In this document: in pieces, positions 1 through 64,000 of the stretch
Position numbering within the stretch: position 1 is the first letter of the stretch
How the letters are laid out: each line of letters opens with the position of its first letter
DNA from: Macrostomum lignano
Lineage: Eukaryota
Assembly (NCBI GenBank): GCA_002269645.1
Contig: NIVC01000110.1
Location: 186,001 to 250,000, forward strand
Direction: 5' to 3'
DNA: 64,000 nucleotides
Made by a program: the position numbers and the translations under genes
The notes under the pieces: model-generated
Seen by the model: only the letters and a program-made list of their open reading frames with translations
Databases searched by the model: none
What the model was told of the DNA's origin: nothing

Positions 1-78
1 GCGTTGTCAACGTGGGTGTACACTATTTCCGATTGCCAGTACATTTCGATATTGTTGAGAAATACCAATTTTATTTAT

Positions 79-858
79 TTATAGGCTGCCGTCTGAACAG
101 ATTTCCAACCATTCCCTCCACTGTAGAACGGTTCTCTCAATTGATAAAAGTAAATACGCCGCTAGGAGCCCCCGGTTGCTGCTGCGCGCTTCGTAAAGAC
201 AGTTGAGATATGTGTCTCTATTTGCATACGCAAATGATACGGGTTCTGGCAGAATCCGGTTGATCAACTTTGATAATAACAACCTAGCAGTTCTACCATT
301 GCCGTCGCTAAAGGGGTGTATGGTGAGAAACTTTTCTAGGAAATATGCTCCTGTCACTACTGCATCACGCAAGATTTGTGGCTCTTTTATGTCTCTAGTT
401 AATTTTACCAGCTGCCGTTCAATATTTTCTGGGGCACTGTAATACATACTCGCGCCTGCTGGCTTGGCGTGCTTAATTCTATACGATCCTGCATTCGGGA
501 GCAGTCCTCTGCACACGCGTGTGTGAACTTGTCTAACAAACTCTGTGTCAATTAACCCCCTCGTGTCATTGAGGTGTATTGCCGCACTCCATAGATTGGC
601 TGTGACCATACAGGACCGGGTTTTTATCGCTTCTTCTGCTTCCTCCCAAGTCAACGCCACCTCTCTCTCCTCAATGTTTACTTCAGTTACGAATGCCAGC
701 CGGGCTAGATACGTGAATTCTAAGCGCTCCTTTGCGGTCAATCCCTCGATTCTTTTCCTAGTGTCTGATAACAATCTTTCAATGAGGGGTAATCTGGCGC
801 GCACGCTCTCGTTGCTGAAATAGGGGTTATCAGTTATACCCTCTTCCATGTTCTCCAT
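79..858 (-). CDS. Stand-alone Fic/DOC-domain protein (putative AMPylase), intronless
   Basis: Uninterrupted ORF with an intact Fic motif, HPFSDGNGRTAR (consensus HxFx[D/E]GNGRxxR), preceded by the typical 'VHTRVCRGLLPNAGSYR' segment. First ATG at 858; the track starts at GTG 876. AATAAA directly follows and overlaps the TAA stop. No TM or TPR region as in metazoan FICD. Confidence 0.92.
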   Translation of the reverse strand: MENMEEGITDNPYFSNESVRARLPLIERLLSDTRKRIEGLTAKERLEFTYLARLAFVTEVNIEEREVALTWEEAEEAIKTRSCMVTANLWSAAIHLNDTRGLIDTEFVRQVHTRVCRGLLPNAGSYRIKHAKPAGASMYYSAPENIERQLVKLTRDIKEPQILRDAVVTGAYFLEKFLTIHPFSDGNGRTARLLLSKLINRILPEPVSFAYANRDTYLNCLYEARSSNRGLLAAYLLLSIERTVLQWREWLEICSDGSL

Positions 859-1360
859 ACAGAGGGTTTTGTACACTGCTTCTATTTATGGTTGCATTAA
901 CACGTTGCTCGCGGCCTGTCTGTCCCTCTGCAGCCTGGGGGGCTCTCTATCACTCACCGCCGGTCTGTCCCTCTACCACCCCGGCCTGGGGAAGCTCTCT
1001 GTCCCTCCGTGTGACTCACACTCCCTCTCTGTCCACGCCGCGTGCTGCGACATGCCAGGGCAGCGCAGGGTGCCTCCACGCACTCTCTGTCCCAGCACCC
1101 CGTGTCTCTTTGTACCCCACCTCATACTGCTACAGGGGTCGCCTGTTATCTGTCCCCTGCTACAGGGGGATGGCGGCTCTCCACGCACTACCCCTCCTGC
1201 TACAGGGGCTGCTCTCTGTCCCCAGCTACAGGGCTGCTCTCTGTCCCCCGCATGGGGGGCCGGTTGCTCAGTGTACAGGGCTGCGTCAGCATCGGGGGTT
1301 TCCTTCCTACACTAACCGCGTGCACACGACATTGGTGGGAGGGGCGGGAATCCCCCCGCC

Positions 1361-1530
1361 GGATGTACACCCCGAGGGAGGCCCATGCGCTGAAGGTACA
1401 CTCGCTGGACGCCCACCCGGCCGGATGTACACTCGCGGGAGGCCCACCCCGCTGGAGGTACACTTGCTGGACGCCCACCCCGCTGGAGGTACACCCCGGG
1501 GGAGGTGGTACACCCCGAGGGAGCACCTTG
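1361..1530. repeat. Degenerate GC-rich 31-bp tandem repeat, about 5 copies
   Basis: Units such as GGATGTACACCCCGAGGGAGGCCCATGCGCT and GGAGGTACACTTGCTGGACGCCCACCCCGCT. A second loose TGCTACAGGGG..CTGTCCCC repeat lies at about 1125-1250. Confidence 0.75.
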
Positions 1531-1949
1531 CCGCGGTGCTAGAGGCCGACATCAGCCCGACGGACCTTCGCAAAATCAACGGATACGGGTTCATATAGTA
1601 GTCTTGGGCTTATGAAATAAAATGAAAACGATATGAAAATGAAACTTTCTCTACAAAACTATCTCAAAATACAATAGATGAGCATGTTGTACATGCTACA
1701 TGTAAACTATAGAATGGTATATCTTACCGCCCAGAGTAAATGCAATCATGAGATTTTTTCCTATTTCTGCAGTGTATTTTTTTTCAGAAAATGGTCACCT
1801 AAAAACTACACGTCTGTGTTTTACGTCCTGTTGTTATACTACAGTTTCCTGGAAAAATTCCTGCGCAAATGACAGGGACCCCCCAACATATAGCTCCGAT
1901 CCTGTTGCGGGCCAAGATTTGGGGGCATTTCATGTACTGAGCTTGTCTA

Positions 1950-3150
1950 GCAATGGCCAATCCACCTCCGGCCGCACGGCGACCAGACCTGGAAGCAGCG
2001 GGAGGCCTGCTGACCCTCTCGAACGGAATTCCGTCCACGCTCTGCCCTCCGCTCAAATTCAAAACCAGCATTCCACCATGTCATGAAGCAAGGGACAACT
2101 GGAAATCCCGTGAAATCCACTGCTTCACTGACGGGTCCCAAATCAACTCCGCCTCTGGCTACGGCTACTGAATCGTGTCTGGAGGGAGAACTGTGGCGAC
2201 CTTCTCCCAACACACCGGCACCTGCTCCACCGTCTTCCAGAACCGAGTTCTCGCCATCAGCTCCTGCGCCATGGAGCTGTACAATCAGCGCGTCTGGGGG
2301 AAGGAGATTACCCTCCACTCGGACAGTCAAGCGGCGATCCACGCCCTTGAGCGCACCACCACCTGCTCGCGTACAGTCCTGGACTGCATCGGGCAGCTCA
2401 ACCGCTTAGGCGCCTCCAACAAGGTGTCCCTAAGATGGATCCCCGGGCACTCGGGCCACCCCGGCAACGAGTTGGCCGATCGCCTGGCCAAGGCTGGCTC
2501 GACCGGTTTTTTTACTGGTCCACTGCCCGTGGCCCCCACCCCCATCGCCGTTGTCACCACTCGGATCAACCAGTTGGTGGCTTCAAAGCACAGGGAGAGG
2601 TGGGCTAACGCCCCCAACTGCGGGCTGTACTAGTCCCCTGTCCTTCCTCCGCCCTGCGCAAGGCCCTGCTTGGACTCAACCGCAGGGACATCAGGGCGGT
2701 GACCATGGCCCTCGATCGGGTCATGGCATTTTGCCAGGCATCGCCACCTCCAGGGAAAAATCCGCAGTGAGGAATGCCCTTTCTGCCTCTCCTGTGTCGA
2801 GAATGCGGAGCACTTCATTCTGTGAATGCCCCGCCTTTACTCAGGTCAGGCTCACCTACCTCGGCCCGAACCCGGACCAAGGACTACTTAAGAACACATG
2901 ACGTTACACTTGCAAATATTGGCAGAATTCTTAAGTAGTCCTTGACCCGGACCTCTCCGACGTTTTTAGGCCCGAGAATCTCTGCCAGCTCGTCCGCTAC
3001 CTAAGGGCTACCGGGCGAGCGACAATCCACCTCCTGGACTCTCCGGAGGGGGACCGCGCTGCGGACACCGGCACCACCTGAACTCTCCCTGTGCGACACC
3101 GCAGCACTAGCTGCCCGTGGTCGCCAGGGGTTAGCGAAATGGGCGGCAAA
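1950..3150 (+). mobile_element. 5'-truncated, decayed non-LTR retrotransposon 3' part (RNase H plus C-terminal zinc knuckle; I/LOA-type)
   Basis: Motifs CFTDGSQ...STVFQ..VLAI...LHSDSQAAI...[19 protein letters not shown] match RNase HI of non-LTR elements. In-frame TGA at 2169-2171. The catalytic Glu position reads 'FQNRV'. A frameshifted 'C..C....EHFI.ECPAF' follows. Boundaries are approximate. Confidence 0.85.
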
Positions 3151-3906
3151 GCCTCCTCGCTGTTTCCGGACGCACGGAGCCCCCTGCAGCTAAGTCAAGT
3201 AAATCAATGGCCAATTCAAGGGACTCAATGCGAGGTGTCTATTGGAAAAGCTTAGACAGTCACTGGAAGGACTGGTGCATAAGGGAATTCTTTTGACTAG
3301 GGCGCAAAGGTAGCGTACGTGGCCAATTATTTCTTACATGTAAATTATTTTCCTCTCGTTCCAGTGCAAAAAGCAGCGAGTTTCAACTTACTCAACTTTC
3401 AACTTCCCGCTCAAAAAAATTCAAATGGTAAGTGAGCGTGTAGATCTGAAAAAAATATTGTTCACCAGCTAGATTTGCTGTGCAGACTGAAATTTCACAG
3501 AGAGCAGCTAAGTTGAAAGAAATTTCAGATTAGATTGTAAAGTTGCAGAACAGAAGAGAAGTTATTGACAAGCATTAGTTTTAATTGCAACTGAATATAA
3601 AAAACAGAGCAGAAAGAAATTTACCCTTTTGTTTGTTTATTACTTTGGTCATTACTTACTTATTATTAATTATACAATGTGTTAATCTCTTCTTTCTTCG
3701 AAACTATTTTAAACTTGTACCACGGCATGTCGGATGCCTGCAGCTGCTTGTATGTACGCAGTACGCACGCATCATCCTAGCATTGTCTCCACGCAGGTCA
3801 GGGTCACAACCAATCATTCGAAAACACGAAATTAAAATTTCGAATATATTAGTCTTATTAATTTGTCGCAATTAGTCAGGAAGAGAAACTGGAAAGTTCA
3901 GTTTCT

Positions 3907-23044
<19,138 letters not shown>

Positions 23045-23801
23045 TTCATATAGATGGTACATTTGACCTCCAATTGTTGTTTTTTGTTTCCTTTTAAAGT
23101 TAGCTATTGGTCAAGTTTATTTCGATACATATCGGCACTATGTATGTATTATTGTAAACCTTGGTTATTGATTACTTTCAGTTAGTTCTATATATTATTA
23201 ATATTTTCTGTAGATGCGGCATATTAATGCTCTCCATTTCTGCTATATACTACTGATGCTGATGCGTTAACTCAGTAGCATCAAAAATATTTTATGAAAT
23301 TGAAATTTCATGTCAAAAAAATAAATAAGAAAAAGCTCAGAAAATTAGCGAGTCATTTTATTGAGTGAAACCAACATAAAATCCGGACATTTTTCATTTG
23401 TCCCGTGTTCTTTTAATAATAGAAATCTACTAGCGTTTCTTTGTTACTACAAGTAGTCAGTCTGGAAAAAGATAAAAAATTATATGTATATTTAAAATAA
23501 AGTCGCGTTAAAAGAAATTAATAAATCAGAGTCAAGTTAAGCCACAAGTAAGCCCATTTTCACGCACAGAGTTCAGCTGTTATCCAATTTCAATTGGTTT
23601 AAAAGCAAAAATTGAGTTAAAAATTGCAGCGCAAAGCTGAGAGTGTGGAGCAGTGAGAACTTCAGTTCACTGTGCAAAGAAGGACGGAGTTTTTAATAAA
23701 TGAATAACAGACACTCCTGCTGTACTACTGAGGATTCCAATAGGGATAAGTAGTATTCATTTAGCTACCGTGGTGCAGAAGAATAAAAAACGATCTTTAG
23801 G

Positions 23802-26800
23802 TCACTCGCAGCTGCCCATACTGGACGTGCGGTATTGCAGCATCTCGCCTCCGGCATTGTGCCAGTACAGGAAGGCGAAAGTGACCACGGCGTGCCACCA
23901 CTGGTGCGATGAACCGATGTAGTCAACTTTGCCTGAGGGCGATGGGTGAGTTTAATATTAGAGCAATTGAGGATCTGGGAGGCTGGTAGCCCAGCAACTG
24001 ACACTCTGGGAGGCTGGCCAAGCAACTGAGGATCTGGGAGGCTGGCCCAGCAACTGAGGATCTGGGAGGCTGGCCCAGCAACTGAGGATCTGGGAGGCTG
24101 GTAACACAGCAACTGAGGATCTGGGAGGCTGGTAACACAGCAACTGAGGATCTGGGAGGCTGGTAACACAGCAACTGAGGATCTGGGAGGCTGGCCAAGC
24201 AACTGAGGATCTGGGAGGCTGGCCCAGCAACTGAGGATCTGGGAGGCTGGTAGCCCAGAAACTGAGGATCTGGGAGGCTGGCCCAGCAACTGAGGATCTG
24301 GGAGGCTGGCCCAGCAACTGAGGATCTGGGAGGCTGGTAGCCCAGCAACTGACACTCTGGGAGGCTGGCCAAGCAACTGAGGATCTGGGAGGCTGGCCCA
24401 GCAACTGAGGATCTGGGAGGCTGGTAGCCCAGAAACTGAGGATCTGGGAGGCTGGCCCAGCAACTGAGGATCTGGGAGGCTGGTAACACAGCAACTGAGG
24501 ATCTGGGAGGCTGGTAACACAGCAACTGAGGATCTGGGAGGCTGGTAACACAGCAACTGAGGATCTGGGAGGCTGGTAACACAGCAACTGAGGATCTGGG
24601 AGGCTGGCCAAGCAACTGAGGATCTGGGAGGCTGGCCCAGCAACTGAGGATCTGGGAGGCTGGTAGCCCAGAAACTGAGGATCTGGGAGGCTGGCCCAGC
24701 AACTGAGGATCTGGGAGGCTGGCCCAGCAACTGAGGATCTGGGAAGCTGGCCCAGCAACTGGCGGCTGCAAGCACGCGGTGATACCCCCCTCAGAGGCAA
24801 GCGAAACTCACCAGGCAGAATGCACTCAGGAAATTTGCTGACATAGAAGAACAGGCCTAGCATGGCAAGAAAGTACACGACGACAATCTTGTGGAAGAAG
24901 AGCTGCAATAACAGGCAGTAGGGTAGAATGCTATTAAAAGCATATATGCAAATATAAAAATGACAGTTGGCTTCTTGCATATGTACATGTGTACTCATCA
25001 CACATGTACATGTACTATAAAATACTCAAAATATGGCATAGCTAGCTATAATCGTACTCATTATATCTATACATTATCAACATGATATCACATTTAATCC
25101 TGACCCAATCATTCATCAAACATTTGATCCCATCCAACGATCTCATATGAGATTCTATCCCATGTTCCTACATGATATCTCATTAGTCATAATCCCACAT
25201 ACATGTACATGTGAGACCCCATGATCCCAAATGAGATTCCATGATCCCACATAAGACCCCATGATCCCAAATGAGATTCCATGATCCCACATAAGACCCC
25301 ATGATCCCAAATGAGATTCCATGATCCCACATAAGACCCCATGATCCCAAATGAGATTCCATGATCCCACATAAGACCCCATGATCCCAAATGAGATTCC
25401 ATGATCCCACATAAGACCCCATGATCCCAAATGAGATTCCATGATCCCACATAAGACCCCATGATCCCAAATGAGATTCCATGATCCCACATAAGACCCC
25501 ATGATCCCAAATGAGATTCCATGATCCCACATAAGACCCCATGATCCCAAATGAGATTCCATGATCATACATAAGACCCCATGATCCCAAATGAGATTCC
25601 ATGATCCCACATAAGACCCCATGATCCCAAATGAGATTCCATGATCCCAAATGAGATTCCATGATCCCACATAAGACCCCATGATCCCAAATGAGATTCC
25701 ATGATCCCACATAAGACCCCATGATCCCAAATGAGATTCCATGATCCCAAATGAGATTCCATGATCCCACATAAGACCCCATGATCCCAAATGAGATTCC
25801 ATGATCCCACATAAGACCCCATGATCCCAAATGAGATCCCATGATCCCAAATGAGATCCCATGATCCCAAATGAGACCCCATGATCCCAAATGAGATCCC
25901 ATGATCCCAAATGAGATCCCATTATCCCAAATGAGACCCCATGATCCCAAATGAGATCCCATGATCCCACATAAGACCCCATGATCCCACATGAGATGCT
26001 ATGAACCCAACTAAGATCCCACGACTCCATATGAGATCCCATCATAAAAAATCCCTATTTGATCCCCATGCTATAGTATCTAACTTTCGATGCATTACTT
26101 GATTCTACCTCCTGCTAGCCTAAAACTAAAAGTTCCCTTAGATCTTAAAACATCAACTTTAATCCTCTCAGCTCACCGACACCACCGGTGCTCCGAAGCC
26201 GCCATTAAGGTAGACCCAGTGCACCGCCGGCAGGGTGCCGAAGCCTGCCAGGCAGCAGTACATCGGCAGCAGCACACGTTTGAAGGCTTTGGAGTGACCT
26301 CTGGTCTGCAGGGAGCAGTACAGGGCCAGCAGGCACAGCGAGCAGCTGACAAACAGGTAGATATCGCGCCACAGCTGGAATGAGATGGTGAAGGTGCGAG
26401 CGCATTGCGTATAATGTTTAGCTGGCAGTGTTTAGTAAGTACAAAAACTTTATTTGACTTGTGACTCAGAACTCTCACCCTACGAGATTAATGCTACGGA
26501 GCTCTTACCCAATGAGATTTAAGCTACGGAACTCTCACCCAATGAGATTTGAGCTACAGAACTCTCACTCCATGAGATTTGAGCTACAGAACTCTCACTC
26601 CATGAGATTTGAGCTCCGGAACTCTCACTCCATGAGATTTGAAGCTACGGAACTCTCACTCCATGAGATTTAAGCTACGGAACTCTCACTCCATGAGATT
26701 TGAGCTCCGGAACTCTCACTCCATGAGATTTGAAGCTACGGAACTCTCACTCCATGAGATTTAAGCTACGGAACTCTCACTCCATGAGATTTAAGCTACG

Positions 26801-28797
26801 GAACTCTCACCCCATGAGATTTAAGCAACGGAACTCTCACCCCATCAGATTTAAGCTACAGAACTCTCACCCTATGAGATTTGAAGCTACGGAACTTTCA
26901 CCCCATGAGATTTAAGTTCTGGAACTCTCACCCCATCAGATTTAAGCTACGGAACTCTTACCCCATGAGATTTAAGCTACGGAACTCTCACCCCATCAGA
27001 TTTAAGCTACGGAACTCTTACCCCATGAGATTTAAGCTACGGAACTTTCACCCCATGAGATTTAAGTTCTGGAACTCTCACCCCATCAGATTTAAGCTAC
27101 GGAACTCTTACCCCATGAGATTTAAGCTACGGAACTCTCACCCTATGAGATTTGAAGCTACGGAACTTTCACCCCATGAGATTTAAGTTCTGGAACTCTC
27201 ACCCCATCAGATTTAAGCTACGGAACTCTTACCCCATGAGATTTAAGCTACGGAACTCTCACCCCATCAGATTTAAGCTACGGAACTCTTACCCCATGAG
27301 ATTTAAGCTACGGAACTTTCACCCCATGAGATTTAAGTTCTGGAACTCTCACCCCATCAGATTTAAGCTACGGAACTCTTACCCCATGAGATTTAAGCTA
27401 CGGAACTCTCACCCTATGAGATTTGAAGCTACGGAACTTTCACCCCATGAGATTTAAGTTCTGGAACTCTCACCCCATCAGATTTAAGCTACGGAACTCT
27501 TACCGCATAAGATTTAAGCTACGGAACTCTCACCCCATGAGATTTAAGCTACAGAACTCTCACCCTATGAGATTTGAAGCTACGGAACTTTCACCCCATG
27601 AGATTTAAGTTCTGGAACTCTCACCCCATCAGATTTAAGCTACGGAACTCTTACCGCATAAGATTTAAGCTACGGAACTCTCACCCCATGGGATTTGAAG
27701 CTACGGAACTCTTATCCAATGAGACTTAAAGCTACGGAAGCTGTAAAATAAGCATATCACACTTACGGACAAGCAGTAGAAGCCGAAGTGCACAGAAGGC
27801 AGGTAGCAACCGATGAGGCCAACGCAAATGCCAGCTTGATCAATGCTGAGCCAACGCCAAAACGCTCGCTCCGAATGGCACTTGAATGTGTGATAGCCTG
27901 ACGAGCAGAGCATACAGAACTGTAAAATAATTAAATTACGAGCGTAAAATGCGGTTTGCTCTACTTAAACTAGCTAAATTTAGAAAAATGATATCAACAG
28001 TGTATAAAAATAGATTTTAACTGACCTGAAAACACATTAGCGCTCCAGTAACAATGAGATGATCGGCCAATGTGCCATTATACAGAGGAATGAATATTAT
28101 GTTATCGACCAGCATGAGCAGGAAGAATAGGCCGAATCCAAATAGATGCGACCAGATGTTTATGGTCTCATTGGTCCATCGGAATACGCTGAAATTTAAT
28201 TTAATTAGACTTCAGTTTTTTAGTCATTGGAGTTAAGCTTAAAAGTTGAGGCCCAGCAGCTGAGGATCTGGGAGGCTGGCCCAGCAACTGACACTCTGGG
28301 AGGCTGGCCCAGCAACTGAGGGTCTGGGAGGCTGGCCCAGCAACTGAGGGTCTGGGAGGCTGGCCTAGCAACTGAGGGTCTGGGAGGCTGGCCCAGCAAC
28401 TGAGGATCTGGGAGGCTGGCCCAGCAACTGAGAATCTGGGAAGCGTACTATCTAGACTCTAGAGTGTATCCATTAAACCTGACAGTCCTCACCTCCTGAT
28501 GCAGCCGAAGCCTGACAGGTATGCTGTGTACCCCTCCCGGATGTGGCCGTTATGCCGCAGGAAGTGTGGCACATCGCTGTACTTCAAAACGTCAATGTCT
28601 GCCGTGTGGCACAGGGCAGTCACCGCGCCTCTTTGCCGCACCCCATCCTCTGCGCCAGCTGTCATTGAGGTCCCGAGTTCGAGCTCCGTAGTGTCCAATT
28701 TAATGTCCAACACATGGAAACTCGAACGCGATCCCGCTGAGCGTCGGAGACCGCTGCCCAGGGCGGCACCAGGGCCCGACAGCATGGCTGTTGCCAT
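23802..28797 (-). CDS. PAQR3: Progestin and adipoQ receptor family member 3-like (7TM, HlyIII/PAQR), 6 exons, about 346 aa
   Basis: Exons 28797-28493, 28188-28026, 27919-27767, 26374-26177, 24902-24812, 23932-23802 (sum 1041 nt), all GT-AG and phase-consistent. Motifs: NGHIREGY, WTNETINIWSHL, CMLCSSGYHTFKCH, DQAGI..G..G.Y, PAVHWVYLNGG, FYVSKFPEC..PG, YIGSSHQWWH. Confidence 0.93.
23965..24762 (-). repeat. 28-bp minisatellite family X (PAQR3 intron 5) with about 351-bp higher-order duplication
   Basis: Plus-strand unit ACTGAGGATCTGGGAGGCTGGCCCAGCA; the variant GACACTCTGG occurs at 24000 and 24351. Confidence 0.94.
25205..26040. repeat. 20-bp/40-bp dimeric minisatellite (PAQR3 intron 4)
   Basis: Alternating ATGATCCCAAATGAGATTCC and ATGATCCCACATAAGACCCC. 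Confidence 0.95.
26465..27735. repeat. 30-bp minisatellite with 271-bp higher-order repeat (PAQR3 intron 3)
   Basis: Unit GAGATTTAAGCTACGGAACTCTCACCCCAT; identical blocks begin at 26881, 27152 and 27423. Confidence 0.95.
28252..28443 (-). repeat. 28-bp minisatellite family X (PAQR3 intron 1)
   Basis: About 7 copies of the same unit as intron 5, including the GACACTCTGG variant. Confidence 0.93.
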
Positions 28798-31700
28798 GGA
28801 GACAAGAATCTGGTCAACTAACTGCTCTAGACTGAGCCAGCTGGTGCCTGCAATCACAAAAAATGCATCCAAATAATCTTTAGGAATTGAAATTTTTGCC
28901 AGTGTAAGCATCAAAATTGAATACCCTTGCACAGATCAAAAGTCCCTCTATGCAACAGACCTCATTCTTAGCACTGTCAGGACACCCTCTAGATGCCCAG
29001 CATAGGGGTGGTGGCAGAACCACTTCAAGCAGTTCCTACCTTCAAAACTCCTTGGCCATAATTGGGATTAGAACAGTGGGACCTTGCTATTGGACCACAA
29101 ACCCAAGCTATCAATTCTTCATCCATGAGTATCATTCCCCATGTGACTTCATAATCAAGTGTGTTGTTCTACTCTTGATAAGCTGATACTTGGTTGTAAA
29201 AAAAAACATGTCTATTGTGCCAGTCTTTATATCACATTCCAATTCAAAGCTCACTGTCAATTTCCTGTTTTGGCAGATAATTTGCTTGCTTATTTATCTT
29301 TTTCCCTATACTATGTATAGTGAAAAATTGATAGGCCTACACATAAACATTTGTTTACATGCCTTATTACAAGCTTAAAAACTAGAAAGCATGAAATTTA
29401 TGCTTAAAAAGTAACTTTTCAATCTTCAATCTTTTCAAATCAATTTCAAAGATTCAATCTTTCTTCTAGTGTGATGACATGATAGATACATTAATTTTTA
29501 ACTTGATATTCTAATAAAGTATTTCTTGATGAAAAATTAATCAATTTAAACAAAAAATATTTGCATACTTTGGAATTGGTCACTTGATATCATAATGTAT
29601 ATAATTTACAACTATATATTTTAAAATAATTGATAACACTAAACTAATTGAAAGTTAATTTACATAAAACAAAGCAAAAAATATGCATAAGCAATACAGA
29701 GGAACAATATAAAATTGCTATAGAAATTTTGTAGCCTTTGGTGACTTCGTCTCTTAACCCTGTATTCCATTACTTTTAAAATGAAATTTTGAAAATATAT
29801 TTTTTTCATATCATATCTTAATATCTTTATCATGTTGCATCACCAGTGCCCTTTGCTATTGTCTATTGCACAATAAAACAAACAAAATGAAAAGGAAATT
29901 TGTAGTATAAAGCCTAATAAAAGTTTTTTATTGATGTGTGAAGTCTGATGAGGGTGATGAGAATGATAATTTCTTACAAATTGATCTAACCTATATTTTT
30001 CAGTATTGAGATCGAGTAGATGATATTGAACAAACTATTTTCTAAATATAAGTACATTAACTATTGGATAGCTAGGACTAATCTAGTAAAAACTCAATCT
30101 CCAAAAATTAAGTTTTTTTGTTCTCCTTGTCATTGTCATAGGAATCTTAGTACTGACCACTGTCACTGACACAGTTCAGTTCGTAACAAATATAGTCAAA
30201 TAACCTAGCAAAGTGAACTCAAAGGCAAAAATTGGGAGAACTTTGACTTATCAGTTCTCCTTTCATTATGAAGCTCCAATAAAAAATACCTTGTCCAGTA
30301 AAAATAATAGAAATATCTGGTTAGAATTCAATTAATATGAATGTACAGCACTGGTAAAAGTGCATGGACTTAATTCGCGGTCTAATCTGATCCAACTAGG
30401 CATCGATTTATCGCCATAATTACTAAGCAACGAATAAACTATAACAAACCACAGATGCTATAAATAGGAAAAATGCTAACCTAGAACTAACTGTCGAAAA
30501 ATAACAGTAAAATAACACAAGAGTGTAAATTAATTGAAATAAATAAAAACAAATCTTACAAATGGGTACGGTATTCTAACTTATTATTTTAGCTTTTCAT
30601 TTTTCCGAAAACACAACAGAACAGAAAATAACTATCTAATTACAGTCGCTATTTACGCTTGTATATCTAAGTAGTTGACTCACTAATCACCAGTGTGTAT
30701 ACCAATTAATATTAACAATTAGGGAATGGGAACAGTAATTTGAACTCTAAAAAAACAACTTAAGCAGAGCCGGATAAGCAAATAATGTGCATGTTGTGCT
30801 GTGTACTGAAGTAGAGGCAAAATGAAGTAGATTCGAGGAAGCGATTGCAGGCTAGAGGCCGGTGCGCACTTTACAGAGTATATTTATGCAGGTTTCGAAC
30901 AAATACATGTAGTAGATGATAACTAGCATGATTTAGCAAACAACAGAAACCCCCCCCCCCCTAGGCCGGTCTGGGCAGACAGACAAACCCCCAAGCCAAT
31001 CAGATCAGCAGAACCTAAGGCCGCAAGACAACATCACCCCCCCCCCGAAAAGCAACGAGAAGCACGCATGGGGAACACAACAGTCCATAAAGTGTGCGCA
31101 GTCAAAAGTTAAGTGAAGTTCGTTTATCGATTTGACTGTAAACCAGATCTAGACCTTCTTGTTCGGCCGCTTCGTCTCAGCAAAGTCGGCGGCGTCTCGT
31201 TGGCAATCGCGCCCCTGTCGGCGCGGCACTATAGCGCTCAACTGCAAATGCCGCCGCCGTTGCCGTTGGAATCAAGGAATCCGGTGGGGCCGGATGCTTC
31301 GGCTCCCACTGGTTCAGAGGTCCCCTTGGATGTGGCCGACCGATCATCAGCTCAGCCAGCATCAGACCCGTACTGGTTGCAATGTCAACCGCGGTAGCAT
31401 TACAGGAACTCGGGATTGCCTCCTTGAGGTGCGCCTTCAGCGACTCCTTGAGGGTAGGGTACCGGTTGAGGCAGCTCGACGTCAGTCACGATCTTTCCTC
31501 CTTATCAAAAGCAATTAAACAATCCTCCGTGAAAAATCCCACTAAAACTCAAAGTACACATGCGCTTAAAAGAGCTTTGGAGAGCAAGACTAAGGTGAGG
31601 AGGTCCTACCTAGGCGAGAAAAGATCCAAGTGAGAGGATCATTTCGATACTGGGTTTTGAAAAAAAGTCTGCATAACTGTAGCTTGCGGCTTTGGCCTGC

Positions 31701-32102
31701 TGAGCAGGCCATGACACTATTTTTTATACAGAAAACATTTGTAGATCACGGTAGAGTTTTTCTATCTGATGTAGTCTTTTTTAATAAGAAACAGTAAAAA
31801 TTAATAAGAATAAATTGCTATAACGTAAACAATGTTTGACAGCTAAACAGCAACAATAACATAACCTGTTTATAACCGGCACAACTTCGGTTTGCCGCTC
31901 TAAATTATTTTCCGGAGTTTTTGACACTTACTTTAATTCTGTAAAACCTGCGTTACTGATTCTTTTCCGGCATTTCCTTGACTATTACCTTGTTTCACTC
32001 GTTGAGACTTTTTACCCTGTGACTTTTTACTTTTTTTCTTTTACATTTTTAGACTGAAAGTTTAAAAGAATCCAGAAAATAATATAGAGCGGGAAACCGA
32101 AG

Positions 32103-33135
32103 TTATACCGCATATTGTTTGTCAATTAAATATGAGCTGCCTTTGGCTTTGAAAACGAAAAAAGAATTTAAGTTACACCTGAGCGCCATGCCAGTCGGCA
32201 AAGCAGGAGGCTGCGCAAGTCCAGGGTTGCCTTCACATGAGCCGCAGCAGAAGACGGTTTTCTTGGCCTGGCCGTTCCTGTAGCACTGCCTGCACCGCTT
32301 CGTTGGTCGGGCTTGCGCTTCGGTGGCTTCAAAGCGCTTCAGCGCTTGATGATGGTCTCCAGAAACTTTAAAAACTCCAGTGTACGTCCGCACGATCGGT
32401 ACACAACCCAGCCGTTTCTGGCCAGTACAAGAAAAAGGTGCGCGCCGAGCTTTGTGGGCCACTTCTGAGTCCGCCGGCATGGGTTGTATGGCTGCAAGGC
32501 AGAGTCCAGCTTGTCGAAACCACCCATAAATTTGTTGTACGACACATGACTGTCTGTTGCTTCTGCAGGATGACCAGTTCATTTTGCACGATTCGGTGAA
32601 CAAGGTGAAGTCTTGCGTGTCAAGGAAGTAAACTTTCTTTAGGCCCGAGCTCTTCCTGTCAACTATTTTCAACGCTAGCACGTTTCCTTTGCGCATAAAC
32701 GTGCAGCTTGGAGCTTGGTTTCCCTGGATACCACGAAGGCCATCTGGGACACCGCGATCGGCGCGAACTGTGCATGTCAGCAGGGTGAACCGCTGCAGCA
32801 GATACCTCGTACATCGCAAGACGATAAGATCCGAACCAGCTATCACAGAAGACGAGATAACCTAAATCCAATACGCACCTAACTGCCTCAACCAGGACTT
32901 TCTCACTCAGAGACAGCCCCCATGCACCCCCGAGACCTTGACCGAATCGCTCATTCTCAGCTCTACTAGAGTGCACTAAGAAGTTGCTGAAGTAACCGAA
33001 TCTAGCTTTGCAAAGAAAATACAGTTTGATGCCATATCGCGCTTTCTTGGATGGAATATATTGACGAAACATGACGCGACCCCTGAACAGGACTAGCTCT
33101 TCGTCGACACTAATTTCTTTTTCTGGCATGTACAC
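32103..33135 (-). mobile_element. Decayed piggyBac transposase (DDD core plus C-terminal Cys-rich domain)
   Basis: Motifs: YMPEKEISVDEELVLFRGRVMFRQYIPSKKARYGIK, FCDSWF, YNKFMGGFDKLD...Y...RRTQKWP.K, RC..C......T...C..C. Needs frameshifts near 32820 and 32550 and has an in-frame stop near 32345. (GACA)n lies immediately 5' and no TIRs were found. Confidence 0.9.
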
Positions 33136-33153
33136 ACTGTGACATATCTCAGC

Positions 33154-33155
<2 letters not shown>

Positions 33156-33227
<72 letters not shown>
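33156..33227. repeat. (GACA)n microsatellite
   Basis: Direct reading of the sequence. Confidence 0.97.
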
Positions 33228-33964
33228 TTCAGTGACTCCACAAGTGGACTCACACAAGGACTTCACGGGGATCCTGGGAGTGATAGACTGAGTCATGGTC
33301 AACATCAGATCAAACATCAAATTTTCGTTCCTCGCTAATCTTGCTTTTTGCAAATAAAATTAATTGATGTTGACTAAGCATAAGCATAATCATGAGCATA
33401 ATAAGCATAAGCAGCTTAAGAATAACATATTTTACGGTTATTCTGTGTTGGCGCCAATTCAAGTTAACGTGGCAGTAAAACAATTCTCAATTGTGCGCGC
33501 GAATTCAAAATCTTTTAAGAATTGAGTGTAGCAAATTTGTCTAAGAGACTCATCGAGATTGAGATTTAGCTACTTTGTATCCTGAGGCTAAGATGCAATG
33601 CTTTAACCCTGCCATTGCTTTAAAGGCCAGTAAAAGACGAAAAGACCACCCAGAGCAATAAAACTTCGGTAAGGAATGAAAAATTCGTCAATTCTATTCA
33701 ATAAAAGAGTTACAACTCACCCCTCCGAGTCCAGTTGCAATTGTCTGCAGGTGCACACAGCTACACAGAGCCCCAATATGCTCATACTCGTATACATGCT
33801 CATCATTCTCAGCAGTCCGCATTCATTTAAAGTCCGACTCCATCCTCTGCACACATCAGTGTACACTTCGCTTCACAACGGAAGGCGTTCTTCCGTCACT
33901 CGGCAACCGCATTCAGTTTATGCAAATTTAAATTCGAGTTCGCTTTTCATTTTCGCGTCAAAGC

Positions 33965-35930
33965 CCAGTTCGCTCGGCTTGAATCATTTGCAAAAAGCAG
34001 CTGAACGACCCGGCCTTGGAGACAATAAGAGCCAGATCGGGCACACAGTCACTGTGCGGTAAGTGACTGACAAGTCGTGCACTTTTATCGTGCATTTTTG
34101 TTGGGGAATCTCAAGGAACGATCGGGCATCTCAGGGCACATCTCACGGGGGTCATAGCTTCTTTTTTTCAGCGACGTTACCGGCTCACCACGCTCGGATA
34201 TTCAAACTGAATAGGAAAAGTGCTTCACTTGAATAACTTTTTAAGAAGACAATAAGAAAGGCTCGTGTAGAGATGAGGAAAGAGTTGTAAGTGACGCTGC
34301 TTTCTCGTTTTATCCTCTGAGACGCGCCATGGAAGGGACCTCGATGAGGTGTCTCGGCGTTTCTAGACGACTTGAATCAGCCCACCTTTGGGCTCCATTT
34401 CAGTGCATGAGTTCACCTAATTTTCCTTTTTCCCTAATTTTCATTTCCACAGCCATTATATAGTTTGCTCACCTTCAACAAGCTGGTTAAGTGACACAAC
34501 TGAACGATCCGGTCTTGGTGCCAATAAGAGGTTCTGTCGCGTCGAAGGGCGCACAGCGACTGAGCGGTAAGTGACTGACAGCTGGAGCACTCTTATTTTT
34601 GTGCTTCTGTTGCTAAATCTCCTCTGGGGGACAGTTTCAGGTAAAAAATCTCATCGAGCCAAGTTGCATGTGAACGGATATCAGGGAGCCAATTAGTCTC
34701 AAATGAGGGGCCCTCAGGTAGTCAAAGTTGATGGCTTATCAGGGGAACAGTCTAAAAGGGAAGCAATGACTTAGGTGAGGGGATCACAAAGGGAACCAAG
34801 ACACAGTGAGCGGCTCCTAAGGGGATCAAAAGCTTATGTGAGGGATTTCAAGGGGTGTAAAGACTCTTTGAAAATCTCAGGGAATCCTAGGGAGAGCCTT
34901 GTCTCCCTGAGATTGCATCACCTGAGTATTTTCTCCCCTTTAGATCCTCAGTTAAGAATTTGATCCCCTTAAGAGCATTCATTCTGTCTTGGTAACCTTT
35001 GAGATCCCCTCACCCGTGTCTTTGATCCATATGTGCACTTCAACTTTGCTTTGGTTTTCTTTAAAGATTCCTCACTTGAGCCTCTGCTGTTCTTGACATC
35101 CTCATCCCCTCACTTGAGCCTCTGCTGTTCTTGACATCCTCATCCCCTCACTTGAGCCTCTGCTGTTCTTGACATCCTCATCCCCTCACTTGAGCCTCTG
35201 CTGTTCTTGACATCCTCATCCCCTCACTTGAGCCTCTGCTGTTCTTGAAATCCTTATCCCCTCACTTGAGCCTCTGCTCTTCTTGACATCCTCATCCCCT
35301 CACTTGAGCCACTGCTCTTCTTGACATCCTCATCCCCTCACTTGAGCCTCTGCTGTTCTTGACATCCTCATCCCCTCACTTGAGCCTCTGCTGTTCTTGA
35401 CATCCTCATCCCCTCACTTGAGCCTCTGCTGTTCTTGACATCCTTATCCCCTCACTTGAGCCTCTGCTCTTCTTCACATCCTCAAGGACTACTTAAGTAT
35501 ATACGTTGCTTTAGTTGTCCTTGGACGTCTTTCTTCTTGAAAAATTCATAATTCAACATTGAATTCAAATCAAAACTACACGTTTCCACTGATTACGTAC
35601 AAAAGTGTATCATTTCTGAAACTCAGCGGCAACGTCAAATCGTGCCAATTTAAATTCTCACCGTAACTTTCTTTTTTACACACAGCAGCTGAAGTTTTCT
35701 CGCCTTCAATAAGCTGGTGACACAACTAAACGCGGTCTCGGTGCCAACAAGAGCCTTCTATCGCCCCCAGGGCGCACAGCGACTGTACTGTAAGTGACTG
35801 ACAGCTGCTGTGCTCTTATTTTGACATTTCTTTTGGCGAATTTCCAGTGGGGACAGTTTCAGGTGTAAAAATCTCATGGAGTCAAGTCTTAGGTGGTGGA
35901 ACGTCAGGGAGCGGAATCTCAAGAGGAGCA
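33965..35930 (+). other. Three dispersed homologous exon-like modules (probably non-coding/5'UTR exons)
   Basis: Copies at about 33965-34130, 34452-34720 and 35686-35930 share CTGAACG..CCGG.CTTGG.G.CAATAAGAG...GGGC.CACAG..ACTG..CG|GTAAGTGACTGACA. Copies 2 and 3 are preceded by polypyrimidine-CAG acceptors. Confidence 0.6.
35071..35485. repeat. 38-bp minisatellite
   Basis: Unit CTCACTTGAGCCTCTGCTGTTCTTGACATCCTCATCCC, about 11 copies (starts at 35071, 35109, 35147 and so on). Confidence 0.95.
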
Positions 35931-36909
35931 GTCTTAGTAGGTGCGGGGATTTCAAGGGGAGCTAAGACTGAAGTGAAGGGATATCAAGAGGAGCAAAAGT
36001 CTCAATTGACAGGATCTAAGGGACTAAAGACTAAACACGGGACTAAAGACGGGATCTAAAGACTCAGATGAGGGAATGTCAAGGGGAGTAGAGACTCAGT
36101 GAGGAAACACAAGAAGAGCAATGACTCAGATAAGGGAATCTCTATATAGTAGAGCGAAGAAACGGATGAGGGGATCTTAGGAGAGCAAAGACTCAGGTGA
36201 TGGGACATCAGGGAGCAAAGTCTAAGGTAGGAGACCAAAGACTCAAATGAGGGGATGTTAAGGGTAGCAAAGAAGCAGGTGAGGGGTATCAAGGGGTACT
36301 ATCAGGAGGCAAACAATGCCACCAGTTACCCAATATTTAGGTTGTAGCAATTGAAGCAAAATAAAGACATGCTAACAATTGCTTGTACACCTTTTTTCGA
36401 TGCAAGCATAGGAAAGGCTTAGGTGTTGAATTTATTTCAACGTAAGGCCTTTCATTTTGAACCAATTTACCGTGACGGATAAATGACCGTGAGAGGTTTT
36501 TATGATCACTTATTCGCTTAAAATATACTAAAAAATAAACAAAGTTCAAATGCAAAGAAAAAAGAAAAGCGAAACCTCTTCATCGCGTTTGCTTAACCAC
36601 TCAGCCCTATTTTTTCTGTCCTGGTTCGGGGCATGTCCGGTTCGTCTGCGTCATCTGCGTCAATCAGTGCGGCCCCCTGGCCTATCACGTATTCTCTACC
36701 CTGCGCTTGTCCTGATTGGCTGTTGAAAGGATCAAGTTATGGTGGTTTGGTAGGGGCGGATCCAGGGGGTGGGGGAAGAGGGCCATGCCCCCCCTCAGCC
36801 GTGGCCAAAAAAAATTTAGCCATACTTTCTTGGCCGGTAACTTTTTTGGCCAAGGTCTATTTTTTAATGTTTGGTTGTAGTTGCTTGGTATACATGTATC
36901 TTGCTCCCC

Positions 36910-38480
36910 AGACCTCTGATTACACAGACCTCTGATTACACAGGCCTCTGATTACACAGGCCTCTGATTACACAGACCTCTGATTACGAGCTACACAGAC
37001 ATCTGATTACGAGCTACACAGACCTCTGATTACACAGACCTCTGATTACACAGACCTCTGATTACACAGGCCTCTGATTACACAGACCTCTGATTACACA
37101 GGCCTCTGATTACACAGGCCTCTGATTACACAGGCCTCTGATTACACAGGCCTCTGATTACACAGGCCTCTGATTACACAGGCCTCTGATTACACAGGCC
37201 TCTGATTACACAGGCCTCTGATTACACAGGCCTCTGATTACACAGGCCTCTGATTACACAGGCCTCTGATTACACAGGCCTCTGATTACACAGGCCTCTG
37301 ATTACACAGACCTCTGATTACACAGGCCTCTGATTACACAGGCCTCTGATTACACAGGCCTCTGATTACACAGTCCTCTGATTACACAGACCTCTGATCA
37401 CACAGGCCTCTGATTACACAGGCCTCTGATTACACAGACCTCTGATTACACAGGCCTCTGATTACACAGACCTCTGATTACACAGGCCTCTGATTACACA
37501 GGCCTCTGATTACACAGGCCTCTGATTACACAGGCCTCTGATTACACAGGCCTCTGATTACACAGGCCTCTGATTACACAGGCCTCTGATTACACAGGCC
37601 TCTGATTACACAGGCCTCTGATTACACAGGCCTCTGATTACACAGGCCTCTGATTACACAGGCCTCTGATTACACAGGCCTCTGATTACACAGGCCTCTG
37701 ATTACACAGGCCTCTGATTACACAGGCCTCTGATTACACAGGCCTCTGATTACACAGGCCTCTGATTACACAGGCCTCTGATTACACAGGCCTCTGATTA
37801 CACAGGCCTCTGATTACACAGGCCTCTGATTACACAGGCCTCTGATTACACAGGCCTCTGATTACGAGCTACACAGACATCTGATTACGAGCTACACAGA
37901 CATCTGATTACGAGCTACACAGACCTCTGATTACACAGACCTCTGATTACACAGACCTCTGATTACACAGACCTCTGATTACACAGGCCTCTGATTACAC
38001 AGGCCTCTGATTACACAGGCCTCTGATTACACAGGTCTCTGATTACACAGACCTCTGATTACACAGACCTCTGATTACACAGACCTCTGATTACACAGAC
38101 CTCTGATCACACAGGCCTCTGATTACACAGGCCTCTGATTACACAGGCCTCTGATTACACAGGCCTCTGATTACACAGGCCTCTGATTACACAGGCCTCT
38201 GATTACACAGGCCTCTGATTACACAGGCCTCTGATTACGAGCTACACAGACATCTGATTACGAGCTACACAGACATCTGATTACGAGCTACACAGACCTC
38301 TGATTACACAGACCTCTGATTACACAGACCTCTGATTACACAGACCTCTGATTACACAGACCTCTGATTACACAGACCTCTGATTACACAGACCTCTGAT
38401 TACACAGTCCTCTGATTACACAGACCTCTGATTACACAGACCTCTGATTACACAGACCTCTGATTACACAGGCCTCTAAT
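36910..38480. repeat. 16-bp minisatellite, about 1.6 kb
   Basis: Unit CCTCTGATTACACAG(G/A), about 95 copies with occasional GAGCTACAC inserts. Confidence 0.97.
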
Positions 38481-39329
38481 TACAGGTCCCTCGATCTGAG
38501 TGAAAGAATTTTAAAGTACATGTAGCCTTCTGGCCTGAGGGTATATCGTCTCCTCTTGTTGCAAAGATGCCTATGATAGTCTCCGGTCTGCTGAAGAGGA
38601 CCCCCGACCACGGAGGCTGCCACCACCCCTTCTGAGCAGACGTACCGTCATTCCTGTAGCGACTTCTGCCCTCCTTCAGTTCACCTACCTTGCACTCAGT
38701 CCATTACGAGCTAGTCTGTCGGCCCGTGCTGTCTCATCTCGTGTCGACTTGGCCCGTGCTGTCTCATCTACTTGTCGCTCACCGTCTACTGGGGGTGCGT
38801 CCAGAAGTGTCGTCCGGTCTTCCCAGTTCCAATTCTCTGCCAGGGGCGCTTCAGGGCACAGCTCGCCGGATCGTCTCATTCATTCGTCATTCGAAATTTA
38901 TCTCTTTCCATCATACTCACAATGTAAGAAATTAATTTTTTAAATTAGGGGGTGGGCCGTCCGTCTTGCATAATTATCATATCATTGCATAATGTTACGG
39001 TTGATTCAATTTGACCCAATTCACATACTGTAATACTCGTTGCTAATGTAATATGCAACATGCTCTTTTTGTTTATTGCGTTCCCCAATCCTCAAATATA
39101 CTCAAAAAGATGTTCCGTGTTTGGAGATTGTGTAGCGACTTCAGTTCACCAATCACCTACCTTGTACTTGCTAGACTACTAAGAGTGGCCTCAGGGAATT
39201 TGAACTCTGATGATCAGATGATCAATGTGAGTTGGGTCCTGTATCCAGGCCCCTTAAAATAGATAGTTCAGGCCTTCTAATGCTGAAAGATCTATATTAA
39301 TAATAATAATACCAATCCATTCGCTAACC

Positions 39330-41100
39330 GTCGAACTACCAAGGGGGATCGGGTAATCCGTCTCTGGTGTCTGGTGTCATCTGTTGAAGAAGCCGACGGC
39401 GTCCTTAGGAGACTAGCTGAGGATGTCTAGCAGTTGAATTTTGCTCACTGCCGAGGCTGGAAGACAACCCACAGCAAACAGTTTGTCACCAGTTCGCTGT
39501 GTAATGATCCGGCGGTTGGCGTTGTCTGCCTGAACATCTGCCCCTCAACACCCGAAAAATGTCTACCTCTGCAGAAGCGTTGGCCCCTGGAACTGGTCAG
39601 GTTTCCGTCCATTTTGGCCCGCTTCGCCTCGTTAAATCGGCGGCGGGCAGCTCCAGAGGTGGTGCTCAGCCGTCTATTGGTAGCTGGAGTGGCAGATCGC
39701 AGAGGCACCGCTCAGAGTTTGCTCCATGGGTCTCGCCGGGGCGTCCCCGATGAAAGCAGATCGTATGGCTGCGGAGTCCACAGCTCCGATCGAGGCCGGA
39801 GACACTGTGTCGTTCGCAGCCGGTAGATTACTTCGGCTAGAAGCCATTAACTTGAACTGGAAAAGTTGGGACTTCCAGCAGAGCACAGGCAAAGAGCCGC
39901 AAGGCGGCAACCCCAAACCAAGCAGCGGGACACAAGGGCCTAGGGAAAATTGTTGGCGACCAGACTACTCCTCGGCCAAGCGTCCATTATAGCGGAGTTA
40001 CACTTGAACCTTAGAGGGTGAGTTTATTGTAAAATCCGAACCTCTGCGTCAAAGAAGCTGCTCATCAAGACACAGGAATCCTACCTTAACACCCACGGGA
40101 CGAGTACACTTCGAAGTGCGCCTAGCAAGGTGAAAAACGGAATACGAGGTCTCTTGAGCCATCATCTCACCAAAACAGGGCAGGTGTGAGCATCGCTGGC
40201 TAGGAAAGAGGCCAAAGCAGACTCATAATGCACAGATACAGTTCTTAACCACGCGATTACACACAAGTGCAGGTGCTGAGATCCTGGGGCCAACAGCCCC
40301 GGCTTCGATGACGCCATGCCGATCCCTTTGCTCCAGCTTCTCAGCCACCTGCCTCCTTAAAGTGTGTGCAACGCGACGTGGTACGTCGCTGATGGGACAC
40401 GCGCATTCGTCCAGCACGATCTGGGTCGATGGCTTTATCATTCTTATTCTTGTCTCGAAAGTGCTGATGCTTTGGTTGCAGAACAGCATGACTGGGCTGT
40501 AACTCAAGTCTTCCTCGGTTTCATTTAAACCGAAATCTCTCCTCTGGTCGAGACACCACGAACACGCGGCAGGGCAGTACTTGGGTTCTGTCGTTGCACT
40601 CTTGCGATGACTCAAAAAACTCTTTGCCTGCTGTAACTTCGTCGCCACGTTCACGACCTTCGTTGACCTCGGCGGTACCACGACGGCGCTCTGACCTCTG
40701 GAAATGAGCACAGGAGCGCTAAGCGGTAGGACCGGTACATCACGTTTGCGTTCGATGTCGCTAAACGCAGCGGACACGCCATTGGATGCAATCATCTTTG
40801 CAGACTCGACAGTGCTGGTTGATCTGACCGCCTTGCCTTCGAAGTCCATCCGTAGGATGAAATCTGAGCGAATCCCCTTCAGTTCAACTGTCTGCGCAGC
40901 TGGTTTCCAAGTTACACCGTAATATTGCACTTCTGAGCAGCTCGAGAGCGGAGACGTCCATCGACAGGCCTAACGTCTGCTGGTTGTAGTTCACAAGGAC
41001 CACCCAGCTCTCTCAATGCAACGTCGATGATCTGCACTCCAGTGTCCAGCATCCACCGGCACGAATTGCTGTACGACTCTTTCGATATAAAATCACACGA
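39330..41100 (-). mobile_element. Heavily decayed Gypsy-like LTR retrotransposon pol remnant
   Basis: 'PISDVPRRVAHTLRRQVAEKLEQRDRHGVIEAG...SAPALV' resembles the Gypsy RT N-terminus. A VDAG protease-like motif lies near 41050, and faint integrase-like segments at about 39600-39900. Many stops and frameshifts; no LTRs seen. Confidence 0.6.
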
Positions 41101-41782
41101 AGCACGGATTGCACCTGCGGATTGGTGTAGGTCATGCTTCTGTCACACCAACTCATAGAAGTCCCCCGGAGTCTTTAATAGGCAGAGGTCTTGTGCTCTC
41201 TATTAAAAATCGAACCGCTGCCACCAAACATTAACTGTGCCCCATTATAGATAACTTTAAAAAAATAAATTTGCGCATGTTTTATTCCCAATTGCTAACA
41301 CCAATTGTTCAAATGCGATTATTAGCCAAGTCCTCTCGCTCCATCTATCAGACGTTAACGTATTAATCTCAAGCACAAATAAAATTCTGCGTCACACTCT
41401 AAAACTAAGTACAGTCTTCGCTGCTGAAACTTTTTTCTTCTACCCCTCTAAAAGTACTCGATTTTTCTCATTCTACTGTCCAGTGCAGTCTTTTTGAAAG
41501 TTTCAATGGGTTTATTCCCGCTGGCGCAAAGTGGTTTACTCTTGTGAGTTATTTGGTTAAGTCGAATATAGTATTCAAACCATTTTCTTTAGCAAACAAA
41601 CAAATAGTCAAGTCATAAATCAAAAACGCTTTGTAAAATTACATTTTGCTGATATGTTTATTAAAAGAATTGTAAATTTGTCTGGAATTCACTGAAAATT
41701 TCCCAATTGTCACATTTCAGAGCACCAACAAGAGTCCTCAGAAAAAATTGTCGAACCTGAAATCATCAATTGACAGACTCCA

Positions 41783-44700
41783 ATGGACCAAGTATTTAGT
41801 TCCACTACATCCATCGACGAAGGTACAGAGTTTCTGTCACGCATTGCCACTGAGGAGGACAAGCAGCAGTTCTTTGCTCTGAGCAAAGACGGGAGTAGTG
41901 CTGTTAGCAATGCTTTTGAAAAGCTCGATTTAAACACACTAAAAAACGTTACTGAAAAGCTCGGTCTGCAGCAGTGCCTAGCTGATAAAACTGCTAAAAA
42001 TCAAAGTGTCTTGCACAGAGCAGCTTTCAATACCACGAATCCACAAGTGTTTCTGTGGCTCACTTCCATTGTTGGGGACAAGCAGCAGTTCTTCGCTCGA
42101 GACAGTGACGGCGTCAGTGCTGTTAGCAATGCATTTTCTGAGCTGGATTTAGAGACACTACAGCAAGTGACTAAAATTTTTGGTCTTCCGCAATGCCTAG
42201 CTACAAAAACTGCTAAAAATGAAAGTGTCTTGCATAGGGCAGCTTTCAACGCGGAAAACCCAGCAGTGTTTCTGTGGCTCAGTTCCATTGTCGAGGACAA
42301 GCAGCAGTTCTTTGCTCTGGACAATTACGGGTACAGTGCTGTTAGCATTGCATTTTCTACTCTAGATTTAGCCACTTTAACAAAAGTGACTGAGAAGCTT
42401 GGTCTTCAGCAATGCCTGTCTGCAAAAACTGCTAAAAATCAAAGTGTCTTGCACAGAGCAGCTTTCCGGAAGGCTAATCCAGAAGTGTTTCTGTGGCTCA
42501 TTGACATTGTCGAGGACAAGCAGCAGTTCTTTGCTCAGGACTATGGCGGCTTCATGGCTGTTAGCATTGCATTTGAGAAGCTGGATTTGATCACATTAAA
42601 AAAAGTGACTGACAAGCTTGGTCTGCAACAGTGTCTGGCAGCAAAAACTGCAAAAAATGAAAGTGTCTTGTACAGAGCAGCTTTAAATGCTGCGAATCCG
42701 GCAGTGCTTTTGTGGCTCCTTTCCATTGTTAAGGACAAGCAGCAGTTCTTTTTTTTGAACGATCATGGGTACAGCGCTGTTAGCGCTGCGTTTTTGAAGT
42801 TAGATTTAGACACATTAAAACAAGTGACTGAGAAGCTCGGTCTGCAGCAGTGCCTGGCTGCAAAAACTGCTAAAAAACAAAGTGTCTTGCACAGGGCAGC
42901 TTTCAACACGAAGAATCCGGCAGTGTTTCTGTGGCTCATTGACATTGTCGAGGACAAGCAGCAGTTTTTTGTTCTGGACGATTTCGGATACAGCGCTGTT
43001 AGCGATGCATTTTCTTTTCTAGATTTAGACACATTAGAACAAGTGACCAAAAAGCTCGGTCTTCAGCAATGCCTGGCTGCTAAAACAGCTAAAAACGATA
43101 GCGTCTTGCACAGGGCAGCTTTTAACACGGCGAAACCGTCAGTGTTTCTGTGGCTGATTGCCATTGTTGAGGACAAGCAGCAGTTTTTTGTTCTGGACGA
43201 TTTCGGATACAGCGCTGTTAGCGATGCATTTTCTTTTCTAGATTTAGACACACTAAAAGAAGTGACCAAAAAGCTTGGTCTGCAGCAGTGCCTGTCTGCA
43301 AAAACTGCTAAAAAACAAAGTGTCTTGCACAGGGCAGCTTTCAACACGAAGAATCCGGCAGTGTTTCAGTGGCTCACTTCCATTGTCGAGGACAAGCAGG
43401 AGTTCTTTAATCGTGATATTGATGGGAATAATGCTTTGCATATCGCTTTTCGCCATCAAAATACGACAACACTGAATTACCCAATCGAGAAATTTGAGTT
43501 GACAAAATGTCTGACTATTGATAATCATCTGCAGCAAACCCAATTTTATCTTTCTGCTGTCAATTGTACTCATCCAGATGTTTTTCGATGGCTATTGGAT
43601 CGAGTCCAAAATAAGGATCGACACGTTTTGTTTGATTTTTTTAAAACGGACTCTGAAGGCAATAGTATGTTACACGCAGTGTTCATAAATCTGAACCCGT
43701 TCTGTGATTCAGATGGATTACAGCTACTCATCGATCGCATAAAATGTCTTGTTGATAATGGCGTTGATCCTGCAGCTGAAAACAAGCAGAAGCATAATTG
43801 TTTTTTTGCTTCAGTGGCCAGTGAAATAAACTTGAAAGAAGCTTTGGACGCTCTTATGACGTCTTCTCTTGCAAAGGTTTTTAAAAGCCTCCAAAGAAAC
43901 TCGGAAGGTATGCACGTGACTCACGTTTTTTGCACAAAGTACGAGCTTCCGATGATTGCAGACGAGTTAAGCAGGCTTTGTGGTCTCAGTCTTGAAAAAC
44001 TTTTAGATGTTCGAGTCGCCACCGGTCCATTTAAAGAGGCGAAATGTTTGCACTTTGCCTGCGAATGTGGCAAAAAAGAAAACATCAAATATCTTCTAAA
44101 GCATGATGCGAAACTGGAGGATGAGACGGCAGCTGGGCAGACGTGCGTAGATTTTGCCTGCAACAAGGAGATGCTCGAAGTTCTTTTTGAGCTAGCAGAT
44201 GACATCAATGAAATTCCAAAAGAGAAGTCATTTACCCTTAGAGAACTGCTCAAGTTAGTGGATGTTGCAAAGAGGGCACTCAAACTTCCTGACAAACAGA
44301 GTGCACGGAATTACTTGACTCAGTTCAACGACTCCTCGCTCAAGGCTAGCATTGAAGATGACATGAAAAAAGGACAAGAAGCTGGCATGATGCCAAAGTC
44401 TGAAGAATCTGCAGAAGTTCAGATGCTGTTCAGAGCCTTCGAGCTGGATTCAACGGAAATGCTGCGCAGCTTGATCAGTTTGGGCTTTGCCATCGATGAG
44501 ATTGATGAGCAGTTTTCTCTTCATATTTTAACCCAGATTCGTAAAAACCAGCAAGGTTCAAAGTCTCCCATAATAGCGACTCTGCAGCAGTTTTTCTCAG
44601 AGCGAGACAGAAATTCAAAAACCCTAGTGCTTATGGAATATGCTATACTGCTCGAGAAACCAAAGCTTTTAACCGACCTCATGCTGCTGCCTCAATTCGA

Positions 44701-46922
44701 CATCATCCCTCAGACCCTGAGGTTGCTTATTTATTTAAAGCTGAACTTCAGGTCAAGTAAAAGCGAAACTATGCAGAAGGTGCAATTTCGAGCGTTGAAT
44801 GTTGTCGTCAACATCCTGGACCATCTCTATGTTGATGGCGATGAAGATGATCGGAAAAATCTCTTCAACTACCTGACTGGCTCGTTTTGTACTTCAGGTA
44901 AACAGTCTGCTGCTGGGCCGAGGTTTCTGCCACCAATTGAATCCGTTTCTCGACCTGCGAAGAAGCCTTCAAATGAAGTTGATAAAGAGTTTGTGTCAGT
45001 CATGCATCTTGTGGAGACTCTGGACTGTGACGACTTGTTCGCGACTGACTGCATCAGCAATTTGGTAGATCAGCAGTGGAAAAAGCCTCCACCGTTGCCC
45101 TGGAGCAGCTCTCCGCACTGCTGCACCGGCAAGCGGCCTGAAGGTGCAACAATTCAGCAGAGATATGTAATACATGCCGTCTCTTTCCTGCTCTTCCTGC
45201 TCTACTTTGCCTGGTACGTGACGGACTTCAGTCGGACCAAGCAGTCTCCAGTTCCAGACATCATCCTGCTGTCGTACGCACTGTCCTTCACTCTGCAGGA
45301 AATCAATGATTTTCTAAACAATATGTCTCTGAAGGACGTGACAATTTTTGGCCGCCATCTAAAGGTTCCAGGCTACTTCACGGACCTGTTCAACTACTTT
45401 GACATGGCTGGGCTGCTGCTGATGTGGGCAGGTCTGGTCCTGAAGCTGCGCGGCGAGCTCACCGGCCCCATCCTCCTACGCAGCAGTCAGGTTGTGCTCA
45501 GCGCCTCATTTCTGCTACTGGGATTCCGCTCTGTGGCCCTGCTCAGCTACTTCAAAGTCACCGGGCCGAAGATCAATATGCTCAAAAGCTTGCTGTTCAA
45601 AGACCTGCTGCCATTCATATTGATCTTGCTGGTGCTGGTGTACTCATTTGGTATCTTTTTCTTCAACCTGCTGTTTCCGGCTTTCTCAGACTCAAGAGAT
45701 GCTCAGGCTCTGACAAAGGTGTTCACCGTACCCGTGTCACTGGCGTTTGGGATCTTCGAAAGCGTGATTTTCGAGTCCTGCAATCCTGGCACGCTCGCAA
45801 CTGGGAAGAACTTCCTTCCAAATGAGAAGCCCTGTGCGGATGAAGAAGGAAAAAGGGCTTACGATGGAATTCTGATGTTCGTGTACCTCCTTCTGGTGAA
45901 CATCGTGATGTGGAACCTGCTGATCGCGCTGTTCAGCCGCACTGTGACGAAGTTGGCGAGCAGAGCGGAGGTTCTGTGGCGCAAGAATCTGTTCGAGCTG
46001 CTGCGGGAGTTCGCGGAGGTCAGTCCAGTTCCGCCGCCGCTGTCGTTCCCGCACTACGCCTGGAAACTGCTGCGGAGGTGTCGGTGCGAGCGGCGCTCCG
46101 GCAGAGTGGGACCTGACGGTTCTGAGGTAAGGCCACAGCTTAGCCAATATTGTCAAGTCAGACTTTTCTCGTGTACAGAAGCAGAGTAAGTTACTTTTCT
46201 TTATTTCGGATAGGAAAAGCTCTTCGTATTTTCTTATACTTTGTGGAACTCAATTTATTAAAAAGATTGATTACGCTTGAAGCAGCTAGGTTTATCGTCG
46301 ATGAAATTAAAGTCTTACTTAAATCTTTATGTGATTTGGCATTATAGTTAGAATAAAAAATTCACGATATTCACAACGTACATCGTACTGCTTACATCAA
46401 AAGTGTACCTTTGGCTGACTGAGTGGCCCGTCTAGGTCTTCTTTGGCTATGATAAAGCGTATGTTTCGGTGACTGAATGCATTTACGAAATTTTGGTTAA
46501 AACAAAAACCTAAGTGCACTAAACTTTTGACTCTCCAGCCGTGGTGGCAGAACAAAAAAGACTTCAGCGGCTACCCAGAAGGCTACAAGCGTTTCCTGAT
46601 TTACCAGGCCAAACGGCTGCGGGAGCACCGGCCCCGGCTGCAGCGGCCTGTGGAGAGGCACAAGGGCGACACCGATGTGCTCAAGGCGCACGTAGAGAAC
46701 CAGGCCCAGGACTTGCGGGATGATGTGCTCACTGCTCAGAGAGAAGATAATGCGAGAATTGAGGCACACTTGAAAGACTCAATTGACTCAATTGAAACTC
46801 AATTGAATGAAAAAACTGAAGAAATTCGGCAACGGCAGCGAAAGCACAGAAGGAAAACGAAGAAGCAATTGTCCGAGATAACGAACATGTTGAAGCAGAT
46901 GCAGCAGCAGATGCAGCGGTGA
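41783..46922 (+). CDS. TRP-family cation channel: N-terminal ankyrin-type tandem array plus TRPM-like TM domain and C-terminal coiled coil, about 1575 aa
   Basis: Exon 41783-46126 (donor GAG|GTAAGG) joins exon 46539-46922 (acceptor TCCAG|) in frame. Seven 219-bp (73-aa) units start at 41858+219n. Further ankyrin motifs (CLHFACECGK, TCVDFA) and six hydrophobic helices: 'YFTDLFNYFD', 'GPKINML', 'NIVMWNLLIALFS', TRP-box-like 'LWRKN', 'SPVPPPLS'. An in-frame stop lies 12 nt upstream of the ATG, but an upstream exon via the CAG at 41774-41776 is possible. Confidence 0.9.
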
Positions 46923-48529
46923 GGAAAATTGTCAAGGTTGTCCAATTTATACACAAGGACCACTAGGAACACTTCACAAGTCTAGTAGTCCTTGTTTATA
47001 CACTTGCGTCATTTAGGAATGGCACACGCTCAAAACTCTTGCGGAGCAAATAGCTTACGCGCATTCGAAGCAAAGGTTATTTTAGGGTTTTTACGAGAAA
47101 TTTGGGCCGTATTGCAGCGCAGATTTCATCACTCTGTTTCAGCTTTCAAATAGAATTAAATTGTAATTTTTTTGTCAATTTCCAGACTTTCGGACTCAGC
47201 ATGCAAATGAGCAGCTCGTGTTTTCTGATGGTCGTCATTATCTCCACAGCAATTTCTAATTAATCACACGAACATCGATCGCTTTATGAGCAAATCTGCC
47301 ATCTTCTGCCAAATTTTCGTGAGAGCCCTCAGAACCTCAGCCGTTTTTACAATAGGCTGCATTGACTATTTTAGAAATGGCTATAATACTCTGCTGGTGA
47401 TAGAAAGTTACAGAAAGTATAACTGCTACCAATCAGAAAGCTATTCAAAATTTATAGACACTTTCCGTTATTTCACGAACAAATTTTGTAAAAACAAAAC
47501 ATCTACATCGGGACTTTATTCGGTGATGTAGAGTATTATCCCTGAAAATGTTTTTTATCCATAATTTATGTGAGACGAAACATGCCTTTTTAGGATTTTT
47601 TATCAAGAACTGTTTTCCTTTTTAATTCATAACCTTGCTATTTGATTTTTATTTTTACTGGAACGAAATTGGTAAAAGCCTCTGAATCTTGGAGAATCGA
47701 ATTTCACGTTGCAGTTGACAATGCTTTGGTCTAAATGTAGGCACTGCTGTTGCCGCTCGATGTCGGCTGTGAAAGTCGTGCACAGACACGCGGTCGTAGC
47801 CGGTCTCGAAGTGCAACCGCTCTGAAGCTTGCAATAGCTCGTAATGGCGTAGTCATCAAGGGTCTCTGATCGTGGCGCAGCAATCCAGGTTTATTTATAA
47901 TTACAGGGTATCATTTTCAATGTCATAAAGTGCTCAGAATTCCGGGCATATGCACCGTGTCGATTCGTAGCCCTCTAGAGCACCCAGTCACACTCGCTCG
48001 CCTTAGGTTATTGTTCTGATGATAATTGTCCTTCTGTTGCGTATGTCACTGTTTTAACTGGCAAGGTTATGAGTTCGAGCGGAACATTTCCTTATTTTCT
48101 TACCATGGCATCATTAGTGCTCCACCAGCTGCTATGTTTGAAATCTGTATTGAACCAATACTGTGACAAATATTCTATCAAGTGAAACAGAAAATCCTAT
48201 ATCAAGTGATTACATGAAACTCTTCTGGACTCGCTAATTACGTCCTGAGCTCTTTTAAGTCCTGACCTATATGAGTGATCCTTTTCTGGAAACTCAATGA
48301 CCTGCAGCGAAAGCTTTGATTTTGGGTCAGTGTTGGATACTTACTGTTAAGCAAAGCTGGAATTGCTTTTTTAAAATCAGAGAGCACAGTGTACTTCCTT
48401 GTTCTGCTACCATGCTTCTTTTTGTTTAGTTTTTGTTCCTTTATTATTGCTCGTGCATATCAGTGACACTAATATTATGTGAGATTTTTTTAACGCCCTG
48501 TTTCTTACATGTTTTCGGAAATGTTCCGT

Positions 48530-50230
48530 TGCTAACACGTTATTGTGAATGTTCCGTTGCTAACATGTTTCTTTGAATGTTCCGTTGCTAACACATTTTT
48601 GTGAATGTTCTGTTGCTAACACGTTTTTGTGAATGTTCTGTTGCTAACACATTTTTGTGAATGTTCCGTTGCTAACATGTTTCTGTGAATGTTCTGTTGC
48701 TAACATGTTTTTGTAAATGTTCTGCTGCTTGCATGTTTTTGTGAATGTTCTGTTGCTTACATGTTTTTGTGAATGCCCTGTTGCTTACATGTTTTTGTGA
48801 ATGCCCCATTGCTTACATGTTTTTGTGAATGTTCCATTGCTAACACATTTTTGTGAATGTTCTGTTGCTAACACGTTTTTGTGAATGTTCTGTTGCTAAC
48901 ACATTTTTGTGAATGTTCCGTTGCTAACATGTTTCTGTGAATGTTCTGTTGCTAACATGTTTTTGTAAATGTTCTGCTGCTTGCATGTTTTTGTGAATGT
49001 TCTGTTGCTTACATGTTTTTGTGAATGCCCTGTTGCTTACATTTTTTTGTGAATGCCCCGTTGCTTACATGTTTTTGTAAATGTTCTGTTGCTTGCATGT
49101 TTTTGTGAATGCCCCGTTGCTTACATGTTTTTGTAAATGTTCTGTTGCTTGCATGTTTTTGTGAATGTTCTGTTGCTTACATGTTTTTGTGAATGCCCTG
49201 TTGCTTACATTTTTTTGTGAATGCCCCGTTGCTTACATGTTTTTGTAAATGTTCTGTTGCTTGCATGTTTTTGTGAATGTTCCGTTGCTTACATGTTTTT
49301 GTGAATGTTCTGTTGCTAGCATGTTTTTGTGAATGTTCTGTTGCTTACATGTTTTTGTGAATGATCTGTTGCCAACATGTTTTTGTGAATGTTCTGTTGC
49401 TCAAATGTTTATGTGAATGTTCCGTTGCTTGCATGTTTTTGTGAATGTTCTGTTGCTTGCATGTTTTTGTGAATGCCCTGTTGCTTAAATGTTTTTGTGA
49501 ATGTCCTGTTGCTTGCATGTTTTTGTGAATGTTCTGTTGCTTGCATTTTTTTGTGAATGTTCTGTTGCTTGCATGTTTTTTTGTGAATGCCCTGTTGCTT
49601 AAATGTTTTTGTGAATGTCCTGTTGCTTAAATGTTTTTGTGAATGTCCTGTTGCTAACATGGTTTTGTGAATGTTCCGTTGCTTACATGTTTTTGTGAAT
49701 GTTCCGTTGCTAACATGTTTCTGTGAATGTTCTGTTGCTAACATGTTTTTGTAAATGTTCTGCTGCTTGCATGTTTTTGTGAATGTTCTGTTGCTTACAT
49801 GTTTTTGTGAATGCCCTGTTGCTTACATGTTTCTGTGAATGCCCCGTTGCCTACATGTTTTTGTGAATGTTCCGTTGCTAACATGTTTCTGTGAATGCTC
49901 TGTTGCTAACATGTTTTTGTAAATGTTCTGTTGCTTGCATGTTTTTGTGAATGTTCTGTTGCTTACATGTTTTTGTGAATGCCCTGTTGCTTACATTTTT
50001 TTGTGAATGTTCTGTTGCTTGCATGTTTTTGTGAATGTTCTGTTGCTAACATGTTTTTGTGAATGTTCTGTTGCTTGCATGTTTTTGTAAATGTTCTGTT
50101 GCTTGCATGTTTTTGTGAATGTTCTGTTGCTTGCATGTTTTTGTGAATGCCCTGTTGCTTAAATGTTTTTGTGAATGTCCTGTTGCTAACATGTTTCTGT
50201 GAATGTTCCGTTGCTTACATGTTTTTGTAA
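48530..50230. repeat. 28-bp minisatellite, about 1.7 kb
   Basis: Unit GTGAATGTTCTGTTGCT(AA/TA/TG)CATGTTTTT, about 60 copies. Confidence 0.95.
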
Positions 50231-50866
50231 ATGTCCCACTCTACTCACATGCTTTTTGGTAAAGGCCCCGCTACATACATGGTTTTTTATATATGTCCTA
50301 TTTCTTACATTTATTGTTTTTTGAAAGCTCCGTATGTAGCTTGTATGTTTTTATCTTGCGATACACCATTAATTTTGATGTTATTTTTTTCTTGTCATAG
50401 ACAGTTAACTTAGTTTTTCTTTTGGAGAGCGCAGCAACAAAACTATGTAAAGCCAATAGCATGCAGGGCATGTTTGTTATTATTTTTCTATTTTTTTAGT
50501 CATTGATAGTTTTTTCAAAGCATCTAAATCATTTAAAACATTTCAAAGAGATTTCCATTTACAAAATGAACTTTCAATTATCGCTATATTTAAAAACAAC
50601 TATTTATCAAAAAATTGCCTAATCATACTATCGTGCTACTCAAGTACTCGAATGTCTAAAACATTTCTTTGCTTTCGATTTAAGCTTTTATTTAAAAAAT
50701 AATAAAAAGTTTTTAAGACTTGACTGGATCAAGCAGTAATTACTTAGAAGTTAAGAAACTTTTTAGTTCCGTGTTTTATTTTGTTATTTTACACTACTGG
50801 TGGTGTTTGAAGTGTTTAAATAGTTTTTTTAATCGAAACCAATTACATGAGAAAAACCACTCGCTG

Positions 50867-51241
50867 TTATTTTGTGACGAAACATATCTTTTTTCTCTGA
50901 ATTAAGTCGAGTTCTTTCACTATTCTATCATTTTCTGTAACTCTGAACGGTCTGCTCTGGACCCGATATGTACGAACGTCAGGTCTCGCTTCCTTTTGAA
51001 CCATTAACCTCAGCTGATGTTGATCAGCTTGTGCTGTGACGGAGTAACCGAGATTTGAACCAGCGGCTCCAGGGTGCTTGAAGGTGCTCACAAAAGGTAA
51101 TGACGCGAGAGGGGGGTTACCCAATCTGCTGTGAACAAAGGGCACCTGTTGTCTGGTCATAAGGGACTCTGTACGAGGTTCCCCCCTGACTACTAGGGCG
51201 TCTCGACCAATAGAATCCTTATTTCCCAACGGTAGGGCTCT
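50867..51241 (-). CDS. Unassigned open frame, possible terminal exon
   Basis: About 125 stop-free codons of mixed composition following a TTCCTGTCAG acceptor-like site. No family recognised and no partner exon established. Confidence 0.3.
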   Translation of the reverse strand, partial: RALPLGNKDSIGRDALVVRGEPRTESLMTRQQVPFVHSRLGNPPLASLPFVSTFKHPGAAGSNLGYSVTAQADQHQLRLMVQKEARPDVRTYRVQSRPFRVTENDRIVKELDLIQRKKICFVTK

Positions 51242-51414
51242 GACAGGAAATTCCAAAAAATATCAACGGATCTTTCCCCAGAAACTCCACCATGCCTTCT
51301 TAACCTACCAAATAACTATCTGGAGCTAAAGCAACTAAAACCCCATCTAAAACTAAATCCGCTCCTCCTCAACTATAGACACTAGCTCTGGACACTTATC
51401 TTATAGACACTCAC

Positions 51415-51585
51415 TCTTGAGTCATGGATACTCACTCTTGAGTCATGGATACTCACACTCGAGTTATGGATACTCACACCTGAGTCATGGATACTCAAAC
51501 CTGAGTCATGGATACTCACACTTGAGTCATGTATACTCACACCTGAGTCATGGATACTCACATCTGAATCATGGATACTCATCCC
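51415..51585. repeat. 21-bp minisatellite
   Basis: Unit GAGTCATGGATACTCACACCT, about 8 copies. Confidence 0.9.
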
Positions 51586-52556
51586 TAAGTGACATAGGTA
51601 CTCATTCCAAAGTCATGGACAATCACCCAAAGGACTTCCAAACCCCTGACCCGTTGACGGCCTGCCAAGCAGTGACGTGCGCCAGACCGCACCCTTTTCC
51701 TACTAATCCTGAGGCTATGGATAATCATCTCACTGAACCTAGAGATAGATAGACAGATAGAGAAACGCAAAAACTAGAGGGATTTTGCGAACACGTGCTT
51801 CGCGAAACAGGCGTGAAGGCAGGCAGCTGCGGTCTGAGGGCTGAGACCCACCGACTGCAAGTCGGCCACAGAACAGCGTCACTGGTCTCCTAGAACGCCA
51901 GCAGGAGGTCATTAACTGGAGGTCATTAACGTGAAGTGAAATTGTGAACAATGGCCTTAACTCGCGCACGTCCATCCTATTTTCTTTCGCCCTGGAGGTG
52001 GATTTAACACTAAATAAAGAGAATCGCTCGAAATTCAAAATAAGTTGAACTCTTCGGTCAAGTACTTTCTAGTGGAGATAAATTATAAGTTGCAAAAAGC
52101 GACAAATTTTAAAAGCCAAGTGCTCGCATTAACACTTGAGATTGCTCAAAAATAATAATATCACGCCCCGCGCCGACCACACAAGTGGCCAAATGGGGGG
52201 CGTCAAATAAGAAGTAGAATGAAAAGTTAACATAGAATCCTAATTTTCTGAACGAAAAGCTTTGTGAATATCAATAATCAATAAAGCAATAAGAAAGGCA
52301 CAACCTATCAAAAGATGAACACTGGATCTGCCTCCAATCGAAAGCAATAGCAGTTTTTGTGCTGAAACAAAGTAAAAACTTCTTATCTCCGTAATGTATT
52401 TTCAGCGAAAAGTGGCCTTCAAAACATTTGCAATAGGTTTCGAGTGTCGCATCCTGTATATACGTTCCTTTAGTTGTCCTTGTTTCAGATTAAATATTTT
52501 TCACAATTCTTTCAGCCATTTCACGGCGCTTAGGAGTTCATTGTTAGTCCTTCTGG

Positions 52557-54217
52557 TCACTTATTTGTACACCAGGAGGCCAGTCCGTTGAATTGCTCAA
52601 GACTCAAATTTTCTTTGACAATTGCAAAACATTCGATCCAGCCTTTCATGTAGAAATTCCTGTCGGTAGGGCTGATCCCACCGAGTCTGAGGTTCTGGAG
52701 GTCCTCCACGGAACTGTAGGTCCGGTACTTAGGATCTTTTAAATCAACGCGCACCAGCTTGTTGTCAGCGTAGAAGAAGCAATCCAACGACTGCTGCAGG
52801 GAGAAGCCGAATGCGCGAAACAATCCGGAAGAGTTCGATGGGTAACTGCCGGGATCCGTGACGTACCGGTAATTTTGTAAATTGATTTATTCCGCTTTGC
52901 TTCGCGTATGCTTGCGTCAGTTGGCTGTCATTTCTGAGAAACAGTTTAACATAAAATTTGGGCTTCTGTCTACTATAGAGCCGGTATATTGCGTTGAACT
53001 TGTCCCTGAAAGGTCCAAGTTGTACATGCATCTTATCTAAAGGTAAAGTTTACTTAATCTAAAAAGACTTACAGTCCATTGAAATCAAGTCTGGCCCTCA
53101 TAAATACGGTCACGTTGGGCTCGGGCGCAAACAGGTCCTCGATTCCGTCGGCCATTTTTACGTCGATGAAGGAGCCAGCCTCTCCCGTCACGAACGCGCC
53201 CGCAGACCGGTTGAGCACAGCCGACACGAGCACCGGAGTGTGCGGATTCCGGTGCACAGGCGCCAGGTTGAACGAGCCCGCACGGAAGTGGTACAGAATC
53301 CGCAGCGAGCTCACCGCGATGCTGCTGGGCAGGTCGATCGTGTGAGCTGCAATTCGATAACGATATAACGATATGAGCACATCGGTGCATGCATGGACTC
53401 GCCAATTAATGAACTGCATGGGCACAGCTGCAGTCACGCACTGCATGGGCACAGCTGCAGTCACACTGCATGGGCACAGCTGCAGTCACGCACTGCATGG
53501 GCACAGCTGTAGTCACGCACTGCATGGGCACAGCTGCAGTCACACTGCATGGGCACAGCTGCAGTCACGCACTGCATGGGCACAGCTGCAGTCACACTGC
53601 ATGGGCACAGCTGCAGTCACGCACTGCATGGGCACAGCTGCAGTCACGCACTGCATGGGCACATCTGCAGTCACACACTGCATGAGCACAGCTGCAGTCA
53701 CACACTGCATGGGAGCTGCAGTCACGCACTGCATGGGCACAGCTGCAGTCACGCACTGCATGGGAGCTGCAGTCACGCACTGCATGGGCACAGCTGCAGT
53801 CACGCACTGCATGGGCACAGCTGCAGTCACGCACTGCATGGGCACAGCTGCATTCACTCGTGACTCCTCACCCTGCTGGAACTTTGCCAGCCTCCGCCTG
53901 TTCACAAACGAGTCGCACTGGCCGTGTCCGTGCAGCCATGCAGTGAGGAAGGCCTCGGCAGTCGCCAGCAGACACCAGCGATGCTCAGCGACCATGCTGG
54001 CAGCTGCACAGCTCTCTGTCGTGTGGCAGCTCAGCACGCAGCCAGCGATGCTGCGTTCAGGCAGTTGATGAAGCTCCAGCTTCCGCACTCCATCAGCAGG
54101 CAGATCGTCAGGTGGACATGCGGGCAGTTTGTCGTAGTCGGTGAGCCCCACGAGGGTCGCCGAGGCGATGGCACTGAGGCAAAATAACTGGCCAAGTGTG
54201 CTCAACAAAACCAGCAT
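52557..54217 (-). CDS. Secreted PAN/Apple + LamG/ConA-like domain protein, about 331 aa
   Basis: Exons 54217-53872, 53346-53073, 53005-52867, 52793-52557. Signal peptide (MLVLLSTLGQLFCLSAIASA); PAN-like 'GCVLSCHTTESCAAA......C.L'; LamG-like tail 'LRLGG....FYMKGWIECFAI...LSLEQF..L..WC'. The last 73-nt intron could instead be a frameshift. Confidence 0.7.
53415..53855. repeat. 27-bp minisatellite (intron 1 of the PAN-LamG gene)
   Basis: Unit CTGCATGGGCACAGCTGCAGTCACGCA, about 17 copies. Confidence 0.93.
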
Positions 54218-55435
54218 GTTGGCAAGAGCTAAAAATATCAAGTTGCCATGAAACCGTTTCTTCGGGCTGCTTTTTACGAGCTAAATATCGGAAAAACATC
54301 TTTAGGCAAAAAAATCAGAAGAAGCAGCTCCTTGTGACATGTGCCAGTAGCTTCCGAGATGCGGCCATTATTTGCTTTGCAGGTGAGGATCTCACAACGT
54401 GGGAAAATGCAAACTCCAGAATCGATTGCTCTGAAAGATAAGGGTTAATATTGACATCTTAGACGAGGCTAAAATGGTCGTGTCAGTTGACAAGGTGTAG
54501 AAAACTGGAAGACAAAAATTGAGAAAACACACGGTCTCTCAAGTGCTGCAAATGATTTTTAAGTCTGTAAGACCGTGCCAGAGGAGTGGCTGCTTTTAAC
54601 GCAAACCCACCAGCGCAAACCCTAAATCTATCCATTTACTTGAAGTAGGATGCTAAACGTGAAAGTCCAAAAAGTTTGATTTTCCTTCAAATTTTGTAGT
54701 GTCAATAACTGGTTGACTTAGCAAGCACGGATCCTCCCTGGATCTGGCAGGCCCGCAACATCAGCAAGCAATTCGAGAGTTTGAGGAAGCAAAGGCTTAT
54801 TTATTTTATTCGCGTTGTTGACGTTGAGGTCACGACCTGAGACCTCCAGGAGTCTCAACGTGCCGTGCGGCTGCATTAGAACGTTTTTTGTGTGACGCCG
54901 TCTGCTTGTTCCTAAATGACGTTTATTGTCTTTGATCAGCCTATTTAAAAATCAAAATATTTTACAAAATATTGCACAAATGCAATAAAATTTTCATTGA
55001 TTTTGTTTGTATCGCAACTTTACCAATTTCTATTCTATTGGTATCAAGTAAAATCAAACCCCACGTTAAGAGACAAGCCGATGCAGGAGCTCGAAGACGT
55101 CTTGAATTTGCACACCAGATATTCATTCAATATCCAATATACTGAAACTAAACTCCTGTCTGTCTAGCTAGGCGATTGGCAAGACATGGGGGCGAGAGGC
55201 TGGAAAAAAATAGAAAGGCGCCAGTCGATGCAGGGGCGCTAGAAAGGCGCTGAAACTTCGACGAGAAAATCTCACACAAGTGCATTAGTTATGAGATGCG
55301 GCTGACTCCTCCGAGACAGTAGGATTTATTTGTTAATTTTAGAATCGTTGAGTCTTTCCTTAACAAATTAAAGAAAGAGGTTCAGGATACGAGCCGTACA
55401 GCTTAAGCAATGCAGCATCAATCTCATTCCGATGC

Positions 55436-56223
55436 TTAGTCAAAAGGCGACACGCACTCGCACAGAACGGACGTCGAGCCCGTGGCCATAAAATGGGCGT
55501 CAGCCAGAAGTCCCGGCAAATTCTTGGCAATGACCGCTACATTGTATTCTCGTAAATTATTTGGCTGACCGATAGCCCACAGGCTGCTGTCAATCGGGCT
55601 GCCGCAGGTCGCCCACGTCCATCCGCCTGACGGCTCCGCACTGCCGGGCTGCTGGAGACCGCCGAGCCACACGGAGGTCTGAGGCGACAGCGACTCGTTG
55701 CGCACCCGGTCCAGGTGGCTCAGCTCGGCGAGGTCAGCAGCGTCGGCCATGACGACGAGACCGGGCTCGGACTCGCACCTCAGTCGGCTCTGCTCCCAGT
55801 TCCCGGAGCCGTTGTACGCCATGTACTTCACTCCGCACCGGCCGTGTCCGAAGCCGCTCGGACACAGCGAGCCGGACGCCAGACCCGACCGCTGCTTGAC
55901 GAACAGCCGGCCGCGCTGCGAGCAGCCGCAGTCCGAGCGCATCGACCGGCTGCAGGCGTCGAACACGAACAGCCGGCAGTCAGCGGAACCGCCGTCGGGA
56001 GCTCCGAACGCCTGGCAGCGCGGGTTGCGGCTGCAGAGCATCGCGCAGCCCGAGCGCCTTCGACTTCCGGGCGCGTCTGGACGAACTCGCTGGCAACGCA
56101 CAGGAGGGCATCGATGGCCGAGTACCCCGTGCCGCTGCTGATGCTGGTGGCGCAGGCAAAGAGCAGCACAGGCGATGAGGCAGCGAGTATTTGAATTATG
56201 AGCATTAGATTTTCTGCAGTCAT
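55436..56223 (-). pseudogene. PAN/Apple + C-type lectin gene, copy 1, 1-bp frameshift
   Basis: Near-identical to the 57433-58215 gene but lacks one base (plus strand CGCAGCCC-GAGCG versus CGCAGCCCAGAGCG, between 56051 and 56052). May be a sequencing error. Confidence 0.75.
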
Positions 56224-57432
56224 CTTTAAGGTTTTTAACTGTATGCTGCTTGAGTAGGAGATACGACTACTCCAGTCTGGCTTGTCTCTATTTGATTCAC
56301 TTCAATATATAAATGTTTTTCAAAGCGACGAAGCTGTATGAGTGACACGGAGCGATTTCTTAGTAAAAACTAGCTTCATTTGTCAAATCTGCACTCCCAT
56401 TAAGGGCTCTGCTTTGAGTGTCTCAGTCACTCAACTACTTTTTTCCGTAGCCTTCTTCCCAGGTGTTCATGGTGTCAATAATATTCTCTCTCAAAAAATC
56501 GATTTTTTGAATAAATACCCAAGGTAGCCACTCAACGCTTTCGCGTCGGGGACTTTGGAAGCGCCCACATGTTATATGTGTGTCTATGAATTCTAGGAAA
56601 CGCTTCAACCGTGCATCCCTACTCATAAGTAGCTGATAAAGACTTTAGACTCAGAAAACGTGGTCCTGACTACGAATCTCGTTTGTATATCAATGTTTGG
56701 CATTGAAAGAGGCAATTAACACAGAGTTGCAGAGCCGCCTCTGACAAGCTTTGTGACAAGCTCCTCTCGATGAGCTCTGCCTGATTCTGATATTGGAACG
56801 ATGCAGCAAGCAAGCTTCTGAAGCAATTATTAAAATTTGACGAAAAAAAGTCCCATCTGAAAATGGCCAGATGTGGCCAGAAAGATATGTGTAATAGCTA
56901 AAATGCGATTTCACAGAAAATCGTGGACAATGTTTTCATTCCAATTAGCAACAGCTATTCCCATGGCTATTGAACTGCTCCACACGTGTGTAGGAATTGC
57001 TTTTGGGACACAAACGCTGACAATCGACACTTGACATGACAGGTGCAACTGTTCACAGAGCTAGCTTTTGTAATTTCTTTCAGCAGGTTTAGATGGGCGA
57101 AGCCACATCTGTCGCCCCTGATATCCGAAAAGTTAGAGTAGGAAAAGTATCAAGCATCAGATAAAAAAGTCATCCGTAAACAAGTGGCAATGAGAAATGG
57201 CTATTTGTTGGAAGTGAAATGTCCAACTTTATGAGGTTTTTCTGCGGGATTCATCTGAGCGCGTAAAAAACAACGATTTTTGACAAGGGTGTTCGTCATT
57301 AGATGCGGCTGACTACTATGAGACAGCAGAATTTATTTGTTCATTTCAGAAACTTCAGAGTCTGATCTTTCACAAATCCTACAAGGATCCTGAAGCTATA
57401 CCTAGATGACAGTTTAAATTTCATTCCGATGC

Positions 57433-58215
57433 TTAGTCAAAAGGCGACACGCACTCGCACAGAACGGACGTCGAGCGCGCGTCCATAGAATTGGCGTCAA
57501 CCAGAAGTCCAGGAAAATTCCTGGCAATGGCAGTTGCTTTGTCCTCTTGAAAATTATTTGGCTGATCGGTGGTCCACAGGCTGCTGTCAATCGGGCTGCC
57601 GCAGGTCGCCCACGTCCATCCGCCTGACGGCTCCGCACTGCCGGGCTGCTGTAGACCGCCGAGCCACACGGAGGTCTGAGGCGACAGCGACTCGTTGCGC
57701 ACCCGGTCCAGGTGGCTCAGCTCGGCGAGGTCGGCAGCGTCGGCCATGACGACGAGACCGGGCTCGGACTCGCACCTCAGTCGGCTCTGCTCCCAGTTCC
57801 CGGAGCCGTTGTACGCCATGTACTTCACTCCGCACCGGCCGTGTCCGAAGCCGCTCGGACACAGCGAGCCGGACGTCAGACCCGACCGCTGCTTGACGAA
57901 CAGCCGACCGCGCTGCGAGCAGCCGCAGTCCGAGCGCACCGACCGGCTGCAGGCGTCGAACACGAAGAGTCGGCAGGCGGTGGAGTCGCCGTCCGGAGCT
58001 CCGAACGCCTGGCAGCGCGGGTTGCGGCTGCAGAGCATCGCGCAGCCCAGAGCGCCTTCGACTTCCGGGCGCGTCTGGACGAACTCGCTGGCAACGCACA
58101 GGAGGGCATCGATGGCCGAGTATCCCGTGCCGCTGCTGATGCTGGTTGCAGAAATCATAATTTCTTCACGACTGCTGACCCAAAGGATTAACAACAGCAG
58201 ATAATTCGAGGTCAT
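57433..58215 (-). CDS. Secreted PAN/Apple + C-type lectin-like protein, copy 2, intronless, 260 aa
   Basis: Hydrophobic N-terminus; PAN-like 'CAMLCSRNPRCQAF......CRL'; CTLD motifs 'NW..SRLRC', 'VWLGG', 'WTW..G', 'QPNN', terminal 'VLCE'. Confidence 0.85.
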   Translation of the reverse strand: MTSNYLLLLILWVSSREEIMISATSISSGTGYSAIDALLCVASEFVQTRPEVEGALGCAMLCSRNPRCQAFGAPDGDSTACRLFVFDACSRSVRSDCGCSQRGRLFVKQRSGLTSGSLCPSGFGHGRCGVKYMAYNGSGNWEQSRLRCESEPGLVVMADAADLAELSHLDRVRNESLSPQTSVWLGGLQQPGSAEPSGGWTWATCGSPIDSSLWTTDQPNNFQEDKATAIARNFPGLLVDANSMDARSTSVLCECVSPFD

Positions 58216-59264
58216 TTTTGCTACGATTTTAACTTTCTGTGAAAAAGCTTAAGTTTCCCTTAGACTTTTTTCAGGCTTTAGGCACTAGCTAATTTTGAGT
58301 GCAGGTGTAAAGCTGGTGTATTTATCCCTATTAGCCGTGAGACATTTAAAGCAGCGTAGCAGAAAGGCACTCAAAATAACAACAGGTGTTGTTAATTTTC
58401 TTGAATTAATTATTTATAAAATTTAATGGGAAAACTCTATATTAAATATACTCTCGAAAACTACTTAAAGTAGTTTAAAGAAAAATTTCTCTAAAACTAG
58501 AAAAACAATATTAGACAGAAACGACGTACACAATCAGTTTGCAAAGACCAGCTTCCAGTAGATATGGAGTCGTTGATTCGTGAGTACGGAGTTCTCCGCC
58601 ATCGATGCAGTATGTAGAAATTGGAATTCGAGTACATTCTATAGCTTTAGAGCATAATTTTTATATCAGCTGTAGAGTTTACTCTCAATCTGAGTCTACA
58701 CGGGTCAAAACAGTGCACCAAAATGAGAGAGAAAAGTCTAAAGCGCCAGCAACCGCTGAGCATCTTGAGTTCAAGTAGCAACCCCCCTTACCCTAAGAAA
58801 TATGGGCAGCAATAAATGAGATGAGCTGATATCTGAGTGGAACACGCAGACACCCGTGCACTCTGCAGGGCCTCCCTCTTGATGAGGCCATTTTTGCGTG
58901 CATAAATGACTTAGCAAACAAGAGATGCTGGCGTGCCTGGACTGCCTGAGAGAGAATTTGATTGAGGAGGATTTTTGCGGCAGCTATAAGGGAACTGCAG
59001 GGTTCTCAGTCTCCAGTCTCCAGGCCTTGCTGCTTCTTATATTCAGTCAGAGTAGAGTTCAGATCAGATTAGTGTATTTGGGTAAATAGGTGACGTTAAT
59101 TCAAAATTGGAGTAGGCGAGATCAGAATAGAGGCAAGATTAGAGTTGGTGAGATTAGATTTGAGTCCAGCTTGAAGTAGATGAGGTTAGAATAGAGGTGA
59201 GATAAGTGTAGAATTACGATTAGAAGCTAGTTGAAGTTAGAGTTAGGTTAAAGTCGAATAGGTG

Positions 59265-59640
59265 GGATTAGAGTAGAGGAGAGAATAAAGTAGTGACGGG
59301 ATGGGATTAGAGTAGAGGTGAGAATAGAGTAGTGACGGGATGAGATTAGAGTAGAGGTGAGAATAGAGTAGTGACGGGATGAGATTAGAGTAGAGGTGAG
59401 AATAGAGTAGTGACCGGATGAGATTCGAGTAGAGGTGAGAATAGAGTAGCGATGGGATGAGATTAGAGTAGAGGTGAGAATAGAGTAGTGACGGGATGAG
59501 ATTAGAGTAGAGGTGACAATAGAGTAGTGACGGGATGAGATTAGAGTAGAGGTGACAATAGAGTAGTGACGGGATGAGATTAGAGTAGAGGTGAGAATAG
59601 AGTAGTGACGGGATGAGATTAGAGAAGAGGTGAGAATAGA
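59265..59640. repeat. 39-bp purine-rich minisatellite
   Basis: Unit GAGTAGAGGTGAGAATAGAGTAGTGACGGGATGAGATTA, about 9 copies. Confidence 0.93.
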
Positions 59641-60424
59641 GTTGATACTAGCATAGGAGAGGCTGTAGTCGAGTCGAAAGTGGAGTAGATGAGATGAGAT
59701 TAAGAGTAGAGGTGAGATAGAAGTAGGCAAGATTTGAAGAGGTGAAGTTAGAGAGTGAGATTAGAGATTACAGTAGAGTTAGGTAAGATTAAGAGTGATC
59801 GAAAGTTGAGTAAGATATTTTTGTTGCTAAAATCCGATAAAATTTAAAACTAAAACAAAAAAAAACCGAAAAGGACAAAATGCATCTCCATGATATGAGA
59901 CTAGATCTATTGAGATAAGACTGTGTAAAATAGAAAGAGTAGATACAATGGTGCAAACTCAGACCTCATTAAATTTAATTAGTCACCGCAAACGACAAGT
60001 ACCATTTAATTTTATTTGTTTAAATTCTTTTTTTCCAAAAAAAGTCACTTTTAATGGTTCAACCGTTTCCGGAAAATGCAAATGCGATCTGTTCAACCGG
60101 AGTGCCGTCCCCCCAGGGGGTCAGAGAGTGGCTGAGCGGACGATTCGGGCAATAAAAATACTGATCTGCCAATTCATTCCCCCAATTTCGTGTGCAGATT
60201 TTCGGAATTCGAAATGCATTTCGAACAGCCAATCACATGAGAGGTGCATCGCGGGTTCTCCCTACTTATTGGCAATCGCTCAGCAATTCTTCGAGGTGCA
60301 GTAGGTTTTTGATTGCAATTGCTTCAAATAAAAGAGATTAGCAGAGTGTGTAAGTGGAAATTGCGACTAAAAAGAGAAGGAATCCCGTTTCAAAAACGTG
60401 CTTAAACTTTCTCGGTGAGTTGGT

Positions 60425-60568
60425 GACATCCTGATATAGAATGAGGACATCCTGATGTAGAATAAGGACATACTGATATACTCGTAGAATGAGGGCATAC
60501 TGATATAGAAGGAGGGCATCCTGATATAGAAGGAGGGCATCCTGATATAGAAGGAGGGCATCCTGATT
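60425..60568 (+). repeat. 21-bp minisatellite family Y (upstream of the GPCR ATG)
   Basis: Unit GACATCCTGATATAGAATGAG with GAAGGAGGG variants. Confidence 0.88.
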
Positions 60569-60721
60569 CAAGTCAGTATATCATTTAAGTAGCATGGATT
60601 TTAGCTCAACATCATGGATATTTTTATTACTTTTCTTACATGAAATTTCAAACCAAGCTGGAACAAGGGAAGGCAAAACTTATCCCCTAACCGTCTACTT
60701 TCAGTAGCAAAAACCACAACA

Positions 60722-64000
<3,279 letters not shown>

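What the first reader, a model, noticed from the sequence alone, without database searches (positions are those of the whole stretch)
41858..43450. Seven highly similar 73-aa double-ankyrin units, mosaic and variable at predicted binding positions
Seen: exact 219-bp period. The scaffold (DKQQFF, LGLQQCL..KTAK..SVLHRAAFN, VFLWL) is near-invariant, but the hairpin and first helix vary: SKDGSSAVSNAFEK, DSDGVSAVSNAFSE, DNYGYSAVSIAFST, DYGGFMAVSIAFEK, NDHGYSAVSAAFLK, DDFGYSAVSDAFSF. Units 6 and 7 share their first half and units 5 and 7 their second half, indicating unequal crossover. Known: these positions form the ankyrin binding face, and high-identity shuffled repeats set specificity in fungal NLRs. 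Inference: a diversifiable recognition array wired to an ion channel, a candidate innate-immune or chemosensory receptor system.
Basis: partly seen in the sequence, partly recalled or inferred. Interest (0 to 1): 0.78.

Follow-up and report, generated by a model that had tools for sequence, protein, structure and literature searches.

The report
Shuffled ankyrin array on flatworm TRPM-like channel
The seven 73-residue repeats are real: they are the cytoplasmic ankyrin-repeat arm of an uncharacterised flatworm (Macrostomum lignano) TRPM-type ion channel, reshuffled by recombination and most variable on one predicted binding surface. Nothing shown here points to an immune or chemosensory role.

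Summary
Observation confirmed. Seven in-frame units of exactly 219 bp start at 41858. An eighth, degenerate unit starts at 43391. All lie in one 1448-codon exon (41783-46126), followed by a GT..AG intron and a second exon (46536-46922).

Each unit is a divergent pair of ankyrin repeats, here called A and B. Pfam does not detect them, but a profile comparison and an AlphaFold model do.

The gene is from Macrostomum lignano. Its pore domain and TRP helix are TRPM-type. The SLOG domain that defines TRPM is absent, and about 22 ankyrin repeats sit in its place. Relatives are greatly expanded in Macrostomum and also occur in flukes and a tapeworm.

Variation is concentrated on the canonical binding positions of repeat A, which I fixed before testing (permutation P<5e-5). 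The scaffold and repeat B are under purifying selection. Units 5-7 are statistically supported mosaics. Unit number differs among paralogues: 7, 5 and about 11 regular units.

Event-based dN/dS on that face is about 0.9, so diversifying selection is not shown. A sister paralogue conserves the same face. The array is cytoplasmic.

The best reading is a recombining, fast-evolving partner-binding or gating arm of a lineage-specific TRP channel.

The parts
41783..46126 (+). Exon 1 of the channel gene (1448 codons): short N-terminus, ankyrin array, further ankyrins, helical linker, S1-S6 pore domain and TRP helix.
   Evidence: Longest ORF in the region. It is 100% / 99.8% identical to the M. lignano protein P0001. 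A canonical GT donor sits at 46127.
41858..42076 (+). Unit 1 (double ankyrin, A+B).
42077..42295 (+). Unit 2.
42296..42514 (+). Unit 3.
42515..42733 (+). Unit 4.
42734..42952 (+). Unit 5. Its 3' part is nearly identical to the 3' part of unit 7.
42953..43171 (+). Unit 6. Its first 81 nt are identical to those of unit 7.
43172..43390 (+). Unit 7, a mosaic: the 5' third matches unit 6 and nt 106-195 match unit 5.
43391..43609 (+). Unit 8, a degenerate terminal unit. It is positionally orthologous to the terminal unit of the paralogue (76% nt) and has escaped homogenisation.
43610..44272 (+). About five or six further, non-repetitive ankyrin-like repeats (aa 610-830). The only ones Pfam recognises are at aa 751-809.
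   Evidence: The boundaries are approximate, taken from the helices of the model.
44273..45151 (+). Helical linker before S1 (aa 830-1123). It is shared with about 30 family representatives and is covered in structural alignments to the TRPM3/TRPM4 MHR3/4 region.
   Evidence: Pfam's TRPM2-like domain is not detected here but is detected in the more distant relatives P0039 and P0042.
45152..46015 (+). S1-S6 transmembrane domain, pore helix with an FGI filter motif, and the TRP helix (LWRKNLFELLREF...PPPL).
   Evidence: Pfam Ion_trans. phmmer to TRPM4 at 1e-19, with the alignment shown. Helices in model m63205d6187ba.
46127..46535 (+). Intron (GT...AG).
46536..46922 (+). Exon 2: the conserved WW..YP..Y..FL.YQA motif and a charged helical tail, probably the tetramerising coiled coil. 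Ends at a stop codon.
   Evidence: tblastn of P0001 and P0002; ORF 46527-46922. The coiled-coil nature was not tested.

Best explanation
The array is the N-terminal, cytoplasmic ankyrin solenoid of a flatworm-specific cation channel. The channel's pore, TRP helix and pre-S1 linker are TRPM-type. The SLOG (MHR1/2) ligand-sensing domain of TRPM is absent, and about 22 ankyrin repeats sit in its place.

The solenoid was lengthened by tandem duplication of a two-ankyrin module (repeat A plus repeat B, 219 bp). The internal units keep exchanging sequence by gene conversion and/or unequal crossing-over. The terminal unit does not take part.

Selection keeps the scaffold and the groove face of repeat B. 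The groove-facing residues of repeat A (ankyrin positions 33, 2, 3, 5, 13, 14) change at about the neutral rate, so every unit presents a different patch along the concave groove.

Inferred function: the solenoid is the channel's intracellular partner-binding or regulatory arm. It binds a cytosolic protein or an extended peptide along its groove, as ankyrin-B/R does, and passes that state through the helical linker and TRP helix to the gate. Changes in unit number and face give each paralogue a different input.

Shown: gene structure, fold class, channel type, recombination, where the variation lies, and differences between paralogues. Inferred: that anything binds the groove, and that binding gates the pore.
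For: Gene and species.

Ankyrin nature and register: hhalign of the 23-unit profile against consensus ankyrin gives 96% probability, E 2.5e-9, with unit position 9 equal to ankyrin position 1. A profile search of the PDB hits espin, TRPA1 and designed ankyrins. The AlphaFold model has pLDDT 80-93 over aa 40-500, and its best Foldseek matches are the 24-repeat ankyrin-1/ankyrin-B domains, tankyrase and DARPins.

Channel type: TRPM4, TRPM3 and TRPM2 are the best PDB sequence matches (1e-19 to 1e-14). The alignment shows conserved S6 and TRP-helix motifs. Foldseek of the C-terminal model puts TRPM3/TRPM4 on top over 630-880 aligned columns. No SLOG domain is found.

Family: the nearest roughly 50 of 1.84 billion representatives are ankyrin-type. 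They come from Macrostomum, Opisthorchis, Dicrocoelium and Schistocephalus. SLOG-type TRPMs follow.

Recombination.

Variation on face A: pN 0.52 against 0.12 for the rest; 0 of 20000 permutations reach it. Face B has omega 0.24 and the rest 0.29.

The gene is under purifying selection against its paralogue: omega 0.39, and 0.31 in the transmembrane domain.

Unit number differs among paralogues: 7+1, 5+1 and about 11+1.
Against: No ligand, partner, expression pattern or current has been observed.

The neutral-like rate on face A (event-based omega about 0.9) is what one expects if nothing binds there.

The sister paralogue P0003 keeps face A conserved, so 'variable face' is not a family rule.

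I could not read model coordinates. Exposure of the variable residues therefore rests on the ankyrin register, not on measured accessibility.

Pfam's ankyrin models do not detect the seven units.
Confidence: 0.6

Rival explanations
1. NOMPC-like gating spring or tether. The solenoid is a mechanical element that links the channel to the cytoskeleton. Unit number sets its length and compliance. The repeat-A face varies simply because nothing constrains it.
For: There is a long ankyrin solenoid of about 22 repeats directly upstream of a TRP pore. Drosophila NOMPC (5vkq) is the third-best structural match of the C-terminal model. Face A evolves at about the neutral rate. Arrays differ in length by whole two-repeat modules among paralogues.
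Against: The pore domain is TRPM-type by sequence, not TRPN-type: the 60 best PDB sequence matches shown are all TRPM, apart from one algal TRP-like channel (6pw4). From my own knowledge, repeat number in NOMPC is tightly conserved at 29, whereas here it ranges widely. Face A is strongly conserved in paralogue P0003 (omega 0.15), so these positions can carry function. In this gene only 25 residues precede the array, which leaves little room for a separate tethering domain.
Confidence: 0.22
2. One reading: a diversifiable recognition array like fungal NLR repeats. It would be under diversifying selection and polymorphic in unit number, and would serve as an innate-immune or chemosensory receptor that signals by ion flux.
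For: Variation is concentrated on the ankyrin binding face. Units are mosaic. In the paralogue on L001 the units are 87-97% identical, and they differ mainly on face A, with pairwise omega 3.7 and 8 nonsynonymous to 1 synonymous events. The family is greatly expanded in one free-living species.
Against: Omega above 1 is not significant in either array (binomial P 0.71 and 0.40). Units in the window have diverged substantially (dS about 0.47), so they are not freshly shuffled. The array is cytoplasmic. There is no NOD/NACHT or death-fold domain. There are no population or induction data. High-identity arrays occur in only one subclade of three paralogues.
Confidence: 0.1
3. Artefact or decaying gene: a collapsed or expanded repeat from assembly error, or a pseudogene drifting neutrally.
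For: The window is very rich in satellites. Public gene models splice out parts of the array.
Against: The frame stays open for 1448 codons through 1.7 kb of repeats and 2.6 kb of unique sequence, followed by a canonical intron and a conserved second exon. Omega against the paralogue is 0.39. The public protein P0001 carries the same units 1-6 and the start of unit 7, in the same order, with one amino-acid difference.
Confidence: 0.03

Closest known systems
TRPM (melastatin) channels, e.g. TRPM4, TRPM3, TRPM2
   Same: The S1-S6 domain, the pore helix with an FG motif, the S6 motif 'NLLIALFS', the TRP helix followed by a PPPL motif, and the pre-S1 helical layer are all shared. TRPMs are the best sequence and structure matches.
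   Different: There is no SLOG/MHR1-2 domain. A long canonical-fold ankyrin solenoid takes its place. Published surveys state that TRPM and TRPS lack ankyrin repeats (PMC7306681). The 2026 TRPM survey did not sample flatworms (PMC13143021).
TRPN / NOMPC (29 ankyrin repeats, mechanotransduction)
   Same: A very long N-terminal ankyrin solenoid is joined through linker helices to a TRP pore. NOMPC is a high-ranking structural hit.
   Different: The pore domain is not TRPN-type by sequence. Repeat number varies among paralogues. The repeats are organised as two-repeat modules with high internal identity.
Ankyrin-R/B membrane-binding domain (24 repeats) and DARPins
   Same: Ankyrin-1 and ankyrin-B are among the best structural matches of the array model, and DARPin fusions also match. 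The variable positions coincide with the six positions randomised in DARPin libraries (2, 3, 5, 13, 14, 33; my own knowledge). These line the groove through which ankyrins bind extended peptides.
   Different: Here only every second repeat is variable. The units are too divergent for Pfam's ankyrin models. The beta-hairpins are replaced in the model by short helices at DKQQF and GLQQCL.
Fungal NLRs with highly conserved internal ANK/TPR/WD40 repeats
   Same: Both have tandem repeats of high internal identity, recombination between units, and variation focused on binding-face positions.
   Different: There is no nucleotide-binding oligomerisation domain. Positive selection and repeat-number polymorphism between individuals are not shown. 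Identity between units is lower (76-90% nt). The output module is an ion channel.

Membership tests
Ankyrin repeat (the 73-aa unit as two repeats) | Match to the ankyrin sequence profile | tested here: inconclusive
   Pfam Ank, Ank_2, Ank_3, Ank_4 and Ank_5 give no hit on the seven-unit array, even at E<=1. However, hhalign of the unit profile against consensus ankyrin gives 96% probability, E 2.5e-9, across both repeats. An hmmsearch of the PDB finds espin, TRPA1 and designed ankyrins.
Ankyrin repeat (the 73-aa unit as two repeats) | Helix-turn-helix pairs stacked into a solenoid | tested here: met
   The AlphaFold model shows two helix pairs per unit, pLDDT 80-93. Foldseek's top hits are ankyrin-1, ankyrin-B, tankyrase and DARPins.
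TRPM channels | TRPM-type S1-S6 domain and TRP helix | tested here: met
   phmmer gives TRPM4 at 1e-19, and TRPM1 to TRPM8 fill the list. The alignment shows the pore, S6 and TRP-helix motifs. Foldseek puts TRPM3/TRPM4 on top.
TRPM channels | N-terminal SLOG domain (MHR1/2; Pfam LSDAT_euk) | tested here: not met
   No LSDAT hit. No phmmer match to the SLOG regions of two canonical TRPMs. Ankyrin repeats occupy the N-terminus.
TRPM channels | MHR3/4 layer (Pfam TRPM2-like domain, PF25508) | tested here: inconclusive
   Pfam does not detect it in this protein. Structural alignments to TRPM3/TRPM4 do extend 300-550 columns upstream of S1. PF25508 is detected in the ankyrin-type relatives P0039 and P0042.
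TRPN / NOMPC | TRPN-type pore domain behind about 29 ankyrin repeats | tested here: not met
   NOMPC is not among the 60 best PDB sequence matches shown. The protein has about 22 repeats, and the number varies among paralogues. NOMPC ranks third by structure only.
NLR-like hypervariable repeat receptors | Variation concentrated on binding-face positions | tested here: met
   Permutation P<5e-5 in the window array and 2e-4 in the L001 array. It is not met in the L002 array.
NLR-like hypervariable repeat receptors | Positive (diversifying) selection on those positions | tested here: inconclusive
   Pairwise omega is 1.2 (window) and 3.7 (L001). Event-based omega is 0.9 and 2.1. Neither is significantly above 1.
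NLR-like hypervariable repeat receptors | Repeat-number polymorphism among individuals or alleles | not testable with these tools
   Only paralogues could be compared (7+1, 5+1 and about 11+1 units). No population or long-read data were available.
NLR-like hypervariable repeat receptors | Central NOD (NACHT/NB-ARC) domain | tested here: not met
   Pfam finds only ankyrin and Ion_trans domains.

The most novel reading that the evidence does not exclude
Flatworms carry an undescribed lineage of TRPM-type channels that have ankyrin repeats instead of the SLOG domain. It may be an ankyrin-retaining sister lineage of TRPM/TRPS, or it may be a domain swap.

In one Macrostomum subclade the ankyrin arm would have become a modular, recombining 'reader'. 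Its unit-specific groove residues would be under diversifying selection and its unit number would be polymorphic. That would make it an intracellular recognition array, like those of fungal NLRs, wired directly to an ion pore.
Probability: 0.12. Interest if true: 0.85.

Novelty: new variant of a known kind. Interest (0 to 1): 0.55.

Why it matters
TRP reviews treat the lack of ankyrin repeats as a hallmark of the TRPM/TRPS branch (PMC7306681). A flatworm-wide set of channels with a TRPM-type pore and long ankyrin arms bears on when ankyrins were lost or regained in TRP evolution.

The set is greatly expanded in a free-living model flatworm, Macrostomum lignano (from my own knowledge, this species is amenable to RNAi and transgenesis). 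It is also present in flukes and tapeworms, where TRPM channels are drug targets.

The array itself is a natural experiment. Its module number and groove residues differ between otherwise similar channels. Swapping arrays between paralogues could therefore show directly what an ankyrin arm contributes to TRP gating.

If the face turns out to be under diversifying selection, it would be a rare animal case of repeat-shuffled intracellular recognition.

Tried and rejected
- Pfam on the array alone found no ankyrin hit. I had to use profile-profile and structure comparisons instead.
- My first register for the binding face of repeat B was off by one residue. I corrected it from the hhalign alignment and recomputed. 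The conclusion did not change.
- A third homologue search with the array alone returned nothing at E<=1e-10, although P0001 should have matched. The word prefilter was probably swamped by repeats. That search was wasted.
- I looked for positional orthology between the window's units and the paralogue's units. None exists except for the terminal degenerate unit.
- I tested whether the face codons are simply older, meaning higher dS. pS is 0.47 against 0.33 for the rest, which is not significant (P=0.19).
- A single unequal crossover as the origin of unit 7 is rejected. The hybrid would then lie between its two parents, and it does not. Gene conversion, or duplication followed by conversion, fits.
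- Pseudogene or assembly artefact is rejected because of the intact frame, the omega value and the matching public protein.
- Literature searches for an ankyrin-bearing TRPM in flatworms or Macrostomum found no description.
- I could not obtain model coordinates, so solvent exposure of the variable sites was not measured.
Full report
**1. The observation**

Tandem Repeats Finder reports a single array at 41826-43408: period 219, 7.2 copies, 80% matches. It lies inside the longest ORF of the region, 41783-46189 on the plus strand, 1468 codons.

The motif DKQ[QE]FF recurs at 41858 and then every 219 bp, eight times. The first seven 73-aa units have no indels. They share 76-90% nt and 68-85% aa identity. 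The eighth unit (43391-43609) is degenerate, at 33-37% aa identity.

The mosaic is real:
- Units 6 and 7 have 0 differences in the first 81 nt and 23 in the remaining 138 (P=1.5e-5; 0 of 300 site shuffles reach this).
- Units 5 and 7 have 1 difference in nt 106-195 and 26 in the other 129 (P=5e-6).

The order 5, 6, hybrid 7 is not what one unequal crossover would produce, because the hybrid would then lie between its parents. Gene conversion, or duplication followed by conversion, fits better.

**2. The gene and the organism**

The product is 100% / 99.8% identical to a Macrostomum lignano protein (P0001). All close relatives are from that free-living flatworm.

The ORF is exon 1. A canonical GT...AG intron (46127-46535) joins it to a second exon (46536-46922). 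That exon encodes the conserved 'PWWQN..YPEGY..FLIYQA' segment and a charged helical tail. The product is about 1576 aa.

Against its closest paralogue (P0002, locus L001), the non-repeat part has dS about 0.24 and omega 0.39. In the transmembrane domain omega is 0.31. So this is a functional gene under purifying selection.

The rest of the window is mostly satellite DNA.

**3. What the units are**

Pfam's ankyrin models do not see the seven units at all. They hit only aa 751-809, further downstream.

A profile of 23 units from three paralogues aligns to consensus ankyrin with 96% probability (E 2.5e-9) across two consecutive repeats. This fixes the register:
- Unit position 9 is ankyrin position 1 of repeat A.
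- Unit position 45 is ankyrin position 1 of repeat B.

The same profile finds espin, TRPA1 and designed ankyrins in the PDB.

An AlphaFold model of aa 1-680 has pLDDT 80-93 over aa 40-500. It shows two helix pairs per unit, plus short helices at DKQQF and GLQQCL. Its best Foldseek matches are the 24-repeat domains of ankyrin-1 and ankyrin-B, tankyrase and DARPins.

So 'double-ankyrin unit' is correct, although the repeats are very divergent. Adding unit 8 and about five or six further ankyrin-like repeats up to about aa 830, the arm has roughly 22 repeats.

**4. The channel**

The transmembrane region matches TRPM4 (1e-19), TRPM3, TRPM2, TRPM8, TRPM5 and TRPM7. All 60 best PDB sequence matches shown are TRPM except one algal TRP-like channel, 6pw4.

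The alignment shows a pore-helix FG motif, the S6 motif 'NLLIALFS', and a TRP helix followed by PPPL, as in TRPM4.

The AlphaFold model of aa 560-1448 (pLDDT 75) matches TRPM3/TRPM4 best, over 630-880 columns. That coverage includes the layer upstream of S1. NOMPC ranks third.

No SLOG/LSDAT domain is present.

In a HMMER scan of 1.84 billion representatives, about 30 proteins (E<1e-30) share the pre-S1 linker as well as the pore. After those, hits drop to pore-only matches. Of the top 155 representatives:
- The nearest roughly 50 are ankyrin-type where the N-terminus is known.
- SLOG-type TRPMs follow.

The ankyrin-type proteins come from M. lignano (dozens of 50%-identity clusters), the flukes Opisthorchis and Dicrocoelium, and the tapeworm Schistocephalus. 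The tapeworm protein is auto-annotated 'TRPM7'. Two of the more distant ankyrin-type members, P0039 and P0042, carry Pfam's TRPM2-like (MHR3/4) domain.

A rough midpoint-rooted neighbour-joining tree of the pore domain gives three groups: ankyrin group 1 (the Macrostomum expansion, including this gene), ankyrin group 2 (Macrostomum plus parasitic flatworms), and the SLOG TRPMs. The tree has no outgroup and no support values, so it does not say whether the ankyrins are ancestral or a swap.

Published surveys state that TRPM/TRPS lack ankyrin repeats (PMC7306681). The 2026 TRPM survey did not sample flatworms (PMC13143021). I found no description of this family.

**5. Where the variation lies**

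I fixed the test positions beforehand. They are the six ankyrin positions randomised in DARPin libraries (33, 2, 3, 5, 13, 14; my own knowledge):
- Face A is unit positions 8, 10, 11, 13, 21, 22.
- Face B is unit positions 44, 46, 47, 49, 57, 58.

| Array | Site class | pN | pS | omega | Permutation test on pN |
|---|---|---|---|---|---|
| Window | Face A | 0.52 | 0.47 | 1.2 | 0 of 20000 random six-codon sets reach it |
| Window | Face B | 0.12 | 0.38 | 0.24 | not enriched (P=0.64) |
| Window | Rest of unit | 0.12 | 0.33 | 0.29 | n/a |
| L001 (P0002) | Face A | 0.32 | 0.11 | 3.7 | P=2e-4 |
| L002 (P0003) | Face A | 0.15 | 0.58 | 0.15 | not enriched (P=0.59) |

(Values.)

In the window array the three face-B positions 44, 46 and 47 (K, A, K) are invariant.

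The L001 units are 87-97% identical to each other. The L002 array has about 11 regular units, and it conserves face A as 'DPDEDGES'.

Minimum-change counts are more sober:
- Window face A: 22 nonsynonymous to 6 synonymous events, omega about 0.9. The rest of the unit has omega 0.37 (Fisher P=0.046).
- L001 face A: 8 to 1, omega about 2.1, not significant.

What is established is concentrated variability at about the neutral rate on one predicted surface, inside an otherwise constrained module. Positive selection is not established.

Synonymous divergence among the window's units is about 0.47. That exceeds the 0.24 that separates the two paralogous genes. The window's units are therefore old, and only units 5-7 show recent exchange.

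No positional orthology survives between the two arrays except for the terminal degenerate unit, at 76% nt. This is the classic pattern of concerted evolution, with the array edges escaping.

High-identity 73-aa arrays occur only in this three-gene subclade. Other group-1 members show the same two-repeat periodicity (69-77 aa) at 30-42% identity, so the A+B module is ancient in the family.

**6. Interpretation**

By homology to TRPM channels, the N-terminus is cytoplasmic. The array cannot contact external ligands.

The best-supported reading is a cytosolic ankyrin arm that serves as the channel's partner-binding or regulatory module. It occupies the place of the TRPM ligand-sensing SLOG domain. 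It was built and remodelled by duplication and conversion of a two-repeat module. Repeat A carries unit-specific groove patches and repeat B carries conserved ones.

That a sister paralogue constrains face A shows these positions can matter. Whether they are diversifying or merely released in this gene is open.

The main rival is a NOMPC-like spring or tether in which the face is simply unconstrained. It lacks evidence of selection, polymorphism, expression or a suitable domain context.

**7. Verdict**

This is a new variant of a known kind: a TRP channel with an ankyrin arm, and tandem ankyrin repeats with a variable binding face. Two features are noteworthy. It combines a TRPM-type pore with ankyrin repeats, which I could not find described in the papers searched. 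And the array's modular structure makes it easy to test experimentally.

Noticed in passing
window 79-876 (-): A 265-aa ORF at the window edge carries a Fic/DOC domain (Pfam E 7e-14). It may be part of a Fic-domain (AMPylase-type) gene.
   Followed up: no
window 32103-33135 (-): Two overlapping ORFs read like a frameshifted piggyBac-type transposase ('...YMPEKEISVDEELVLFRGRVMFRQYIPSKKARYGIKLYFLC...'). Pfam gave no hit on the 247-aa downstream piece (32103-32846). The piece that carries the motif was not scanned. The identification is by eye only.
   Followed up: partly
window 13678-17888, 36909-38484, 48498-50234 and many others: The window is packed with satellites: a 20-mer repeated 210 times with GC skew about 1, a 16-mer repeated 98 times, a 28-mer repeated 62 times, and more. 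The long 'ORFs' there, such as 13570-17970 (-), are artefacts of the repeats.
   Followed up: partly
P0012 / P0162 (NCBI MEE4247282.1; 5106-bp contig): A 1537-aa, apparently intronless member of this ankyrin-TRPM-like family is deposited as a protein of a 'Kangiellaceae bacterium' MAG. It is almost certainly an animal contig, probably from a flatworm-like species, that was binned by mistake.
   Followed up: partly
window 43217-44101; P0001, P0002 and P0004 models: Public gene models remove parts of the array as 'introns'. P0001 skips 885 nt, in frame, with GT..AG ends. P0002 lacks one unit that the genome (L001) and P0004 contain. Every unit carries the same GCT-GTT-AGC, which could act as a donor. 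These are either prediction artefacts or real array-length isoforms. This was not resolved.
   Followed up: partly
window 33862-34089 (+): The P0001 model starts with an upstream 'exon' that matches this stretch at only 88%. It is probably a spurious extension or a repeat, so the true 5' end of the gene is uncertain.
   Followed up: no
P0101 / P0195 (Schistocephalus), P0029 (Opisthorchis), P0050 (Dicrocoelium): Parasitic flatworms carry ankyrin-bearing channels with a TRPM-type pore. The tapeworm one is auto-annotated 'TRPM7'. They form a separate group from the Macrostomum expansion in a rough tree.
   Followed up: partly
P0007 (2076 aa), P0018, P0029: Several database models of family members contain two channel bodies in one protein. 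These are probably tandem paralogues fused by gene prediction, which hints that the family is arranged in tandem clusters.
   Followed up: no

What the first reader, a model, noticed from the sequence alone, without database searches (positions are those of the whole stretch)
41783..46922. Channel combining a long ankyrin array with a TRPM-type membrane and C-terminal module
Seen: ankyrin-type N-terminus, then six TM helices, NLLIALF, a W-containing TRP helix, PPPL and a terminal coiled coil. Known: ankyrins typify TRPA/N/V/C, whereas the post-S6 'P.LPPP' plus coiled coil typifies TRPM-related channels, which normally have MHR/SLOG domains instead. Nearly all of it is one 4.3-kb exon, unlike the neighbouring genes. 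Inference: a lineage-specific chimeric TRP subfamily, perhaps retro-derived or exon-shuffled.
Basis: partly seen in the sequence, partly recalled or inferred. Interest (0 to 1): 0.75.

Follow-up and report, generated by a model that had tools for sequence, protein, structure and literature searches.

The report
Flatworm ankyrin-type TRPM-like channel gene
This is an intact gene of the free-living flatworm Macrostomum lignano for a cation channel that joins a long ankyrin-repeat arm to a TRPM-type pore. That design is real but already described in parasitic flatworms as the meclonazepam target TRPM_MCLZ, so this is a new relative of a known kind.

Summary
Window 41783-46922 (+) encodes a 1575-aa protein from two exons: 41783-46126 and 46539-46922, separated by a GT..AG intron. 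From N to C it has eight tandem 73-aa units (each two degenerate ankyrin repeats), Pfam-detectable ankyrin repeats, a helical linker, six TM helices, WNLLIALF, a Trp-containing TRP helix, VPPPL and a long terminal helix.

The DNA is Macrostomum lignano. The channel domain is clearly TRPM-type: TRPM4 scores 2e-19, and a family profile gives TRPM2 124 bits against 50 bits for the NOMPC channel domain. All top 50 Foldseek hits are TRPMs. No SLOG/MHR1-2 domain is present.

In a tree of 136 channel domains, all ankyrin-bearing, SLOG-less sequences separate from SLOG-type TRPMs with 92-93% bootstrap. They form three clades:
- Clade I is a Macrostomum expansion that contains this gene (100% support).
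- Clade II holds the parasitic-flatworm TRPM_MCLZ orthologues, identified by their published pocket residues.
- Clade III is a second Macrostomum group that keeps a recognisable MHR3/4 domain.

Ankyrins in place of SLOG, and a gene of few exons, are published for TRPM_MCLZ (PMC11731825, PMC12861061). Nothing supports a retrogene or gene-specific shuffling origin.

Verdict: new member of a known kind, of modest interest.

The parts
41783..46126 (+). Exon 1 (1448 codons), running from the ATG to the donor GAG|GTAAGG. It encodes the ankyrin array, the linker, S1-S6, the TRP helix and the PPPL motif.
   Evidence: ORF; sequence; paralogue tblastn; frame check.
41826..43408 (+). Tandem array of a 219-bp unit, 7.2 copies at 80% identity, lying inside exon 1.
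   Evidence: Tandem Repeats Finder, score 1751. Adjacent units give Ka/Ks 0.27-0.55 with no frameshifts.
41852..43612 (+). Eight 73-aa protein units (aa 24-610), about 16 degenerate ankyrin-like repeats. The eighth unit is much more diverged than the others.
   Evidence: Unit register. hhalign of the units against two consensus ankyrin repeats gives prob 85%, E 6e-6 over 64 columns.
43613..44272 (+). Non-tandem ankyrin region (aa 611-830), including the Pfam-significant repeats at aa 751-809 (nt 44033-44209).
   Evidence: Pfam Ank_2 2.9e-15, Ank_4 4e-10, Ank 4.6e-07.
44273..45142 (+). All-helical linker (aa 831-1120), a divergent TRPM MHR3/4-like region.
   Evidence: There is no Pfam PF25508 hit. 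hhalign of the 340 aa before S1 gives 90.8% (E 1.2e-6) for clade I against the TRPM_MCLZ clade, and only E 0.04 against canonical TRPMs. The TRPM_MCLZ clade matches TRPMs at 98.3%. In the AF2 model (pLDDT 77.7), Foldseek alignments to TRPM4 and TRPM3 span about 700-770 columns for the 745-residue model.
45164..45949 (+). TRPM-type channel domain (aa 1128-1389): S1-S4 voltage-sensor-like domain, S5, pore helix with an F-G-I filter (aa 1322-1324), and S6 with WNLLIALF (aa 1377-1384). Ca2+-site positions are E1173, D1176, N1204 and D1207.
   Evidence: phmmer against PDB gives TRPM4 2.2e-19 over aa 1128-1460. A profile of clade I gives TRPM2 124 bits against 50.5 bits for the NOMPC TM domain. Site conservation; hydropathy.
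45959..46042 (+). TRP helix (VLWRKNLFELLREF, with W1399 and E1409) followed by VPPPL (aa 1416-1420).
   Evidence: Alignment to TRPM4 YWKAQRYSLIREF...APPL. Across the ankyrin-type sequences compared, W is present in 45 of 47 and the three prolines are near-invariant.
46127..46538 (+). The only intron, 412 nt, GT..AG, phase 0.
   Evidence: Sequence. The paralogue locus L001 has a 114-nt intron at the same position.
46539..46922 (+). Exon 2 (127 aa plus TGA): the conserved PWWQNKKDF...LREHRPRLQRPVE segment, then a long charged helix (aa ~1495-1574, nt 46677-46919) that is a putative tetramerisation coiled coil.
   Evidence: tblastn of P0001-P0007. AF2 predicts a single helix, residues 894-975 and 665-744. 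Heptad signal is weak.

Best explanation
The gene encodes a subunit of a tetrameric, TRPM-type non-selective cation channel of the flatworm 'ankyrin-type TRPM-like' group, the group that contains the meclonazepam target TRPM_MCLZ. In this group the N-terminal SLOG (MHR1/2) nucleotide-binding domain of ordinary TRPMs has been replaced by ankyrin repeats. The MHR3/4-like linker, the S1-S4 ligand/Ca2+ pocket, the pore, the TRP helix, the PPP motif and the C-terminal helices remain TRPM-like.

This gene belongs to a Macrostomum lignano-specific expansion (clade I). In that clade the ankyrin arm has been lengthened by recent tandem amplification of a two-ankyrin unit.

Shown: gene structure, domain order, TRPM affinity of the channel domain, absence of SLOG, grouping with TRPM_MCLZ orthologues, paralogue expansion, and coding constraint.

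Inferred: it assembles as a tetramer through the C-terminal helix. It is gated with help from Ca2+ bound at the conserved TRPM site in S2/S3/TRP (E1173, D1176, N1204, D1207, E1409), possibly with a small ligand in the same S1-S4 cavity. The ankyrin arm acts as a cytosolic docking or regulatory (possibly mechanical) element in place of nucleotide sensing. Its F-G-I filter and its S1-S4 pocket differ from TRPM_MCLZ, so neither meclonazepam sensitivity nor ion selectivity can be transferred.
For: Organism and record. The sequence is 100% identical over 46% of the query to UniProt A0A1I8J8S0 of M. lignano. Six further M. lignano paralogues share 38-78% identity.

Channel domain. It matches TRPM4/3/1/2/8/5/7 at E 2e-19 to 1e-6, and no other named TRP subfamily appears among the 60 PDB sequences shown except one algal 'TRP-like ion channel'. 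A clade-I profile gives TRPM2 124 bits against 50.5 bits for the NOMPC TM domain, while TRPA1 is listed with its best stretch in the ankyrin part. With the AF2 model (pLDDT 77.7, pTM 0.75), the top 50 PDB matches are all TRPMs, with TM-score 0.47-0.55 over about 685-807 aligned columns.

SLOG. None is found by Pfam or by jackhmmer seeded with a TRPM SLOG domain.

Tree. The 47 ankyrin-type sequences separate from the 89 other (mostly SLOG-bearing) TRPM sequences at 92%, and at 92-93.5% after stricter trimming and gamma-corrected distances. Clade I has 100% support.

Identity of clade II. It reproduces the published TRPM_MCLZ pocket pattern: S1 HxxxH, S2 YxxxE, S4 R and TRP Y, with the S4 residue Y in Plagiorchiida and Heterobilharzia and F in cestodes, and R1120K/T1121S in cestodes (against PMC12861061). 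The Opisthorchis model carries two channel domains, matching the published duplication of exon 3a/3b.

Ca2+ site. All five positions are conserved or oxygen-bearing across the clades.

Constraint. Ka/Ks against the closest paralogue is 0.32-0.47 in every region.

Gene structure. The same two-exon structure occurs in the paralogue.
Against: - No expression or functional data exist for this gene.
- Pfam does not detect the TRPM2-like (MHR3/4) domain or TRPM_tetra in it.
- Linker homology to canonical TRPMs is only transitive: direct hhalign gives E 0.04.
- The AF2 alignment contained true TRPMs, so the TRPM-like fold of the linker is not independent evidence.
- The first AF2 model, which included the ankyrin part, was poor (pLDDT 45).
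- The tree is distance-based (NJ) and unrooted, with no TRPC/TRPN/TRPA/TRPS reference sequences. Relationships among clades I, II and III are unresolved (I+II 39-49%).
- Ka/Ks of 0.3-0.5 is high for an ion channel, so some copies may be drifting.
- The filter residue after F-G is Ile, where most TRPMs have Glu (some Gln), so permeation may be unusual.
- Only 3 of the 6 TRPM_MCLZ drug-contact residues are identical.
Confidence: 0.8

Rival explanations
1. It is an ordinary ankyrin-bearing TRP channel (TRPN/NOMPC-like or TRPA-like) whose channel domain merely looks TRPM-like to the eye.
For: The long ankyrin array gives the strongest whole-protein PDB hit to NOMPC (1.7e-77), and TRPA1 also hits. 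The NOMPC TM region is weakly matched at 50.5 bits.
Against: Four of the five NOMPC stretches, and the listed best stretch of each TRPA1 hit, lie in the ankyrin part. The channel domain scores 124 bits to TRPM2 and 80-120 bits to other TRPMs, against 50 bits to NOMPC. TRPM-specific Ca2+-site residues, the TRP helix and the PPP motif are present. All top 50 Foldseek hits are TRPMs.
Confidence: 0.03
2. It is a gene-specific recent chimera, made by retroposition of a TRPM mRNA next to an ankyrin gene or by exon shuffling at this locus.
For: The coding sequence is almost intronless while neighbouring genes are split. The genome is rich in repeats and mobile elements. Some paralogue models are fused to integrase.
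Against: The same architecture and the same intron position occur in the closest paralogue. The same domain order occurs in at least 19 M. lignano 50%-identity clusters whose source was checked, and in trematodes, cestodes and a monogenean. The ankyrin-type channel domains form one group at 92-93%. TRPM_MCLZ itself has only three exons, with the whole channel domain in one (PMC12861061 section 3.4). If the fusion, and any retroposition, took place, it was ancient and occurred once.
Confidence: 0.04
3. It is a decaying or non-functional duplicate in a hugely expanded family, so the ORF is intact only because the copy is young.
For: Ka/Ks is 0.32-0.47, high for a channel. There are many paralogues and fragments. 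M. lignano is a recent polyploid (established knowledge). The public gene model is inconsistent with the continuous ORF.
Against: Ks to the nearest paralogue is 0.21-0.44 with no stop or frameshift in 4.7 kb. Ka/Ks is below 1 in all five regions, including between repeat units. The splice sites are intact. Every functionally critical TRPM position checked is retained.
Confidence: 0.1
4. The ankyrin-type group is not derived from a SLOG-bearing TRPM. It is an old sister lineage that kept the ancestral ankyrin repeats of group-1 TRP channels.
For: The tree is unrooted, so the 92% split is equally compatible with this view. MHR3/4 of TRPMs are themselves reported to hold degenerate ankyrin repeats (Burroughs 2015, as quoted in PMC13143021).
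Against: In an exhaustive search of 1.84 billion representative proteins, every ankyrin-type relative whose source could be traced is platyhelminth, apart from one contig binned as a bacterial MAG. SLOG-type TRPMs occur from choanoflagellates to chordates. Clades II and III keep a clear TRPM MHR3/4 domain directly after the ankyrins. Published phylogenies infer an ankyrin-free TRPM-TRPS ancestor (PMC7306681).
Confidence: 0.07

Closest known systems
TRPM_MCLZ (Schistosoma mansoni Smp_333650 and its ~63 orthologues in trematodes, cestodes and monogeneans), called 'TRPM-like' by its authors
   Same: - N-terminal ankyrin repeats in place of MHR1/2-SLOG.
- A TRPM-type S1-S6, TRP helix and PPP motif.
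- Cytoplasmic C-terminal helices.
- Very few exons, with the whole channel domain in one exon.
- Channel domains group together against SLOG-type TRPMs (92-93% bootstrap).
- S1 His827, S2 Glu868 and S4 Arg943 equivalents are conserved.
   Different: - It is not an orthologue. This gene sits in a separate, Macrostomum-only clade with 100% support.
- The ankyrin arm is much longer: about 830 aa with eight tandem 73-aa units, for 1575 aa in total against 1380 aa.
- Pfam no longer detects the MHR3/4-like linker.
- Only 3 of 6 drug-contact residues are identical (H831 to F, Y864 to F, Y1117 to F), and the key S4 residue is Ala instead of His, Tyr or Phe.
- The filter is F-G-I where most TRPM_MCLZ orthologues have F-E/D-S at the aligned positions.
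- Its function and ligand are unknown.
Macrostomum lignano short ankyrin-type TRPM-like proteins (clade III, e.g. UniProt A0A267ES81, A0A1I8GV72; 1120-1365 aa)
   Same: Same species, with ankyrin repeats followed by a TRPM channel domain and no SLOG. The PPPL/PPPF motif and the Ca2+-site residues are the same.
   Different: Clade III keeps a Pfam-detectable TRPM2-like (MHR3/4) domain and both S1 histidines of TRPM_MCLZ. It has only a short ankyrin block of about 200 aa and a V-G-E/D filter. It looks closer to TRPM_MCLZ than this gene does.
Canonical TRPM channels (TRPM2, TRPM4, TRPM3, TRPM8; Pfam LSDAT_euk + TRPM2-like + Ion_trans)
   Same: The channel domain shares 25-29% identity. The five Ca2+-coordinating positions of TRPM4 are present (E/Q/N/D/E there, E/D/N/D/E here). 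Also shared are the S4 Arg, NLLIA in S6, the TRP Trp, the PPP motif after the TRP helix, and the overall fold of linker, TM domain and C-terminal helices in the predicted model.
   Different: There is no SLOG/MHR1-2 domain, no NUDT9H or kinase domain, and no Pfam TRPM_tetra hit. About 830 aa of ankyrin repeats take the place of the SLOG domain.
TRPN / NOMPC (29 ankyrin repeats plus a TRP channel)
   Same: A long N-terminal ankyrin solenoid ahead of a six-TM TRP pore. NOMPC is the best PDB match for the ankyrin part.
   Different: The channel domain is far closer to TRPMs (124 against 50 bits). The repeats here are about 16 degenerate ones plus a few canonical ones, recently amplified in tandem. 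No linker-helix or TRPN-type features were tested.

Membership tests
TRPM family (sensu lato) | Six-TM channel domain with TRPM-type sequence (S1-S6, NLLIA in S6) | tested here: met
   phmmer against PDB gives TRPM4 2.2e-19 and TRPM3/1/2/8/5/7 down to 1e-6. The clade-I profile gives TRPM2 124 bits against 50.5 bits for the NOMPC TM domain. The top 50 Foldseek hits are all TRPMs.
TRPM family (sensu lato) | N-terminal MHR1/2 = SLOG (Pfam LSDAT_euk) | tested here: not met
   There is no Pfam hit at E<=1. jackhmmer seeded with a TRPM SLOG domain finds 43 SLOG proteins in the set but none in clades I-III.
TRPM family (sensu lato) | MHR3/4 (Pfam PF25508, TRPM2-like domain) before S1 | tested here: inconclusive
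   There is no Pfam or jackhmmer hit in this protein. hhalign of the pre-S1 340 aa gives 90.8% to the TRPM_MCLZ clade, which matches TRPMs at 98.3%; the direct comparison gives E 0.04. The AF2 model aligns over nearly its full length to TRPM4, but true TRPMs were in the alignment used.
TRPM family (sensu lato) | TRP helix with conserved Trp, followed by a PPP motif | tested here: met
   VLWRKNLFELLREF...VPPPL at aa 1397-1420 aligns to TRPM4 YWKAQRYSLIREF...APPL.
TRPM family (sensu lato) | C-terminal tetramerising coiled coil (Pfam TRPM_tetra) | tested here: inconclusive
   There is no Pfam hit. A long helix at aa ~1495-1574 is predicted with pLDDT about 74-84. Heptad enrichment is weak. hhalign of the C-terminus against TRPMs gives 18%.
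TRPM family (sensu lato) | Ca2+ site in the S1-S4 domain of Ca2+-dependent TRPMs (TRPM4 E828, Q831, N865, D868, E1068; numbering from my own knowledge) | tested here: met
   E1173, D1176, N1204, D1207 and E1409 align to these positions. Calcium binding itself was not tested.
Flatworm ankyrin-type TRPM-like group (TRPM_MCLZ type) | Ankyrin repeats in place of SLOG, ahead of a TRPM-type channel | tested here: met
   The description of the type is in PMC11731825 section 3.1 and the PMC12861061 Fig. 1 legend.
Flatworm ankyrin-type TRPM-like group (TRPM_MCLZ type) | Channel domain groups with TRPM_MCLZ orthologues rather than with SLOG-type TRPMs | tested here: met
   NJ bootstrap is 92%, and 92-93.5% with stricter trimming or gamma-corrected distances. 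The tree is unrooted and distance-based only.
Flatworm ankyrin-type TRPM-like group (TRPM_MCLZ type) | Few-exon gene with the whole channel domain in one exon | tested here: met
   There are two coding exons here. TRPM_MCLZ has three (PMC11731825, PMC12861061 section 3.4).
TRPM_MCLZ orthologue group proper | Membership of the orthologue clade and conservation of the meclonazepam pocket (H827, H831, Y864, E868, R943, Y1117; S4 H/Y/F946) | tested here: not met
   The gene lies in the separate clade I (100%). The pocket here reads H, F, F, E, R, F with Ala at the S4 position, whereas all clade II sequences that cover these positions show the published pattern.
TRPM_MCLZ orthologue group proper | Cation channel activated by meclonazepam | not testable with these tools
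   This needs heterologous expression with Ca2+ imaging or electrophysiology.
TRPN (NOMPC) | TRPN-type channel domain behind about 29 ankyrin repeats | tested here: not met
   The ankyrin part matches NOMPC, but the TM domain scores 50.5 bits to NOMPC against 124 bits to TRPM2.
TRPA | TRPA-type channel domain | tested here: not met
   The TRPA1 chains listed have their best stretch in the ankyrin region (profile positions 81-564). No TRPA1 appears among the 60 channel-domain hits shown.

The most novel reading that the evidence does not exclude
Clade I may be more than another TRPM_MCLZ relative. It could be a functionally new subfamily in which a TRPM-type pore has acquired a NOMPC-like long ankyrin arm, 20 or more repeats still growing by tandem duplication. 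Such an arm could act as a tether or gating spring for mechanosensation, or as a large docking platform. That would be a convergent replacement for TRPN, a family not listed in the published schistosome TRP inventory. A second, less likely version is that the ankyrin-type lineage is an ancient sister of TRPM+TRPS that retained the ancestral ankyrin repeats.
Probability: 0.1. Interest if true: 0.7.

Novelty: new member of a known kind. Interest (0 to 1): 0.3.

Why it matters
TRPM_MCLZ is a validated anthelmintic target, but its normal activator and the role of its ankyrin arm are unknown.

This analysis shows that Macrostomum lignano, a free-living and genetically tractable flatworm, carries large expansions of the same channel type. 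At least 19 clusters at 50% identity were traced to it, in two clades. One clade looks close to TRPM_MCLZ. The other, which holds this gene, has a greatly lengthened ankyrin arm.

That offers a non-parasitic laboratory model for three questions: what these channels sense, what the ankyrin-for-SLOG swap does, and how the S1-S4 drug pocket varies.

For TRP evolution it adds a documented case against the textbook rule that TRPMs lack ankyrin repeats. It also dates the swap to before Macrostomorpha and Neodermata diverged.

It does not establish a new subfamily.

Tried and rejected
1. Whole-protein homology search. It returned only 7 M. lignano proteins, because ankyrin words filled the candidate list.
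2. Profile search with 22 channel domains.
3. AF2 of aa 600-1575 with 11 sequences. The model had pLDDT 45 and pTM 0.27, so I did not fold-search it.
4. An 86-sequence alignment for AF2 failed inside the tool. I repeated it with 43 sequences.
5. Supplementary files of PMC12861061, wanted for the Sm.TRPM_MCLZ reference sequence, are not held. I identified the orthologue clade from the published pocket-residue pattern instead.
6. No S. mansoni sequence was recovered. The nearest schistosomatid obtained was Heterobilharzia americana.
7. No TRPC, TRPN, TRPA, TRPV or TRPS reference sequences could be fetched, so the tree has no outgroup. I used PDB bit scores as a substitute.
8. The simple heptad test of the C-terminal helix was weak, so 'coiled coil' stays a prediction.
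9. Pfam matches to Baculo_PEP_C, Apolipoprotein and similar families in exon 2 fall below their cut-offs. I read them as generic helical or charged-sequence noise.
10. BTB_SANBR, RlmM_FDX, DUF2066 and similar matches in the paralogues report zero significant stretches. I read them as repeat-driven artefacts.

Full report
**What is in the sequence.** Window 41783-46189 holds an uninterrupted 1468-codon reading frame on the + strand. An in-frame TGA lies four codons upstream of its ATG. tblastn of seven database proteins back onto the window, together with the raw sequence, shows that the frame is left at 46126 (TCTGAG|GTAAGG). Coding resumes at 46539 (CTCTCCAG|CCGTGGTGG) and runs to a TGA at 46920-46922. 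The gene therefore has two coding exons and a 412-nt GT..AG intron, and it encodes 1575 aa.

**N-terminal repeats.** The first 610 residues consist of eight 73-aa units. At the DNA level this is 7.2 copies of a 219-bp unit at 80% identity, spanning 41826-43408. A profile of the eight units aligns over 64 columns to two consecutive consensus ankyrin repeats (hhalign prob 85%, E 6e-6). The array is thus about 16 degenerate ankyrin repeats. Pfam-significant ankyrin repeats follow it (Ank_2 2.9e-15, best stretch aa 751-809).

**Linker, channel and C-terminus.** An all-helical linker (aa 831-1120) follows the ankyrins. The channel domain occupies aa 1128-1389, with WNLLIALF at 1377-1384. The TRP helix VLWRKNLFELLREF starts at 1397, VPPPL is at 1416-1420, and exon 2 encodes a long charged helix. 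The coiled coil is the weakest item. It is predicted as one long helix (pLDDT about 74-84), but its heptad signal is weak and Pfam TRPM_tetra is not hit.

**Organism and family size.** The protein is 100% identical, over the part covered, to UniProt A0A1I8J8S0 of the free-living flatworm Macrostomum lignano. Six further M. lignano paralogues are 38-78% identical. I then ran an exhaustive HMMER search with residues 1001-1468 against 1.84 billion representative proteins. It gave 712 hits, with a sharp step. About 37 clusters score E<1e-22 at mostly 34-80% identity, and the remainder score around 1e-21 and weaker at 21-32%. Among the strong clusters whose source I checked, all are M. lignano. The exceptions are a 5-kb contig binned as a 'Kangiellaceae' MAG and the Opisthorchis model, which carries two channel domains. 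The next tier holds shorter M. lignano proteins and proteins of parasitic flatworms (Dicrocoelium, Opisthorchis, Schistocephalus, Fasciolopsis, Protopolystoma). Several of the latter are annotated 'TRPM7'. Ordinary TRPMs from molluscs, tunicates and choanoflagellates come only after these.

**What kind of channel domain it is.** Against the PDB, the single sequence matches TRPM4 (2.2e-19), then TRPM3, 1, 2, 8, 5 and 7 over S1 through the TRP region. No TRPA, TRPC, TRPN or TRPV chain is among the 60 sequences shown. A profile of 15 clade-I proteins scores 124 bits to zebrafish TRPM2 over the channel domain. It scores 50.5 bits to the channel domain of NOMPC. Four of the five NOMPC stretches lie in the ankyrin part, and so does the best stretch of each TRPA1 hit.

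**Predicted structure.** A second AlphaFold2 run covered aa 831-1575 with 43 aligned sequences and gave pLDDT 77.7 and pTM 0.75. Its 50 best PDB matches are all TRPMs, with alignments of about 685-807 columns and TM-scores of 0.47-0.55 normalised to the query. The alignment used for that model contained true TRPMs, so the fold of the linker is supportive rather than independent evidence.

**Conserved functional positions.** The five positions that coordinate Ca2+ in TRPM4 (my knowledge: E828, Q831, N865, D868, E1068) are E1173, D1176, N1204, D1207 and E1409 here. They are conserved or oxygen-bearing in almost all ankyrin-type relatives. The S4 arginine, the S6 asparagines, the TRP tryptophan and the three prolines are also conserved.

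**What is missing.** No SLOG/LSDAT domain is found by Pfam or by jackhmmer seeded with a tunicate TRPM SLOG domain. That jackhmmer search recovers 43 SLOG-bearing proteins in the comparison set but none in the ankyrin-type groups.

**The MHR3/4 question.** The Pfam 'TRPM2-like domain' (MHR3/4) is also not detected in this protein. It is clearly present, directly after the ankyrin repeats, in the shorter M. lignano proteins by Pfam, and by jackhmmer also in the parasite proteins. Profile-profile comparison of the 340 residues before S1 gave these results:
- this gene's clade against the parasite clade: 90.8% probability, E 1.2e-6;
- the parasite clade against canonical TRPMs: 98.3%;
- the short M. 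lignano clade against canonical TRPMs: 99.3%;
- this gene's clade directly against canonical TRPMs: not significant (E 0.04).

The linker is therefore best read as a strongly diverged MHR3/4. Only the SLOG part has been replaced by ankyrins.

**Tree.** I extracted 136 channel domains, aligned them and kept 319 columns. I then built neighbour-joining trees with 200 bootstraps. One split separates 47 sequences from 89 with 92% support. The 47 are exactly the proteins with ankyrin repeats and no SLOG, plus fragments. The 89 are the SLOG-type TRPMs, plus SLOG-less models and fragments. The split holds at 92-93.5% after stricter trimming, removal of partial sequences and gamma-corrected distances.

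**The three clades.**
- Clade I has 25 sequences and 100% support. It is the M. lignano long-ankyrin family that contains this gene.
- Clade II has 11 sequences from Neodermata.
- Clade III has 11 sequences: the short M. lignano proteins with ankyrins plus MHR3/4.

The order of the three clades is unresolved (I+II 39-49%). The tree is unrooted and has no outgroup from other TRP families. I could not obtain such sequences with the tools available.

**Comparison with what is known.** The literature search settled the novelty question.
- Park et al. 2024 (PMC10788528) identified Sm.TRPM_MCLZ (Smp_333650) as the schistosome target of meclonazepam. They describe its long N-terminal domain with 'ankyrin-like' repeats and its three-exon gene.
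- Sprague et al. 2024 (PMC11731825, section 3.1) state that it lacks MHR1/2 or SLOG and has ankyrin-repeat modules instead.
- Rohr et al. 2026 (PMC12861061) propose calling the group 'TRPM-like', list 63 orthologues, and note that exon 3 encodes the whole channel domain.

**Clade II is the TRPM_MCLZ orthologue group.** Its members reproduce the published pocket signature position by position. They have S1 HxxxH, S2 YxxxE, S4 Arg and TRP Tyr. The key S4 residue is Tyr in Plagiorchiida and Heterobilharzia and Phe in cestodes. Cestodes also show the R1120K and T1121S variants. The Opisthorchis model carries two channel domains, matching the reported duplication of exon 3a/3b.

**Position of this gene relative to TRPM_MCLZ.** It shares H827, E868 and R943 with TRPM_MCLZ. 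It has Phe at H831, Y864 and Y1117, and Ala at the S4 position. It is therefore a relative and not an orthologue, and meclonazepam sensitivity should not be assumed. Clade III keeps both S1 histidines, S4 Tyr and R1120, so it looks nearer to TRPM_MCLZ.

**Origin of the gene structure.** The closest paralogue (P0002, locus L001) has residues 60-1328 in one 3.8-kb exon. A 114-nt intron sits at the same codon, followed by the same type of terminal exon. Together with the three-exon TRPM_MCLZ gene, this makes intron poverty a shared, old feature of the whole group. It is not a sign of recent retroposition at this locus. The monophyly of the channel domains likewise argues for one ancient ankyrin-for-SLOG swap. 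That swap predates the divergence of Macrostomorpha and Neodermata.

**What is recent.** The lengthening of the ankyrin arm is recent. The 219-bp units are 80% identical. Adjacent units differ at Ks 0.24-0.54 with Ka/Ks 0.27-0.55 and no frame disruption.

**Is it functional?** Against the closest paralogue, Ka/Ks is 0.39 for the tandem ankyrins, 0.47 for the other ankyrins, 0.38 for the linker and 0.32 for the channel domain, with Ks 0.21-0.44. This indicates purifying selection, although relaxed for an ion channel. The splice sites and all checked functional residues are intact. I rate a decaying copy at about 10%.

**Likely mechanism.** The steps below are marked as shown or inferred.
- Shown: the protein has the complete set of TRPM channel elements.
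- Inferred from TRPM structures: four subunits assemble around a central pore, helped by the C-terminal helix.
- Inferred from the five conserved ligand positions: intracellular Ca2+ binds in the S1-S4 domain and is needed for, or potentiates, opening, as in TRPM2, 4, 5 and 8.
- Inferred from TRPM8, TRPM_PZQ and TRPM_MCLZ pharmacology (PMC11731825): the same S1-S4 cavity may bind a small ligand.
- Inferred, and weakest: with no SLOG or NUDT9H domain, nucleotide sensing is lost. The ankyrin arm of about 830 aa provides protein docking, or possibly mechanical coupling.

The filter reads F-G-I, where most TRPMs have Glu or Gln after the Gly. Selectivity cannot be predicted.

**Verdict.** The chimeric-subfamily interpretation is right in substance but was not new when made, and the retro-origin idea is unsupported. 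This is a new, uncharacterised member of the published flatworm ankyrin-type TRPM-like group, belonging to a Macrostomum-specific expansion. The added value is modest. It documents large expansions of this drug-target family in a tractable free-living flatworm. It shows that only SLOG was replaced. It also shows an ankyrin arm still growing by tandem duplication.

Noticed in passing
window 13678-17888 (also 9176-9660, 11872-12616, 18479-19284, 23962-24761, 25214-26042, 26469-27739, 36909-38484, 48498-50234 and others): The window is packed with minisatellite arrays. The largest is a 20-mer, GAGAGGGAGGGGAATGGTGT, in about 210 copies at 95% identity. It gives GC skew near 1.0 over 4 kb and a spurious 1466-aa ORF on the minus strand (13570-17970).
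   Followed up: partly
window 79-876 (-); 8734-9207 (+); 20785-21243 (+): Neighbouring genes include a Fic/DOC-domain ORF (Pfam 6.8e-14). There are also at least two exons of a peptidase M16 (insulinase-like) gene, 12 kb apart, with satellite arrays lying between them.
   Followed up: partly
window 43217-44101; 46917-46925; 47739-47822; 33862-34089: The public model of this gene (UniProt A0A1I8J8S0) differs from the continuous ORF in three ways. It removes an in-frame 885-nt stretch with GT..AG ends. It adds a 5' piece that matches the window at only 88%. It also skips the stop codon by using a donor (CG|GTGAGG) that overlaps it, reaching a 28-aa exon at 47739-47822. That tail is not conserved in the paralogues and may be an alternative C-terminus or a prediction artefact.
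   Followed up: partly
protein P0012/P0159 (NCBI MEE4247282.1, 5.1-kb contig): A contig binned as a 'Kangiellaceae bacterium' MAG encodes a clade-I type ankyrin plus TRPM-like channel, 47% identical in the channel domain. It is almost certainly animal (flatworm-like) DNA mis-binned into a bacterial genome.
   Followed up: partly
proteins P0091 (1781 aa, source unknown) and P0048 (Dreissena polymorpha KAH3749032.1): Other N-terminal variants exist among TRPMs outside the flatworm clade. One has ankyrin repeats ahead of an intact SLOG domain. Another has Mind-bomb SH3 repeats with MHR3/4 but no SLOG.
   Followed up: no
proteins P0007, P0176, P0198, P0199 (M. lignano): Several paralogue models are fusions: P0007 carries two channel domains, P0198 is named for an integrase domain, and P0176 and P0199 are unusually long (2489 and 3003 aa). 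This suggests tandemly arrayed copies and nearby mobile elements in the M. lignano assembly.
   Followed up: no
window 41700-41782: A good splice-acceptor-like site (tcacatttcag|AGC) lies about 60 nt upstream of the ATG. It could be a 5'-UTR intron acceptor or a spliced-leader trans-splice site, which M. lignano is known to use (my knowledge).
   Followed up: no
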